Below, in pieces: positions 1-64,000 of a stretch of DNA of 64,000 bases. Each line of letters opens with the position of its first letter. The first letter of the stretch is position 1. Both the position numbers and the translations under genes were made by a program. The notes below the pieces were generated by a model. That model was not told the origin of the DNA. It ran no database searches and saw only the letters and a program-made list of their open reading frames with translations. The stretch comes from Candidatus Binatia bacterium (GTDB taxonomy: Bacteria > Desulfobacterota > Binatia > UBA9968 > JAJDTQ01): contig OY762897.2 in NCBI GenBank assembly GCA_963666515.2, positions 3,355,912-3,419,911 on the forward strand. Reading direction: 5' to 3'.

Positions 1-336
1 ATGTTCGGCCTCGTGCTCGGGGCCCGCTATGAACGGGCCTTCTTCGCCCGCTACAAGCTGTTCATCCCGTTCGCGGTGCTGAGCTCCCTCTTCGCCCTGG
101 CCGCCTCGATGGTGGTGGGGCTGGCGCTGGCCTGGGCGTTCGGGCTGCCGATCGCCACCATGATCATCTCCACCTCGCCCGGAGGCATGGCGGAGATGTC
201 CATCACCGCCCAGGCCCTGGGCATCGGCGTCCCCGCGGTCATCGCCTTCCACCTGGCCCGCGTGGTAGTGGTGAACATGGGCACCCAGCACATCTACGTC
301 GGCGCCACACGCTGGCTAGGGCGCGGCCGACCGTGA
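1..336 (+). CDS. AbrB-family (PF05145-type) membrane protein, C-terminal fragment; 5' end lies outside the window
   Basis: ORF is open from the window edge. It has hydrophobic TM stretches and the family-typical SPGGMAEM motif. Confidence 0.55.
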   Translation: MFGLVLGARYERAFFARYKLFIPFAVLSSLFALAASMVVGLALAWAFGLPIATMIISTSPGGMAEMSITAQALGIGVPAVIAFHLARVVVVNMGTQHIYVGATRWLGRGRP

Positions 337-454
337 CCCACGGACCGCCGGTGGCTTGCGCCGCGCGACGGTACGGTGTAGGGGCGGGTTGCGAAACCGT
401 CCGCGTGCGGCCCGCGTGATCGGTCGGCACACTCTCCCAACGGCAGGAGGTATC

Positions 455-1351
455 ATGGAAGAGAATATCCGGTATTTCAGCGGCCCCGGCTACGGCCTGT
501 CCGCGGTGGTCACCATCCCGGACGCCCGCGACCGGTCGCAACGCCATCCCGGCGTCATCCTGTGCCAGGGGTACGCCGGGCTCAAGGAGGCGCTGATGCC
601 CGCGGTGGCCGAGCGCCTGGCCGCCGAAGGGTACGTGACGCTCCGTTTCGACTACCGCGGCTTCGGCGAGAGCGAAGGGCCGCGCCATCGTCTGATCCCC
701 CTGGAACAGATCGAGGACATCCGCAACGGCCTCACCTGTCTTGGCGTGCGCCCGGAAGTGGACCCGGACCGCCTCGCCATCTGGGGCACCAGCTTCGGCG
801 GCGCCCATGCGGCCTACGCCGCGGCCGTGGATGAACGGGTCCGATGCATCGTCAGCGTCGTGGGCGTCGGCGACGGCGAACGCTGGCTCCGCTGCCTGCG
901 CCGCGAATGGGAGTGGCAGGCGTTCCTGAAAGAACTGGACGACGACCGCAACCGGCGGGTGCTGAGCGGCCAGTCCCGGCGCGTGCACCCCTACCACATC
1001 ATGGAGACGACTCCGGAAGGCTGGGAGTTCTGGAAGGAGACCGTGGCCGCCAATCCGGAGAGGGGCGAGGTCGAAATGCCCCTGGAATGCGCCGACGCCA
1101 TCATCGAGTACAAGCCCGAGGCCGTCGCCCACGAGATCGGGTGCCCGGCCCTCTACGTCTCCGCCGAGCTCGACACCCTCACCCCGCTCGACGAGCAGTT
1201 GAACCTCTACGAAAACTCACCCGAGCCCAAGGACTACGTCGTGATTCCGGAGGTCAACCATCACGACATCTACAAGGAGCCGCACCTGAGCCACCTGCTG
1301 GACCTGTCCGCGGCGTGGTTCGACGAGCACCTGAAGGCGGTGGGCGACTAG
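455..1351 (+). CDS. alpha/beta hydrolase (dienelactone-hydrolase-like)
   Basis: ATG at 455 is preceded by AGGAGG (445-450). Motifs: RFDYRGFGESEG and the nucleophile elbow GTSFGG. The upstream part of ORF 356..1351 is Arg-rich and unlikely to be coding. Confidence 0.8.
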   Translation: MEENIRYFSGPGYGLSAVVTIPDARDRSQRHPGVILCQGYAGLKEALMPAVAERLAAEGYVTLRFDYRGFGESEGPRHRLIPLEQIEDIRNGLTCLGVRPEVDPDRLAIWGTSFGGAHAAYAAAVDERVRCIVSVVGVGDGERWLRCLRREWEWQAFLKELDDDRNRRVLSGQSRRVHPYHIMETTPEGWEFWKETVAANPERGEVEMPLECADAIIEYKPEAVAHEIGCPALYVSAELDTLTPLDEQLNLYENSPEPKDYVVIPEVNHHDIYKEPHLSHLLDLSAAWFDEHLKAVGD

Positions 1352-3660
1352 AGCGGCCTCGACCCCCGCAGCACCTCCAGCACCCGCTCCGGCCGGAGCG
1401 GCAGATCCTTCACCTTGGCGCCCCCCAGCGCGTTGGCCACGGCGTTGCCGATGGCGGGCTCCACCGGGCCGAGGGCGGCTTCGCCCATGCCCTTGGCGCC
1501 GAAGGGGCCGTCCGGGTGGGGATGCTCCACCAGGAGAGAGGTGAAGGTCTCGGGGTGGTCCTGCATGGACGGCGGCAGGTAGCTCAGGAAGGTGCAGTTG
1601 ATGGGCTGGCCGTTGTCGAAGACCATCTCCTCGAAAAGCGACGAGCCCAGGGACATGAGCATGGAGCCCTCGTTCTGCAGGTGGCACTGGCGCGGGTTGA
1701 TGGCCTTGCCGGCGTCCACCGCGGTGGCGAGGCGCACCACCCGCACCTTGCCGGTGTCGGTGTCCACCTCCACCTCGGCGGCACACGCGGACAGGAAGAA
1801 GAAGGCGGAAGCCTTGCCCTTGCCGGTGGCCGGATCGACGCCGCCGCGGCTCTGGAAGCCGGCGTTGCCGAACAGGCTGCCCACCGCACCGCCGAACCGG
1901 GCGCGGAACAGGTCGCCGAAGGCGAGGCGCCGCTCGGGGACGCCGGCCACCTGCACGTGGCCGTCCCGCAACTCCAGGTCTCCGGGGTCGGCCTCCAGCT
2001 CGCCGGCGCCGATCTCCAGGAGCTGGTCCGCCACCTGGCGGGCCGCGGCGACCGCGGCGTTGCCCATGCTGAACACCGTGCGGCTGGAGCTGGTGGACTG
2101 GTCGAAGGGGGTCACGTCGGTGTCGGGCAGGGTGACGGAGACCCGCTCCCGGGGGATTCCCAGCACCTCGCTCACCATCTGCGCCAGGCTCGTCTGCACT
2201 CCCTGGCCGATGTCCACGCTGCCGGACAGGAGGGTGGCGGAACCGTCGGCGTTGAGCCGCAGGCCGGCGGAGGAATGGGAGGGCGTCATGGTGGTCTTGA
2301 TCATCACCGCCACGCCCTTGCCGCGCACCAGCGGCCCGGCCGCCCGGGGCGCCTGCTCCGCTCCGCCGCGCCACTCCACCGCCTGGGCCGCGGCCCGGAG
2401 ACAGTCCTCCAGCCCCACCGCCTCCAGGGTGTCGCCGGTGACGAAGACGTCGCCGTCGTGGACCAGGTTCCGCAGGCGCATCTCCAGCGGGTCCAGCCCG
2501 AGTTGCCGCGCCATGTCGTCCATCTGCGCCTCGTAGGCCCAGCACACTTGCGGCACGCCGAAGCCCCGGTAGGGCCCGGTGGGCGGGGTGTTGGTGTAGA
2601 CGCACCAGGAGGTGAGGCGCTGGTGCGGGATGCGGTAGGGTCCGCCGGACACCTCGCCGCCGTTGCGCGAGGTGGAAGGGCCGGTGAGGGCGTAGGCGCC
2701 GGTGTCGTAGACCGCCTCCACCTGCCGGGCCAGGATCGTGCCGTCGTGCTTGACGCCGGTCTTGATGCGCACCGCCGCGGCGTGGCAGTGGCCGGTGAGG
2801 AAGACCTCCTCGCGCGTGAGCTTCCACTGCACCGGCCGTCCGGCCTTGCGGGCCAGGGCCGCGGCCAGGGGCTCCAGCCGAAGGTGAACCTTGCCGCCGT
2901 AGCCGCCGCCGACGTAGGGCACCACCACCCGCACCATGGACTGCGGCAGCTCGAACAGTTCGGCGAGCTGGACGCGGATGGACGAGGGGTTCTGCGTGGC
3001 GGAATGGACCGTGAGCTTGCCCGCCGCATCCCAGGAGGCGGTGACCACGTGGGGTTCGATGTGGCCGTGCTGGATCTTGGGGGTGGTGTAGGTGTCCTCG
3101 AAGACCAGGTCCGAGGCGGCGAAGCCCTCGTCGACGTCGCCGCGTCCGACGCTGTAGGAGGTGAGCACGTTGGCCCGGTCCTCGTAGTGGTAGTGGCCCT
3201 TGTCCAGGCGGCTCTCGGACTGCACCCGGGTCTCGTGGAGCACCGGCGCGTCCGGGGACATGGCCTCCACCGGGTCCAGCACCGGGGCGAGCGGCTCATA
3301 CTCCACGCGGATGAGGTCGAGGGCTTCCTCGGCGATGTCCGGCTCTTCGGCCGCCACCGCGGCCACCACCTCACCGGCGTAACGGACACGGTCCACCGCC
3401 ACGATGGGCTGGTCCTTGACCACGGGTCCGAAATGAGAGTGGTCCGGGGCAAGGTCCGCACGGGTGAGCACCGCCGCCACGCCGGGAAGGGCCTCGGCGG
3501 CGCTTGCGTCCACGGAAACCAGCCGTGCGTGCGGATGAGGGCTCCTCAGAGCCTTGACATGGACGAGCCCCGGAAACTCCAGGTCGCCGGTGTACTGGGC
3601 GGCGCCGGTGACCTTCGCCGGCCCGTCCACCCGTGCCGCATTCTCGCCAATGTAACTCAT
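1348..3660 (-). CDS. xanthine dehydrogenase/aldehyde oxidase family molybdopterin-binding large subunit
   Basis: 770-aa ORF. N-terminus (VDGPAKVTGAAQYTGD, VKALRSPHPHARL) and overall layout are typical of the Mo-binding subunit. Confidence 0.9.
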   Translation of the reverse strand: MSYIGENAARVDGPAKVTGAAQYTGDLEFPGLVHVKALRSPHPHARLVSVDASAAEALPGVAAVLTRADLAPDHSHFGPVVKDQPIVAVDRVRYAGEVVAAVAAEEPDIAEEALDLIRVEYEPLAPVLDPVEAMSPDAPVLHETRVQSESRLDKGHYHYEDRANVLTSYSVGRGDVDEGFAASDLVFEDTYTTPKIQHGHIEPHVVTASWDAAGKLTVHSATQNPSSIRVQLAELFELPQSMVRVVVPYVGGGYGGKVHLRLEPLAAALARKAGRPVQWKLTREEVFLTGHCHAAAVRIKTGVKHDGTILARQVEAVYDTGAYALTGPSTSRNGGEVSGGPYRIPHQRLTSWCVYTNTPPTGPYRGFGVPQVCWAYEAQMDDMARQLGLDPLEMRLRNLVHDGDVFVTGDTLEAVGLEDCLRAAAQAVEWRGGAEQAPRAAGPLVRGKGVAVMIKTTMTPSHSSAGLRLNADGSATLLSGSVDIGQGVQTSLAQMVSEVLGIPRERVSVTLPDTDVTPFDQSTSSSRTVFSMGNAAVAAARQVADQLLEIGAGELEADPGDLELRDGHVQVAGVPERRLAFGDLFRARFGGAVGSLFGNAGFQSRGGVDPATGKGKASAFFFLSACAAEVEVDTDTGKVRVVRLATAVDAGKAINPRQCHLQNEGSMLMSLGSSLFEEMVFDNGQPINCTFLSYLPPSMQDHPETFTSLLVEHPHPDGPFGAKGMGEAALGPVEPAIGNAVANALGGAKVKDLPLRPERVLEVLRGSRPL

Positions 3661-3733
3661 AGAGAATTCTGTACTACCGTCATCAGTACGGGAACAGTCA
3701 ACGACAACCCGCTATCGTCGTTCCGGCCTCCTC

Positions 3734-3833
3734 CGTCATTCCGGCGAAAGCCGGAATCCAGGCGCGGGGAGGGGCAGACGGGAGTGAACCTCCGCCCCAC
3801 CCGTCCTGGATTCCGGCTTTCGCCGGAATGACG
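3734..3833. repeat. REP-like palindromic element: perfect 29-bp inverted repeat flanking a 42-bp G/C-rich spacer
   Basis: CGTCATTCCGGCGAAAGCCGGAATCCAGG (3734-3762) is the exact reverse complement of 3805-3833. Each arm also contains a small TTCCGGC-GAAA-GCCGGAA hairpin. One arm recurs at 31452-31482. Confidence 0.85.
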
Positions 3834-3848
3834 ATGGCGGACGACCCC

Positions 3849-4934
3849 CTACCCCTCCGCGGCGGCCCAAAGCACACGGATGGCGGGCAGGCCCAGGAAC
3901 TGGGCGCCGCGCTTCTGGCGTCCGATGCGCTCCCAGGTGTCGCCGCGGTCGGGGGTCCGGTAGATGTCTCCTTCCCCCGGCGGGCCGGCGGTGTGGCCGC
4001 GGGCCACGTCGCCGAAGGCCGCAATGATCGCGTCGCCGTCATAAGGATCGCGGGCCAGTTGCCAGCACATGCCCGGATGCGTCACCGGCAGGCCGGCGCC
4101 CACCTGCCGCCAAGTCCGGCCGGAGTCCTCGCTCCGGTAGATGCGGCCGTCGGCGCCGCTGGGGCGGTCCCAGTACTGGGGCGAGCCGTGTCCGCCCGCC
4201 AGGAACAGCGCCGGCGGGTCGCCCGGCAGCATCACCACGTCGTGGAAGTAGTCGCTCTCCATGCCCTGCTCGGCGCGCTGCCACCCGGCCTCGGGCGGGT
4301 CGCCCCGGAAGAACCCGCGAGAGGTGGCGGTGAAGAAGGCGGCGGGGTTCTCGGGCGAGCGGACGATCATGTGCACGTCCGGGTACTCGATGCCCTCGCT
4401 CACGTCCTCCCAGGTCCCGCCCCGGTCGAAGCTGCGCACGATGCCGCCGTGCTCCAGCGCGAGGTAGAGGGTGTCGGTGTTGTCGGGGTCGATGTAGATG
4501 TGGCGCACGTGGCCGTGGTGCGGCGGGTAGGGAAACCACCAGTGGTGCTGGACCTCGGGAGGCAGCGCCCGGAGCCCTTCCAACTCCTCCCACGAGCCGC
4601 CGCCGTCCTCGCTGCGAAACAGCATCACCGGCTCCGTGCCGGCGTAGACCACCCGGTCCTCGATGGGATCCACGGTGACCCAGCGGATGTCGCCCTCCAG
4701 CACCCGCTGCCAGTGGCGCCCCTGGTCGCGGGTGCGGTAGAGGCCGTCCTGGGTCACGCCCGCGTAGACCACCTCCGGGTTATTGCGGCACCCCCACACC
4801 GAGTCCACCACCTGGTCCGGGAAGAAGCTCTGGTACTCCCGCGACCCGCGCATGGAGGTCCAGATATCCCCCACCCCGCGCAGGATCACCATGCCCTCCT
4901 GGGTGCCGGCGTAGAGTCTGAGAGCCTCGGCCAC
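3849..4934 (-). CDS. BNR/Asp-box repeat beta-propeller protein (sialidase/glycosidase-like)
   Basis: Repeated S/T-x-D-x-G-x-T/S-W boxes: SEDGGGSW, SFDRGGTW, SEDSGRTW, TPDRGDTW. GTG start at 4934 with GGAGGA upstream. Confidence 0.75.
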   Translation of the reverse strand: MAEALRLYAGTQEGMVILRGVGDIWTSMRGSREYQSFFPDQVVDSVWGCRNNPEVVYAGVTQDGLYRTRDQGRHWQRVLEGDIRWVTVDPIEDRVVYAGTEPVMLFRSEDGGGSWEELEGLRALPPEVQHHWWFPYPPHHGHVRHIYIDPDNTDTLYLALEHGGIVRSFDRGGTWEDVSEGIEYPDVHMIVRSPENPAAFFTATSRGFFRGDPPEAGWQRAEQGMESDYFHDVVMLPGDPPALFLAGGHGSPQYWDRPSGADGRIYRSEDSGRTWRQVGAGLPVTHPGMCWQLARDPYDGDAIIAAFGDVARGHTAGPPGEGDIYRTPDRGDTWERIGRQKRGAQFLGLPAIRVLWAAAEG

Positions 4935-4967
4935 GTGCTGTCTCCTCCGAAACGGTGTTGCCCCAGG

Positions 4968-5594
4968 TCAGGCCTGCTGCAGCTTCTCCAGGAAGGTGGC
5001 CGTATCCATCACCACGCCGAAGTGCTTGTCGAAGTTCTGCAAGGTCGCGGCCTGCTCCTCGTCCGAGAAGCAGGCATTGCTGTCGGAGAGGAACAGAACC
5101 TTGAAGTCGCGCATGGCGCCGTCCCGGGCGGTGCTGTCGCAGCACACGTTGGTGGCCACGCCGGTGATGGCGATGGTGTCCCGCCCCAGCCGCCGCAGCA
5201 CGTTCTCCAGGTTGGTGCCGTAGAAGCCGCTGTAGCGGAACTTCTTGATGGTGATCTCGTCCTCCTCGGGCTTCACGCTCTCCAGGAACTCAGCGCCGGG
5301 CGCCCCCTCGATGTTGGTCCAGGGATCGTCGGTGTGGTGGGTCACGGGCTTCAGGTCGGCGAACACGCCCACGTCCGCCAGGTCCTTGCGCTTGGTGGTG
5401 TAGAGGTAGATGACCGGCACGTCCGAGGAGCGGCACACCGTCAGGAGTTCCTGGATCTTCGGGATGATGTCCTCCGACGACGGCAGGTAGCGGCACCCCC
5501 TGGGGTCCACCCACATGTTCTGCATGTCCACCACGATCAGCGCGGTGTTGTCCTTGCCGATGCGCCAGTTGTCAGCCGAGCGTGACTCGTCCAT
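4968..5594 (-). CDS. isochorismatase-family cysteine hydrolase
   Basis: ALIVVDMQNMW, ITGVATNVCC and a CDST region. The internal ATG at 5594 has a GGAGG RBS; the ORF extension to 5720 is unlikely to be coding. Confidence 0.85.
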   Translation of the reverse strand: MDESRSADNWRIGKDNTALIVVDMQNMWVDPRGCRYLPSSEDIIPKIQELLTVCRSSDVPVIYLYTTKRKDLADVGVFADLKPVTHHTDDPWTNIEGAPGAEFLESVKPEEDEITIKKFRYSGFYGTNLENVLRRLGRDTIAITGVATNVCCDSTARDGAMRDFKVLFLSDSNACFSDEEQAATLQNFDKHFGVVMDTATFLEKLQQA

Positions 5595-5834
5595 CTTCCG
5601 CCTCCTTTTGCGATAGGGTCCGGGGCAGTGCCGGAACCCCCGTCTATCACAGACGAAACCGCGCTCACAAGCCAAGCCGCCGGACCGCAACCGTTGCCTC
5701 GCCGGGTTGACAAAGGGCACTGTTTCAATGATGGTGCCGGTTTTCGTTGAACTCCGCTGTCAGCGATGTTCCGCCCGGCATGTCTTCGCGGCATGAACGG
5801 CATGAATCCGGGGCGTCACAAAGAGGAGGAGAAA

Positions 5835-6776
5835 ATGACAAAGCTGGTAATCGGGTTGCTGGCCCTGGTGTTCATGGCCCAGGGCGTTCACGCGCAGACC
5901 GTCAGCATCGGCACCAACCCCCAGGGCTCGCTGGCTTACGCCACCGGGGCCGGAGTCGCCAAGGTGGCCATCGAGGCGGGCGGCGTCAACATGCGCGTGG
6001 TGCCCCAGGGCGGACCGGTGGTGACCCTGCCGCTGGCCAACAACGGCGAGCTGGACTTCACCATCTCCAACGTGGCCGCCAGCTCGTTCGCCGTGCTGGG
6101 CAAGGAGATGTTCAAGGGCCGGAAGCAGGCAAACATACGGCTCGTGGCCGTGCTGTTCCCGCTGTACGGCGGCTTCTACGTGCGCGACGACTCGGACATC
6201 AAGACGCTGAGCGACCTCAAGGGCAAGCGGCTTCCCAGCAAGTACACCAAGCAAAAGATCGTCGGCCTCAACTCGCTGTCGGTCCTCAACACCGTGGGGC
6301 TGAGCTACAAGGACGTAGTCGGCGTGCCGGTGCCCAACGGGGTGCGCGGGGTGCGCGACTTCATGGAGGGGAAGAACGACGCGGCCTATTTCTCCCTGAC
6401 CTCGGGGATCACCCGGCAGGCCCACGCCGCCGTCGGAGGCATCCGGGTCCTGTCCATGGAGAACACGCCCGAGGCGCTGGCGGCGATGCGGAAAATCGTC
6501 CCGGCCGCGAGCATCGCGACCCTTCAACCCAAGAAGCTTTACCCCGGCATCACGAAGCCCACCCACGTGTTCCAGGCGTCCTTCGTCGTCAACGCGAGCG
6601 CGAGCACGCCGGACGACGTCGTCTACAAGGTGGTGAAGGCGCTGCACGCCAACAAGCAGAAGCTGATCGGCTCCCACGGCATGTTCAAGCAGTTCAATCC
6701 CGCAAAGATGCACGTCGACCTGGGCGTCCCGTACCATCCCGGCGCCGCCCGCTTCTACAAGGAGAAGGGGCTCTAG
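5835..6776 (+). CDS. TAXI-family TRAP transporter solute-binding protein
   Basis: Signal peptide (LLALVFMAQGVHAQ) and the C-terminal YHPGAARFYKEKG signature of TAXI receptors. AGGAGGAG RBS lies before the ATG at 5835. Confidence 0.85.
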   Translation: MTKLVIGLLALVFMAQGVHAQTVSIGTNPQGSLAYATGAGVAKVAIEAGGVNMRVVPQGGPVVTLPLANNGELDFTISNVAASSFAVLGKEMFKGRKQANIRLVAVLFPLYGGFYVRDDSDIKTLSDLKGKRLPSKYTKQKIVGLNSLSVLNTVGLSYKDVVGVPVPNGVRGVRDFMEGKNDAAYFSLTSGITRQAHAAVGGIRVLSMENTPEALAAMRKIVPAASIATLQPKKLYPGITKPTHVFQASFVVNASASTPDDVVYKVVKALHANKQKLIGSHGMFKQFNPAKMHVDLGVPYHPGAARFYKEKGL

Positions 6777-6858
6777 GGCGACCGCGGGTCGCCCCTGCAA
6801 TGCGACTACTCGGACGGGCTCCCAGCCGGGTAGAAAGACGACGTGCTGAATCCTCGCC

Positions 6859-8778
6859 ATGGCCAGCGGTGACGGAGACGCCGTCCGGGCGCCGATCGCG
6901 TCCTGGACGGTGCGTATCGCCGGACGCCTGCTGGGCGGACTGCTGACGGCCGCGGCCCTGGCCGAGGCCGCGGACCTCTACCGGGCCGTCGGCATCGTGG
7001 TGTTCGCCGAGCAGCGCCTGCTGGCCCTGCTCGGCCTCGCCCTCGGCACCCTCTACCTCCTCAAGGGGGCCGGACCGGGCCCTCGCCTTCGCGTGCCCTG
7101 GTACGACGCGGTAGCGGCGGTGGCCGGCCTGGTCGTGTGCGCCTACCTGAGCTGGCACTACGAACGGATCTTCGAGGAACTCTACGCGCGCCCGCGCGAC
7201 GCCCTGATAGGAGGCGCGATCATCCTCGCGCTGGTGGCGGAGGGGGTGCGCCGCTCCGCCGGCCCCGTGCTGTTCATCTTCCTGCTGTCGTTCTTCACCC
7301 TGGGCTTGGTGGGCCACTTCATCCCCGGCCAGTTCCAGGGACGCGACGTGGATTTCGACCGGCTGGTGATCTACCTGAGTCTCGACTCCAACTCGCTGGT
7401 GGGGATTCCCCTCACCGTGGCCACCACCATCGTCATCTCGTTCATCTACTTCGGCAACCTGCTCGACCTGTCCGGCGGATCGAGGTTCTTCACCGACATC
7501 TCCACTGCGCTCATGGGCCGTTACCGCGGCGGCTCCGCCAAGATCGCGGTCACCGCCTCGTCGCTGTTCGGCTCCATCTCGGGCAGCGCCACCTCCAACG
7601 TGGTCTCCACCGGCGTCATCACCATCCCGCTGATGAAGAAGGGAGGCTACCCCGCGCATACCGCGGGCGCCATCGAGGCCGTGGCCTCCACCGGCGGCCA
7701 GTTGATGCCGCCGATGATGGGCGCCGCCGCCTTCGTCATGGCCGAGTTCCTGCAGATCTCCTACCAGGAGGTGGTGCTGGCGGCGCTGATCCCGGCGGTC
7801 CTCTACTACGTGGCGCTGTTCATCCAGGCGGACCTGTTCGCCGCGCGGGAGGGCATCGCGCGCGTGGACGAAGGCGCCATCCCGCCCCGCTGGCCGGTAT
7901 TCCGCGCCGGCTGGCCTTACGTGGTGCCGTTCGCCGTGGTGATCTGGTGCCTGTTCTACCTCAACCTGAGGCCCGAGACTTCGGCCCTGTGGGCCGCCGG
8001 CAGCCTCGTCCCCGTCGGCCTGTTCATCGGCTACCAGGGCGAGCGGATGCGCTGGTGGGTCATCTTCACCGTCCTCGCCAAGACCGGCGCCCTGTGCGTC
8101 CAGGTGCTGATGATAAGCTGCATGGCCGGCGTCATCATCGGCGTCCTCAACATCACCGGCCTGGGCTTCGCGCTGACCCAGGCCATCATCCACCTGGCCG
8201 GGGGACAGACCCCCCTGATCCTGCTGCTGGCGGCGCTGATCTCCATCGTCCTCGGCATGGGCATGCCCACCCTCGGCGTCTACCTGCTGCTGGCGACCCT
8301 GGTGACCCCGTCCATGGTGGAAGTGGGCATCCCGCCCATGGCCGCGCACCTGTTCGCGCTCTACTTCGGCATGCTGTCGCTGATCACCCCGCCGGTGGCG
8401 GTGGCGGCCTTCACCGCGGCCACCGTCGCCGAGTCCGACTTCCTGCGCACGGGTTTTGCCGCGGTGCACTTCGGCTGGACCGCCTACGTCCCGTTCCTGT
8501 TCGTGCTGGCGCCCGAGCTTCTCATGGAGGGCTCGGCCCTGACGATCATCCACACCGCGGCCACCGCGGTCATCGGCGTCTGGCTCGTGTCCGCGGGATT
8601 CATGGGGTATTTCGCCAGACCTCTGGGTGTCGGCCACCGGGTGCTCTTCATGGCCGCCGGGCTGCTTTTGTTCTTCCCGGCCGGAGGGGTGAGCTACGGC
8701 ATCTGGACGGACGTGGCCGGCGCCTGTCTGGCCGGGGTGCTGGCCGCGATCGGGGGATTCCGGGGCGAGAAGAGCTGA
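6859..8778 (+). CDS. TRAP transporter fused permease (4TM/12TM, TAXI-type)
   Basis: 639-aa polytopic membrane ORF directly downstream of the TAXI receptor. Confidence 0.85.
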   Translation: MASGDGDAVRAPIASWTVRIAGRLLGGLLTAAALAEAADLYRAVGIVVFAEQRLLALLGLALGTLYLLKGAGPGPRLRVPWYDAVAAVAGLVVCAYLSWHYERIFEELYARPRDALIGGAIILALVAEGVRRSAGPVLFIFLLSFFTLGLVGHFIPGQFQGRDVDFDRLVIYLSLDSNSLVGIPLTVATTIVISFIYFGNLLDLSGGSRFFTDISTALMGRYRGGSAKIAVTASSLFGSISGSATSNVVSTGVITIPLMKKGGYPAHTAGAIEAVASTGGQLMPPMMGAAAFVMAEFLQISYQEVVLAALIPAVLYYVALFIQADLFAAREGIARVDEGAIPPRWPVFRAGWPYVVPFAVVIWCLFYLNLRPETSALWAAGSLVPVGLFIGYQGERMRWWVIFTVLAKTGALCVQVLMISCMAGVIIGVLNITGLGFALTQAIIHLAGGQTPLILLLAALISIVLGMGMPTLGVYLLLATLVTPSMVEVGIPPMAAHLFALYFGMLSLITPPVAVAAFTAATVAESDFLRTGFAAVHFGWTAYVPFLFVLAPELLMEGSALTIIHTAATAVIGVWLVSAGFMGYFARPLGVGHRVLFMAAGLLLFFPAGGVSYGIWTDVAGACLAGVLAAIGGFRGEKS

Positions 8779-10245
8779 CTATAGCGCCTCGGCCCCGAAC
8801 CGTTCGATGGTCTCCAGGGTCTCGCGGACGTCGTTCCAGGTGGTGTTGTGGTTGATGATGCACAGCCGGAGGGAAAACTTCCCGGCCAGCGTCGTCGATG
8901 AGATGAGCGCGCGGTCCTCCCAGAAGACGCGGGCGAGCACGTTGCGGTTGACCTTTTCCAGTGTCTCATCGTCGAGGTCCCGGCCGGCGGGGTTCACCCG
9001 GAAACACACGATCCCCAGCGATGCCGGGTTCAGCGTCTCGAGCATCGGGCTCTCCCGCACGTAATCGTCGGCCCGGGCCGCCAGCTCCATCCCCTGCGAC
9101 ACCGCCCGCCGGAACGCGGCCATCCCGAAGGTCTGCACCGACATCCATATCTTCAACGCTCGGGCCGAGCGGCTGAGCTGCAGGCCGCGGTCCGAAAAGT
9201 TCGGATGGTTGGCGCCCCAGATGGTGTCCTGGAGCACATCGTGGTGCACTTCGAACGCCCTTTCGAGCGTGGCGGCGTCCTTCACCAGCAGACCGCCCAC
9301 CTCGTAGGGCTGGAAAAACCACTTGTGGCCGTCCAGGTTCACCGAGTCGGCGCGCTCGATGCCGCGCAGGATTTCCTTGCCCCGCTCCGTCACTACCGCG
9401 AAGCCGCCGTAGGCGCCGTCTACGTGCAGCCAGATGCCCTCCGCCTCACAGAAATCGGCGATTTCCTCGAGCGGATCGATGGCTCCCGTGCTGCTGGCTC
9501 CGGCGTTGGCGCACACCGTGACGGGATTGAGGCCGGCGGCGCGGTCTTCGGCCACGGCGCGAGCCAGCGCATCCACGTCGAGGCGGAAACGTTCGTCCGT
9601 CGGCAGCAGCCGCGTGTGCTCCCGCCTGACGCCCGTGATCCTCGCGGCGCGGACCTGGGCGCTGTGGCTCTGGTCGCTCATGTACACGGTGGCGCCGTCG
9701 GGGTTGCCGGCGGCTTCCCTGGCCGCGACGAAGGCGTCCACGCTGGCCGCCGAGCCCCCGCTGGTCAGAAGCCCTCCGGCGCTGTCCGGGTAGCCGATCC
9801 AGCGCTTCAACCAGTCGATGACCACCAGCTCGATCTCGCTGGGACCGCTCGCCACCAGCCAGGTGCATTGGTTGAAGTTGTAGCCGGCGGCCATGAAGTC
9901 GGCCAGCACACTCGGCCACGTCGGCGACGACGGGATGAACGCGAAGCAACGCGGGTGATCCAGGCGCGTGGCGAACGGGAGCACCTCGCGCGCGACCCGG
10001 TCGATGACCTCCGCGCCCGGCCGGCCGTCCTCCGGCGGGTCCTCCTTGAGCGTGGCGTCGAGCGCCTGCTGGAAGTCCCCGTCCCAGGCGTTGTCCACGG
10101 GCAGGCCCTTGATTCGCTCCACCAGGATCTCCGCGGCCTTGCGCGCGAGTTCGAGCATGGCCTCGGGCGCCATCTCGAGGGGGCCGTGACCGGGCGTGTC
10201 CACTGCCGACCCTTTGCTGTCCTTGTCCTTGTTCGAATGGTCCAT
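8779..10245 (-). CDS. PLP-dependent group II amino-acid decarboxylase
   Basis: NLDGHKW lysine motif and HVDGAYGG. Start taken at MDHSNKDKD (10245); the longer ORF to 10518 is discounted. Confidence 0.85.
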   Translation of the reverse strand: MDHSNKDKDSKGSAVDTPGHGPLEMAPEAMLELARKAAEILVERIKGLPVDNAWDGDFQQALDATLKEDPPEDGRPGAEVIDRVAREVLPFATRLDHPRCFAFIPSSPTWPSVLADFMAAGYNFNQCTWLVASGPSEIELVVIDWLKRWIGYPDSAGGLLTSGGSAASVDAFVAAREAAGNPDGATVYMSDQSHSAQVRAARITGVRREHTRLLPTDERFRLDVDALARAVAEDRAAGLNPVTVCANAGASSTGAIDPLEEIADFCEAEGIWLHVDGAYGGFAVVTERGKEILRGIERADSVNLDGHKWFFQPYEVGGLLVKDAATLERAFEVHHDVLQDTIWGANHPNFSDRGLQLSRSARALKIWMSVQTFGMAAFRRAVSQGMELAARADDYVRESPMLETLNPASLGIVCFRVNPAGRDLDDETLEKVNRNVLARVFWEDRALISSTTLAGKFSLRLCIINHNTTWNDVRETLETIERFGAEAL

Positions 10246-10372
10246 GTCACCCGCGATAGCACATTCTCCCGGCACAAAGAAACCCGTGGTCACGTGACCG
10301 TTGGAGCGGGTCCTTGAACCTCCGCCGACCGGCGGGATAGACTGGCCGCCGACCCGCGATTGGGAGGATTTT

Positions 10373-11194
10373 ATGACCGAAGTCATCATGATCGGGACGG
10401 GAGTCCCGGAGCCCAACCCGAACCGGCAGGGTTCGTGCATCGCCATCATCATCGACGGGAAACCCATCCTGCTCGACTGCGGCCGCGGCGCGCTCACGCA
10501 GCTCGTCCGCGCGGGCATCGACCCGGCGCAGGTGGAGCAGGTGTTTCTCAGCCATCTCCACTACGACCACATCATCGGGCTTCCGGACCTGCTGCTGGGG
10601 AGCTGGATGGTGGGGCGCAGCACGGGCGTCGAAGTGTTCGGCCCGGCTGGGACCACGGCGTTCGTGGAAGGGCTCCTGGAAGCCTTCAAGATCGACATCC
10701 AGGGCCGCAAGGCCACCGGCACCAACTCGAAGTTCGAGGTCTCCACCCGCGAGATCGACGAGGGGCAGGTGTGGGAGACGCCGGACTGGAAACTCGACGC
10801 GGTGCGGGTGGTGCACATACCCGGCAGCCTGGGCTTCCGCGTGGACACCCGGGACCGTTCCATCGTGTTTTCCGGCGACACCCGGCCGTGCCCGGCGCTG
10901 GTGGAACTGGCCAGGGACTGCGACCTGCTCATCCACGAGGTGCTCTTCTCGCCGGAGATGGAGCAGAACGGCGCCCCCGCCGGCCGCCATCCGGAGTTCA
11001 TCCACCCCGAGTGGGCCAACCGCGTGCGCCATACCAAGCCGCATCAGGTAGGAAAGATCGCCGCCGAAGCCAACGCCGGGAAGCTCGTGCTCACCCATTT
11101 GTGGTCCGAGAAGGAAGAGGAGCGGCTCAAGGCCGAGGTAGCGGAGCACTACTCGGGCGAGGTCGTCGTGGCCCAGGACCTGATGCGAGTCTGA
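10373..11194 (+). CDS. MBL-fold metallo-hydrolase (RNase Z/ElaC-like)
   Basis: HLHYDH metal motif. GGGAGG RBS lies before the ATG at 10373. Confidence 0.8.
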   Translation: MTEVIMIGTGVPEPNPNRQGSCIAIIIDGKPILLDCGRGALTQLVRAGIDPAQVEQVFLSHLHYDHIIGLPDLLLGSWMVGRSTGVEVFGPAGTTAFVEGLLEAFKIDIQGRKATGTNSKFEVSTREIDEGQVWETPDWKLDAVRVVHIPGSLGFRVDTRDRSIVFSGDTRPCPALVELARDCDLLIHEVLFSPEMEQNGAPAGRHPEFIHPEWANRVRHTKPHQVGKIAAEANAGKLVLTHLWSEKEEERLKAEVAEHYSGEVVVAQDLMRV

Positions 11195-11283
11195 CCGGGC
11201 GTCCTCGCGGTGTAGTGGACCGACCCGCCGGTCGCCCCTACCCGCTACGACTGGATTACTTGGACAGGCTGCAGGCTGGCACC

Positions 11284-12369
11284 ATGACCCTGATCCTCAC
11301 CAACGAGGAGATCGAGAGCTGCTTCACCCTGGAGGAATGCTTCAGGGTGTTGGAGCCCGCGTTCATCGACCTGGGCAACGGCGCCGCCGCGAACCTGCCG
11401 CGCCAGGACCTGCTGGTGCCCGGGCCGCTGGAGGGCAGCTACCACGGCCTCAAGTCCGCCGGCGGGGCGATGCCACGGTTCGGCGTCACTGCCGCCCGGC
11501 TGACGTCCGACATCGTCACTTGGCCGGAGGTGGACGGCGAGCGGCGCCGGGTCAAGGTGCCGCTGGCCATGGGCAGCAAGTACGTGGGCTTGGTGTTCCT
11601 GTTCAGTACCGCCACCGGCGAGTTGCTGGCCATCTTTCCCGACGGCCTGGTCCAGGCCATCCGCGTTGGCGTCACCAACGCCTTGTCCGCCAAGTACATG
11701 GCGCGCCCGGAATCGTCGGTCCTGGCACTCTACGGCTCCGGCTGGCAGGCCCGGTCCGGACTGCTGTCCATGTGCACGGCCATGCCCATCCGCGAGGTGC
11801 GGGTCTACAGCCCCACGGAGGAGCACCGCTGGACCTTCGCTCGTGAAATGGACGGCCGGGTGGAGGCCCAGGTGAGCGCGGTGGACCTTCCCGAGCGCGC
11901 GGCGGAGGGAGCCGACATCGTGCTCCTCACCACCAACGCCCTGAAACCCTTTTTCCCGGCGGAGTGGGTCCGCGACGGCATGCACATCGCCACCGTCCGC
12001 TCCAGCGAGATGACCGTGGACGCGCTGCTGCGTTGCGACCGGCTGGTGGTGTCGAGCCGGGAAGCGGCCCGGCTGGTGACGCTGCCCGGTGAGGAGGAAC
12101 GTATCCCCGAAGCGGGTCAGGGCGACTACCGGCGCGAGGAGTTGGAGGACACCGAAGCCGACTGGAGCAAGAAACCGGAGTTGGGAGAAATCATGGCTGG
12201 GAAGGTAACAGGCAGGGAACGCGGGGCAGAGGTAACCTGCATGCTCAACTACGTCGGCCTCGGGCTCCAGTTCGCTGCCGCCGGAGCTCGGATTTACGAG
12301 CTGGCCAGGGAGCGCGGCCTCGGACGGGAGCTGCCCACCGAATGGTTCTCGCAGGACCTGCACTCGTAA
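11284..12369 (+). CDS. ornithine cyclodeaminase/mu-crystallin family protein
   Basis: The recognisable protein begins at MTLILTNEEIESC (ATG at 11284), within the 3' part of ORF 10360..12369. ALYGSGWQA Rossmann region. Confidence 0.8.
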   Translation: MTLILTNEEIESCFTLEECFRVLEPAFIDLGNGAAANLPRQDLLVPGPLEGSYHGLKSAGGAMPRFGVTAARLTSDIVTWPEVDGERRRVKVPLAMGSKYVGLVFLFSTATGELLAIFPDGLVQAIRVGVTNALSAKYMARPESSVLALYGSGWQARSGLLSMCTAMPIREVRVYSPTEEHRWTFAREMDGRVEAQVSAVDLPERAAEGADIVLLTTNALKPFFPAEWVRDGMHIATVRSSEMTVDALLRCDRLVVSSREAARLVTLPGEEERIPEAGQGDYRREELEDTEADWSKKPELGEIMAGKVTGRERGAEVTCMLNYVGLGLQFAAAGARIYELARERGLGRELPTEWFSQDLHS

Positions 12370-12419
12370 GCCCCGACGCATGACGGGCCTGCCGCGCAAT
12401 GCCGCACTATGCTTCCGAC

Positions 12420-12827
12420 CTACGGGAAGAAGATCAGCTTCACCAGCAGCGCGACGATGGCCGGTTGGAAAGTGAAGACCGCCAGCTTGAGCACGGCGAC
12501 ACTCTTATCGAGCTTGGCGATGTCTTCTCTCATGGATTTCTCCAACCTTGCCATGTCCTCCTTGGTGGACAACTCCAGCCTTGCCATGGCCTCCTTTGTG
12601 GATAACTCCAGCCTTGCGATGTTCGCCTTCGTCGCATTCTCCAAGTCGGACATGTCTGACCTGAGCACGTGCTCCAGTTTGGCAACATCTTGCTCCAATC
12701 TGGAAATGTCTTCCTTGGTAGCGAGGCGATCACCGTGCGGGATCGCGGCTGCCGCCGCCTTGGCCTTCTCCTTGGAAGCTCCAGCTTCGACCAGCGCCTC
12801 GTAGACTTCCAGAACAATCACAGTCAT
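12420..12827 (-). CDS. DUF1640-like coiled-coil protein with C-terminal membrane anchor
   Basis: 11-aa repeats (RLELSTKEAMA / RLELSTKEDMA / RLEKSMREDIA) followed by the hydrophobic tail LAVFTFQPAIVALLVKLIFF. Start choice (M18 of the ORF) is uncertain. Confidence 0.55.
   Translation of the reverse strand: MTVIVLEVYEALVEAGASKEKAKAAAAAIPHGDRLATKEDISRLEQDVAKLEHVLRSDMSDLENATKANIARLELSTKEAMARLELSTKEDMARLEKSMREDIAKLDKSVAVLKLAVFTFQPAIVALLVKLIFFP
12540..12638. repeat. 33-bp tandem repeat (about 3 units) inside the DUF1640-like gene
   Basis: CTCCA(A/G)CCTTGCCATG(T/G)CCTCCTT(G/T)GTGGA(C/T)AA at 12540-12572 and 12573-12605, with a third, degenerate unit following. Confidence 0.6.
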
Positions 12828-13038
12828 GGCTCCATCCCGGCCAACTCCAGCCATTGTAGTTCGATAATTCAAAAACACAACCTCGATGCAAAGACAGTCT
12901 CCGAGCGCAACGGACGGGCACTGTCCTCATAGTCATGAATCGGCACTCCCGTACCGTTCTTTAGCCCAGAGCGTTCTTTTTCCGGCGGGAGCCGGATTCG
13001 TAACGACGTCCACGCCGGGCAGCGTCGCCGGGTTGGGC

Positions 13039-14028
13039 TTACGGAATCAGCAGGATCTTGCCGGTGGTGTTTCGGGATGCCAGCAGGCGGTGGGCCTCGG
13101 CGGCCCGGGAAAGCGGCAGCGTGGCGCCGATGCGGACGGCAAGCTTTCCGGCCTCGATCCACCGGAGTACGTCTCCGGCTCGGGCGAGGATCTCGGCTCG
13201 GTCGGTGGTGTGGTGGGTAAGGCTCGGGCGGCTGAGGGAGAGAGAGCCCTTGGCGTTGAGGATGGCGGTGTCGAAGGGCGGCACGGCGCCGCTGGACTGG
13301 CCGTAGATCACCATGCGGCCGCGCGGCGCCAGGGCGTCGAGGCTCTTCTCGAAGGTGCTCTTTCCCACCGAGTCGTAGACGGCGTTGACGCCGCGGCCGC
13401 CGGTGAGACGGCGCGCCTCGGCGGCGAAGTCCTGGCTGGTGTAGTCGATGACCGCATCGGCGCCGGCTTCCTCGGCGATGCGCGCTTTCTCGGTGGTCGA
13501 CACGGTGCCGAACACGCGCGCGCCGCGCATCTTGGCCATCTGGATCAGCAGCAGTCCGGTGCCGCCGGCGGCGGCGTGGACGAGCACCGTGTCCCCGACG
13601 CCTACCGTATAGGTGTCGCGGGAGAGGTAGTGCGCGGTCATGCCTTGGAGCATGGCGGCGGCCGCGGATCGGAGGTCCACCGCCTCGGGCACCCGCACCA
13701 GGTGACGCTCCGGCACCGCGGCCAACTCGGCGTAGGAGCCGTATCCGTTGGAGATGCCGTAGGCGACCCGGTCGCCGACCTGGATCTCGTACACGTCCGG
13801 CCCGACGGCGAGCACGGTGCCGGCGCCCTCGGCGCCGGGGATGTACGGGAGCGGGCGCTGGTGATGGCCGCCCCAGTGGAAACCCGAGCGGTAGTAGATG
13901 TCCAGGTAGTTGACGCCGCAGACCGCGACCTTCACCAGCGCCTCGCCCGGCCCGGGCTCGGGGTCCTCCACCTCCTCGTAGCGGAGCACCTCCGGGCCGC
14001 CCAGCTCGTGCACCCGGACGGCCTTCAT
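13039..14028 (-). CDS. NADPH:quinone oxidoreductase (zinc-type ADH/MDR superfamily)
   Basis: MKAVRVHELGGPEVL, AAAGGTG nucleotide motif and a typical length of about 329 aa. Confidence 0.85.
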   Translation of the reverse strand: MKAVRVHELGGPEVLRYEEVEDPEPGPGEALVKVAVCGVNYLDIYYRSGFHWGGHHQRPLPYIPGAEGAGTVLAVGPDVYEIQVGDRVAYGISNGYGSYAELAAVPERHLVRVPEAVDLRSAAAAMLQGMTAHYLSRDTYTVGVGDTVLVHAAAGGTGLLLIQMAKMRGARVFGTVSTTEKARIAEEAGADAVIDYTSQDFAAEARRLTGGRGVNAVYDSVGKSTFEKSLDALAPRGRMVIYGQSSGAVPPFDTAILNAKGSLSLSRPSLTHHTTDRAEILARAGDVLRWIEAGKLAVRIGATLPLSRAAEAHRLLASRNTTGKILLIP

Positions 14029-14044
14029 CGCGGACCGCGCGCCA

Positions 14045-14743
14045 TCAGTCCAGCAGCGCCACCACCCGGGCCGGGGCGGACTCGGTCTTCCACTTGGCCG
14101 GGAGCGCGATGATTTTGGCGGTGGGGCCGATCTGGTCCAGGTTGATGAGGTTCTCGATCTGGCAGGTCACCTTGGGCAGGATCGTGCGGTGCACGGTCAT
14201 GCCGCTGCCCAGGATCTCGTCGGCGTGCTGGTAGTCCGAGCCCTTCTCCTCCTGGGCGAAGTCGTAGCCGATGACCGCGGGCTGCTTGTCCACGACCCAC
14301 TGGGCCGCCTCCCGGGAGAGGAACGGCGAGTCGTTCCACCAGGAGGGATCGGTGGTCCGGTGCCCCTTGGGCCAGTCGGTGCGCAGCAGCAGGATGCCGC
14401 CGGGCTCGATCGCCACCCCCTGCTCGGCCAGCGCCGCCTCGGCCCGTTCCATGTCCTCCGGCGTGATGCGCGCGCCGGGCTGGCAACGGAAAGACAGGTC
14501 CAGGACCACCGCCGTGCCTATCAGCGGCTCCAGCGGAAGCTGCTCCACCGACGGCTTGTCGCGGAAGAAGTGGTGCGGCGAATCGATGTGCGTGCCCGCG
14601 TGAACGGTCAGCTCCACGAGGTTGGAGACGAACCCCTTGTCCTCCCAGTCGATGATGGGCTTGATCCTGAAGTAGGTCTCGTCGGGGGCGAACGGAGCCG
14701 AGTCGCACTCCTCTACGGTCATGCTGAGATCGACGATACGCAT
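14045..14743 (-). CDS. cyclase family protein (kynurenine-formamidase-like)
   Basis: HAGTHIDSPHH motif. Start taken at MRIVDLS. Confidence 0.8.
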   Translation of the reverse strand: MRIVDLSMTVEECDSAPFAPDETYFRIKPIIDWEDKGFVSNLVELTVHAGTHIDSPHHFFRDKPSVEQLPLEPLIGTAVVLDLSFRCQPGARITPEDMERAEAALAEQGVAIEPGGILLLRTDWPKGHRTTDPSWWNDSPFLSREAAQWVVDKQPAVIGYDFAQEEKGSDYQHADEILGSGMTVHRTILPKVTCQIENLINLDQIGPTAKIIALPAKWKTESAPARVVALLD

Positions 14744-14878
14744 GGAAAAGGCTCCTTTCCGCAAGACAAACGGCTCGCGTCCTTATATCATTGCACGGCG
14801 TCCGAAAGTCAACGCGCGGTGAGCCGTCCGGCGTCCTCCGGCGGACCCCCGGCAACACACATCGAAGGAGGCGACAGC

Positions 14879-15166
14879 ATGATCTACGAAGTGAGGATGC
14901 AGACGGTGGACCCCGACAGGCGCAGCGAGTACGTGCAGGCATACAAGGAAGCCATCCAGTCCAGCAAGGAAGCGGGATGCCACGGCGGGCTGATCATGTG
15001 CAGCGACGACGATCCCTCCAGAGTCATGGTCCTGCTCCACTGGCCGACCCGCGAGCACCACGAACGCTGGCGCGGCACGCCGACCCACGTGAAGTTCCGC
15101 CAGACCATCGACCCCTGGCAGACCCAGCCCAGCGTCGGCGACTACTATGTGGCGGAGACCATATGA
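14879..15166 (+). CDS. ABM-domain (antibiotic-biosynthesis-monooxygenase-like) small protein
   Basis: 95-aa ORF with a GAAGGAGG RBS. Ferredoxin-like ABM pattern (MVLLHW...H..W). Confidence 0.6.
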   Translation: MIYEVRMQTVDPDRRSEYVQAYKEAIQSSKEAGCHGGLIMCSDDDPSRVMVLLHWPTREHHERWRGTPTHVKFRQTIDPWQTQPSVGDYYVAETI

Positions 15167-15206
15167 TGTGCTGTCCATATCATATGATTGACCCCGGACA
15201 TTGACC

Positions 15207-17507
15207 ATGGACGTCGATCCCATCCGCTACGAGATGTTTCTGCACCGCCTGTGGGCGGTGGGCGAGGAGGGGCGCTCCACCCTCCAGCGCGTCACCGCCT
15301 CGCCCATCGTGGCCCAGGGCGGCGAGGTCATGAGCTCGTTCTACGACGCCGAGGGCAAGATGGTGCTGGCCTGCTCCGGCCACCTGCGGTTCGCCGCCGC
15401 CACCTCGGACGCCATCAAGTACCTCATCGAGTGGTACGGCGAGTCGCCGGGGTTCCACGACGGCGACCAGCTCTTCTTCAACGACCCCTACGTGGCCGGC
15501 TCCCACACCTACGACATGATGGTGATCAAGCCCATCTTCCTGGACGGGCGCCTGATCGCCTGGATCGCCACCAGCACCCACACCGCGGACACCGGCGGGG
15601 TGCTGCGGGGCGCGGCCCTGGAGATCTTCCACGAGGGCATCCGTATCCTGGGGGTCAAGGTGGTGGAGCGGGGCGAGTTCCGCGAGGACGTGTTCCGCAC
15701 CCTCACCGAGCAGTGCCGGGACCCGCAGTACGTGGGGCTTGACATCAAGGCCATGATCGCGGGCAACAACGTGTGCGCTTCCCGCTACCTGAGTCTGGTG
15801 GAGAAGTTCGGCCTGGAGTTCATCGAGGCGGCGGGGGAGAAGACGCTGGCGGACGCCGAGGAGATGGCGCGCGCCAAGCTGCGCTCGCTGCCCGACGGCG
15901 TCTGGCGCTCGCGGGTCTACTACTCCGCGCGCGAGGCCGACCAGTCCGACGCCGACATCATCGCCGTCATCTGCGCCGTCACCAAGAAGGGTGACTCCCT
16001 GGACATCGACCTCGACGGCACCAGCCCCCAGACCTCCGGGGACACCAACTCGACCCTGCCGAGCACGGTGGCGCACCTGAACATCGCGCTCACCAACCAG
16101 CTCTTCTGGGACGTCCCGTGGAACGACGGCAAGCTGGCGCCCATCCGCATGAGGGTGCCCGAAGGCTCGGTGCTGAACTGCACCTTCCCCGCGGCCTGCG
16201 GCTTGGCGCCCATGATCGGCGGCATGTTCGTGGCCGCGGTCAGCGAGTGCCTGGCCAAGATGCTCTATGCCGCCGGACGGAAGGACGACGTAAACGCCGG
16301 CTGGTTCGGCGCCTGGTACTCGGGCGGCCCGGGCTTCATGTACGGCGGCCACAACCGGGAGGGGCTGGCCAACGCCCAGGGGCTCTACGACGTGCACGGC
16401 GGCGGCCTCGGCGCCACCCCGGACCGGGACGGCGTGAACACCGGCGGCCACATGAACATCCCGTCCGGCGGCATCTCCGACATCGAGCGCATCGAGATGC
16501 AGTACCCGTTCATCTACCTGGCGCGCAGGCACGTGAAGGACGGCTCGGGCTTCGGCAAGCATCGCGGCGGCTACGGCAGCGAGCGGCTGCTGTTCGTCTA
16601 CGGCTCCGCCGACGTTTCCGCCAACTACCGCCCCTACGGCGCGGTGCCCAACGGCTTCGGGCTGTTCGGCGGCTATCCCGCGGGCTTCGGCGGCAACCGG
16701 GCGCTTTACCGCACCGAGGGCCTGCTGGAGCGCCTGCGCGAGGGCGCCTACCCCACGGGCGCCGACGAGCTGCAGGGCCTGGACTGGTGCCGGCTGGACC
16801 TGCCCGAGGGCTTCCGGCCGCGGGTGCCGATCCCCGAGATGACCTTCGTCACCGACGTCACCCAGAGCGGCGGCGGGTTCGGCGACCCGCTGGAGCGGGA
16901 CCCCGCGCAGGTGGAGCGTGACGTCCGCACCGGCCGTACCAGCGCCGACGTAGCCGACCGGATCTACGGCGTCAGGCTCGACGGCGACGGCCGGGTGGAC
17001 GCCGCCGCCACCGCGGAGCGGCGGGAGGAACTGCGGGCCGAGCGGCTGGCCCGGGGGTCCCGTCCCGCCGGCGACGCCGGTGACGGCAGCGCCAAGGGCC
17101 TCGCCGGTGCCTCGATTTCCGCAATCGACCCAGGCGCTCCGGCCGTCGCGGCCGGCGCCCGCGCAACCGGCGCGGAGGTCATTCTGCACGTGCACGAGTA
17201 CCTCGATCTGGTCAGGGCCGGAGGCCGCCTCGTGGTGTGCTGCCGCAAGTGCGCCCGCGTGTTCTGCGACGGCGGGGAGAACTACAAGCGCGGCGCCGTC
17301 GAGATCACCATGGACCTGGAAGAAGTGGCCGGCCAGCGCGTCCCCTCCGGCGAGCCCTATCGCGGCGTGCTGCTGGGCTATGTCTGTCCCGGTTGTGCCA
17401 CGCTGCTGCAGGTCGACGTCTTCTGCCCCACCCGCGACGACCAGCGGCCCCTCTGGGACATCCAGCTCGACTGCTCGACGTTCGCGTCGAGTCCCCCCAA
17501 TTTGTGA
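15207..17507 (+). CDS. hydantoinase B/oxoprolinase family protein with a C-terminal acetone-carboxylase-gamma-like Cys4 zinc domain
   Basis: HyuB-type N-terminus (DPIRYEMFLHRL, NDPYVAGSHTYD). The C-terminal roughly 110 aa contain CCRKC...YVCPGCATLLQVDV. Confidence 0.8.
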   Translation: MDVDPIRYEMFLHRLWAVGEEGRSTLQRVTASPIVAQGGEVMSSFYDAEGKMVLACSGHLRFAAATSDAIKYLIEWYGESPGFHDGDQLFFNDPYVAGSHTYDMMVIKPIFLDGRLIAWIATSTHTADTGGVLRGAALEIFHEGIRILGVKVVERGEFREDVFRTLTEQCRDPQYVGLDIKAMIAGNNVCASRYLSLVEKFGLEFIEAAGEKTLADAEEMARAKLRSLPDGVWRSRVYYSAREADQSDADIIAVICAVTKKGDSLDIDLDGTSPQTSGDTNSTLPSTVAHLNIALTNQLFWDVPWNDGKLAPIRMRVPEGSVLNCTFPAACGLAPMIGGMFVAAVSECLAKMLYAAGRKDDVNAGWFGAWYSGGPGFMYGGHNREGLANAQGLYDVHGGGLGATPDRDGVNTGGHMNIPSGGISDIERIEMQYPFIYLARRHVKDGSGFGKHRGGYGSERLLFVYGSADVSANYRPYGAVPNGFGLFGGYPAGFGGNRALYRTEGLLERLREGAYPTGADELQGLDWCRLDLPEGFRPRVPIPEMTFVTDVTQSGGGFGDPLERDPAQVERDVRTGRTSADVADRIYGVRLDGDGRVDAAATAERREELRAERLARGSRPAGDAGDGSAKGLAGASISAIDPGAPAVAAGARATGAEVILHVHEYLDLVRAGGRLVVCCRKCARVFCDGGENYKRGAVEITMDLEEVAGQRVPSGEPYRGVLLGYVCPGCATLLQVDVFCPTRDDQRPLWDIQLDCSTFASSPPNL

Positions 17508-17540
17508 GACAGTTGCGAACTCCGTAAGGGAAACCCATCC

Positions 17541-19133
17541 ATGCACCGAATCATCAGCTCGCTGGCCGGAGCGCTCTTCATCGTCCTGGCCTTCGCCGCG
17601 CCGGTCCAGGCGGAGACGCTGCGGGACACGCTGGTCATGGCCAGGGACCTGGGCGACCTCATCACCCTGGATCCCGCCGAATCGTTCGAGATCTCCACCG
17701 GCGAGATCATCGCCAACATCTACGACCGGATCATGATGTTTGAGCCGGAAGACATGCGCCAGCTTGCCGGCGGCGTGACCGAGAGCCACGAGGTGAGCGG
17801 CGACGGCAAGACCATCACCTTCCGGATACGAGACGGCCTGCGCTTCCATTCCGGCAATCCGGTGCGCCCGGAGGACGTCGAATTCTCCATCGAGCGCGCC
17901 GTGAAGCTGGCCAAGACGCCTGCCTTCATCTTCACCCAGCTCGGCTGGAACGACGACAACGTGGAGGAACTGATCGAAGTGGTGGACGGCCGGCACGTCC
18001 GCATCACCGTCGTCGAGGGGTTCTCCCCGGTGCTGGTGCTGAACACGCTCTCCGCCGGCATCGCCTCGGTGGTCGACAAGGAACTCGTGCTCGCCCACGA
18101 GAAAGACGGCGACCTCGGCAACGGGTGGCTCAGGGCCAACAGCGCCGGCTCCGGCCCGTTCAGGCTGTACCGCTGGAAGGCCGGCGAGACCGTGGTCCTG
18201 GACGCCAATCCCGGCTACCGCCACGGCGCGCCCGGGGTGAACCGCGTCATCCTGCGCCACGTGCCGGAGCCGGCCGCGCAGCGGCGGCTGCTCGAGAACG
18301 GCGACGTCGACATGGCGCGCAACCTCACGCCCGAACTAGTCCGGGAGATCGAGGGCCGCGCGGACCTCGCCGTCGACGGCCATCCCAAGGGCACCATCAT
18401 CTACCTCGCGGCCAACGCGTCACATCCCGTCCTCGGCAAGACCCGGGTCGTGCAGGCGTTGCGTCACGCGGCGGACTACCACGGCATGGCGGATTCGTTC
18501 CTCGCCGGCCAGTTCGTGGTGCACCAGGCGTTCTGGCCGCGTGGCCTGTGGGCGGCCCACACCGGGACGCCATACCGGCTCGACCTGGCCAAGGCGAAGT
18601 CGCTGCTCGCGGCCGCGGGCCATGCCGGCGGTTTCGAGGTGCGCATCGACACGCTCACCAACCCGCCGTTCCCGGAGATCGCCCGGTCGCTGCAGGCCAC
18701 TTTCGCCCAGGTGGGCATCAAGGCTCGAATCGTGACACAGGAGGGCAGGACGCTCTGGCCGAAGTACCGCACGCGCGGGCATGAGCTGATCCTGGCGCCG
18801 TGGTCGCCGGACTACGTGGACCCGCATTCCAACGCGGGGGCCTTTGCGCACAACCCGGACAATCGGGTCGAGGCCAATCTCGCCGGCGTGGTCGCGTGGC
18901 GCAACGCGTGGGCGCGCGACGACATCAACGCAATGGCGGTGGCGGCGCGCGACGAGCGGGACCCGGAGAGGCGCGCGCAACTCTACGTGGACCTCCAGAA
19001 GCGCCTTCAAGTCGAAGGACCGTACGTGATCCTGTTCCAGCAGAACGAACAGGTCGCGCGCCGCACGAACGTCGCGGGCTTCGTCTCCGGTTCGAACTTC
19101 GACCTGGTCTACTACCGCAACGTAACCAAGTAG
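17541..19133 (+). CDS. ABC transporter substrate-binding protein, family 5 (peptide/nickel type)
   Basis: Signal peptide, 530 aa, typical family-5 blocks (VTFRIRDGLRFHSGNPV, WSPDYVDP). No permease or ATPase gene is adjacent. Confidence 0.85.
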   Translation: MHRIISSLAGALFIVLAFAAPVQAETLRDTLVMARDLGDLITLDPAESFEISTGEIIANIYDRIMMFEPEDMRQLAGGVTESHEVSGDGKTITFRIRDGLRFHSGNPVRPEDVEFSIERAVKLAKTPAFIFTQLGWNDDNVEELIEVVDGRHVRITVVEGFSPVLVLNTLSAGIASVVDKELVLAHEKDGDLGNGWLRANSAGSGPFRLYRWKAGETVVLDANPGYRHGAPGVNRVILRHVPEPAAQRRLLENGDVDMARNLTPELVREIEGRADLAVDGHPKGTIIYLAANASHPVLGKTRVVQALRHAADYHGMADSFLAGQFVVHQAFWPRGLWAAHTGTPYRLDLAKAKSLLAAAGHAGGFEVRIDTLTNPPFPEIARSLQATFAQVGIKARIVTQEGRTLWPKYRTRGHELILAPWSPDYVDPHSNAGAFAHNPDNRVEANLAGVVAWRNAWARDDINAMAVAARDERDPERRAQLYVDLQKRLQVEGPYVILFQQNEQVARRTNVAGFVSGSNFDLVYYRNVTK

Positions 19134-19212
19134 AGCCGGGGATTTTGCAAAGAACGGCGCTCCTGTGATAACCCCGGCTGGAGTGCCAGCAAGTCTACCA
19201 CGGAGGTGAACC

Positions 19213-20226
19213 ATGCAGAGAAGAACGAGTTTGCGAAGGTCCTTTGCGATGTCGGCCGCGGCTTCGGCGGCGATGCTCCTGTGCCTGATCGTGGGCTCCA
19301 ACGCCGGCGCCCAGAAGCTGCCGGGCAAGATCACCTGGATCGTTCCCTTCGGGCTTGGGGGCGGCACCGGGACGTCGGCGCTGCTGCTGGCTCCGAAGCT
19401 TCAGAAGACGCTCGAAGGCAACGGCGTCAAGGAAGTCAAGGTGGTGAGCCTGCCGGGGGCCGGCGGCACCGTGGGGACGAAGCGGCTCTACGGCTCGCCG
19501 GCGGACGGGAGCGTCATCGGCAGCATGCTGCCGGCGGGCGGACTGGCGCAGTCGGCGACACGGGACGTGGGCTTCGACCTGTCCAAGTTCACCTACCTGG
19601 CCAAGATTACCACCGCTCCCCGTTTCCTGTTCGTCAAGGGGGACTCCCCCATCAAGTCGCTTGACGACCTCATCGCGGAAGGAAAGAAGCGGCCCCTGAA
19701 GTTCTCCTCCGCGGGCGCGGCGTCGGCCGGATCCTTCGTGCTGGCCAACCTCATCGACAAGACCGGCATCAAGGTGAAGGACGTCACCGGGTACAAGAGC
19801 GGACGCTCGCTGGTGGTGGCGGTGGCGCGCGGCGACGTGGACACCACCATCAAGACCACCGGCGGGGTGATCACCTTCATCAAGTCCGGCGAGGTCCGAG
19901 GCCTGGTGCAGCTCTCCTCGGAGAAGGACAAGGACCCGTTCTTCCCGGACGTGCCTTCGGCCGAAGCCCTGGGACGCAAGGACCTCATGGCGGGCGGCAT
20001 CCTGTACATTCTCACGGCCGCGCCCCCCAAGGTGCCGCAGGCCGTGGCGGACGTGCTGAGCAACGCCATGCACCAGGTCATCTCGGAGTCCAAGGCGGAG
20101 TTGGAGAGCAAGGCCCAGGTCATCCACTCGCCCGCCACCGGGAAAGAGACGGCCATGCTCGTCAACAACCTGATCAAGGACTACGCGAACCTGATCGCGC
20201 TCTACAAGGCGCAGCAGAAGAAGTAG
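19213..20226 (+). CDS. tctC: tripartite tricarboxylate transporter substrate-binding protein (TctC/Bug family)
   Basis: Signal peptide, about 337 aa, Bug-family pattern (IVPFGLGGGTGTSA). Confidence 0.8.
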   Translation: MQRRTSLRRSFAMSAAASAAMLLCLIVGSNAGAQKLPGKITWIVPFGLGGGTGTSALLLAPKLQKTLEGNGVKEVKVVSLPGAGGTVGTKRLYGSPADGSVIGSMLPAGGLAQSATRDVGFDLSKFTYLAKITTAPRFLFVKGDSPIKSLDDLIAEGKKRPLKFSSAGAASAGSFVLANLIDKTGIKVKDVTGYKSGRSLVVAVARGDVDTTIKTTGGVITFIKSGEVRGLVQLSSEKDKDPFFPDVPSAEALGRKDLMAGGILYILTAAPPKVPQAVADVLSNAMHQVISESKAELESKAQVIHSPATGKETAMLVNNLIKDYANLIALYKAQQKK

Positions 20227-20266
20227 GTTCGCAGCCTCGCGGGCAACGCGCCGGAAGAGATGCTCC

Positions 20267-21781
20267 GTGATTGAGGCCATCGGTGAAGCGCTGCTGAACG
20301 TTTTCGGGTTCCCGAACGTTCTGGTGGTGCTTCTCGGCGTCACGGTGAGCATGCTGTTCGGCGCCCTGCCCGGCCTGGGCGGCATCGTCATCCTGACCCT
20401 GGCGCTGCCCATCATCATGGCGATGGAGACGCAACTGGCCATGATGGTCTTCGCCGCTTCCATCGGCGGCATCACCTTCGGCGGCTCCATCTCCGCCATC
20501 CTGCTCAACGTGCCCGGCACCGTCGCCAACATCGCCACGGTCTTCGACGGCCACCCGCTGGCCCGGCAGGGACGCGCCGGATATGCCCTGGCCATCTCCG
20601 CCACGGCGTCTGCCCTGGGGTCGGTGTTCGGCTACGTGATCTTTCTGGTGCTGCTCCCGGTGGTGCGCTCCATCGTCTTTTCCTTCGGCCCCCCGGAGTT
20701 CTTTCTCATGGCGCTGCTGGGCATCAGCATGATCGCGTCGCTGACTCAGAAGGAGCCGGTCAAGGGGCTCATCTCCGCGGGGTTGGGATTCCTGGTGGCC
20801 TTCATCGGATATTCTCCCATCACCGGGGACGTGAGGTACGCGTTCGACCTGGACTATCTCTGGGACGGGGTCCACACGGGCGTCATCGCCATCGGCATCT
20901 TCGCCGTTTCCGAGATGTTCTTCCTCGCGGTGAAGGGAGAGGAGCTGGTCCAGGACACCGACGTGGTGCGGCCCACGCTGAGGGACGTGCTGGACGGTGT
21001 CCGATTCGTGCTCGCCAACTTCTTCCTGCTGGTCCGGAGCGCGGTCATCGGCTGCGTGGTGGGCATCATCCCCGGCGTCGGCGCCAACGTCGCAGCCTTT
21101 CTGGCCTATGCCCAGGCGCAGGCGACCTCCAGGAACCGCGCCAACTTCGGCCGCGGCGCACCCGAGGGCGTGCTCGCGCCGGAGGCTTCCAACGACGCCA
21201 AGGACGGCGGCGCGCTGCTGCCCACGGTGGCCTTCGGCATCCCCGGGAGCGCGCCCCACGCCATCCTGCTGGTGGGGCTGCTGCTGCTCGGATTGAACCC
21301 GGGCAAGGAGCTGCTGACCACGCACCAGGCCACGGTCTTCACCCTGGTGCTGGCGCTGATCGCCGCCAACGTGTGGACCTCCATCCTGGGGCTCCTGTTC
21401 GCCAACCAGCTCGTCAAGATCACGCGCATCCGGGTCACGCTGATCATCCCCATCGTGCTGGTCATCAGCTTCGTCGGCGCCTTCGTGCTGCGGAACAATC
21501 TGCTGGACGCGTTCGCCGTGCTGGTGTTCGGGTTCATCGGCTACGGCATGAAGAAGTACAGCTACTCCTTCATCACCTTCATCCTCGCCTACGTGCTGGG
21601 AGAGATCGCCGAGGTGTCGCTGTTCCAGACGCTGCTGATATCGGACACGGGGTTCCTGATCTTCGTCACCCGCCCCATATCGCTGGTGCTGACCCTGCTC
21701 ATCCTCGCGGCCCTGGGCCTTCCGCTGGTGGCGCCGATCAGGCGGGCGTGGGCGCAGCGTCAACAACCGGACACCCCTTAG
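20267..21781 (+). CDS. tctA: tripartite tricarboxylate transporter large permease TctA
   Basis: 504-aa polytopic ORF directly after tctC, with typical TctA blocks (GALPGLGG, IPGVGANVAAFLAY). Confidence 0.85.
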   Translation: MIEAIGEALLNVFGFPNVLVVLLGVTVSMLFGALPGLGGIVILTLALPIIMAMETQLAMMVFAASIGGITFGGSISAILLNVPGTVANIATVFDGHPLARQGRAGYALAISATASALGSVFGYVIFLVLLPVVRSIVFSFGPPEFFLMALLGISMIASLTQKEPVKGLISAGLGFLVAFIGYSPITGDVRYAFDLDYLWDGVHTGVIAIGIFAVSEMFFLAVKGEELVQDTDVVRPTLRDVLDGVRFVLANFFLLVRSAVIGCVVGIIPGVGANVAAFLAYAQAQATSRNRANFGRGAPEGVLAPEASNDAKDGGALLPTVAFGIPGSAPHAILLVGLLLLGLNPGKELLTTHQATVFTLVLALIAANVWTSILGLLFANQLVKITRIRVTLIIPIVLVISFVGAFVLRNNLLDAFAVLVFGFIGYGMKKYSYSFITFILAYVLGEIAEVSLFQTLLISDTGFLIFVTRPISLVLTLLILAALGLPLVAPIRRAWAQRQQPDTP

Positions 21782-21787
21782 CCCCCC

Positions 21788-24700
21788 ATGACCTTCTACG
21801 CCGACCTGCACGTCCACTCCCGGTTCTCCCGCGCCACCAGCCGGAACCTGGACCTGGAGCACTTGGCCGTCTGGGCTCGCAAGAAGGGCATCGGCGTGGT
21901 GGGCACCGGCGACTTCACCCATCCGGCGTGGCGGGCCGAGTTGAAGGAGCAGCTCGTGCCGGCGGAGCCCGGGCTGTTCCGGTTGCGCGCCGACCTGGAG
22001 CGGGCGGTCGAGCGGCAGCTTCCGCCGGCCTGCGCCGGCGGCCTCGCCGCGGTGCGGTTCATGCTGTCGGTGGAGATCTCCACCATCTACAAGAAGGGCG
22101 ACAAGACCCGGAAGATACACCACCTGGTCTACTGTCCGGACTTCGACTCGGCCGACCGGCTGGTGGCCGCCCTCTCCCGCATCGGCAACCTGCACTCGGA
22201 CGGGCGGCCGATCCTGGGGCTGGACTCCCGGCACCTGCTGGAGATGACGCTGGAGTCGGGTCCGGGCTCGTACCTGGTGCCGGCGCACGTGTGGACCCCG
22301 TGGTTCGCCGCGCTGGGCTCCAAGTCCGGCTTCGACGCCGTGGACGACTGCTACGGGGACTTGGCGCCGCACATCTTCGCGGTGGAGACGGGGCTCTCGT
22401 CCGACCCGCCCATGAACTGGCGGGTGTCGTCCCTGGACCGCTTCCGGCTCATGTCCAACTCCGACGCCCACTCGCCCGAGAAGCTGGGGCGGGAGGTGTG
22501 CGTCTTCCACACCGAGATGGACTACTTTGCGTTGCGCCGGGCGCTGGAGACGGGCGAGGGCTATGGCGGCACCCTGGAGTTCTTTCCGGAAGAGGGCAAG
22601 TACCATCTCGACGGCCACCGCAACTGCAACGTCCGCCTGGAGCCGGACGAGACCCGCGGGCTCGACGGCCGCTGCCCGGCCTGCGGCAAGCCGCTGACCG
22701 TGGGGGTGATGCACCGGGTGGAGGACCTGGCCGACCGGGCTCACGACGAGGCGCCGCCGGACACCGCGGGGGACACCCGCGGGCTGATCCCGCTGCCGGA
22801 AATCCTGGGTGAGATCCACCGCGTGGGCCCCAAGAGCAAGCGGGTCGCGCAGGACTACGAAGGGCTGCTGGCGCGGCTCGGACCGGAGCTGCAACTCCTG
22901 AACAGCGTGCCGCTGGAAGACATCGGTCCGGTCGCGCCGTCGCTGGTGGCCGAGGCGGTGGCGCGTCTGCGGCGGCGGGAAGTGATCCGGGAGGCCGGCT
23001 ACGACGGCGTGTACGGCACCATCCGCCTGTTCCGGGACGCCGAGCTGGAGCGGCGGAGCCGGGGGGCGTCGCTGTTCGGGGAGGAGACCGCGGGATCGGC
23101 GACGGCTCAGGCCGCTCCGAGTGGGATGGATTCCGGCCAGGAGATCCCCCGTCCCGGAGTCGAAGCGCCGGAACGGGCCGCTCGGGCGCATGAACCGGCG
23201 GCGGACGATCCCGCGATTGCGCGCCGGGAGCCGCTCGATCCCGGTTCCGCACCCGCACCCCACCCGGCTGATGAGCGCCGGGACGGCGGCTCACCGGGAC
23301 AACTGTCGCTCCCCGCCGACCTGTCCCCCGGCGGCCGCGATCTCCTGGCCGGCCTGGACGCGGATCAGCGACGCGCGGCGGAGATCGTCGACGGACCCTT
23401 GCTGATCGTAGCCGGTCCCGGATCGGGGAAGACCCGGACCCTGACCCGCCGCATCGCCCACCTCGTCACGAACCACGGCGCGTCCCCGTCCGGCTGTCTT
23501 GCCGTCACCTTCACCCGCCGGGCCGCGGACGAGATGCGGAGCCGTCTGCGTGAGCTCCTGCCGGACGCATGGGCCGACATCCCGCTGCACACCTTCCATT
23601 CCCTAGGCTTGGACATCCTCCGGGAGCACTGGAACGCCGCGGGGTTGCAACGGGGTTTCCGGGTTGCCTCGGAGGCCGAGCGGCTTCGGCTGCTGCGGGA
23701 CGCGCTGGGGATCTCCGAGCGGCAGGCCCGCGCGCGCCAGTCGGCCATCTCCCAGGGCAAGCGGACCGGCGCGCCGTCCGCGGACGAGAAGCTCGCGCAG
23801 GCGTGGGAGGCCTACCGGCACGAGATGGAAACACGCAACTGGTGCGACTTCGACGACCTGGTCATCCGGGCTGCGGATGCCCTGGAACGCGACCCCGGAG
23901 TCCGCGAACAGGTGCGGCAACGGTATCCGTGGGTCTGCATCGACGAGTACCAGGACGTGGACGAGCAGCAGGTCCGGTTGATCAGGCAGATCGTCCCTCC
24001 CGACGGGAACATCTGCGCCATCGGCGACCCCGACCAAGCCATCTACGGCTTCCGGGGCGCAGACCGCCGGTTCTTCTCCGAGTTTACCGAACACTTTCCG
24101 GGCGCCCATGTGGTGCGGCTCAGCCGCAACTATCGCTCCAACTCCAACATCGTCACCCTCTCCTCGCAGGTCATGGCCGTAGCGGCCTCGGCCGGACCTT
24201 CCATCCCGGTGCTCGACGACGACCCCGACCGCGTCACCCTGCACGAAGCCCCGAGCGAGAAGGCCGAGGCCGAGTTCATCGTGCAGTCCCTGGAGCAGGC
24301 GCTGGGCGGCCACAGCTTCTTCTCCATCGACAGCGGCCGATCGACCGAGGCCCTGGGCCACGATCTCTCGTTCTCCGATTTTGCAGTACTCTACCGCACC
24401 GAGGCCCAGGCCGCGGCACTGGTGGAGGCGCTCCAGCGCTCCGGCATGCCCTGCCAGCAGCGCTCCCACAACCCGCTGCTGGATCATCCCGGCGTCGCCG
24501 CACTGGTGGAGGCATTGGGCCGCGCCCCGGACACCGGCTCGGTGCGCAGGCGCCTCGAAGCCGCCGGCATGGACGGCGAACCGCCGGAAGCCTGCGAGCT
24601 GCTGAAACCGCTGGCCGACGCCTGCGGCGACGACCTGGAGCGCTTCCTTTCCGAACTGGCCCTGGGCAGCCAGGTGGACACCTGGGACCCGCGCGCCGAC

Positions 24701-25039
24701 CGGATCTCGTTGCTGACCCTCCACGCCGCCAAGGGGCTCGAATTCCCCGTCGTCTTCATCGTGGGATGCGAGGACGGCGTGCTCCCCCTGACGTGGGGCA
24801 AGGCGGATCCGGACGACCTCGCCGAAGAGCGGCGCCTGTTCTACGTCGGCGTCACCCGCGCCATGAGCAAGCTCTACCTGTGCCGCGCCCGCAAGCGGCT
24901 CTGGCGCGGAAAGGTCCGCGAGCTGCCTGCTTCTCCTTTCCTCGCCGACATCGAGCAGCGGCTCCTGGAACGAAGCCGTGCGCGCCCCGCCGGACCGAGG
25001 ACACGGGAGCAGAACAGCCAGTTGGACCTGTTCAAGTAG
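21788..25039 (+). CDS. EndoQ-like PHP-domain nuclease (TIGR00375-type) fused through a low-complexity linker to a UvrD/PcrA-type helicase
   Basis: N-terminus YADLHVHSRFSRATS plus the zinc ribbon CPACGKPLTVGVMHRVEDL. After about 120 aa of Pro/Ala/Arg linker come AGPGSGKT (Walker A), IDEYQDVD and a LTLHAAKGLEFPVVF...YVGVTRA helicase C-terminus. Starts 6 nt after the tctA stop. Confidence 0.8.
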   Translation: MTFYADLHVHSRFSRATSRNLDLEHLAVWARKKGIGVVGTGDFTHPAWRAELKEQLVPAEPGLFRLRADLERAVERQLPPACAGGLAAVRFMLSVEISTIYKKGDKTRKIHHLVYCPDFDSADRLVAALSRIGNLHSDGRPILGLDSRHLLEMTLESGPGSYLVPAHVWTPWFAALGSKSGFDAVDDCYGDLAPHIFAVETGLSSDPPMNWRVSSLDRFRLMSNSDAHSPEKLGREVCVFHTEMDYFALRRALETGEGYGGTLEFFPEEGKYHLDGHRNCNVRLEPDETRGLDGRCPACGKPLTVGVMHRVEDLADRAHDEAPPDTAGDTRGLIPLPEILGEIHRVGPKSKRVAQDYEGLLARLGPELQLLNSVPLEDIGPVAPSLVAEAVARLRRREVIREAGYDGVYGTIRLFRDAELERRSRGASLFGEETAGSATAQAAPSGMDSGQEIPRPGVEAPERAARAHEPAADDPAIARREPLDPGSAPAPHPADERRDGGSPGQLSLPADLSPGGRDLLAGLDADQRRAAEIVDGPLLIVAGPGSGKTRTLTRRIAHLVTNHGASPSGCLAVTFTRRAADEMRSRLRELLPDAWADIPLHTFHSLGLDILREHWNAAGLQRGFRVASEAERLRLLRDALGISERQARARQSAISQGKRTGAPSADEKLAQAWEAYRHEMETRNWCDFDDLVIRAADALERDPGVREQVRQRYPWVCIDEYQDVDEQQVRLIRQIVPPDGNICAIGDPDQAIYGFRGADRRFFSEFTEHFPGAHVVRLSRNYRSNSNIVTLSSQVMAVAASAGPSIPVLDDDPDRVTLHEAPSEKAEAEFIVQSLEQALGGHSFFSIDSGRSTEALGHDLSFSDFAVLYRTEAQAAALVEALQRSGMPCQQRSHNPLLDHPGVAALVEALGRAPDTGSVRRRLEAAGMDGEPPEACELLKPLADACGDDLERFLSELALGSQVDTWDPRADRISLLTLHAAKGLEFPVVFIVGCEDGVLPLTWGKADPDDLAEERRLFYVGVTRAMSKLYLCRARKRLWRGKVRELPASPFLADIEQRLLERSRARPAGPRTREQNSQLDLFK

Positions 25040-25168
25040 CTTCGGACCGGCGTGGTGCGGCTGCCGGGAGCCCGACCTGCGCGATGGCTCTTGACTCTGG
25101 CCAAGGGGTTCTGGAAAACTAGGGGTTGTGACCCCGACTGTAAGTCCAACAACGAATGAGGAGACGCC

Positions 25169-25651
25169 ATGCACGCACTCAGAATGGCCCTTGTGGGCCT
25201 CGTTGCCTTGACGCTGGCCCTTGCCGGCTGCTCTGCCAACCCCGGGAAGAAGGAAGCCGTTGGAACGTTGCTGGGCGCCATCGGCGGCGGGGTCGCCGGT
25301 GCGCAAGTAGGCAAGGGGCGCGGAAAACTCGTCGCCACGGGCATCGGCACGCTCCTCGGCGCGGCCATCGGCAACGAGATCGGCAAGTCCCTGGATCGCG
25401 CCGACCGTCTGGCCATGCAGCGCACCAACCAGCAATCGCTGGAAACGGCAAAAACCGGCACCACCAGCACCTGGAAAAACCCCGATTCCGGCAACCAGGG
25501 CACGATCACGCCGAAGAAAACTTACAAGAAGCCGGACGGAACCTACTGCCGTGAGTTCCAGCAGACCGTTACGATCGGCGGCCGTACCGAGGAAGCCTAC
25601 GGCACCGCCTGCCGCCAGCCCGACGGGAGCTGGAAGCTCGTCTCGACGTAG
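25169..25651 (+). CDS. glycine-zipper lipoprotein (17-kDa surface antigen/SlyB-like) with a C-terminal surface-antigen-type domain
   Basis: Lipobox LALAGC, glycine zipper GAIGGGVAGAQVG...GIGTLLGAAIG, and a C-terminal YCREF...GTACRQPDGSW block. Confidence 0.7.
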   Translation: MHALRMALVGLVALTLALAGCSANPGKKEAVGTLLGAIGGGVAGAQVGKGRGKLVATGIGTLLGAAIGNEIGKSLDRADRLAMQRTNQQSLETAKTGTTSTWKNPDSGNQGTITPKKTYKKPDGTYCREFQQTVTIGGRTEEAYGTACRQPDGSWKLVST

Positions 25652-25654
25652 GCC

Positions 25655-26308
25655 GTGCCGCCCCCCGTTTCGCCCAATATCTACCACATCGCGCATGTCG
25701 ATCGGCTGCCGTCGATAATCACAGACGGCTACCTCTGGTGCGATGAAGAGATGACGCGACGAACCGAGGCCCAAGCCGACGTAGGCACGGCGATCGGAAT
25801 GAGCAGCATCAAGCAGAGGCGGTTGACTGAACTCTCGCTCGACAGCCATCCGGGCCTCTACGTGGGGCAGTGTGTGCCCTTCTACTTCTGCCCGCGTTCG
25901 GTCATGCTCTACGTGATCCACCGTGCAAGCCGTGACGAGCTTTCCTATCGTGGTGGGCAAGGTCCCATATTACATCTCGAAGCCGACTTGCAGGACGCTG
26001 TTCACTGGGCTGACTCCAACAAGCGTCGCTGGGCGTTCACGCTGTCGAACGCAGGAGCGTATTACTTCGAGGACCGTGCGGACTTGGCGCAACTGGTGTT
26101 TTCCAGCCGCCAACGCCGCCCGGACTTCTGTATAGAAGCGTTGCGAGCTGACGCCGACGCGCCTGACCAACTCCCAAGGAAACGAGCGCTCCAATAGGAA
26201 TTCCGCCTGTTTCGGTTCCTTGCAGTTTTGCCAATATTGAGCGTTGATGGCCGCCCAATCGAGTTCGTCCAGCCGCATCTTGCGATAATGCCGGGATGGT
26301 ACTACTGA
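25655..26308 (+). pseudogene. darT: darT (DUF4433 ssDNA thymidine ADP-ribosyltransferase toxin), disrupted by an internal 174-bp inversion. As it stands, the ORF ends at 26197.
   Basis: N-terminal DarT blocks are on the plus strand; the C-terminal block containing KQAEFL is on the minus strand at 26269..26096. Re-inversion restores a 217-aa ORF ending WYY-TGA at 26306-26308. Confidence 0.8.
26096..26269. other. inverted 174-bp (58-codon) segment within darT
   Basis: Both junctions fall on codon boundaries in the darT frame that starts at 25655. Junction microhomology is only CTG (26093-26095) / CAG (26270-26272). Confidence 0.8.
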
Positions 26309-26324
26309 CGGGCGGAAGGTAAAG

Positions 26325-27392
26325 ATGCTCGAATTCAAGACGGGCGACATTCTCGCTGAAGACGCGGACGCCTTGGTGAACACGGTGAACTGCGTGGGGG
26401 TGATGGGGCGTGGGATCGCGCTCCAGTTCAAGAATGCCTTCCCTGAGAATTTCAAGGCCTACGCCGATGCCTGTAAGCGTCACGAGGTAGAACCGGGCCG
26501 TATGTTCGTGTTCCAGACCGGCCAACTGACCAACCCGCGCTACATCATCAATTTCCCGACCAAGCGCCACTGGCGCGGAAAGAGCCGGATGGAAGACATC
26601 GACGCAGGGCTGAAGGCGCTACGGGAGGTGATCCGTGAGAATGGCATCCACTCCATTGCCATTCCTCCACTTGGCAGCGGCCTGGGTGGACTGAACTGGG
26701 GCAATGTGCGCTCCAGGATCGAAGAAGCGTTAAGAGATTTCGAAGACTTGCGCATCGTGGTATTCGAACCCGGCGAGGCGCCGAAGACTCAACAGATGCC
26801 CAAGCACCGGTCGGCGCCTGAGATGACGCCCGGTCGCGCGGCGCTTGTGGGGCTGATGGACCGCTATCTTGGGGGTCTTCTCGACCCGTCCGTGACCCTG
26901 CTCGAAGTCCATAAGTTGATGTATTTCATGAAGATCAGTGGAGAACCCGCTATGGACAAGCTCCGGGTGGTAAAGGGTCTCTACGGTCCTTACGCGGAGA
27001 ATCTGACCCATGTGCTTCGTGAGGTTGAGGGATATTTCATCTCGGGTTATCGGGACGGGGGCGACCAGCCTGAAAAGCAGATTGAACTGGTGCCGGGCGC
27101 AGTCGCCGACGCCGACGCATTCCTGGAGAAACATCCCGACACGCGCACCCGATTCGACCGCGTAGCCGATCTGGTCGCAGGCTTCGAGTCATCTTTTGGC
27201 CTCGAGCTTCTGTCGACTGTGCATTGGGTCATCACACAGGAATCTGCCAGCAATCTGGACGACCTGATCTCGCGCGTCTATGGCTGGAATGATCGCAAAA
27301 AGCAATTCTCGGCTCGCCAGATCGGCTTGGCTGCCGATGTCCTGGCGAAAAAGGGCTGGGTCGAACCTCTCCTCTCCGCTTCTGACTCATGA
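26325..27392 (+). CDS. darG: darG antitoxin (N-terminal macrodomain ADP-ribosylglycohydrolase plus DarT-binding C-terminal domain)
   Basis: Macrodomain blocks ADALVNTVNCVGVMGRGIALQF and IAIPPLGSGLGGL. 355 aa, located 16 nt after the restored darT stop. Confidence 0.85.
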   Translation: MLEFKTGDILAEDADALVNTVNCVGVMGRGIALQFKNAFPENFKAYADACKRHEVEPGRMFVFQTGQLTNPRYIINFPTKRHWRGKSRMEDIDAGLKALREVIRENGIHSIAIPPLGSGLGGLNWGNVRSRIEEALRDFEDLRIVVFEPGEAPKTQQMPKHRSAPEMTPGRAALVGLMDRYLGGLLDPSVTLLEVHKLMYFMKISGEPAMDKLRVVKGLYGPYAENLTHVLREVEGYFISGYRDGGDQPEKQIELVPGAVADADAFLEKHPDTRTRFDRVADLVAGFESSFGLELLSTVHWVITQESASNLDDLISRVYGWNDRKKQFSARQIGLAADVLAKKGWVEPLLSASDS

Positions 27393-27404
27393 CCACCGAC
27401 ACCT

Positions 27405-27442
27405 CCGAACGCCGCCTACGACGGCGTGGGCTGGGCGTTCGG
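27405..27442. terminator. candidate bidirectional hairpin between the convergent darG and tctB-like genes
   Basis: CCGAACGCC (27405-27413) pairs perfectly with GGCGTTCGG (27434-27442). There is no U-tract, so its function is uncertain. Confidence 0.3.
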
Positions 27443-27463
27443 CCCCGCTGATCGGAAGCCCGC

Positions 27464-27979
27464 TTACAGCCCCACCGCCTTCCACACCACCCCCTCGTGC
27501 AGGGGCGCGCCCATGACGACGATGAAGACGACGTAGACGAACGCCCAGGTGACCGCGGTGATGGAGAGGGTCATGAGCCAGCTCTCGGAGGAGCGGAGGC
27601 GCAGGAACAGGATGAGGAACAGGGGGATGGCCACGAGGTAGCCCAGGAAGTAGATCAGCGCAATCAGCAGCAGCAGCCAGGCGGCGAAGTTGAGTTCGCG
27701 GCGGTAGACGGCGCTGGAGGAGCCGGTCTCCTCGGAGGGTTCGGCGGCGCGGCCGGTATCGATGCCGAAGAGGTCGTATTCCTGCAGGAAGCTGAAGCGG
27801 CGGGCGACCGCGGGAACCATGTCGATCAGAAGCTGGAGCAGGGTGAGCAGCAGCGTGGGGACGGCGATGATGAGCGGCACCAGCCGGGCCCTCGGCTGGT
27901 AGTCCAGGGACAGAACCAGGAAGCCCAGGACCAGGACGAAGACCGCGAGAGTGAAAAGGGTCCTGTCGTTCAGCCTCAC
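27464..27979 (-). CDS. small 4-TM membrane protein, TctB-like
   Basis: 171 aa with four hydrophobic helices and a size/topology typical of TctB. Call rests on topology and context only. Confidence 0.45.
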   Translation of the reverse strand: MRLNDRTLFTLAVFVLVLGFLVLSLDYQPRARLVPLIIAVPTLLLTLLQLLIDMVPAVARRFSFLQEYDLFGIDTGRAAEPSEETGSSSAVYRRELNFAAWLLLLIALIYFLGYLVAIPLFLILFLRLRSSESWLMTLSITAVTWAFVYVVFIVVMGAPLHEGVVWKAVGL

Positions 27980-28013
27980 GGGTGCACCTTACGCCTGACC
28001 GAGGCCGCGTCCA

Positions 28014-29474
28014 TCAGGCGTCCCTCTGCTCCAGCCGCAACGACAGGTCGTCCCGCCGGATATGGACCTGCCGGAGTTCCCGAGCGCCCGCGAGTTGCTT
28101 CAGGAGGACCGAGACCGGACGGCGGGCATCGAGAAACTCCCTGGGCGCGCCGGCGGCCAGCATCTCCTTGACGGAATCCGGGCCTGCGACGACCCGGATC
28201 ACCAGTTCCTCGTCCGAGACTCCCGGGCCGCCGAACTTCCGCCTTACTTCATCGAGGGAGGGCTCGGGCCAAGTCCAGCTTTCCCATTCCCGCGCCCGCG
28301 GTCGGCTCAGGATCTTGTCCTTGACCCCCGGGTCCATGAGCCGCGCACCCTCCTCGCCCCAATATCCCAGAGCATACTGAATGCTCTGGTCGGTGACCTC
28401 CTTGTAGCGTTCCCCGGCCATGACGTTGACGGCCGCCTGGGTGCCCACGAACTGGGCCAGCGGCGTCACCATGATGGGATAGCCGTACTCCTCGCGCACG
28501 CGGCCCGCCTCCTCCAGGGTCTCCTCAAGCCTGTCGCCCATGCCCACGGTTTCGAGTTGAAAGCGCAGGTTGGAGATCATGCCGCCGGGCACCTGGTGCT
28601 GGTATTGGGCGTAATCGTATTCACGGGGCGCGCCGAAGGGAAAGTTCTCCTGCCGGGCGACGCGGGTGAAGTGCTCCTCCACCGGCCTCACCGCCTCCAG
28701 GTCCACCATCGGCGTGAAGCCCAAGGCCTCGGCATTGGCCGCCACGTTGAAGATGGAGGGCTGCGACGAGCCGTTGGCAAGGGGCGGAATGGCGGTGTGG
28801 AGCGTCTTGACCCCCAGCTTGAGGGCTTCGACGTAGTTGAACGGCGCGAGGCTGTTGTTGCAGTGGGCGTGGAACTCCAGCGGGATGTCGCCGACGTTGG
28901 CCATGACGAGCTGGAGCATCTCCCGGGTGCGGTCGGGCGTCAGCAGCCCGCCCACGTCCTTGAAGCAGATCCGGTAGGGGTGCAGCGCCGCCAACTCGCG
29001 GGTCTTCCGCTCGTAGTACTCGTTGGTGTGCTTGGGCGAGACCGAGTAGATGATGTTGCCCACCACCTCCATGCCCCTGTTTCCCAGAAACTCCAGCTCC
29101 TTGGCGAGCACGTTGTAGTCGTTCCACGGGTTCGACGAGCGCGTGAGGGTGATGCCGTGGGCGATGACGCATTCCAGCAGGAGGCGGCGGATGCACGGGG
29201 GAATGGGCTCGAAGCCGGAGCCGATGCCGCCGTGATAGCGCAGCCGGGTCCTGGAAAATTGCTTCACCCCCAACCGCACCCAGTCCCAGGGGTTCTCCTT
29301 CAACTCCCGCACCTGCTTGATGATGCTGGCGAAGCCGAAGAATTCCATGGACTCGAAGCCGCAGCGGTCCATCTGTTGGGCGGCGCCGAGCATGTGGCCG
29401 ATGCGCATGCGCAAGGCCCACAGGCTCAAATGCCCGTCCCTCAAGGTGGTGTCGACAAAACGTATCTCGCTCAT
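28014..29474 (-). CDS. carboxyltransferase (pyruvate carboxylase subunit B/oxaloacetate decarboxylase alpha-like), without a biotinyl domain
   Basis: IRFVDTTLRDGHLSLWA and FKDVGGLLTP blocks plus the PYC_OADA-like middle region. No biotin attachment motif (A/E-M-K-M) is present at the C-terminus. Confidence 0.8.
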   Translation of the reverse strand: MSEIRFVDTTLRDGHLSLWALRMRIGHMLGAAQQMDRCGFESMEFFGFASIIKQVRELKENPWDWVRLGVKQFSRTRLRYHGGIGSGFEPIPPCIRRLLLECVIAHGITLTRSSNPWNDYNVLAKELEFLGNRGMEVVGNIIYSVSPKHTNEYYERKTRELAALHPYRICFKDVGGLLTPDRTREMLQLVMANVGDIPLEFHAHCNNSLAPFNYVEALKLGVKTLHTAIPPLANGSSQPSIFNVAANAEALGFTPMVDLEAVRPVEEHFTRVARQENFPFGAPREYDYAQYQHQVPGGMISNLRFQLETVGMGDRLEETLEEAGRVREEYGYPIMVTPLAQFVGTQAAVNVMAGERYKEVTDQSIQYALGYWGEEGARLMDPGVKDKILSRPRAREWESWTWPEPSLDEVRRKFGGPGVSDEELVIRVVAGPDSVKEMLAAGAPREFLDARRPVSVLLKQLAGARELRQVHIRRDDLSLRLEQRDA

Positions 29475-29738
29475 GCCAGTCCGTTCATGGGTCCTGTCCC
29501 GCAGCCGGTCCGTGGGACCGGGCGCCCTGGGGAATCCCGCGACGCTGCTTCATAGTACCGAAGGCCGCCCGTTAAAACCAGTTTCAAAGGAGGAGGCTTG
29601 CAATTTACCGTTGGGTTGCCCAAGCTCAAGGGTGCAGCTTGCATGGCTCTCTTCTCGCACGGCACCGCCCGATCTGCTAGCATGGCGCGTCACATTAACT
29701 CGCAACCAACCCGGCGACCCGTGGAAAAGGAGCTGCCG

Positions 29739-30344
29739 ATGACCGATCAAGTGACCCTGGAGGTCTTCTCGGATTTCGTCTGACCGTGGTGCTATCTCAG
29801 TACCGGGCGTATTGAGAAACTGCGGCAGAATTATGATCTGAACGTTGTCTACACCCAGTTCCCGTTGCATCCCGATACGCCGCCCGAGGGCAAGGCGCGC
29901 AACATGAGCGGCCCGAGCCGGGTGGACGCCATGCTGGAACGCGAGGGCCTGCCTTTTACCGAGCGCAAGTTCAGCTACAACAGCCGCTCGGCCCAGGAGC
30001 TGGCAAAATGGGCGAAACGCGAGGGGCGGGAAGACGCCTTCAACGACGCGGTGTACCGCGCCTATTTCGTGGAGGCGGCGAACATCGCCGAGCCTGAAGT
30101 CCTGCTCCGGCTGGTGGAAGAGGCGGGGCTGCCGGTGGAGGAGGCGCGCGGGGTGTTGTCGGACCGGACCTTCCAGCAGTCCGTCAATGACGACTGGCAG
30201 CGCTGCTACTCCCTGGGTGTGACGGCCGTTCCCACCTACCTGTCGGAAGGCTTGGCCATCGTCGGCGCCGAGCCCTACGAGCAATTGGAACGGCTTGTCA
30301 CCGAGGCGAGCGCCAAGCGGTCGGCGGAGGCGGCGGACGCCTGA
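29739..30344 (+). CDS. DsbA/FrnE-like thiol oxidoreductase with an in-frame TGA at 29781-29783 replacing the first redox Cys (U-P-W-C); candidate selenoprotein
   Basis: AAGGAG RBS and ATG at 29739. Reads MTDQVTLEVFSDFV-TGA-PWCYLSTGRIEKL and continues in the same frame into ORF 29865..30344 (84 nt = 28 codons further on). Confidence 0.7.
29795..29817 (+). promoter_or_regulatory. candidate bacterial SECIS-like hairpin
   Basis: TCTCAGTA (29795-29802) pairs with TATTGAGA (29810-29817), including one G-U pair, around the G-rich loop CCGGGCG. The stem starts 11 nt after the TGA. Confidence 0.45.
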
Positions 30345-30493
30345 CCGCAATCCACGAGCCGCGATCCCACGCACATCGGGATCGGACCTTGGATTTGCCT
30401 TTACGGTCCTTAACTAACTGGATTGACAGGGAAGTCGTTTGTTCGGATATCGGCGAGTCGGCCGACAACCACGGCCGGTATCGGAGAGTGATC

Positions 30494-31408
30494 GTGTCAG
30501 GCATACCTCAGGTCGATTTTGAACCGTTCATGAACGGTGGTGCCGCGGCACGCGGGCGCGTGGCCGCCGAGATACGCGCAGCTTGCAGCGAGTACGGTTT
30601 TCTCAACGTCGCCAACCTGCCGTTGCCCGAAGGGTTGCTTCAACGGGTATCGTCCAAGGCCAGGGAGTTCTTCGCCTTGCCCCGGGAGGTCAAGGAAGCC
30701 ATCGGGCGGTCCGAGCTGGACGTCATATCGGGCTACGTAGGCATGGCCGTCGAGCACCTCGACACGCGACAACCCGGTGACCTCAAGGAATCCTTCAGCC
30801 TGAACCAAGCCAGTCTCGCGCTGCTGGACCGTTGGCACATTCCCGTGGCCGGGTTCCGCGAGACGGTCCTGGAACTCCACGAGGCCGGCGCCCGGGCGTG
30901 TGCGACGCTGGTCCAGGCCATGGCCCTCTCCCTGGGCGCGCCCGAGGACTTCTTCGTCGACAAGCACGCCCCCCACGCCAGCACCGTGCGTTTCTTCCAC
31001 TACCCGCCGGTGGAACACCGGCCGGACGCCGGTCAACTGCGCGCCGGGAGCCATTCCGACTACGGCACGGTCACGCTCGTTTTCCAGGATGCGGTGGAGG
31101 GGCTGGAGGCGCTGGTGGACGGTGAATGGCTGACCGTGCCGGCGATACCCGGAACCGTCACGGTCAACGTGGCGGACCTGCTGTCGCGCTGGACCAACGG
31201 CATCTACCGGTCGCCGGAACACCGAGTTGCCTTGCCCGTCGCGGACGTGAAACAGTCCCGGTACTCCACGGTCTTCTTCTACAACCCCAACAGCCAAGTC
31301 ACCGTTCGCTGCATCGACTCCTGTTGCAGCGAACAACGTCCACGGCAGTTCCCGCCCATCGAGGCGGGAGAATTTCTAAGGCAGCGCCGCACCGCCCAGT
31401 ACGATTGA
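30494..31408 (+). CDS. 2OG-Fe(II) oxygenase (isopenicillin-N-synthase-like family)
   Basis: IPQVDF N-terminal block, HSDYGTVT (H-x-D) and the distal HRV motif. GTG start at 30494 (or 30488) follows GGAGAG. Confidence 0.8.
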   Translation: MSGIPQVDFEPFMNGGAAARGRVAAEIRAACSEYGFLNVANLPLPEGLLQRVSSKAREFFALPREVKEAIGRSELDVISGYVGMAVEHLDTRQPGDLKESFSLNQASLALLDRWHIPVAGFRETVLELHEAGARACATLVQAMALSLGAPEDFFVDKHAPHASTVRFFHYPPVEHRPDAGQLRAGSHSDYGTVTLVFQDAVEGLEALVDGEWLTVPAIPGTVTVNVADLLSRWTNGIYRSPEHRVALPVADVKQSRYSTVFFYNPNSQVTVRCIDSCCSEQRPRQFPPIEAGEFLRQRRTAQYD

Positions 31409-31451
31409 GGGGGATGTCGGCCGGGGGATGGTACTGCCCAGCCTCCCCACA

Positions 31452-31482
31452 CCTGGATTCCGGCTTTCGCCGGAATGACGAT
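31452..31482. repeat. single-arm copy of the REP-like element
   Basis: 31 nt identical to 3805-3835 (CCTGGATTCCGGCTTTCGCCGGAATGACGAT). Preceded by a related CCTCCCCAC tract. Confidence 0.75.
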
Positions 31483-31566
31483 TCGAGTGTCGTCGCCTTT
31501 CCGCACGCAGGTCGGAGTTTTGGCACAGCCTGTTTCGCGGGATTGCGGAGTGGAGCGCGGGGGTGA

Positions 31567-32394
31567 CTAGCGGGACGCCAAGTTGCGTTCGAGGAAATCC
31601 AGCAGCACCGGCTGCACGGTGAGGTTGGGCTCCTGGTCCACGCGCCTGCGGTCGGGCTCGTTGGGCAGGTAGGTGAACCACGAGTGGCCGGCGCCCGGCA
31701 CGAACAGGGTCTCCACCTCGGCCCCGGCGGCGCGGAGCGCGGCGATGAAGCGCTCGGACTGGTTGTGGTGGACGATGGGATCCTGCTCGCCGTGGATGAT
31801 GAGGTAGGGCACCCCGGGCGGCACTCCCTGGGCCTCGACTCCCTGGAGCGGGGAGAAGCTGCGGTAGGCGTCCGGGGCCTCGGAGGGCGTCGTGCCCATG
31901 AGCCTGCCCACGGGGTCGTCCTGCCGTTTCTGCGTCACCTCCCACCAGTCCAGCAGATCGTAGATGCCGTAGACTCCCACCACGGCCCGCAGGTGCGGCC
32001 GGACCCAGTCCTCCAGGGCCAGCAGCGCCGCCATGTGCCCGCCGGCCGAGTCGCCCACGAGCCCCAGCCGCGCGGGATCCACGCGTAGACCGGACGCCTC
32101 TTCCAGCAGCCAGCGCAGCGCCCGCCGGATGTCCTCGTGTACGCCCGGCCACGACGGCGAGACGTTCTTCGACAGCCGGTAGTCCACCGCCACCAGCGCA
32201 TAGCCCCGGGCCGCCAGCCACGGCCCCCATTCCTGGTACTGGCGCCGGCTGCCGTGCGCCCAGCCGCCGCCGTGAAAGCACAGCAGCGCCGGATGCGGCC
32301 CCGGACCGACGGGCAGGTACACGTCGTTGCAGAGCGTGCCGTCGGGGCCTCCCCCGTACGGAACGTCGAGCCGGATCTCCACCTGTGCGCTCAT
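31567..32394 (-). CDS. alpha/beta-hydrolase fold-3 esterase/lipase
   Basis: HGGGW oxyanion motif and GDSAGG nucleophile elbow. Confidence 0.8.
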   Translation of the reverse strand: MSAQVEIRLDVPYGGGPDGTLCNDVYLPVGPGPHPALLCFHGGGWAHGSRRQYQEWGPWLAARGYALVAVDYRLSKNVSPSWPGVHEDIRRALRWLLEEASGLRVDPARLGLVGDSAGGHMAALLALEDWVRPHLRAVVGVYGIYDLLDWWEVTQKRQDDPVGRLMGTTPSEAPDAYRSFSPLQGVEAQGVPPGVPYLIIHGEQDPIVHHNQSERFIAALRAAGAEVETLFVPGAGHSWFTYLPNEPDRRRVDQEPNLTVQPVLLDFLERNLASR

Positions 32395-32431
32395 CGCGTC
32401 GCCTCCTCGGAACTCAGCGTGCCAAACCGGG

Positions 32432-33310
32432 CTATCGCGCCGACAGGAAGCGGCGAATGGCTTCCGCGCAGGCTTCCGGCGCTTCTTCGGCTATGAAGTG
32501 ACCGCAGTCCAACTCGGCCTCGGACACGTCGCCGGCCCATCGTTCCCAAATCGGGCGAAGCGGTTTGGGCTTGCGAGGCGATCCTCGCACCACCAGGACC
32601 GGGCATTGGAGCTTCCTTCCCGCCTGCCGGTCCTGCCGGTCGAGCTCGTAGTCGATGGTTGCTCCGGCCCGGTAGTCTTCCGCCATCGCCTGCATCACGC
32701 TCGGTTTCCGAAACGCGGCCTTGTACGCTTCGACCGCGGCCGGGTCCAACACACCCGGCCGTCCGGCCCACCGGTCCAGCAGATGCAGGATGAAGAAGTC
32801 CGGGTCCGCGCCCATCAGTCTTTCCGGCAAGGGCGCCGGTTGCGCCAGAAAAGACCAATGATATCGCCTGATGGAGACCGCCATGTCCGTGGCCTCCCAG
32901 GAGTCGAGCGTCGGCACCGTGTCCAGGCTCACGAAATGGCTGACCCGTTCAGGGTGATCGAGCGCAAGCCGATAGCCGACCCGCGCGCCGCGGTCATGCG
33001 AGACGATGCCGAACCTGTCATGCCCGACCTCCGACATGACCTGGACCATGTCCCCGGCCATCTCGCGCTTGGAGTAGCTGACGTGTTCAGGATCGGGCGC
33101 GGGTCCCCGGCTTGCTCCGTAACCCCGGAGATCGGGGATGACCAGCGTAAACGCATCCATCAGCAGCGGCGCCAGCCGGTGCCATTGAACATGGGTTTGC
33201 GGGAATCCGTGCAACAGCAGAAGCGGTTCGCCCCGGCCGCCGACGCGGCAATGGATGGTGGCGTTCTCGCAACGGATATCGTGTATCGCGAATCCCTCGA
33301 ACATGGGCAT
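32432..33310 (-). CDS. alpha/beta hydrolase, haloacetate-dehalogenase/epoxide-hydrolase-like
   Basis: LLLLHGFPQTH, VSHDRGARV and CGHFIAEE. Start taken at MPMFEGF (33310); the longer ORF to 33778 is discounted. Confidence 0.8.
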   Translation of the reverse strand: MPMFEGFAIHDIRCENATIHCRVGGRGEPLLLLHGFPQTHVQWHRLAPLLMDAFTLVIPDLRGYGASRGPAPDPEHVSYSKREMAGDMVQVMSEVGHDRFGIVSHDRGARVGYRLALDHPERVSHFVSLDTVPTLDSWEATDMAVSIRRYHWSFLAQPAPLPERLMGADPDFFILHLLDRWAGRPGVLDPAAVEAYKAAFRKPSVMQAMAEDYRAGATIDYELDRQDRQAGRKLQCPVLVVRGSPRKPKPLRPIWERWAGDVSEAELDCGHFIAEEAPEACAEAIRRFLSAR

Positions 33311-33506
33311 CACCCGCAATAGTCCGTTGCCAGAACGGGACCGAAAATGCAAAACCCTCCATGTAGACACCGTCGGTCGGCGCACGGAGCCCTCCGTGGA
33401 CGAATTCCCGGGAGGGTCCCCGAAGCGGTATTTTTGGGCTATATTGAAGGCTCTCCGTCCGGGCCGCGCGCTTGGCAGACGACAACACGAAGGCAGATCA
33501 ACTCCC

Positions 33507-34535
33507 ATGAAGAAGCATTCCGCAGTGCTCATCCCCGGAGATGGCATCGGTCCCGAGATCACGGCGTCCGTGCGCCGCATTCTCGAAGCCGCCGCCGCGC
33601 CCGTCGAATGGGTCGAATGCAAAGCCGGCGTGGCCGCCCTGGAGAGCGGTCCCGACGTGCTGCCCGAGTCCACCACCGAAGCCATCGAGCACCACGGCGT
33701 GGCCCTCAAGGGACCATGTACCACGCCCGTGGGCGAGGGCTTCACCTCGGTCAACGTGCAGTTGCGCCAGCGCCTCAACCTCTACGCCGCGGTGCGTCCG
33801 GTGCGCTCCCTGGCCGGAGCGCCGACCCGCTTCCAGGACGTGGACCTCATCATCGTCCGGGAGAACACCGAAGGGCTCTACAGCGGCGTGGAGAACCAGG
33901 TCACCGACGACGTGGTGATGAGCATGAAGGTGGCCACCAAGAGCGCCAGCCTGCGCATCGCCCACTGGGCGTTCCGGTTCGCCACCCGGCGCCAGCGCCG
34001 CAAGATCACCGTCTTCCACAAGGCCAACATCATGAAGGTCACGGACGGACTGTTCCTGCAGTGCGCCCGCCGCATCCACCAGCACGAGTACCCGAACATC
34101 GAGTACGAGGAGAACATCATCGACGCCGGCTGCATGAAGCTGGTGAAGGACCCCGGCCGCTTCGACGTGCTGCTGCTGGAGAACCTCTACGGCGACGTCA
34201 TCAGCGACCTGTGCGCCGGCTTGGTGGGCGGCCTCGGGGTGGTGCCCGGGGCCAACTTCGGCGAGGAGCGCGCCGTCTTCGAAGCGGTGCACGGCTCCGC
34301 ACCGGACATCGCCGGCGCCGGCACGGCCAACCCCCTGGCCATGCTGATGTCCGCTGTGATGATGCTCAACCATCTGGCCGACACGCGCGAGGACGAGCGC
34401 TGCCGCCACGCCGCGGAACGCATCAAGGCGGCCTACGACCAGGCCCTCGACGACGACTGCAAGACCCGGGACCTGGGCGGCAGCCTCGGCACCGAAGCCT
34501 TCGCCGACGCCGTCATCGAGCGGCTGGCCGGCTGA
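33507..34535 (+). CDS. isocitrate/isopropylmalate dehydrogenase family protein (NAD-IDH-like)
   Basis: LIPGDGIGPEI, IVRENTEGLYSG and NLYGDVISDL. Confidence 0.85.
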   Translation: MKKHSAVLIPGDGIGPEITASVRRILEAAAAPVEWVECKAGVAALESGPDVLPESTTEAIEHHGVALKGPCTTPVGEGFTSVNVQLRQRLNLYAAVRPVRSLAGAPTRFQDVDLIIVRENTEGLYSGVENQVTDDVVMSMKVATKSASLRIAHWAFRFATRRQRRKITVFHKANIMKVTDGLFLQCARRIHQHEYPNIEYEENIIDAGCMKLVKDPGRFDVLLLENLYGDVISDLCAGLVGGLGVVPGANFGEERAVFEAVHGSAPDIAGAGTANPLAMLMSAVMMLNHLADTREDERCRHAAERIKAAYDQALDDDCKTRDLGGSLGTEAFADAVIERLAG

Positions 34536-34660
34536 ACGGTTTCCACCCTTTCCCCTTCCGAAACCCGATCTGCCTGCGACTCCTGCCCTTGACATCGTCT
34601 CCCGTCCGGCGATAATGCCTCACAGGGTCAGACCTTGAACTGTGTCATTCGGGGGGTAAC

Positions 34661-35668
34661 ATGGCACGGCCGCTACGGATCGAATTCCCGCACGCGCACT
34701 ACCACGTCACCTGCCGCGGCAATGACCGGCGGCGGATCTTCGGGGATGACGACGACCGGCATGCCTTCCTGGAAAGGCTGCGCAGGTCGCTGGATATCTA
34801 CGAGGTTAAGCTGCACTGCTACGTGCTGATGAACAACCACTTCCACCTCGTGGCGGATACTCCCAGGGGCAATCTCTCCGAGTTCATGCGGCACTTCAAC
34901 GTAGCCTACACGTCGTATTTCAACCGGCGCCACCGCCGCACGGGCCATCTCTACCAAGGGCGCTTCAAGGCGATCCTGATCCAGCCCGATGCCTGGCTGC
35001 TGGAGTTGAGCCGGTACGTTCACATGAATCCGGTGCGGACGCCCCGGCTCAGGCGGGGCATGGCCCCGGACCAGGTGCGGCAACTGTGGCAGTACCCCTG
35101 GAGCAGCCTGGGCGGATACGTTTCCGTGCGGCGCCGAAAGCCGTGGGTCCACTATGACGAGGTGTTGTCGCGGACAGGTGATTCCCGGCAGCAGTACGGC
35201 CGGTTCGTCCAGGACGGGTTGGAGCAGGGCGTGACGAGTCCGTGGAAGCAAGTGCGCGGGCAGGTGGTCCTGGGCGATGACCGCTTCTGGACCGGCGTCA
35301 GGGAGCAGTGGGCCGGCGCTGCCGGCAGCGCCGCGGTGCGGGAACTCCCGCTGCCCGCGGCAAGGATGGACCCCGCCCGAATCACCGCGGAGGCAGCGAG
35401 GTACTTCAACCTGGCGCCCGAACGGCTTCGGCGCAAGCGGGGCCGCTGCCGGGACCAGCGGGGTGTATTGATGGAGCTGCTGTACCGCCACGGCGGCATG
35501 ACCCAGCAGGCCATCGGCGCCCACCTCGGCGGCCTGGACTACACCGCGGTGAGTCACGAGCGGCGCCGGGCGCGGGAGCGCATGGCGCAGAACGAGGTGA
35601 TGGCAGGGTGGTGGCTCGATCTGGATTCCGCGCTCGGATCCGCTGACCGGCAAAGCGTCAACCGTTAA
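34661..35668 (+). CDS. Y1 (IS200/IS605-type, RAYT-like) transposase-domain protein with a C-terminal DnaA-type HTH
   Basis: HYHVTCRGN, the HUH motif NHFHLV and catalytic-Tyr context GHLYQGRF. The C-terminus (GMTQQAIGAHLGGLDYTAVSH) resembles the DnaA C-terminal HTH. No terminal repeats are seen next to the gene. Confidence 0.7.
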   Translation: MARPLRIEFPHAHYHVTCRGNDRRRIFGDDDDRHAFLERLRRSLDIYEVKLHCYVLMNNHFHLVADTPRGNLSEFMRHFNVAYTSYFNRRHRRTGHLYQGRFKAILIQPDAWLLELSRYVHMNPVRTPRLRRGMAPDQVRQLWQYPWSSLGGYVSVRRRKPWVHYDEVLSRTGDSRQQYGRFVQDGLEQGVTSPWKQVRGQVVLGDDRFWTGVREQWAGAAGSAAVRELPLPAARMDPARITAEAARYFNLAPERLRRKRGRCRDQRGVLMELLYRHGGMTQQAIGAHLGGLDYTAVSHERRRARERMAQNEVMAGWWLDLDSALGSADRQSVNR

Positions 35669-35708
35669 GGGCCTTCCGCCGCCGCAAGGCGGAGGACCCA
35701 GCCGGTAC

Positions 35709-36683
35709 TCACCGCAGGGCCGGCATGACTTCCCGGGCGAAGAGGTCCAGGGACCCCATGGACGCCTCGCGGGAGATGCCGGGGACGGAGAAGCGGCAGA
35801 TGAGGTGATCCAGCCCGAGCTCTTGCCGGAAGCGCGAGATCTCCCGGATGCAGGTCTCGGGGTCGCCCAGGATGATGCGGTTGCGGGCGAGCCGCTCAAT
35901 GGTCAGCTCCCCGTCGGGCCGCTTGATGACCGGGTGCGGCCAGCGGAAGTACATGTTCTCGTAAGCCTGGATGAAGGAATCCCCCGCCGATTCCAGCGCC
36001 TGCTCGGTCGTGCCGGCGACGAACACGTAACGGAACGCGGCGATGGCGCCCGGCTCCTTGCCCAGCGCCGCGCGCGCCTGCCGGTATGACCCAACGCATG
36101 ACGACAGCTCCGACAGCGCCGCCGATGGCCCCCCCAGCCAGGCGTCGCCCAGGCGCGCGGCCCGCTCGATGGCGGGCGCGGTCCAGGCGCCGAACCAGAT
36201 CGGCGGCGCCGGTTGCTGCACCGGCCGCGGTCCGACCGTGGCGTCTTCCACTTGGTAGTAGCGGCCGTGGTGGGTGACGTGGGTCTCGGTCCACAGCCGG
36301 CGCAACAGGGCAGCCCCTTCATCGAGCCGGCTGCCGCGCTGTTTCACCGACAGGCCGAAGGCGGCGAACTCCTCGGGCGCGTATCCGGCCCCCACCCCCA
36401 GGATGAGACGGCCGCCCGAGATCATGTCCACCATGGCGCCCTCCTCGGCGACGCACATGGGATGGTAGAGCGGCAGCAGTAGGACTCCGGTGCCCAGCGA
36501 CACCCGGCTGGTGCGGGCGGCGATGGCGGCCAGTCCCAGCAGCGGCGCCGGGTAGAGGACGGGATTGTTGTGGTGCTCGCCGAGCCAGACCGAATCGAAC
36601 CCCGCGGCTTCCGCGCGCTCGCATTCCCGGATGGTCTCCTCGAAGCTGTCGGTGCCCTGCAGCGGGCTCAATCCCAGTTTCAT
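35709..36683 (-). CDS. LLM-class (luciferase-like) flavin/F420-dependent oxidoreductase
   Basis: FDSVWLGEHH, GGRLILGVGAGY and a length of about 324 aa. Confidence 0.8.
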   Translation of the reverse strand: MKLGLSPLQGTDSFEETIRECERAEAAGFDSVWLGEHHNNPVLYPAPLLGLAAIAARTSRVSLGTGVLLLPLYHPMCVAEEGAMVDMISGGRLILGVGAGYAPEEFAAFGLSVKQRGSRLDEGAALLRRLWTETHVTHHGRYYQVEDATVGPRPVQQPAPPIWFGAWTAPAIERAARLGDAWLGGPSAALSELSSCVGSYRQARAALGKEPGAIAAFRYVFVAGTTEQALESAGDSFIQAYENMYFRWPHPVIKRPDGELTIERLARNRIILGDPETCIREISRFRQELGLDHLICRFSVPGISREASMGSLDLFAREVMPALR

Positions 36684-36740
36684 CGGCTCTCCCGTTTTCT
36701 TGCGTCCAAGCCCGTGGGCCGGGCTTCTGTCTGCGGCGGT

Positions 36741-37451
36741 TTACCCGGATCGCGGGACGTTTGGGCCGGGCCGCCCGGCGAGCGCGGCAAACGCCCCTTC
36801 CGCCTCCGCAACGAACATTCGGACCCGATGGGGGTCCTTGCGGCCGTCCGGGCCCTCCACACCGGTGTGGGCGTCGACCCCGGCGGGCCGTACGGTCCGT
36901 ATGGCCTTGGCGACGTTCTCCGGCGTCAGCCCTCCGGCCAGTATGACAGGTCGCGGGCTCAGTTCCACCAGCCGTCGGCTCACGGCCCAGTCGTGGGTCT
37001 TGCCGGTGGCGCCGGAGGCTCCGGTGGCGGGATCGAAGGTGTCGGTGATGAAGCCGTCCACGTGCGGCGAGAAGGCCGTAACGCCGGCCTCCAGCTCCGC
37101 CAAGTTGTCGTCCCGCACGATCAGGCTCCTGACCACTTGCAGGCGGGGACGCAGCGCCCGGAGGCCCGCCACCCGGCCCTTGTCGACAGGGCCGTGCAGT
37201 TGCACGCCGGCGCAGCCGAGCCTGTCGCACAAGGCGGCGATGGAGCGCGGATCGTCGAGGTAGGTGATCAGCGAGGCGCACGGACCCAAGCCCAGTGTCC
37301 GGATGATGGCCGCGGCTTCGTCTTCCGGGAGATCCTCCCGGTGGACCACCAACCCCAGAGGGAACCCCAGCCGTTGAACGCCGCTGTCTGCCAGCATCTG
37401 CGCTTCCGCCCGGTCAAGGATGCCGGCTATCTGAATGATGGGATTCGCCAC
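36741..37451 (-). CDS. trpF: phosphoribosylanthranilate isomerase-like protein
   Basis: IQIAG...GVQLHG...TGKTHDW...ILAGGLTPENV...GVDAHTGVE blocks. GTG start at 37451 is inferred. No other trp genes are adjacent. Confidence 0.65.
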   Translation of the reverse strand: MANPIIQIAGILDRAEAQMLADSGVQRLGFPLGLVVHREDLPEDEAAAIIRTLGLGPCASLITYLDDPRSIAALCDRLGCAGVQLHGPVDKGRVAGLRALRPRLQVVRSLIVRDDNLAELEAGVTAFSPHVDGFITDTFDPATGASGATGKTHDWAVSRRLVELSPRPVILAGGLTPENVAKAIRTVRPAGVDAHTGVEGPDGRKDPHRVRMFVAEAEGAFAALAGRPGPNVPRSG

Positions 37452-37474
37452 CAGGAGCCCGTCCGAGCAGTCTC

Positions 37475-37981
37475 CTACCCCCCGGTCGTTTCCACGTAGC
37501 GTCGCAGCACGTAGAGGCCGTCCGGGGTGAAGGGTTCCGTGGCCGCGGCCCGGAACACCGCGTCCACCTCCATGAAGGCGCCGCTCTCCACTTCTTCCTC
37601 CTGGAGGGTCACTTCGCCGTCGTAGACGCACCGGAAGGCCGCGCCCCACACCCGGCTGTTGTCATCCGCGTGGTAGAACTCGAACAGGCTCTGGAGCGGG
37701 ACGTCGCGGATGCCCATTTCTTCCTCGAGCTCCCGCCGGGCGCCATCGAGGTAGCTCTCCCCCGCCAGCACGACGCCGCCGGCCGCGGGATCGTAGTACC
37801 CCGGGAACACGTCCTTGGTGCGCGTGCGCTTCTGTATGTAGATTTCGCTCCCGGAGTTGAACACCAGGATGTAGGTGCTGCGGTGCGGCAGCCTTCGCGC
37901 CCGCATCTCGCGCCGCGGCGCGGAACCGACGACGTTGTTGTCCTCGTCGACGATGGCCACGATCTCGTCGCCCGGGTCCAT
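37475..37981 (-). CDS. NUDIX hydrolase
   Basis: Nudix box GGVVLAGESYLDGARRELEEEMGI. Confidence 0.8.
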   Translation of the reverse strand: MDPGDEIVAIVDEDNNVVGSAPRREMRARRLPHRSTYILVFNSGSEIYIQKRTRTKDVFPGYYDPAAGGVVLAGESYLDGARRELEEEMGIRDVPLQSLFEFYHADDNSRVWGAAFRCVYDGEVTLQEEEVESGAFMEVDAVFRAAATEPFTPDGLYVLRRYVETTGG

Positions 37982-38180
37982 GAGATATGCGGGTTAACGG
38001 CGGCTGGTCAGCTTGTCAACCGTCCACGAGCCCGACCATGTCCTGTCCCAAGTAATTCTTACCGATCTGCTGGTCTTTCTCGTCCGTTCGTCCTGAGCGT
38101 AGCGTAGCGAAGTCGAAGGACGCCTTGCCGACAACAAGAAATCCTGCGCAGCTTGGTAAAGAACTACGTCGGACAGGACA

Positions 38181-39047
38181 TTAGAACGCCGTCAACACCA
38201 CGCCTCCGGCGCATATCAGCAGTGCCCCGGCGACCGCCTTCGAGGTAACCTGTTCCTGGTCCTTGAGCAGCAGGTGGGTGAAGGTCACCGAGAACAGCGG
38301 CGTGGTGGCGATCAGCGGGTCCACCAGCACCACGTCGCCCATGCTCAGCGACAGCATGTAGGAGGTGATGCCGCAGCTCGTCACCGCTCCGGAGAGGCCG
38401 AACCACAACACCGTGCCGCGGTTGACGCTCACGTCTCGGTAACCGCGCCACGCCACTAGGTAGAGGAGCAGGCCGCTGACGCTGCCTATCAGGGTCAGGG
38501 AAATGGCCAGCGGCACGGAGGTCACCATCCCGTAGCCGTACTTGCGGATGGGGCTGGCGACGCCTCCCAGGATCGACGCGCCGAGCGGAAACAGCAGGTC
38601 GCGCTTGCGGAAGTCCGTGAGCGCCCGCTCGTCGCGCATTCCCAACACCGTGGCCCCGAGGATGATCATGAGGGTGCCGCTCACGAGCGCCAAGGTCCAT
38701 TGTTCCCCCAGCCACGCCACTGCCAGCAGGCCGGCGAACAGAGGCGAGGTGTTCCGCAACGGCGAGGCCCGGGCCACGCCGACACGGGAGATGGCGGCGT
38801 AGAACAGGAACTGGGTGGCCAGGGGCGCCACCGCTCCGGCGAGAATGAACCACCCCGCCGCGGCAGGTGACAACTGCGCCCAGTCCGCCCGGGGCCCCAT
38901 CACCGACAGCAGCACCGCGCCCATCGTGAGGAGGTTGAAGGTGATGGCGGTGGTGGGTCCGCCGGTACGAAGACCCCAGCGCACCAGGATGTGAGCCGAA
39001 CCAAAGAAGAACGCGGCGCCCAACGCGAAGAGTATTGCCATGTGCAA
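38181..39047 (-). CDS. EamA/DMT-family transporter
   Basis: 288 aa, about 10 TM helices, duplicated EamA-like halves. Confidence 0.8.
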   Translation of the reverse strand: MHMAILFALGAAFFFGSAHILVRWGLRTGGPTTAITFNLLTMGAVLLSVMGPRADWAQLSPAAAGWFILAGAVAPLATQFLFYAAISRVGVARASPLRNTSPLFAGLLAVAWLGEQWTLALVSGTLMIILGATVLGMRDERALTDFRKRDLLFPLGASILGGVASPIRKYGYGMVTSVPLAISLTLIGSVSGLLLYLVAWRGYRDVSVNRGTVLWFGLSGAVTSCGITSYMLSLSMGDVVLVDPLIATTPLFSVTFTHLLLKDQEQVTSKAVAGALLICAGGVVLTAF

Positions 39048-39052
39048 GCGCT

Positions 39053-40231
39053 CTAGTTCGCGGTGAAAAGGGTTGCCTGGCCGGCCGGGACCTGAAGCGG
39101 CCCGTCCGAAGCAAACGGATCGGCAGCCTGTTTGGGGAGGCGCAGCTTCCGGCGAATTTCCGCCACGGTTGGAGACGCCTCGTAGTGGCGGCCCCGTCTT
39201 TCGCCTTTTGCCACGATAAGGTCCGTGTCCACCAGGACCTTCAGGTCACGGCTGGCGAGGTTGTTCGACACGTCTGCGCTCACTCGATATGACGAGTTCC
39301 TCACCTTGCTGCCGAATGCAGCCTGGAGCAGCGCCATGGCCGTGCGCTCGGGAAGGCCCCTGGACTCCACCAGGTTGAGAAGCTCTGCATAGACTCTCTC
39401 CAGCTCCCGCGTCCGGCGAAGAAGTGTCTGTGCCTGCAGGTAGTGGCCGCTCAGGCAGAAGCGCACCCATGGTTTGGCATCGCGCCGCGGGTTCCATCCG
39501 CCGCCGCCCACCGCCGCCAGCACATGGTAGTACTCCTGTTGATTGTGACCGATATACTCCTCGATTGAGGAAAACGCTGGCGCGACAATCCCGTCGCCCG
39601 CCAGCACCGCGGTCTGGATGCACCTGGCCGTGCGGCCATTGCCATCCGTAAACGGATGCAGCAGCGCCAGGTTCAGATGCGCCATCGCCGCGCGGAGGAA
39701 TACGGAATCGACGTCCTCATCGTTTACATAGTCCAGAAGCTCGCGGATCAGCGGCTCCAGTTGGTCACGGTCCACCCCCTCGTGCACGACGTCACCGGTC
39801 TTGGTGTTTCTGACACCAACCCACCCGGGACGGTACTGACCCGGATGTGCCTGCAGATCCGACTGGCAGATCATGAAGTGGACCGCCAGGAGCACGTCTT
39901 CCGTGATCCTGAAGGACGCGCTCTTCCGGCGCTGGAGGGTGTAGTCCATGGCTTCACGGTAACCGACAACGGCCCGCCACGTCTCGCGGTCGGTGCTCGC
40001 GGGGTCTTCGCCGTCAATCGCGGCGATGGCATCCTCATCAGACACATGGATGCCCTCCACACTGTTGGAGGCCATGAGCGCCCGGGCCCGGGTCATGCGG
40101 GCCAACAGGCCGGTCCAACGACGCGGTTCGGTGACGACGTAGTTGCGTAGATCAGCCCGTATGCGGGCCGTGGCAGCCTCTACTCGCTTCTCGTCGTCAT
40201 CCAGTGCAGAATACGTGTACAGCATGATCAT
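39053..40231 (-). CDS. Fic-family protein (class II, N-terminal inhibitory motif) with a C-terminal winged-helix-like region
   Basis: Fic motif HPFTDGNGRTAR, N-terminal S-x-x-x-E-G (SNSVEG), 393 aa from the ATG at 40231. The remaining ORF up to 41278 is antisense to the next gene. Confidence 0.85.
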   Translation of the reverse strand: MIMLYTYSALDDDEKRVEAATARIRADLRNYVVTEPRRWTGLLARMTRARALMASNSVEGIHVSDEDAIAAIDGEDPASTDRETWRAVVGYREAMDYTLQRRKSASFRITEDVLLAVHFMICQSDLQAHPGQYRPGWVGVRNTKTGDVVHEGVDRDQLEPLIRELLDYVNDEDVDSVFLRAAMAHLNLALLHPFTDGNGRTARCIQTAVLAGDGIVAPAFSSIEEYIGHNQQEYYHVLAAVGGGGWNPRRDAKPWVRFCLSGHYLQAQTLLRRTRELERVYAELLNLVESRGLPERTAMALLQAAFGSKVRNSSYRVSADVSNNLASRDLKVLVDTDLIVAKGERRGRHYEASPTVAEIRRKLRLPKQAADPFASDGPLQVPAGQATLFTAN

Positions 40232-40235
40232 ATGT

Positions 40236-40290
40236 AATTGACAACTGATTTCAAGACAGTTAATAACCGTCGTAAGGTCAGTTGTCAATT
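40236..40290. promoter_or_regulatory. 13-bp perfect inverted repeat carrying two overlapping sigma70-like promoters between fic and the TAXI-like gene
   Basis: AATTGACAACTGA (40236-40248) / TCAGTTGTCAATT (40278-40290). Plus strand: TTGACA(40238)-17 nt-TAATAA(40261). Minus strand: TTGACA(40288..40283)-17 nt-TATTAA(40265..40260). Confidence 0.5.
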
Positions 40291-40327
40291 GTATATGGGG
40301 CCGTCCACCCGCAAGGAGAACCATCAC

Positions 40328-41320
40328 ATGGCCTACGACGACCGCAGCGTGAAACCCATGAGCTCGAGCCTGTTGCGGGCGCAGATCGGCACCAAGCTCC
40401 TGGCCGGCCTGTACGACTCGGTGCCCACCATGATGACCAGCGCCATCCGGCTTTACGTGGACCTGCCCGGCGCCGGCGGCTCCGCCGGCCCTCCCTTCGC
40501 CTTCAACATCGCCATCAGCCCGGCCTGGTGCAGCGGCATCCAGGGCGCCCGCCTGGTGGGACGGCGCAAGATCGACATCGCCTGGCTCAACCCCTCGTGC
40601 ATCCCGGCCATGGCCTATCACGGACGCGGCCCCTTCCGGAAAGCGCTGCCGTTGCGAGCGCTGGCGGTGTTTCCCTCCAATGACCGGATGGTGGTGGCGC
40701 TGGGGCGCAGGCACGGCATCCGCTCCATGGACGAGCTCAAGCGCCGGAAGCCCGCCCTCACGGTCTCGGTGGCCACCAACGACTGCGTCAACTTCGCCAT
40801 CAACGCGGCCCTGCGCGCCCACGGCATGAGCCTCAAGACCTTCGAGGAGTGGGGCGGGGTGGTGGAGCCGGTAGTGCGGCCCAGCAACCCGCGGCGCCTG
40901 GAAGGCATCCGCACCGGCGACGTCGACGCGGTCATCGACGAGGGCCTGCCCTCCTGGGCCGGCGCCGCGGTGGAGGAGGAGATGGCCTTCCTGCACTTCT
41001 CGCCCAAGGCCATGGCGTCGCTCGACCGCTACGGCTTCAGCCGCGCGCCGCTGGACGGCCCGCTGTTCGACGGAAAGCTTCCCGAGCCGGTCACCGCCGT
41101 GGACTTCAGCGGCTGGCCCATCGTCACCCACGCGGACCTGCCGGACGAGCTTGCCTACCAGGTGGTCGGCGTCATCGAGCAGATGCGGGAGAACATCGAA
41201 TACGACACTCCGGGAATCCCGCCCATGACCCAGTTCTGCACGGACACCCCGGACGGCCCGCTGGACCTGCCGCTGCACCCCGGGGCCGAGCGGTATTACC
41301 GGGAGAAGGGGTATCTCTGA
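40328..41320 (+). CDS. TAXI-like solute-binding-fold protein without an obvious signal peptide
   Basis: AAGGAG RBS and ATG at 40328. C-terminal LHPGAERYYREKGYL is the TAXI signature. The N-terminus lacks a hydrophobic leader. Confidence 0.6.
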   Translation: MAYDDRSVKPMSSSLLRAQIGTKLLAGLYDSVPTMMTSAIRLYVDLPGAGGSAGPPFAFNIAISPAWCSGIQGARLVGRRKIDIAWLNPSCIPAMAYHGRGPFRKALPLRALAVFPSNDRMVVALGRRHGIRSMDELKRRKPALTVSVATNDCVNFAINAALRAHGMSLKTFEEWGGVVEPVVRPSNPRRLEGIRTGDVDAVIDEGLPSWAGAAVEEEMAFLHFSPKAMASLDRYGFSRAPLDGPLFDGKLPEPVTAVDFSGWPIVTHADLPDELAYQVVGVIEQMRENIEYDTPGIPPMTQFCTDTPDGPLDLPLHPGAERYYREKGYL

Positions 41321-41352
41321 GGCATCCCGATAGTTTGATCTGTTATGGGAGG

Positions 41353-42297
41353 CTATTCGGCTGCGGGTTTCGGCTGTCCGTGGCTCTCGGTTTCACAAGA
41401 CACTTCCCGAATTTTTCCTTCATTTAACACAACGAATGCTCGCTCTGCGGAGTACACGTGACGTTCCGCGCTCCGCACTACTCTTTCGTTCATGGCCGCC
41501 ACACGATCTGGTCCCAGGGTGACTACGGGAATCAGCGGATCCTCGAAGACCCCATACAACCCGACTCGCCGACCCAGCGGGAAGAACACTTCTGTGTCCC
41601 GTAGCGCAAAACCGACGGGTACTTTCCTCCGATCCTTCCAAGTAAGGACCACAGGATGATCACAACATACTAGCTCCGGTCCACCCGCCGGGGCAAGAAG
41701 TAGGGACCAGACCCTTTTTCCAAGAAGCGGGAGCAACTTGTCAAAGATCTCAAATTCAACTGCAAGGTTGCCATCGGTCGAGAATTCGAGCCGATATCGT
41801 CCCTCTGTAACGAATTGCCTCATTTCTTCAAACGAGGCATCGGTCGGATCTCCTCCGCTCTGCTCCATCTCTCTTTCCCAAATCCTCCTGTCCGAAACAA
41901 GGAGCTCCGCAATACCGCGAACCACGCGCTCTCTGGCACGATTGAACGAATGACGCAAAGATGGATTCCGGGTGGCTAACAGGCAAAGAAAATTTAGAAT
42001 CAGGTTAAGTTCTTTGTCTTCCGGGAATGTCTGCTTCGTCAAAACGTCACGGATTGCTTGCACGGCTTGTTGCTCGAATTGAGCTAGGCCCTGTTCGATT
42101 GCGTCGGGATCTATGCCCTCAACATTCACACGGTTAAAGTCCCTCTCAACGGCCACATTCTTTGGCGATGTCCGGAACGAATGACCACTCGTGACGTCCA
42201 TGACAAAAAATTGGCCGTCCTTTTCTCCTGACATGGTAAACCCTGCCAAATAGGAGGCTGACAAATAGTGGTGACGGCGAGCGTCATGTTTGGTCAT
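41353..42297 (-). CDS. DUF4238-like protein
   Basis: N-terminal HHYLSASYLAGF resembles the DUF4238 HY(V/L)PxxYLxxF block. GC is clearly lower (about 50% by eye) than in the flanks. Confidence 0.65.
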   Translation of the reverse strand: MTKHDARRHHYLSASYLAGFTMSGEKDGQFFVMDVTSGHSFRTSPKNVAVERDFNRVNVEGIDPDAIEQGLAQFEQQAVQAIRDVLTKQTFPEDKELNLILNFLCLLATRNPSLRHSFNRARERVVRGIAELLVSDRRIWEREMEQSGGDPTDASFEEMRQFVTEGRYRLEFSTDGNLAVEFEIFDKLLPLLGKRVWSLLLAPAGGPELVCCDHPVVLTWKDRRKVPVGFALRDTEVFFPLGRRVGLYGVFEDPLIPVVTLGPDRVAAMNERVVRSAERHVYSAERAFVVLNEGKIREVSCETESHGQPKPAAE

Positions 42298-43116
42298 ATG
42301 ACGACCTGATCAGTGCTTGGCGATAGGTATTTGAAGTTGAATGAACTGCGACTATGAGCACGAAAATGGGGTATCTCGACACAAGCACCGCTAATCGTGA
42401 TCACAGTGAGGAAGTTTCATCAGATTATTTTCTTCCCAGAGATCATCCTTAGTCCTAAGATATTAGGTAGTTTTCAGTTGGTCAAGGTTGTTGCGGTGCA
42501 GGCACCGCAAACCAGGATGGCTCACGCATCGTCTCGCGCTACGGGAGGTTCCGGCTCCATGGGACGGGTAGTAGAACGTGCCCTCGACATCGCCGGAGGT
42601 CCCTGACCGGCAGAAGGAAGTGTCATGGTGGACAGGGACACCGGACCACCCCATGTTCCCGAGCGGCGCGTTCCGTTCGATGTTGCGGATGTTCGTGAAC
42701 GAGATGTCGACAGCTCCGGTTGAAGTCATAGGGCTACCGCGTAGCCGAGAGTCACCCTGCGTCGAAAGGGTTTTACGCCGTCTGGATGGACCTCCGCTGG
42801 ATAGTCGCTTCTTTGGACTTTCGTCAACTCTTCCCGTGATGCAGTCCGCGTCAGATTCCAACCGCTCAAGACGCACTGTATGTCGGGGTAACGTTCGATA
42901 TTTCCCGCCCCGGGAAACTACAGAAGTTTCCGACGTAATATCAATAGGTTATGGAGGAACCGAACGGAGTGAGTTGAAAGTGGTCAGCGGCTAGGTACCA
43001 AGTAGGCACCAATTCATTTGCGGGCCATGCGCACGAACGTGCTCCAATGACGGCAACGATTCGGGCGTCCCCCGATGTGAACCGCCCCGGGTTTACCGGA
43101 GACGGAATTGTTTGAG

Positions 43117-44022
43117 TCAGGCCACCAGGGCTGACTCCGGGTACTGCTGATAGTAGGCCTGTTCGAGTTCAGCCGGCGGCACATAACCGATTCCTTCCAG
43201 GAGACGGCGGTGGTTGAACCAGTCGACCCACTCAAGGGTGGCGAACTCGACCGCTTCGAGGTGACGCCAGGGGCCGCGTTGGCGAATCACCTCGGTCTTG
43301 TACAAGCCGATGATGGACTCGGCCAAGGCATTGTCGTAGGAATCCCCGACGCGGCCCACCGACGGCTCGATCCCGGCCTCAGCCAGACGCTCGCTGTAGC
43401 GGATCGACAGGTACTGGGCGCCACGGTCGCTGTGATGCACCAGAGCGTCCTGATGGCCCACCGCACGGTCATAGAGCGCCTGCTCAAGGGCGTCCAGGGC
43501 AAGGTCTGTGTGCAACGAGTCCGAGACGCGCCAGCCCACGATGCGCCGCGCATAGGCATCGACGACAAAGGCGACGTAGACGAAGCCACGCCAGGTAGCC
43601 ACGTAGATCAGGTCCGCCACCCACAGCGCATTCGGCCGGCTAGCCTCGAACGCCCGGTTCACTCGGTCCGCGCGCCGGGCGAGCGCTTTCACTGCCATGG
43701 TCGTCTTCGACCGCCGACCCCGAACCACGCCACGAAGTCCCATCTCTCCCATCAGCCGCGCCACCGTGCAGCGGGCCACCGCAAGGCCCTCCCGTTGAGC
43801 GCACGCCACACCTTGCGCACCCCGTACACCCCGAAGTTCTCCCCCCTCCCACCCGCTTGATCTCGCCCCGCAGTTCCGCGTCACGTCGCGTTCGCGCCGG
43901 CAAGGAGCACGACCGGCCTCTCGCGCCTTGCTTTCGTAGTAGGTCGAGGGGGCGATCGGCAACTCCCTGCAGATCGGCTCGACCCCGTATGCCCCTCGGT
44001 GCGCGTCGATGAACGACACCAT
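43117..44022 (-). pseudogene. IS3 OrfB (DDE transposase) with internal compensating frame disruptions
   Basis: Conserved blocks sit in three different frames within about 130 bp. [18 protein letters not shown]...KAREA (frame 1), [17 protein letters not shown] (frame 2), ENFGVYGVRKVWRALN (frame 3), then REGLAVARCTVARLM back in frame 1. The DDE core (HSDRGAQY, DNALAES) is intact. Confidence 0.7.
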
Positions 44023-44342
44023 TGCGTCCCGCGGCGGTCGAGCTCCGCCTGGGCGAAAAAAGCCGCCGCCTTGCGCAATATCTCGTTCGCACGACGTAGC
44101 TCCCGGTTCTCTCGTTCCAGCGCCCTCAGCCGCTCTCCCCCTTCGCTCTTCTGCCCCGGCCCCTCACCCGCTTCGCCCTCCGCCCGCCGCACCCACTTGC
44201 GCAACGTCTCCGCGGTGCAGCCAAGCTTCGACGCCACCGACACGATCGCCGCCCACTGCGATCCGTATCCCGCCTCGTGCTCCAACACCATCCGAACCGC
44301 CCTCTCCCGGACCTCCGGTGAATACCTCGTCGACTTGTTCAT
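43881..44342 (-). CDS. IS3 OrfA (HTH transposase subunit)
   Basis: [19 protein letters not shown]...[30 protein letters not shown]. The slippery TTTTTTC lies at about 44049-44055 on the plus strand (read there as GAAAAAA). Confidence 0.8.
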
Positions 44343-44538
44343 GACCCCATCCTCTCAAAGAATAGAGTCTCCGGTAAACCCGGGGCGGTTCACCCGAGTG
44401 TATTGAGACGGCAATCACCTGACCGTCCGGCCTTCGGCGCGAGATGAGCGGCCGGTGTCAGGTGAATACCCTATCTGTACATCCCGATACATCAGCCGCT
44501 TGCCAACCATGCCAGCGGCCACCTCTCACACAAAACAG

Positions 44539-44853
44539 TTATTTAATTTTTCCAAAGCACTTTTGGATAAAACCGGGATCAACCCCTTTTATTTCATAAA
44601 CAAAATCGTCCATAATCATTAATGATCTATTTTTGCCCGAATAAATAATATCGTTTACTCTTTTTAAATTAATCGACCTATATTTTATTTCATCTCCCTG
44701 ATTCAGCCACTTACCATTCGGCATAATCCTAATCACAATTCTGATGTCGGCAGTTATCCAACCACTATGGCAAGAAACTTTATTGGCATAAGCCGAACTA
44801 AAGACCGCCAAAGCCAAAACAAGAAACAAAGAACTAATCAAAATTTTCTTCAT
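44539..44853 (-). CDS. small secreted hypothetical protein in an extremely AT-rich patch
   Basis: 104 aa with signal peptide MKKILISSLFLVLALAVFSSAYA. The local sequence is far more AT-rich than the rest of the window. No recognisable domain. Confidence 0.5.
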   Translation of the reverse strand: MKKILISSLFLVLALAVFSSAYANKVSCHSGWITADIRIVIRIMPNGKWLNQGDEIKYRSINLKRVNDIIYSGKNRSLMIMDDFVYEIKGVDPGFIQKCFGKIK

Positions 44854-45191
44854 CGTCCTTCCTTTCTCCGCAAGAATGACACACTCCTATCTTTTTGAAT
44901 CTCCCCAACAAACGCAATGGCCGCTGTTGTCCGATTGTCCAGTGCGTTTATATATAGCTAGGAGGAGTGCTTTGGCTAGCTTGCTGGATAATCCCCTCCC
45001 GAGGGCGGCGCCATCGCCGCCGACTTCACCGACGCCGCGGAGCAGACCATGGACGAAGCTACTCCGGTCGAGCCATGGCCCGTTGATGCATGCGCCGACC
45101 TAGGTCTCGAATGCCGCGGCGGATACTCCGCGACCGACTCGGGGTGCGCCGGGCTTGAGTCCCCCCTCCCTCAAGCTCGACGGCGGTAGTG

Positions 45192-45219
45192 GAGTCGCCG
45201 GTAACCCCGACGCGGTCCA
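45192..45219. repeat. solo IS3-like terminal inverted repeat (remnant of a related element)
   Basis: GAGTCGCCGGTAACCCCGACGCGGTCCA matches the right end of the intact IS (44365-44392) at 23 of 28 positions in the same orientation. Weak similarity continues leftward. Confidence 0.55.
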
Positions 45220-45266
45220 AGGGGGGATTGGGGCAGGGTGGTGTTCAAGGCACAACAAACAGCGGT

Positions 45267-45977
45267 TCACAGCAGCTCACCTCGATCACCCCACTGGTTC
45301 TCAAACTCATAAAGTCGCCGCCTGATTTGCTTGTCCGGGTTGATGATGAAGAACGTCCGGTTGCTCACGCGGCGCCAGTAGTAGACCATTGTGCCGTCCG
45401 GGAGTTGCTTCTTCAACCACCGGATCTCCTCGCGATGGCCACCCGGGCGCATGCTGTTGTGGTGATAGATCACGGCGGTTCGTCCTTCCGCCAGTGCTTT
45501 TGCTTCGACGATTGGAATCCTCTTCGCGCTCACCTTTCTCGTCGGCAGGAAGCGGCCGCCCGGCACGAGGCCGTTATCGGGGTCAGCGAACACGAGATTG
45601 CAGTCCCTCAGCTGACACATGACCCCGTCGAACCACTCGCCCCGCCACCGCTCGCGGTCGCGGAGATTGACTTCGGCAATATCGAGGCGGTCGGCGGCAA
45701 AGACGGCATCGCCAAGAATCCTAGTCTCCTGGATCTCCGCGACGGACCGCAGGTTGGCTCCCGGCTCTGTCACCCTCCTCAGCGCGTCGAACAACTCGGG
45801 GTCAAGGTTCCGCCACTCGCACGGATGTTGAAGGTAGGTAATGTGCCTCCCATCACCGGGGGGTCCAGCGTCGGGGTGCAGATACCAAGCGACACCGAGA
45901 CGTTTTCCTCCTCGGATCGCCCGTAGAAGTCCGTACTTCACGAAATCTCCCACATCCCCGACGTACCGATCCTGCAT
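45267..45977 (-). CDS. hypothetical protein; possible distant RlmJ-like methyltransferase-fold architecture
   Basis: GGGAAGG RBS and ATG at 45977. Blocks GDVGDFVKYGLLR, VFADPDNGL and FFIINP are spaced like RlmJ HAGNxADVLKH / IDPPYE / VINPPW. This is pattern-level only. Confidence 0.5.
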   Translation of the reverse strand: MQDRYVGDVGDFVKYGLLRAIRGGKRLGVAWYLHPDAGPPGDGRHITYLQHPCEWRNLDPELFDALRRVTEPGANLRSVAEIQETRILGDAVFAADRLDIAEVNLRDRERWRGEWFDGVMCQLRDCNLVFADPDNGLVPGGRFLPTRKVSAKRIPIVEAKALAEGRTAVIYHHNSMRPGGHREEIRWLKKQLPDGTMVYYWRRVSNRTFFIINPDKQIRRRLYEFENQWGDRGELL

Positions 45978-46331
45978 GTTGTTGCCTTCCCTTCTAGCGC
46001 GAGTGTTAGCTTGCCCGAACCGATAGCAGTGCTCCGTCCTGCTCCGCAATCAACCTACTAAGTGCATACGCTCTGGTGACCTCTTTCACGGGGCATTACC
46101 CAGTGAGCGCGTCCCGACAGTGAGGTGGTCCTACTTCGTAGGACAGATGGGCGGCAGAAATAAGGTGTATCCTCCGTGTTGACCATGTGTTGATTGTTCC
46201 TGAGCGAATCATCCGGTCTTTCAAGAGGAGCATTTTGCTTCTTTGTTTTCAGCAGGTTACGGGCTGCAAGCGGTAGGAGAAACCTACACGGCCAAGTTTC
46301 AAACCCGCCCGCGCCCGTATGTCGAAGGCCG

Positions 46332-48047
46332 CTACGCCGAGCAGATCACGTTGATCACCGCCTGGCGCTTCTCCACCTCCACTGCCTTGAGGCCCCGCTC
46401 CAGCGCGGGCATGAGGTCATCCGGGTCCTCCACCCGCTGGCCGTAGCCGTCGGCCACCTCCACCGCCTTCTCGTACTTGTCGATGCTGTCGAGCATGGTG
46501 ATGGGCTGGTGGCTGCTCTGGGCGGCGTAGCCCTCCGGGTTGAGCCCCACGGTGGCGCGGCGCACGGCCTGCCACCGCTGGTTGTTGAAGATGACGGTGA
46601 GGATGGGGAGCTTCTGCTCCGCCCCCACGTAGTGGCTGGCGATGGGGTTGCCGAACATGTAGGAGCCGTCGCCGTGGGTGCCGATGACCAGCCGGTCCCG
46701 GGCCGCGAGCTTGGCCCCCAGCGCCACGCCCAGGCCGTGCCCCAGACCGGAAGCGGCGCCGGCATTGAGCAGCGTGCCGGGCTGGGTGATGTCGATGTGG
46801 GTCGACGCGAGCGCCGATTCCTTCACCACGATGGTGTCGTCGCCCTTGAGCTGGTTGATGCAGTGGGTGATCCACACCGGGTGCAGCGGCTTGTTGTCCT
46901 TCACCTCGTCGAGCCGTCTGGCCCAGCCGTCGCGCTGTTTGCGCCACATCTCCGTCAACGCCTTCCGGCGCTTGTCGATGCTCGCCTTGACCCGGCCCTC
47001 GTGGGCGGACAGGGCCTCGTTCAGCGCAGTGAGGCCCACGTCCGTGCCGCACGCCAGGGCGATGTCGCAGGGGTGGCCGCGCAGCGGCACGTAGCTGTGC
47101 AACGGGTCCGCGCCCATGTGGATGACCCTGGCGTCCTCCCGCACCTTGTCCGTGGCCGGCAGCCATGGCACCGCCACGTCCACGACCAGGATCACGTCCG
47201 CCTGTCCGAGTAGCGGATTGAGGTCGTAGCCCAGGTTCATGGGGTGGTCGGTGGGCAGCGACATGTAGCGGTTGCGGTACTGCACCACGGGAATCGCGTA
47301 GCGCTCCGCCAGTTCGCCCAGCGGCCCCCACACCCGCGGGTTCCGGCCCGCCCAGTTGGTGATGATCAGCGGGTTCTCGGCATTCGCCAGGAGCGCCGCG
47401 GCCTCGTCCGTGGCCGCGGCGTTGGGATAGGGCGGTGCCGGAGCGTGCTGGCGCCCGGGCGACTCGTAGGTGAACTCGTCCATCTGCTCGGCCAGCACCT
47501 CCCGCGGCAGGCTCAGGTAGACCGGTCCGGTGGGCTCGCTCTTGGCCACCGACAGGGCTCGGTCCACGATGGTTTCGGTCTGCTTGCCGTTCCGCAGCTC
47601 GTAGTCCCACTTGGCCGCCTCGCGCACCATGGAGGCCTGGTCGAACATCTCCTGGGTCCAGTGGATGTCCAGGCTCCGGTGCCCGGCGAGGCCCTCCTCG
47701 TTGGTGGGGGTGCGGCCCGCGGTGAACAGCATGGGGATGTTGCCGCGGGCGGCGTTCAGGAACCCGTTCATGCCGTTGGCCGTGCCCACGTTGACGTGCA
47801 CCATCACCGCCTGGGGCTTGCCCGTGACCAGGTAGTAACCGATGGCCATGTGCATGGCGGTGTTTTCGTGCGGGCAGGTGACCGGCTCCGGGATGCGCGT
47901 CTCCAGCGACTGCGCCTTGGCCATGGCCTCCACGATGGGCGCGAAGTCCGTGCCGGCATTGGCGAAGAAGTAGTCCACGCCCCGGTCCGCCAGCAGCGCC
48001 AAGTAGGCATCCGCCACGGTCACGTTCAACAGGGTTGTCTTGGCCAT
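46332..48047 (-). CDS. thiamine-pyrophosphate-dependent enzyme (acetolactate-synthase-like family)
   Basis: Three-domain TPP-enzyme layout with the GDGS...NN TPP-binding motif (GTHGDGSYMFG...VIFNNQ). Start taken at MAKTTLL (48047). Confidence 0.85.
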   Translation of the reverse strand: MAKTTLLNVTVADAYLALLADRGVDYFFANAGTDFAPIVEAMAKAQSLETRIPEPVTCPHENTAMHMAIGYYLVTGKPQAVMVHVNVGTANGMNGFLNAARGNIPMLFTAGRTPTNEEGLAGHRSLDIHWTQEMFDQASMVREAAKWDYELRNGKQTETIVDRALSVAKSEPTGPVYLSLPREVLAEQMDEFTYESPGRQHAPAPPYPNAAATDEAAALLANAENPLIITNWAGRNPRVWGPLGELAERYAIPVVQYRNRYMSLPTDHPMNLGYDLNPLLGQADVILVVDVAVPWLPATDKVREDARVIHMGADPLHSYVPLRGHPCDIALACGTDVGLTALNEALSAHEGRVKASIDKRRKALTEMWRKQRDGWARRLDEVKDNKPLHPVWITHCINQLKGDDTIVVKESALASTHIDITQPGTLLNAGAASGLGHGLGVALGAKLAARDRLVIGTHGDGSYMFGNPIASHYVGAEQKLPILTVIFNNQRWQAVRRATVGLNPEGYAAQSSHQPITMLDSIDKYEKAVEVADGYGQRVEDPDDLMPALERGLKAVEVEKRQAVINVICSA

Positions 48048-48188
48048 CTCGTCCCTTTCCGTTTCATGGTTCCAGAAATTGCCCTTTCGGTCCGCCAGCC
48101 ACCGGTTCGACGCTATTCGTATATGATTGCCGGGGCACCGGCAAGGCAACGGATGCGGCGGCTCCTCGGTCAACTTTCAGGCCGCTGA

Positions 48189-48719
48189 ATGCTATACACC
48201 ACCCACCGTCGAAGGCTGTCACGGGACCGGGGAAAAACAGTGGCGAAGGGATCGAAGCGCGTGCTTCCGAAGGTGTTCGTGGACAAGTCCGCGATTCACG
48301 GGGAGGGGCTGTATGCGGGCGAAAGGATCCGCAAGGGCCGGCGCATCATCGAGTACAAGGGCGAGAGGGTCCCTTCTGGCGAAGGCACCACACGGTCCAG
48401 GGACGACGAGGAGCTGACCTACATCTTCACCCTGAACGACAAGTACGACGTGGACGGCTCCGTGAACGGCAACGAGGCGCGGTTCGCCAACCATTCCTGC
48501 GACGGCAACGCCTGGGTGGACATCATCCGCAACCGCATCTGGTTCATCGCCGAACGCAGCATCGCCGAAGGAGAGGAGATCACCATCGACTACCGGCTCC
48601 AGGCGGAAGAGCTGTATGAATGCGTTTGCGGCGCCGAGCAATGCCGGGGGTACATGAACGACGCCGACGACGAGTTGATGAAGAAGGTCAGGACCCGGCG
48701 CAATAAGCGCCTGGCGTGA
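48189..48719 (+). CDS. SET-domain protein (putative protein-lysine methyltransferase)
   Basis: GEGLYAG...IIEYKGE...RFANHSCDGN...EEITIDY plus the post-SET C-x-C-x4-C (CVCGAEQC). The start is uncertain (ATG 48189 or GTG 48240). Confidence 0.8.
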   Translation: MLYTTHRRRLSRDRGKTVAKGSKRVLPKVFVDKSAIHGEGLYAGERIRKGRRIIEYKGERVPSGEGTTRSRDDEELTYIFTLNDKYDVDGSVNGNEARFANHSCDGNAWVDIIRNRIWFIAERSIAEGEEITIDYRLQAEELYECVCGAEQCRGYMNDADDELMKKVRTRRNKRLA

Positions 48720-48755
48720 CGCCGCCCGGTTCCCGGTGGCGGTGGCTGCTTTTCC

Positions 48756-50324
48756 ATGTCTGCCTCCCATCCGTTCAACGAGCGCGACTTGGCGCAACTC
48801 CGAGCCCGCGGCATCTCCGCGGAACGCGCCGCGGACTGTCTGGACACTTTCGCCGCGGGCGTGCCCCACGCGGTGCTGGACCGGCCCTGCACCAGGGGCG
48901 ACGGCATTACGGTGCTGGAGGACGCGGAGGTAGACCGCCTGTGCCGCCGCGGCGAGGAGGCGGCGCGGGAAGGAAGGCTCACGAAGTTCGTTCCCGCGTC
49001 GGGAGCGGCGAGCCGCATGTTCCAGGCGCTGCTGGCGGCCCGGGGCCGGACCGGGGATGCGCCGGCGACCGTGGAGGACCTTCGCGATGCGCCGGAATAC
49101 CCGGTGCTGCGGGAGTTCCTGGCGCGCCTCGGCCGCTTCCCGTTCTATCCGCAACTGGAGGCGGCGATGGCGCGGCGCGGCGAGGAGCTTCCGCCGCTGC
49201 GCGAAGCCGGCCGCTTCCGTGAGATCCTGGACTGCCTCCTCGACCCCGGCGCAATGGGCTATGCCGCGCTTCCCAAGGGTCTGGTCCCGTTTCATCGCTA
49301 CGCCGACGACTGCCGCACGCCCGTGGCCGAACACCTGCTGGAGGCCCGCAGGTACGTCCGGGACCGGACCGGGATGGTGCGCCTTCACTTCACGGTCTCT
49401 CCCGAGCACTGGGGCGAGGTGGAGGACCACGTCGCGGCCATGTGCCGGCTCTACCAGGAGCGCAACACCTCCTTCGACGTGACCCTTTCGGTGCAGCGCC
49501 CCGACACCGACACGCTGGCCGCGACCCTCGACAACCAGCCGTTCCGCGAACCGGACGGAAGCCTTTCGCTCCGGCCCGGCGGCCATGGCGCCCTCCTGGC
49601 GAACCTCAATGACCTCGCGCCGGACGTTGTGTTCATCCAGAACGTCGACAACGTCGCCGTCCATGCCGCCACCGCGGTCCGCTACCGGAAGGCGCTGGCA
49701 GGCTTGCTGGTGGAGCTGCAGGCACGGGTGTTCCACTACCTCGACGGCCTTGATGCCGACCCGTCGCCGCCGCTGTTGGACGAGGTGTCGCGGTTCGCCC
49801 GGGACCTGTTGTCCGCGGCGCCCCCGGAAGGCCTCGCGGGCGCGCCCGCGGCCGAACGCGCCGGCTTCCTGCGCGAGACCCTCGACCGTCCGCTGCGCGT
49901 TTGCGGCATGGTGCCGTCCGCCGGCGAGCCGGGCGGCGGTCCCTTCTGGGTGCGGGACGCCCACGGAAGGTGCTCGCTCCAGATCGTCGAGTCTTCGCAG
50001 GTGGACATGGAGGAGCCTCGCCAGCGCGACGTCTTCGCCGCGTCCAGCCACTTCAATCCGGTGGACATGGTGTGCGGTGTCCGCCGGGCCTCGGGAGCGT
50101 GCTTCGATCTCATGGACTTCCGCGACCCGCGGGCCGCGTTCATCGCCGTCAAGTCCAGCCGCGGAAGCCGGCTCAAGACCCTGGAGCACCCCGGCCTGTG
50201 GAACGGCGGCATGGCGCGCTGGAACACGGTGTTCGTCGAGATGCCCGCCCAGACCTTCGCGCCGGTGAAGACCGTGCTCGACCTGTTGCGGCCCGAGCAC
50301 CAGCCCCGCCGCACATTGAAATAG
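48756..50324 (+). CDS. DUF4301-family protein (nucleotidyltransferase-like fold)
   Basis: KFVPASGAASRMF and RPGGHGAL blocks as I recall them for DUF4301. 522 aa. Confidence 0.65.
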   Translation: MSASHPFNERDLAQLRARGISAERAADCLDTFAAGVPHAVLDRPCTRGDGITVLEDAEVDRLCRRGEEAAREGRLTKFVPASGAASRMFQALLAARGRTGDAPATVEDLRDAPEYPVLREFLARLGRFPFYPQLEAAMARRGEELPPLREAGRFREILDCLLDPGAMGYAALPKGLVPFHRYADDCRTPVAEHLLEARRYVRDRTGMVRLHFTVSPEHWGEVEDHVAAMCRLYQERNTSFDVTLSVQRPDTDTLAATLDNQPFREPDGSLSLRPGGHGALLANLNDLAPDVVFIQNVDNVAVHAATAVRYRKALAGLLVELQARVFHYLDGLDADPSPPLLDEVSRFARDLLSAAPPEGLAGAPAAERAGFLRETLDRPLRVCGMVPSAGEPGGGPFWVRDAHGRCSLQIVESSQVDMEEPRQRDVFAASSHFNPVDMVCGVRRASGACFDLMDFRDPRAAFIAVKSSRGSRLKTLEHPGLWNGGMARWNTVFVEMPAQTFAPVKTVLDLLRPEHQPRRTLK

Positions 50325-50499
50325 GAGCCGTGCGAGTCTATAGTCAACTGTTTCGGAAACTTGAGTCCGGTCCACTCCAGGCCGATCCAGACCTTTGCAG
50401 CACCGGCTCTGCGCGGAACGGCACCGCAAGGACACTCTAATGGCACTATTCGGCACGCGGTTCTGGCGGCGCAACCCCGAGGGGGAGAAGAGGAGCGAC

Positions 50500-51597
<1,098 letters not shown>

Positions 51598-51607
51598 ACG
51601 GACGCCG

Positions 51608-51916
51608 GTGGCCGTTCCCGTAGAGATCAATCACGTCAAGGCCCAGGGCATCGTCCGCATCACGTGGGACGACGGGCACTCGGGGGAGTATCCCAAGGAG
51701 TACCTCAGAGGCTACTGCCCCTGCGCCCTCTGCCAGGGTCACGAGGCCGCCATCGAGAAACGTTTCGTGGAAGTGCCCAACGTGGAACTGGACGTCATCG
51801 AGCCGGTGGGCAACTACGCCATCGGGTTCCGCTGGAGCGACGGCCACGTCACCGGCATCTATACCTACGACTACCTGCGCTCGCTGTGTCCGTGCCGCGA
51901 GTGCGAGAAGAATTAG
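51608..51916 (+). CDS. DUF971 (gamma-butyrobetaine-hydroxylase-N-terminal-like) protein
   Basis: ITWDDGH...YLRGYCPCALC...GIYTYDYLRSLCPC pattern. GTG start. Confidence 0.75.
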   Translation: MAVPVEINHVKAQGIVRITWDDGHSGEYPKEYLRGYCPCALCQGHEAAIEKRFVEVPNVELDVIEPVGNYAIGFRWSDGHVTGIYTYDYLRSLCPCRECEKN

Positions 51917-51940
51917 TGTCCTGTCACCACAGGAGGAGCC

Positions 51941-52240
51941 ATGGTTACCAAGGAACAGATATATGAGGCCTTGCAGGACTGCTACGACCCCGAGATCCCG
52001 GTGAACATCGTGGACCTCGGTCTGGTGTACGACGTCGAGGTCGAGGACGACACCGTGGCGGTGAAGATGACCCTGACCACACCGGGATGCGGCATGGGCG
52101 GCATGATCGCCTCCAACGCCCAGTCCCTGATCATGGAGATCCCCGGCGTCAAGGACGCCAACGTGGACCTCGTGTGGGATCCGCCCTGGGATCCCAGCCG
52201 GATCAGCGAGGAAGCGCGGCAGAAGCTCGGAATTGGCTAA
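51941..52240 (+). CDS. DUF59/SufT-like metal-sulfur cluster assembly factor
   Basis: CYDPEIPVNIVDLGLVY...LTTPGCGMG. Confidence 0.8.
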   Translation: MVTKEQIYEALQDCYDPEIPVNIVDLGLVYDVEVEDDTVAVKMTLTTPGCGMGGMIASNAQSLIMEIPGVKDANVDLVWDPPWDPSRISEEARQKLGIG

Positions 52241-52286
52241 GCCGGGGATCGCCGCTGGCCATCCCTCATCCCGACCCCTACCCACC

Positions 52287-57953
<5,667 letters not shown>

Positions 57954-58022
57954 GGTTGCATTTGCCGGCCAAAACGGAAAGAAAGAGAGCAGACTTCACC
58001 GGCAGAACTCAGGAGGAAACCC

Positions 58023-58637
58023 ATGATCATCGAGATGAGAACCTACACGCTCAAGCCCGGCAAGACGCCGGACTTCGAGAAGGCATTCGAGGAAGGGCTG
58101 GAGCACCGCGCCAAGATCTCCCCGCTGGGGGCGTTCTTCCATTCGGAGGTGGGGGCGCTGAACCAGGTCATCCACATCTGGCCCTACGACAGCTTCGAGG
58201 AGAAGGACCGCATCGGTGCCGAGGCCCGGGCCACCGGCCACTGGCCGCCCAAGGTGCGCGAGTTCATGGTGACCCAGGAGAGCAAGATCTTCCAGGCGGC
58301 GCCGTTTTCCCCGCCGCTGGAGCCCCGCGAGATGGGCAACATCTACGAGATCCGCACCTACACGGTCCATCCGGGCTCCATTCCGACGCTGATCGAGCGC
58401 TGGCAGGAGTGCATCGAGGACCGGATCAAGATCTCGCCCCTGGCCGCCGGCTGGTTCACCACCTACGGCGCCCTCAACCAGTGGGTGCACATCTGGCCGT
58501 ACAAGGACATGGGCGAGCGGAGCCGCCTCCGCGCCGAGGCCATGAAGCTTCCCAACTGGCCGCCCACCACCCGCGAGATGCTGCTCCACCAGGAGAATTC
58601 CATCGTCGTGCCGGCGTCGTTCTCGCCGTTGCATTAG
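58023..58637 (+). CDS. NIPSNAP-family protein (duplicated domain)
   Basis: Two repeats of the pattern E(M/I)R(T)YT(L/V)(K/H)PG...W...HIWPY. Confidence 0.8.
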   Translation: MIIEMRTYTLKPGKTPDFEKAFEEGLEHRAKISPLGAFFHSEVGALNQVIHIWPYDSFEEKDRIGAEARATGHWPPKVREFMVTQESKIFQAAPFSPPLEPREMGNIYEIRTYTVHPGSIPTLIERWQECIEDRIKISPLAAGWFTTYGALNQWVHIWPYKDMGERSRLRAEAMKLPNWPPTTREMLLHQENSIVVPASFSPLH

Positions 58638-58753
58638 CTGGAAATCGGGCGCCCTCGCGTGTCCGAAATGCCGCCGTGCGGCTCGGCTGGCCGTGTGAAG
58701 CAATCGCTCCACCGGCCGGTCCGAGCCGCGCTTGCTTTTGGAGACCTCCATCC

Positions 58754-59290
58754 ATGAATACGACCCATGCCTTGCTTGTCATGTTGGGGTGGATCGGCCT
58801 CTTGGCCATGACATCGACCTCCTCGCTGGCACAGCATACTCACGCGGCATCGCCTTACGCGCATACCCGGAGCAGCGAATTCTCGACGCTTACGCCCCAG
58901 GAAGTGCGCGAACTTCGCAATGGAGAGGGGATGGGCCTCGCCCGACCGGCCGAGCTGAACAGTTTCCCCGGGCCAAGGCACCTCCTTGAACTGAAGTCGG
59001 CTCTTGATCTCAGCGAGATGCAGGTCGAGCGCATTGAGGCTATCCGCAGGAAGATGAAGACGCAGGCCGTCGCCAAGGGGGAGGAGATACTCCAGGCGGA
59101 GCAGCACCTCGCCGACCTTTTTGCTTCGGGACACCCGACCGTGACAGCAGTGAACCGCATTACGGAACAGTTGGGCATCATGCGGGGACAGCTACAGGCG
59201 ATCCATCTCGTGGCGCACGTCGAGAGTGCCCGCCACCTGACGGTCGAGCAGATCAGGAACTACGACCGGCTGCGCGGGTACCGGCATTGA
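58754..59290 (+). CDS. periplasmic LTXXQ-motif protein (Spy/CpxP-like or heavy-metal-sensor-like)
   Basis: Signal peptide plus three L(T/S)xxQ motifs: LTPQEV, LSEMQV, LTVEQI. Confidence 0.6.
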   Translation: MNTTHALLVMLGWIGLLAMTSTSSLAQHTHAASPYAHTRSSEFSTLTPQEVRELRNGEGMGLARPAELNSFPGPRHLLELKSALDLSEMQVERIEAIRRKMKTQAVAKGEEILQAEQHLADLFASGHPTVTAVNRITEQLGIMRGQLQAIHLVAHVESARHLTVEQIRNYDRLRGYRH

Positions 59291-59447
59291 GTTTCGACGC
59301 ACACCTTTTCGACTTGTCCGACACGAACGCCTCGGGCATCCGATCCAGCGATCTCTCCGCGGATATTTCCGGCATTAGCGATCCTTCCAACGCCAGAATA
59401 GGGACTTTTTGCTTGATAAGGAAGGGTATCTGAGATTTCTGCGGCCT

Positions 59448-60549
<1,102 letters not shown>

Positions 60550-60671
60550 GGCGGGCTCCCGCGACGGCCGGTTCATGCGACCCGTCGCCACGATGGCTAT
60601 CAATATAGCGGATGTTCTGGAGGACGACAAAAGGGCCGATCCGGCCTGTCGCGAGTGCCTGAACCGGCCTC

Positions 60672-61127
60672 TCACCTGTTCGCGACCTTCAGCTCTCTGC
60701 GCACGCGCCGCTCCATGGCGCGCATCTGCCGTTCGTCTTCGGGCGAGCGCTCGTGGTCGTAGCCCAGGTTGTGCAGGATGCCGTGGATGAGCAGCACCTC
60801 CAGCTCGTCGTCCAGAGAACGCCGCCGCTGGCGTGCCTGCCGGGCGGCCTTCTCCACAGAGATGATCACGTCGCCGATAAGCCGGGGCCCGGAGGGAGAC
60901 GGGTCTTCCATCGGGAAGGAAAGCACGTCGGTGGGCTCGTCGCGTGAGCGGTAGCGCCCGTTGAGATCGCGGATCTCGTCGTCGCCCACCAGCGCCACGC
61001 TCAGCTCGCAGTCGTTCTGGTCCAGCAGGCGCAGTATCCAACGCGCCTTGGCCGCCAAGCCGCGTGTGGGCACGCGCTTGGCCGCGCCGCGGCGCACCAC
61101 GTCTACGGTGACGGCGCCGTCACCCAT
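60672..61127 (-). CDS. ybeY: rRNA maturation endoribonuclease YbeY
   Basis: HGILHNLGYDH zinc motif. The start overlaps the phoH-like stop by 8 nt. Confidence 0.85.
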   Translation of the reverse strand: MGDGAVTVDVVRRGAAKRVPTRGLAAKARWILRLLDQNDCELSVALVGDDEIRDLNGRYRSRDEPTDVLSFPMEDPSPSGPRLIGDVIISVEKAARQARQRRRSLDDELEVLLIHGILHNLGYDHERSPEDERQMRAMERRVRRELKVANR

Positions 61128-62118
61128 CCCGTTCTTCGTCTGGCTGGGTATCGCGCTCGTAGGCGGAGATGATGTCCTGCACCAGGCGGTGCCGGGCCAC
61201 GTCCTTCTCGGTGAAGGTGATGAAGCGGATGCCCTCCACCCCCCGCAGGATGCGCCACGCCTCCTTGAGCCCGGAGAGCCGGCCCGCGGGCAGGTCGATC
61301 TGGGTCACGTCGCCGGTGATGACGGCCTTGGAGCCGTAGCCCAGCCGGGTGAGGAACATCTTCATCTGCTCCGGGGTGGTGTTCTGGCCCTCGTCCAGGA
61401 TGACGAAGGAGTCGTTGAGGGTGCGGCCGCGCATGAAGGCCAGCGGCGCCACCTCGATGCTGCCCCGCTCCAGCAGGCGCCGGGCCTTGTCGAAGTCCAC
61501 CATGTCGTGCATGGCGTCGTACAGCGGCCGCAGGTAGGGGTTCACCTTCTCGGCCAGATCGCCGGGCAGGAAGCCGAGCTTCTCGCCGGCCTCCACCGCC
61601 GGGCGGGTGAGGATGATCCGGGCGTAGTTGTTCTTCATCAGCTCGGACACGGCCATGGCCATGGCCAGATAGGTCTTGCCGGTGCCCGCCGGGCCGATGC
61701 CGAAGACGATGTCGTGGCGGCGGATTGCGTCGATGTAGCTCTTCTGGGCGACGCTCTTGGGGGTGATGGTGCGCTTGTGGGACGAGATGTAGATGGTGTC
61801 GAGGAATATCTCCTGCAGGTTGGCCTTGCCGTTGCTGCTCAGGATGCGGATGGCATAGTCGACGTCGCTGCCGTACACGGGGTATCCCCGCTCCAGCAGC
61901 CCGTAGAGCTGGCGCATGACTTCCTGCGCCAGTTCCGCCTCGGGCCGGTCGCCCTGGATCTCCATCTCGGTGCCGTGCACCCGGAACCTGACGCCCAGCG
62001 CCCGCTGCGCGATCTTCAGGTGCTCGTCCTGGTTGCCCAGGAGTTCCCGGAAGAGCCGCGGGTCGTTGAATGCCAGATGGGGCGCCCCGAGCACGCTCTC
62101 GACAGAGGCTTGGTTCAT
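61120..62118 (-). CDS. phoH: PhoH-like ATPase (YbeZ family)
   Basis: GPAGTGKTY Walker A and VILDEGQN Walker B. Start taken at MNQASVES (62118). Confidence 0.85.
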
Positions 62119-62123
62119 TCTTG

Positions 62124-64000
62124 TCAGGAAATTCGGGACACGATCTCCCGTGCCAGCCGCAACGCCTCGTCGGTCTTCTGCGGCTGCTTGCCGCCCGCCT
62201 GGGCGAAGTCCGCGCGGCCGCCGCCGCCGCCGCCGACGGCCGGCGCCACCTGCTTGATGATGTCTCCCGCGTGGTAGCGCCCGTCCAGCCCGCTGCCGCC
62301 GCCGGCCGCCAGCATCACGTTCTTCTCGCCCGGGCACGCCAGGAACACGAAGGCGTCCGGCATCTGCTGCCGGAGTTGGTCCACGGTGTCCCGGAGCTGT
62401 CTGCCGTCCAACCCCTCGACTTTCTCGATGATGTAGCTCGCGCCCGCGGCGTTCTGCTGCGCCTTTCCGAGAAGCTCCGGCACCCGGTTCTGCCCGATCT
62501 GGCCCTTGAGGTCCGCCACCTGCCGTTCCAGCTCCTTCTGCCGTTCCAGCAGCCGCCGCACCTTGTCGACGGCGTCCTCGCTGGTGCTACGGAGCAGCCC
62601 GTTGATCTCAGCCAGGACCGAGTCGTAGGCGTGCATCACGTCGAAGGCGGTGGCGCCGGTGACCGCCTCGATGCGCCGCACCCCCGCGGACACGCCGCCC
62701 TCGGCGCTCAGCCGAAACAGCCCGATGTCGCCAGCCTGCTGGATGTGGGTGCCGCCGCACAGCTCGGTGGAGAAGTCGCCGATGCGCACCACCCGCACGC
62801 GGTCACCGTACTTGTCTCCGAAGAACGCCATGGCGCCGGCCTGGATGGCGTCGTCGTAGTCCATCTCCTCGGTGGAGACCCCGTCGTTCTCCCGGATCAG
62901 CCGGTTCACCTCCCGCTCGATGCGTTCCAGGCTCTCCGGCCCCACCGGGCCGCCGTGGGTGAAGTCGAACCGCAGCCGGTCCGGCGCCACCAGCGACCCC
63001 GCCTGGCGCAGGTTCGTTCCCAATTCGTCCCGTAGCACCGCGTGCAGGATGTGGGTGGCCGAGTGGTTGAGCATGGCGCGCTGCCGCCGCTCGCCGTCCA
63101 CTGCGAGATCCACGTCGTCCCCCGCCGCAACCCGGCCGCTGACGACCTTTCCGCGGTGCACCGACACCTCCGGCGTCGGGTGCCATGTGTCCAGCACCTC
63201 CACGGTATCGCCGCGGGCCGTACGGATGATGCCCCGGTCGCCCACCTGGCCGCCGGACTCGGCGTAGAACGGGGTCTCCGTGACGATGATGTCCACGTCG
63301 TCGCCTTCCTCGGCCTCTTCCACCGGCGCGTCGCCGCGATAGAGCCCCGTCACCCGCGAGTCGTGGTTCAGGCGGTCATAGCCCAGGAAGCGGCTCTGGG
63401 GCAGCGCTCCGGCCACGTTCAGCCCCTCGCCGCGTCCGCCGGTCTCGCGGGCGGCACGGCCCCGCGTCCGCTGCTCGTCCATCAGCCGCTCGAACCCCTC
63501 GTGATCGACGGCGATGCCCTCGTTCCGCAGGATGTCCTCGGTCAGGTCCACGGGGAAGCCGTAGGTGTCGTACAGCCGGAAGGCCACGTCCCCGGGCAGC
63601 GACTTGCCGCCGGTCCTGCGCAGTTCCGCCAGCGAGTCCTCCAGCAGGACGAGCCCCTTGTCCAGGGTCTCGGCGAAGCGCCCTTCCTCGGCCTGGATGG
63701 TCTCACCGATGCGCTCCGCCTCGGACCGCAACTCGGGGTAGGCTTCACCCAGGACGCCGGCTACCGGCTCCACCAGGCGGAACAGGAACGGCTCCTCGAA
63801 GCCCAGCAATCGCCCGTGCCGGGCAGCCCGCCTGAGCAGCCGGCGGAGCACGTAGCCGCGGCCGTCGTTGCTCGGCAGCACGCCGTCGGCGATGAGGGAG
63901 TTTACGGCGCGGGCGTGGTCGGCGATGACGCGGAAGGACACGTCGGCCTCGTCGTTCTCTCCGTAGGCCTTCCCGGCCAGTTCTTCGGTGGCGGTGATGA
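62124..64000 (-). CDS. alaS: alanine--tRNA ligase, C-terminal about 625 codons (5' end outside the window)
   Basis: VIADHARA...GRGYVLRRLLRRA, editing-domain HSATHILH...CGGTH and a C-terminal DHHA1-like GGGGGRADFAQAGG. The reading frame is open to the window edge. Confidence 0.9.
   Translation of the reverse strand, partial: ITATEELAGKAYGENDEADVSFRVIADHARAVNSLIADGVLPSNDGRGYVLRRLLRRAARHGRLLGFEEPFLFRLVEPVAGVLGEAYPELRSEAERIGETIQAEEGRFAETLDKGLVLLEDSLAELRRTGGKSLPGDVAFRLYDTYGFPVDLTEDILRNEGIAVDHEGFERLMDEQRTRGRAARETGGRGEGLNVAGALPQSRFLGYDRLNHDSRVTGLYRGDAPVEEAEEGDDVDIIVTETPFYAESGGQVGDRGIIRTARGDTVEVLDTWHPTPEVSVHRGKVVSGRVAAGDDVDLAVDGERRQRAMLNHSATHILHAVLRDELGTNLRQAGSLVAPDRLRFDFTHGGPVGPESLERIEREVNRLIRENDGVSTEEMDYDDAIQAGAMAFFGDKYGDRVRVVRIGDFSTELCGGTHIQQAGDIGLFRLSAEGGVSAGVRRIEAVTGATAFDVMHAYDSVLAEINGLLRSTSEDAVDKVRRLLERQKELERQVADLKGQIGQNRVPELLGKAQQNAAGASYIIEKVEGLDGRQLRDTVDQLRQQMPDAFVFLACPGEKNVMLAAGGGSGLDGRYHAGDIIKQVAPAVGGGGGGRADFAQAGGKQPQKTDEALRLAREIVSRIS

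What the first reader, a model, noticed from the sequence alone, without database searches (positions are those of the whole stretch)
26096..26269. darT toxin gene is split by an exact, in-frame 174-bp inversion that carries the catalytic motif, while darG is intact
What the plus strand shows:
- ORF 25655..26197 reads as the N-terminal two-thirds of a DUF4433/DarT ADP-ribosyltransferase (IYHIAHVDRLPSI, VPFYFCPRSVMLY, AFTLSNAGAYYFEDRADLAQL).
- It then degenerates into nonsense (VFSSRQRRPDF...).

Where the missing piece is:
- The missing C-terminal block is DELDWAAINAQYWQNCKEPKQAEFLLERSFPWELVRRVGVSSQRFYTEVRAALAAGKH.
- It is encoded on the opposite strand at 26269..26096, buried inside the spurious ORF 25970..26455.

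What re-inversion gives:
- Flipping exactly 26096..26269 (58 codons, both junctions on codon boundaries) joins ...LAQL to DELDW....
- It also joins ...AAGKH to QPHLAIMPGWYY-TGA (26306-26308).
- The result is an uninterrupted 217-aa DarT with the family-typical WYY end, 16 nt upstream of the darG ATG.

Why it matters:
- The flipped piece contains KQAEFL, the motif that carries the catalytic glutamate in characterised DarT (E160 in Thermus DarT).
- In the present orientation the toxin is therefore dead while the macrodomain antitoxin is whole.

Mechanism:
- Only CTG/CAG microhomology (imperfect GCAACTG/CAGCCGC) sits at the junctions, and no invertase gene is nearby. This does not look like a classical invertase switch.
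- Possible explanations are a fixed toxin-inactivating rearrangement, a population-level ON/OFF inversion of a toxin gene, or an assembly or editing artefact.
Basis: partly seen in the sequence, partly recalled or inferred. Interest (0 to 1): 0.85.

Follow-up and report, generated by a model that had tools for sequence, protein, structure and literature searches.

The report
Toxin gene darT broken by small inversion
In this bacterial chromosome (probably Candidatus Binatia) the DNA-modifying toxin gene darT has been switched off by a flipped 174-180 bp piece that holds its catalytic residue, while the antidote gene darG is intact; it looks like an ordinary one-off mutation, not a programmed switch.

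Summary
Window 25655-26197 (+) encodes DarT profile positions 1-124 of 201. The opposite strand of 26096-26269 encodes positions 122-194. Flipping that segment gives a 217-aa DarT that matches Pfam, NCBIfam, PADLOC and Thermus DarT end to end. darG (26325-27392) is intact.

The window's own 180-aa product is in the public protein database, so the inversion is in the deposited 4.66-Mb contig.

All syntenic relatives examined carry the collinear orientation. These are a 99%-identical Logan contig and the orthologous locus in four Candidatus Binatia loci. The window state is therefore derived, and it is recent: no further damage has accumulated.

The junctions share only 4 bp (CTGG/CCAG; 6 of 8 when extended). 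No site-specific recombinase was found among the ORFs scanned in the 64 kb. In the ancestral orientation a perfect 8-bp hairpin straddles one breakpoint.

The closest Binatia genome lost darT by a different mutation, a 386-nt deletion, yet keeps darG under purifying selection.

Best reading: a spontaneous inversion mediated by microhomology and a hairpin that killed the toxin. A reversible population switch or an assembly error cannot be excluded without reads. Interest is modest.

The parts
25655..26095 (+). darT 5' part, residues 1-147 (GTG start), in its original orientation
   Evidence: Pfam PF14487 positions 1-124/201 and NCBIfam toxin_DarT 1-128/204. 99.4% identical to L081 1-500.
26096..26269 (-). 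Inverted darT segment, residues 148-205 (DELDW...AAGKH). It includes the catalytic Glu E170 (codon 26203..26201). Breakpoints are ambiguous within 26093-26097 and 26268-26272.
   Evidence: The minus-strand ORF matches PF14487 positions 122-194/201. L081 497-676 aligns in reverse to 26272..26093 at 99.4%. L001, L002, L003 and L006 also align in reverse here.
26270..26308 (+). darT 3' end, residues 206-217 (QPHLAIMPGWYY) plus TGA, in its original orientation but no longer translated
   Evidence: Translation. Aligns to the C-terminus of Thermus DarT.
26195..26197 (+). Premature TAG that ends the as-encoded 180-aa product (147 DarT residues plus 33 antisense-derived residues)
26093..26096 (.). Left junction microhomology CTGG, part of the 8-mer GCAACTGG at 26089-26096
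   Evidence: Breakpoint-equivalence test. The 4-nt overlaps between the blastn segments agree.
26269..26272 (.). Right junction microhomology CCAG, the first 4 nt of CCAGCCGC at 26269-26276
26097..26110 (.). Displaced half of the ancestral hairpin: loop TGTTTT (26097-26102) plus arm CCAGCCGC (26103-26110). In the restored orientation, GCGGCTGG-AAAACA-CCAGCCGC forms a perfect 8-bp stem across the right breakpoint.
   Evidence: Hairpin scan: 26 such hairpins in 64 kb, covering 0.74% of positions, and one lies at the breakpoint. DNA fold -10.7 kcal/mol; 11 of 200 shuffles fold as well. Present in L081, one mismatch in L001, absent from other DarT genes.
26325..27392 (+). darG antitoxin, 355 aa, intact: macrodomain plus the C-terminal region that full-length DarG homologues share
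   Evidence: Pfam Macro 18-129. NCBIfam antitoxin_DarG 461.8 bits against a cut-off of 250. PADLOC DarG 1-328/329.

Best explanation
**What it is.** This is a chromosomal DarTG2-type toxin-antitoxin cassette. DarT is an ssDNA thymidine ADP-ribosyltransferase and DarG is a macrodomain glycohydrolase. The toxin gene has been knocked out by a recent, spontaneous, balanced inversion of 174-180 bp.

**How it arose (inferred).** The exchange took place between two 4-bp inverted microhomologies, CTGG and CCAG. Extended, these are GCAACTGG against the reverse complement of CCAGCCGC, a 6 of 8 match. One of them is the first four bases of the 3' arm of a perfect 8-bp hairpin in the ancestral gene. The likely route is replication template switching or illegitimate break-and-join at that hairpin. 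A site-specific recombinase is unlikely.

**Consequences.** The inversion removes the catalytic-Glu block (E170, equivalent to Thermus E160) from the reading frame. Translation stops after 33 nonsense residues, so no active toxin can be made. darG keeps its own ribosome-binding site and stays intact. Such a mutant is tolerated or favoured because losing the toxin carries no addiction penalty.

**Shown:** the anatomy, the polarity (derived state), the lack of extended repeats or recombinases, and recurrent darT loss in relatives.

**Inferred:** the mutational mechanism, and that the inversion is fixed in the sampled population.
For: - **Anatomy.**
- **In the public record.** The inverted state is in the deposited genome: P0056, 180 aa, on a 4,663,458-bp contig.
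- **Near-identical relative.** The 99%-identical relative P0001 on contig L081 is collinear. Only L081 497-676 aligns in reverse, to 26272..26093.
- **Syntenic Binatia loci.** L001, L002, L003 and L006 share the layout lipoprotein gene | darTG | tctB. All have the opposite, collinear orientation of this segment.
- **No other inverted copy.** None of the 81 loci shows a reverse-strand DarT match, and 70 hold an intact single-HSP darT.
- **Recent event.** The restored gene differs from L081 darT at only 4 nt and has no stops or frameshifts.
- **Junctions.** They share a 4-bp exact repeat, 6 of 8 when extended. Similarity over +/-20 bp is no better than random.
- **Hairpin.** A perfect hairpin sits at the ancestral right breakpoint. 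Such hairpins cover 0.74% of positions, so the rough chance of this for two junctions is about 0.015.
- **No recombinase.** No invertase or integrase was found among the ORFs scanned in the window. The mobile-element genes found were an IS3 DDE transposase at 43-44 kb and a Y1-type domain protein at 34.7 kb.
- **Independent loss.** L001 and L003 share a 386-nt frameshifting deletion of darT next to full-length darG. darG dN/dS between them is 0.16 at dS 0.29.
- **Background decay.** About 8 of 81 DarG-anchored loci have a broken darT.
- **Not a general feature of the assembly.** A codon-composition scan detected 53 of 60 simulated 174-bp inversions. It found no convincing second case in host genes of the window.
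- **Loss of function.** E160A abolishes Thermus DarT toxicity (PMC5179494).
Against: - No reads are available, so fixation, heterogeneity and misassembly cannot be told apart directly.
- The restored gene is pristine. That fits a very recent event, but it would equally fit a reversible switch.
- The hairpin association is a single observation with modest statistics (fold z = -1.9).
- The template-switch mechanism is inferred from junction anatomy only.
- Some darT frameshifts in comparison loci may be long-read errors, which would inflate the apparent frequency of toxin decay.
Confidence: 0.7

Rival explanations
1. Reversible, population-level ON/OFF switch: an intragenic inverton of the premature-stop type. 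The segment flips back and forth, giving subpopulations with and without active DarT, and the assembly captured the OFF state.
For: - Both orientations exist in nature in near-identical sequence: the window is OFF and L081 is ON.
- The inverted gene shows no secondary decay.
- Intragenic invertons that introduce premature stops are documented (Chanin et al., bioRxiv 10.1101/2023.03.11.532203).
Against: - The ON and OFF sequences come from different strains, about 5% diverged just downstream, not from one population.
- The flanking inverted repeat is only 4 bp exact (6 of 8). Published invertons are predicted from flanking inverted repeats found with einverted; the thiC example has 11 bp.
- No invertase or tyrosine recombinase was found among the ORFs scanned in the 64 kb.
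- The junction motif and hairpin are lineage-specific, not conserved among DarT genes.
- None of the 80 other DarG-anchored loci, nor any of the 120 closest DarT proteins listed, shows the inverted form.
Confidence: 0.08
2. Assembly or sequencing artefact: the organism's real darT is collinear, and the inversion arose in a read or consensus step.
For: - The source is a metagenome-assembled chromosome with a single record.
- A hairpin at one breakpoint could in principle provoke polymerase template switching in vitro as well as in vivo.
- No independent assembly with the inverted junction was found. Both searches were uninformative, however: the protein search did not recover the window's own product, and the species is absent from the metagenome collection.
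Against: - The event is a clean, balanced, two-junction inversion with no base lost or gained. From my own knowledge, known chimera artefacts give single junctions or fold-backs, and consensus polishing removes events carried by a single read.
- A 4-8 bp repeat is far below any assembler k-mer size.
- The scan found no other micro-inversion in host genes of the window.
- The one event hits precisely a toxin gene. That class is expected to be inactivated, and it was independently inactivated in the nearest relative.
Confidence: 0.15

Closest known systems
DarTG2 toxin-antitoxin / phage-defence system (Thermus aquaticus, M. tuberculosis, EPEC; Jankevicius et al. 2016, PMC5179494; Schuller et al. 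2023, PMC11543638)
   Same: - The gene pair and order are the same: darT immediately upstream of darG.
- The restored DarT is an end-to-end equivalog match with the conserved catalytic Glu.
- DarG has the macrodomain plus a C-terminal region.

   Different: - As encoded here, the toxin is interrupted and lacks the catalytic block.
- The locus is therefore a DarG-only remnant in functional terms.
- Activity was not tested.
Intragenic invertons, premature-stop type (Chanin et al., 'Intragenic DNA inversions expand bacterial coding capacity', 10.1101/2023.03.11.532203)
   Same: A short inversion lying entirely inside a coding sequence. In one orientation it truncates the protein between functional parts.
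   Different: - Those elements are predicted from flanking inverted repeats (11 bp in thiC) and attributed to invertases.
- Both orientations are detected within one strain.
- Here the repeat is 4 bp exact, no recombinase gene was found in the window, and only one orientation is seen per genome.
Spontaneous inversions between short inverted repeats, and quasi-palindrome template switching in bacteria
   Same: A balanced inversion whose junctions lie in very short inverted homologies, next to a hairpin-forming sequence. It looks recombinase-independent.
   Different: - As I recall, the experimentally characterised cases used somewhat longer repeats (about 12-23 bp).
- Here the homology is 4 bp exact, or 8 bp with two positions that would be G-T mispairs in a template-switch intermediate.
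- The mechanism is inferred, not demonstrated.
Toxin pseudogenisation with retained ('orphan') antitoxin in chromosomal TA loci
   Same: - The toxin is inactivated and the antitoxin ORF is preserved.
- The same outcome occurs at the orthologous locus in L001 and L003 by a 386-nt deletion, with darG dN/dS of 0.16.
   Different: The inactivating lesion here is an inversion. It leaves every codon intact and is in principle revertible, unlike a deletion or frameshift.

Membership tests
DarT (PF14487 / NCBIfam NF048013 toxin_DarT) | Full-length match to the family profile above the curated cut-off | tested here: not met
   - As encoded (180 aa): NF048013 scores 140.3 bits against a cut-off of 150, covering positions 1-128/204. 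Pfam covers 1-124/201.
- After in-silico re-inversion the feature is met: 226 bits over 1-204/204, and Pfam 191.6 bits over 1-201/201.
- The locus is therefore a disrupted darT, not a functional member.
DarT (PF14487 / NCBIfam NF048013 toxin_DarT) | Conserved catalytic glutamate (Thermus E160) in frame with the N-terminal NAD-binding part | tested here: not met
   - The Glu codon (26203..26201) lies on the opposite strand inside the inverted segment.
- E160A is non-toxic in Thermus DarT (PMC5179494).
DarT (PF14487 / NCBIfam NF048013 toxin_DarT) | ssDNA thymidine ADP-ribosylation activity and toxicity relieved by DarG | not testable with these tools
   This needs expression of the restored and the as-encoded alleles, with and without darG.
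DarG antitoxin (NF048014; macrodomain plus C-terminal domain) | Full-length equivalog match, with a macrodomain containing the catalytic Lys motif | tested here: met
   - NF048014 scores 461.8 bits against a cut-off of 250, covering 1-338/338.
- Pfam Macro covers residues 18-129.
- The FPTKRHW motif is present in the translation. I take it to correspond to Thermus K80 (PMC5179494); no residue-level alignment to Thermus DarG was made here.
DarTG2 operon | darT directly upstream of a macrodomain darG, rather than a NADAR antitoxin | tested here: met
   - There are 16 nt between the restored darT stop and the darG ATG.
- The macrodomain antitoxin defines DarTG2 (PMC11543638).
Intragenic inverton (programmed, recombinase-mediated) | Flanking inverted repeats of recombinase-site length (about 10 bp or more) | tested here: not met
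   - The repeat is 4 bp exact, 6 of 8 when extended.
- Similarity over +/-20 bp is no better than random pairs: 11 of 40 matches against a random mean of 15.1.
Intragenic inverton (programmed, recombinase-mediated) | An invertase or site-specific recombinase encoded in the genome, usually nearby | tested here: inconclusive
   - None was found among the ORFs scanned in the 64-kb window.
- The rest of the 4.66-Mb genome is not available.
Intragenic inverton (programmed, recombinase-mediated) | Both orientations present within one strain or population | not testable with these tools
   - No reads are available.
- The only ON copy (L081) comes from a different strain, about 5% diverged downstream.
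Microhomology or short-inverted-repeat mediated spontaneous inversion | Balanced inversion with short inverted homology at both junctions and no gain or loss of bases | tested here: met
   - Five equivalent breakpoint pairs give the identical restored sequence.
- The blastn segments overlap by 4 nt at each junction.

The most novel reading that the evidence does not exclude
The inversion may not be a dead end. It could be a recurrent, reversible flip of a toxin's catalytic module at the hairpin GCGGCTGG-AAAACA-CCAGCCGC, working without a canonical recombinase site.

One version of this idea: the flip is triggered by DarT's own lesion. The hairpin loop reads TGTTTT on the complementary strand, a T-rich single-stranded target of the kind DarT enzymes modify. 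Fork stalling there would drive template switching and give a self-limiting ON-to-OFF (and rarely OFF-to-ON) toggle of a DNA-damaging toxin.

Nothing in the sequence excludes this. Nothing beyond the hairpin position and the undamaged state of the inverted gene supports it.
Probability: 0.06. Interest if true: 0.8.

Novelty: new member of a known kind. Interest (0 to 1): 0.3.

Why it matters
It is a clean natural example of how a chromosomal toxin-antitoxin or defence cassette is disarmed. A sub-200-bp inversion at a 4-bp microhomology beside a hairpin leaves every codon intact but takes the catalytic glutamate out of frame.

The nearest genome lost the same toxin by deletion yet keeps darG under purifying selection (dN/dS 0.16). 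Together these suggest that DarG has value without its cognate DarT in this lineage.

For annotation, such loci will be called as a 'short DarT' plus a spurious antisense ORF. Defence-system finders would therefore miscount them as complete DarTG.

It does not open a new mechanism unless read data show that both orientations coexist.

Tried and rejected
1. **Exact-protein contig look-ups.** Look-ups for the window's DarG, the 180-aa product and P0056 found nothing on record. The source record and its sequencing technology could not be identified.
2. **Search for other inverted alleles.** A protein search with the junction-plus-tail peptide found no candidates. It also failed to recover the window's own product P0056, so it is uninformative.
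3. **Metagenome scans.** Exact-DNA scans of JGI metagenome contigs for the inverted junction, and for an orientation-neutral flank, both gave 0 hits. The species is absent there, so these are uninformative too.
4. **Extended inverted repeats or recombinase sites at the junctions.** None were found. The 21-nt, 76% inverted repeat at 26069-26089/26108-26128 spans only the left junction. In the ancestral orientation it would be an imperfect direct repeat, and I judged it to be chance.
5. **'In-frame, on codon boundaries' as a sign of design.** Rejected. The breakpoints are ambiguous over 5 positions, and any inversion preserves the frame.
6. **Family-wide conservation of the hairpin.** Rejected. 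It is present only in the window, in L081 and nearly in L001.
7. **Codon-composition scan for further micro-inversions.** There were two weak candidates (12337-12624 and 17077-17232). The second lies inside an uninterrupted 768-aa ORF with intact Pfam matches. Neither was convincing. The scan is insensitive inside the darTG cassette itself because its codon usage is atypical.
8. **Y1-type transposase-like gene (34661-35668) as the agent.** It is below the NCBIfam cut-off (68.9 against 80 bits). From my own knowledge, no Y1 enzyme is known to make balanced inversions. I did not pursue it.

Full report
**1. The observation**

- ORF 25655..26197 (+) encodes 147 residues of DarT, then 33 unrelated residues and a TAG at 26195-26197.
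- Pfam places this product on DarT profile positions 1-124 of 201.
- The overlapping minus-strand ORF 25970..26455 matches positions 122-194 of the same profile (E 6e-14). The two strands therefore carry complementary parts of one gene.

Reverse-complementing 26096..26269 gives a 654-nt ORF with a 217-aa product.
- It matches Pfam DarT 1-201/201 (191.6 bits) and NCBIfam toxin_DarT 1-204/204 (226 bits, cut-off 150).
- It matches PADLOC DarT, and the solved Thermus DarT from residue 7 to the terminal WYY.
- The as-encoded product falls below the NCBIfam cut-off (140.3 bits).

The flipped block contains KQAEFL, which aligns with KQAAFL of the crystallised Thermus protein. That chain has Ala at the aligned position; I read it as the E160A mutant. 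E160A abolishes toxicity (PMC5179494). The Glu is E170 here, at codon 26203..26201 on the minus strand.

darG (26325..27392) is a full-length equivalog (461.8 bits, cut-off 250). It lies 16 nt downstream of the restored darT stop.

**2. Details that needed correction**

The breakpoints are not unique. Five pairs, from 26093/26272 to 26097/26268, restore the same sequence. The cause is a 4-bp inverted microhomology: CTGG at 26093-26096 and CCAG at 26269-26272. 'Exact', 'in-frame' and 'on codon boundaries' are thus properties of any inversion plus a choice of representation, not signs of design.

**3. Is it in the real record, and which state is derived?**

- The 180-aa product is present in the public protein collection as a protein of a 4,663,458-bp contig (P0056). 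The inversion is therefore in the deposited genome and is unlikely to be an edit of the window.
- The best hit of the restored protein is P0001 (99% identity, 217 aa, intact). It lies on a 3.4-kb Logan contig from SRR23145504 with the same neighbours: darG, tctB and a carboxylase gene.
- blastn shows this contig (L081) is collinear with the window, except that L081 497-676 aligns in reverse to 26272..26093 at 99.4%.
- The locus is orthologous in several Candidatus Binatia loci. L001, L002, L003 and L006 share the layout 17-kDa lipoprotein gene | darTG | tctB. In all of them the segment has the collinear orientation.
- None of 81 DarG-anchored loci shows a reverse-strand DarT match, and 70 have an intact single-HSP darT.
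- The window's orientation is therefore derived. It is also recent: the restored gene differs from L081 darT at four nucleotides and has no secondary lesions.

**4. Mechanism**

*No programmed switch is visible.*
- Beyond CTGG/CCAG the junction sites match at only 6 of 8 positions (GCAACTGG against the reverse complement of CCAGCCGC). Over +/-20 bp they are no more similar than random pairs.
- Pfam scans of the ORFs called across the 64-kb window found no serine or tyrosine site-specific recombinase; a few short ORFs gave no match.
- The mobile-element genes found were an IS3 orfA/orfB at 43.1-44.3 kb and a Y1-domain/DnaA_C protein at 34.7 kb.

*A hairpin sits at one breakpoint.*
- In the ancestral orientation the right breakpoint lies inside a perfect hairpin, GCGGCTGG-AAAACA-CCAGCCGC. 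It encodes AAGKHQPH.
- The crossover CCAG is the first four bases of its 3' arm.
- Only 26 such hairpins occur in the 64 kb, covering 0.74% of positions.
- As DNA it folds at -10.7 kcal/mol; 11 of 200 shuffles fold as well.
- It is lineage-specific, not a conserved feature of DarT genes.

*Inference.* I infer a spontaneous event, either a double template switch or a break-and-join between the short inverted homologies, promoted by the hairpin. In a template-switch intermediate, the nascent 3' end GCGGCTGG could pair with the complement of GCAACTGG through six Watson-Crick and two G-T pairs. This is inference from anatomy, not demonstrated.

**5. Why a toxin gene?**

- darT decay next to an intact darG recurs. 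The nearest genome (L001, DarG 90% identical) and a second contig of the same MAG (L003) share a 386-nt frameshifting deletion inside darT at the orthologous locus.
- Their darG genes are full length and differ with dN/dS of 0.16 at dS 0.29. This indicates purifying selection on darG after the toxin was lost.
- About eight of 81 loci have a frameshifted or deleted darT. Some may be long-read errors.
- A codon-composition scan detected 53 of 60 simulated 174-bp inversions in host genes. It found no convincing second micro-inversion in the window.
- The single event thus sits in the class of gene most expected to be inactivated. That argues for biology over random assembly error.

**6. Rivals**

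- **Programmed, reversible intragenic inverton** (Chanin et al.). It fails the flanking-repeat criterion, and no recombinase was found in the window. The ON and OFF copies also come from different strains, with divergence stepping from about 0.5% to about 5% within darG. It cannot be excluded without reads. I give it about 0.08.
- **Assembly artefact.** It is disfavoured by the clean balanced two-junction structure, by the repeat being far shorter than assembler k-mers, and by the points in section 5. I give it about 0.15.
- **Searches for independent inverted alleles** were uninformative. The peptide search did not recover even the window's own protein, and the species is absent from the JGI metagenome contigs.

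**7. Comparison with known systems and verdict**

The cassette is a DarTG2-type system, with a macrodomain antitoxin (PMC11543638), and its toxin is a fresh pseudogene. It works like any toxin-inactivated TA remnant. It is not a functional member of DarT as encoded. It resembles premature-stop intragenic invertons in outcome but not in machinery.

Novelty is low to moderate: a new instance of known phenomena, namely toxin pseudogenisation and short-homology inversion. The neat junction anatomy and the side observation that orphan darG is conserved add some value.

Interest is 0.3. The most novel reading still open is a recombinase-independent, hairpin-driven and possibly DarT-lesion-triggered reversible flip. 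I give it about 0.06.

Noticed in passing
window 25597-28968 compared with L081: Divergence between the window and the Logan contig steps from about 0.5% to about 5%. The low part covers darT and the first ~300 nt of darG. The high part covers the rest of darG and the downstream tctB and carboxylase genes. This suggests recent recombination or exchange of the toxin-proximal part of the cassette between strains.
   Followed up: partly
L001 7723-7981 and L003 810-1068: The nearest Candidatus Binatia MAG carries, on two contigs, the same 386-nt frameshifting internal deletion of darT at the orthologous locus. darG is intact on both, with dN/dS 0.16 and dS 0.29 between the two copies. This points to an orphan DarG kept under purifying selection.
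   Followed up: partly
window 25655-27392: The darTG cassette has a GC3 of about 0.71, against about 0.9 for flanking host genes. Yet it occupies the same chromosomal slot in several Binatia genomes that differ by 12-20% in nucleotide sequence. It looks like an old acquisition that has not ameliorated. L002, L006 and L001 have extra DNA (6.4, 1.9 and 0.5 kb) between the lipoprotein gene and darT.
   Followed up: partly
L023, L025, L031, L052, L065, L072: darT is frameshifted next to a full-length darG in six further genomes from diverse phyla. Some of these are long-read MAGs, so sequencing errors are possible.
   Followed up: no
window 34661-35668 (+): A 335-aa protein with an N-terminal Y1 (IS200-like / REP-type tyrosine transposase) domain fused to a DnaA C-terminal helix-turn-helix. 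It scores below the NCBIfam REP_Tyr_transpos cut-off, 68.9 against 80 bits.
   Followed up: partly
window 39053-46049: A lower-GC3 island. It holds a 741-aa Fic-domain protein (39056-41278), a DUF4238 protein (41356-42297), IS3-family orfA/orfB (43117-44342) and a 260-aa ORF with no Pfam match (45270-46049).
   Followed up: no
window 52233-57953 (+): A 1906-aa protein with UvrA DNA-binding and interaction domains and several ABC ATPase modules. It is roughly double the length of canonical UvrA.
   Followed up: no
window 21788-25039 (+): A 1083-aa UvrD-family helicase with an N-terminal extension of about 500 aa that has no Pfam hit. The extension begins with a PHP-like motif (FYADLHVHSRFS; the resemblance is from my own knowledge). 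It lies two genes upstream of darTG, before the lipoprotein gene.
   Followed up: no
window 12337-12624 and 11037-12420: A region with weak or ambiguous coding signal and a low-GC3 152-aa ORF (12420-12878, minus strand) with no Pfam match. The codon-composition scan flagged it as a strand switch, but it does not interrupt any recognisable gene.
   Followed up: no

Follow-up and report, generated by a model that had tools for sequence, protein, structure and literature searches.

A candidate selenocysteine codon at the active site of a DsbA/FrnE-like oxidoreductase gene from Binatia

Does the TGA that interrupts a DsbA/FrnE-like reading frame at positions 29739-30344 end translation, or is it read as an amino acid? 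The frame lies in a 64-kb stretch of Binatia DNA, the whole of which was analyzed here and is called the window. A sequence-only reading of this stretch had noted that the TGA falls where related proteins carry the first cysteine of C-P-W-C, and it had proposed a selenoprotein gene that standard ORF tracks would split. The features on which our answer depends are collected in Table 1.

Table 1. Positions of the features discussed in the text (window coordinates unless a contig is named)
Feature	Position	Strand	Basis or remark
Shine-Dalgarno sequence AAGGAG	29727..29732	+	read directly
Full coding sequence of the candidate DsbA/FrnE-like selenoprotein, 201 residues including Sec15	29739..30344	+	translation, Pfam, GC3
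In-frame TGA, codon 15, inferred Sec (U15), first residue of U-P-W-C	29781..29783	+	
TGC, Cys18, second (putatively resolving) residue of UxxC	29790..29792	+	
29-nt block, invariant at every position in 20 Binatia orthologues	29793..29821	+	
SECIS-like hairpin, 23 nt	29795..29817	+	stem 29795-29803 with 29809-29817, loop CGGGC 29804-29808
CCC, Pro165 of the A-V-P motif	30231..30233	+	aligned to G-V-P of SCO1869/FrnE
Y1_Tnp/DnaA-HTH protein and NUDIX hydrolase pair	34616-35668; 37475-37993	+; -	same pair at L082 1863-3499 and L083 3065-4681
selB-tRNA-Sec (plus selA on L162) beside Sec-DsbA	L183 43-2004; L162 5381-8588; L180 3-1397		

The reading frame and its product

The start of the frame can be read directly: an ATG (29739-29741, plus strand) stands 6 nt downstream of AAGGAG, and GGAAAGGAG followed by ATG was kept in all 19 Binatia orthologues. 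The good ribosome-binding site and start codon that had been proposed are thus borne out. After the TGA at codon 15, the next in-frame stop is the TGA at 30342-30344, and the coordinates given earlier for the in-frame TGA and for the open frame that follows it were correct. The selenoprotein frame has a GC3 of 0.84, like the real genes of the window (~67% GC); an antisense ORF at 29550..30374 failed the coding-composition (GC3/GC2) filter.

For this gene, a mechanical ORF list recorded only 29865..30344 (TTG start, 159 aa), which is the split that had been suspected. The same is true of databases, where the prediction that gene callers would cut the gene also held. The window gene has been deposited in an ENA assembly as an exact 146-aa fragment. 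Of the proteins in databases, each of the 50 nearest to it (62-93% identity) was called without its N terminus; their lengths are 133-179 aa and their start points disagree. Cys forms of full length appeared in the protein database only at 51% identity or less to the window protein.

With U read as C, the product matched the Pfam DSBA family (PF01323) with E = 2.8e-33 and 115.8 bits (cut-off 25.6), its residues 6-185 spanning profile positions 1-188 of 191. The closest PDB sequences were SCO1869 (3gl5) and D. radiodurans FrnE (5cnw, 5cp1), which aligned over the full length at E ~1e-18. In residue-by-residue alignments at the TGA column, made with two chains (3gl5 and 5cp1), F-S-D-F-V-U-P-W-C-Y was aligned to S-D-I-A-C-P-W-C-Y, with the TGA column falling on the first Cys of CPWC. 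We take Pro165 to belong to the cis-proline loop of DsbA-family proteins. Alignment to solved structures points to a thioredoxin-type fold with an inserted helical domain. As we read the sequence, the N terminus enters strand beta-1 directly and has no hydrophobic leader or signal peptide; because of this, the window protein, like FrnE, should be cytoplasmic.

Perhaps translation does end at the TGA, and the 14-residue leader and the hairpin form an attenuator-like element regulating a shorter DsbA-domain protein, one begun at an internal TTG or ATG and lacking the redox motif? Such internal starts exist (TTG 29865 and ATG 29904), and annotation pipelines use them. However, the starts that are chosen vary among orthologues, giving proteins of anywhere from 133 to 179 aa, and from the TGA as far as these starts the frame is open and protein-conserved in all homologues. 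ATG 29739 is preceded by a strong, conserved ribosome-binding site. The sequence-only reading had objected that a truncation or a downstream TTG start would discard the redox motif, and the objection stands: the discarded part is strand beta-1 and the whole catalytic motif, a segment that aligns to solved structures. We consider it very improbable that the TGA closes a leader peptide.

Conservation of the TGA codon and of the hairpin

A scan of the genome collection recovered the gene from 19 Binatia genomes at species level, both MAGs and chromosomes, with 81-93% identity; complete chromosomes that carry it include OZ220712.1, OY761465.1, OX638375.1, OZ244617.1 and OZ241976.1. All 19 orthologues have the ATG, the ribosome-binding site and the same hairpin, and codon 15 is TGA in each. 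TGA and hairpin were likewise present in a SAR324 homologue (48% identity) and in three metagenome homologues (L081-L083, 62-66% identity), the loop being CGUGC in these three. The Cys-type homologues L021-L030 have TGC or TGT at the TGA column, and the codon for Cys18 is TGC or TGT in every homologue compared. The claim that the TGA occupies the place of the first Cys of C-P-W-C therefore holds among these homologues as it does for SCO1869 and FrnE, whose aligned chains both read CPWC.

Upstream of the TGA, codons 2-14 varied mostly at third positions among the window gene and its 19 Binatia orthologues. Hence, the upstream peptide is translated in this frame. Conservation of the N-terminal segment had been singled out as a point to check, and the peptide before the TGA is indeed conserved, with mostly synonymous variation.

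Metagenomes were searched with an amino-acid-level pattern (TGH CCN TGG TGY TAY YTN WSN ACN GKN MGN ATH GAR) that permitted TGA, TGC or TGT at the Sec column. At least 120 contigs matched, and among the matches listed the column held TGA in 120 of 120 and TGC or TGT in none. The proteins of these 120 contigs are mostly just 41-56% identical to the window protein. TGA is thus found at the same codon in at least 143 independent loci (19 Binatia, SAR324, L081-L083 and at least 120 metagenome contigs). Among the matches listed, the peptide Y-(L/F)-S-T-(G/V)-R-I-E occurred in Sec forms only, as expected if the RNA element dictates the peptide.

These counts bear on whether a TGC or TGT was turned into TGA by faulty sequencing or assembly, or whether the TGA marks a nonsense-mutated pseudogene. 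Gene callers do treat the gene as truncated, and a 146-aa product stands in an ENA assembly. However, the same codon is TGA in all of the at least 143 independent loci, which come from varied assemblies and technologies and from complete chromosomes too; neither Cys codon turned up in the 120 metagenome matches listed; and purifying selection is evident on both sides of the TGA. The chance of an error or a pseudogene is next to negligible, and sequencing error, which the sequence-only reading had named as a way to be wrong, is excluded by the recurrence of the TGA in at least 143 independent assemblies.

In an NJ tree of Sec and Cys forms, the Binatia sequences and L081-L083 formed a cluster, and the SAR324 Sec form shifted between runs. 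Local synteny is conserved as well: a protein with Y1_Tnp (IS200-like) and DnaA C-terminal HTH domains and a NUDIX hydrolase are encoded near the Sec-DsbA gene of the window, and the same pair lies near the DsbA gene in L082 and L083, where the DsbA proteins are 62-66% identical.

The hairpin begins 11 nt past the TGA, at the position and distance first described; its stem, described as 8 bp, is 9 bp long, with eight Watson-Crick pairs and one G-U pair. The conserved core, 29797-29815, consists of a 7-bp stem and the loop. Folded alone, the hairpin has a minimum free energy (MFE) of -9.4 kcal/mol; its 60-nt context has -19.1 kcal/mol, with z = -2.3. The published consensus for bacterial SECIS elements (bSECIS) calls for an apical loop of 3-9 nt, an upper stem of 4-16 bp, a G within the first two loop positions that is usually followed by G or U, a UGA-to-loop distance of 16-37 nt and an MFE of -7.5 kcal/mol or lower (PMC13188914). 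Here, the loop has 5 nt and opens with C-G-G (G-U in other clades), the stem has 9 bp and the loop lies 20 nt from the UGA, so that with its MFE the hairpin falls within all five published limits. Its spacing had been described as that of a bacterial SECIS, and the UGA-to-loop distance agrees with this description (PMC13188914). Rfam gave no family for the hairpin at E values up to 10.

Is the hairpin itself under selection, apart from the peptide that it encodes? Of the first 570 nt of the gene, 60% is invariant across the window copy and its 19 Binatia orthologues, and the block at 29793-29821, which spans the hairpin, is the only stretch of the gene in which 12 or more consecutive nucleotides never change. 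When only codons with a conserved amino acid were considered, synonymous variation was seen in 2 of 12 codons at positions 16-28 versus 82 of 103 elsewhere (Fisher p = 2.6e-5, an indicative value, since the sequences are related).

Pairing in the stem was surveyed in 88 distinct 42-nt segments from at least 143 loci. The seven upper pairs were formed in 95-100% of these sequences and the two lowest pairs in just 49-62%. Three third-codon positions in the stem had been left free by the search pattern, and all three held the pairing base in 88 of 88 sequences. The loop was CGGGC, CGUGC or a close relative throughout. One upper-stem pair showed a compensatory change from A-U to U-A in three sequences. 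Formal covariation is weak because five of the nine pairs are invariant, and the two at the base are often unpaired; support for the hairpin comes from conservation, not from compensatory change. Mean stability was -7.9 kcal/mol in Sec forms versus -6.8 kcal/mol in Cys forms, a difference so small that hairpin stability alone does not discriminate between them.

A single copy of the 19-nt core is present in the window, where 0.01 occurrences are expected by chance. In 1.55 Mb of collected DNA, 144 of 146 matches to the core (with up to 3 mismatches) lay directly after TGA-CCN-TGG-TGY-TAY, and the remaining two had three mismatches each. The near-invariant core UCAGUAC-CGKGC-GUAUUGA can serve as a search probe for this selenoprotein family.

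UGA decoding and the selenocysteine machinery

If the TGA is decoded, must the amino acid be Sec? UGA could be read through without Sec, by near-cognate tRNA-Trp or tRNA-Cys, by a lineage-specific reassignment or with Cys carried on tRNA-Sec. One form of this idea, a global reassignment of UGA, can be judged from the window itself. The gene for release factor RF2, prfB, lies at 59451-60549 on the minus strand (TIGR00020, 530 bits versus a cut-off of 370). From its ATG at 60549, the frame runs into an in-frame TGA (60480-60478, minus strand) within CTT TGA C, and by sequence reading this is the classical autoregulatory +1 frameshift site GGAGG...CTT TGA C (CUU-UGA-C, 60483-60477, minus strand). 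Moreover, 16 of 42 coding-like segments, the selenoprotein gene included, end in TGA. Since RF2 has a UGA-dependent shift site and so many segments end in TGA, we conclude that global reassignment of UGA in this genome is excluded. With the programmed +1 frameshift in prfB, the window has a second case of recoding that depends on UGA.

We looked for the Sec machinery in the window and around the homologues. Neither the 64-kb window nor ~240 kb of DNA flanking the Binatia orthologues yielded selA, selB, selD or tRNA-Sec. ARAGORN detected no tRNA in the window and no tRNA-Sec in L001-L020; Pfam scans of 40 coding-like window segments gave no SelA, SelB or SelD domain and no second selenoprotein; and tblastn with approximate E. 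coli SelA, SelB and SelD queries had no match in the window or the Binatia loci. Among metagenome contigs, the same tblastn queries hit L162, L180 and L183 only, which are three of the 51 contigs with at least 3.5 kb of flank.

On each of these three contigs, a homologous Sec-DsbA gene stands beside Sec machinery genes. The three Sec-DsbA proteins share 74-80% identity among themselves and 45-49% with the window protein. A tRNA-Sec with anticodon TCA is present on all three contigs. The selB gene (TIGR00475) scored 364 bits on L162 and 439 bits on L183; on L180 it is cut by the contig end and scored 157 bits, below the 242-bit cut-off. A selA gene was found on L162 only (TIGR00474, 566 bits). 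A protein search with the SelB of L183 returned Burkholderiales/Betaproteobacteria-like proteins and none from Binatia. On L183, the selB ORF (43-1956) is overlapped at its 3' end by the gene for tRNA-Sec (1909-2004); such a selC-in-selB arrangement has been cited for some Proteobacteria (PMC13188914).

The lack of Sec machinery in the window and the Binatia flanks is what read-through without Sec would lead one to expect, and Cys at the TGA column of homologues would suit the insertion of Cys. However, UGA is a normal stop here, as prfB and the 16 of 42 segments attest. The codon is followed by a hairpin that agrees with the SelB-type SECIS model and is conserved at synonymous sites, homologues adjoin selA-selB-tRNA-Sec, and UxxC DsbA-like proteins are an accepted selenoprotein family. 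We therefore regard decoding of the TGA by anything other than Sec as improbable. We conclude, with a probability of about 0.88, that the region 29739-30344 is one gene, for a DsbA/FrnE-like thiol-disulfide oxidoreductase with Sec at the N-terminal active-site position, in the motif U15-P-W-C18.

How would such a gene be expressed? By analogy with the known Sec pathway of bacteria, the hairpin 11 nt past the UGA would act as a bacterial SECIS and would bind SelB-GTP-Sec-tRNA(Sec), so that Sec could be delivered to the UGA in competition with RF2; translation would then run on to the ordinary TGA stop at 30342. From what holds for the thioredoxin-fold family, Sec15 would be the attacking nucleophile on substrate disulfides, and Cys18 would resolve the selenenyl-sulfide intermediate. 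SelB binding, selenium incorporation and the catalytic role are steps that we infer from these precedents.

The window was also scanned for other in-frame TGA codons, using GC3. The scan, which is insensitive to N-terminal Sec codons and missed the TGA at 29781 itself, yielded only overlaps, antisense artefacts and a trivial TGA bounding prfB (60522-60524). Two pairs of same-frame ORFs, each parted by just a TGA and a short gap, were considered as read-through and rejected on their domain content: the pair 15192/17508 belongs to separate Hydantoinase_B and SBP_bac_5 genes (15192-19133, plus strand), and the pair 48189/48720 belongs to separate SET and DUF4301 genes (48189-50324, plus strand).

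Two further observations concern the rest of the window. An ALIL pseudoknot (Rfam RF01497, 107 bits) lies at 43948-44064 on the minus strand, between the overlapping minus-strand ORFs 43881-44342 and 43117-44022. The pseudoknot and the overlapping ORFs suggest an insertion sequence of the IS3 family with a -1 frameshift signal. It is located in an island of lower GC content (57-62% GC, ~40-46 kb), where Fic and DUF4238 genes lie as well. Farther along, the plus-strand ORF 52131-57953 (~1,900-1,940 codons) contains two sets of UvrA DNA-binding/interaction domains, along with several stretches of ABC ATPase. With roughly double the normal length of UvrA, its product resembles two UvrA-like proteins that have been fused or arose by tandem duplication.

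Significance and relation to known systems

Correct annotation of this gene restores a redox enzyme whose 50 closest database entries, some of them from complete NCBI and ENA genomes, are without the catalytic motif. The gene also implies that UGA is decoded as selenocysteine in Binatia, an uncultured class. In the literature searched, no paper links Binatia or Binatota with selenocysteine. What is new here is the host lineage, Binatia, and the near-invariance of the SECIS core across phyla is put on record as well; both the DsbA-like UxxC family and the mechanism are already established, and knowledge of selenoproteins in general is unchanged.

The 19-nt SECIS core and the peptide Y-L-S-T-(G/V)-R-I-E that goes with it are near-identical in Binatia, SAR324 and Burkholderiales-like contigs, whose proteins are 45-50% identical. 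Might the Sec FrnE-like gene have passed from phylum to phylum as a self-contained recoding cassette, with a product tied to the Sec machinery? The product may have such a tie, for example as a selenium-handling or redox partner of that machinery, because the gene stands beside selA-selB-tRNA-Sec in 3 of 51 contigs. We offer the cassette and its tie as a speculation, and a rather unlikely one.

Among proteins of solved structure, FrnE (5CNW, 5CP1) and SCO1869 (3GL5) can be aligned to the window protein over the full length, with CPWC on UPWC. The V-P (cis-Pro) loop is kept, and a signal peptide is absent in all. They differ at the first active-site position, which is Cys in FrnE and SCO1869 and, as we read it, Sec in the window protein. 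They are also longer, at 239-260 aa versus 201 aa. FrnE carries a C-terminal tail with an extra CxxxxC motif, and the window protein is without this tail.

The SECIS elements of E. coli fdhF and fdnG are the paradigm of the bacterial selenocysteine insertion sequence. Like them, the predicted element of the window is a hairpin within the coding region, immediately 3' of the UGA, with an apical stem-loop from 11 nt after the UGA and a small loop in which G is followed by G or U. Unlike them, it has no bulged U, and its primary sequence is unrelated.

The closest known system is the DsbA-like selenoprotein family itself. Zhang, Fomenko and Gladyshev first described DsbA-like UxxC selenoproteins (COG2761, FrnE group) in 2005, in the Sargasso Sea metagenome, with nine sequences, each of which had a predicted SECIS with G in the loop (PMC1088965). 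The statement in the sequence-only reading that replacement of Cys by Sec is established for DsbA/FrnE-like families is therefore correct, COG2761 having been known as such a family since that study (PMC1088965). A 2026 review lists the family as "DsbA-like protein form 1, PF01323, UxxC" (PMC13188914). The window gene shares with it the Pfam domain and the UxxC motif with Sec for the first Cys, a SECIS-like hairpin after the UGA with a small G-containing loop, and widespread Cys homologues. The match rests on these defining features rather than on alignment to AACY01178397 or NIP15863.1. All the features that define the DsbA-like UxxC family and could be tested are present in the window gene, whose host is a member of Binatia.
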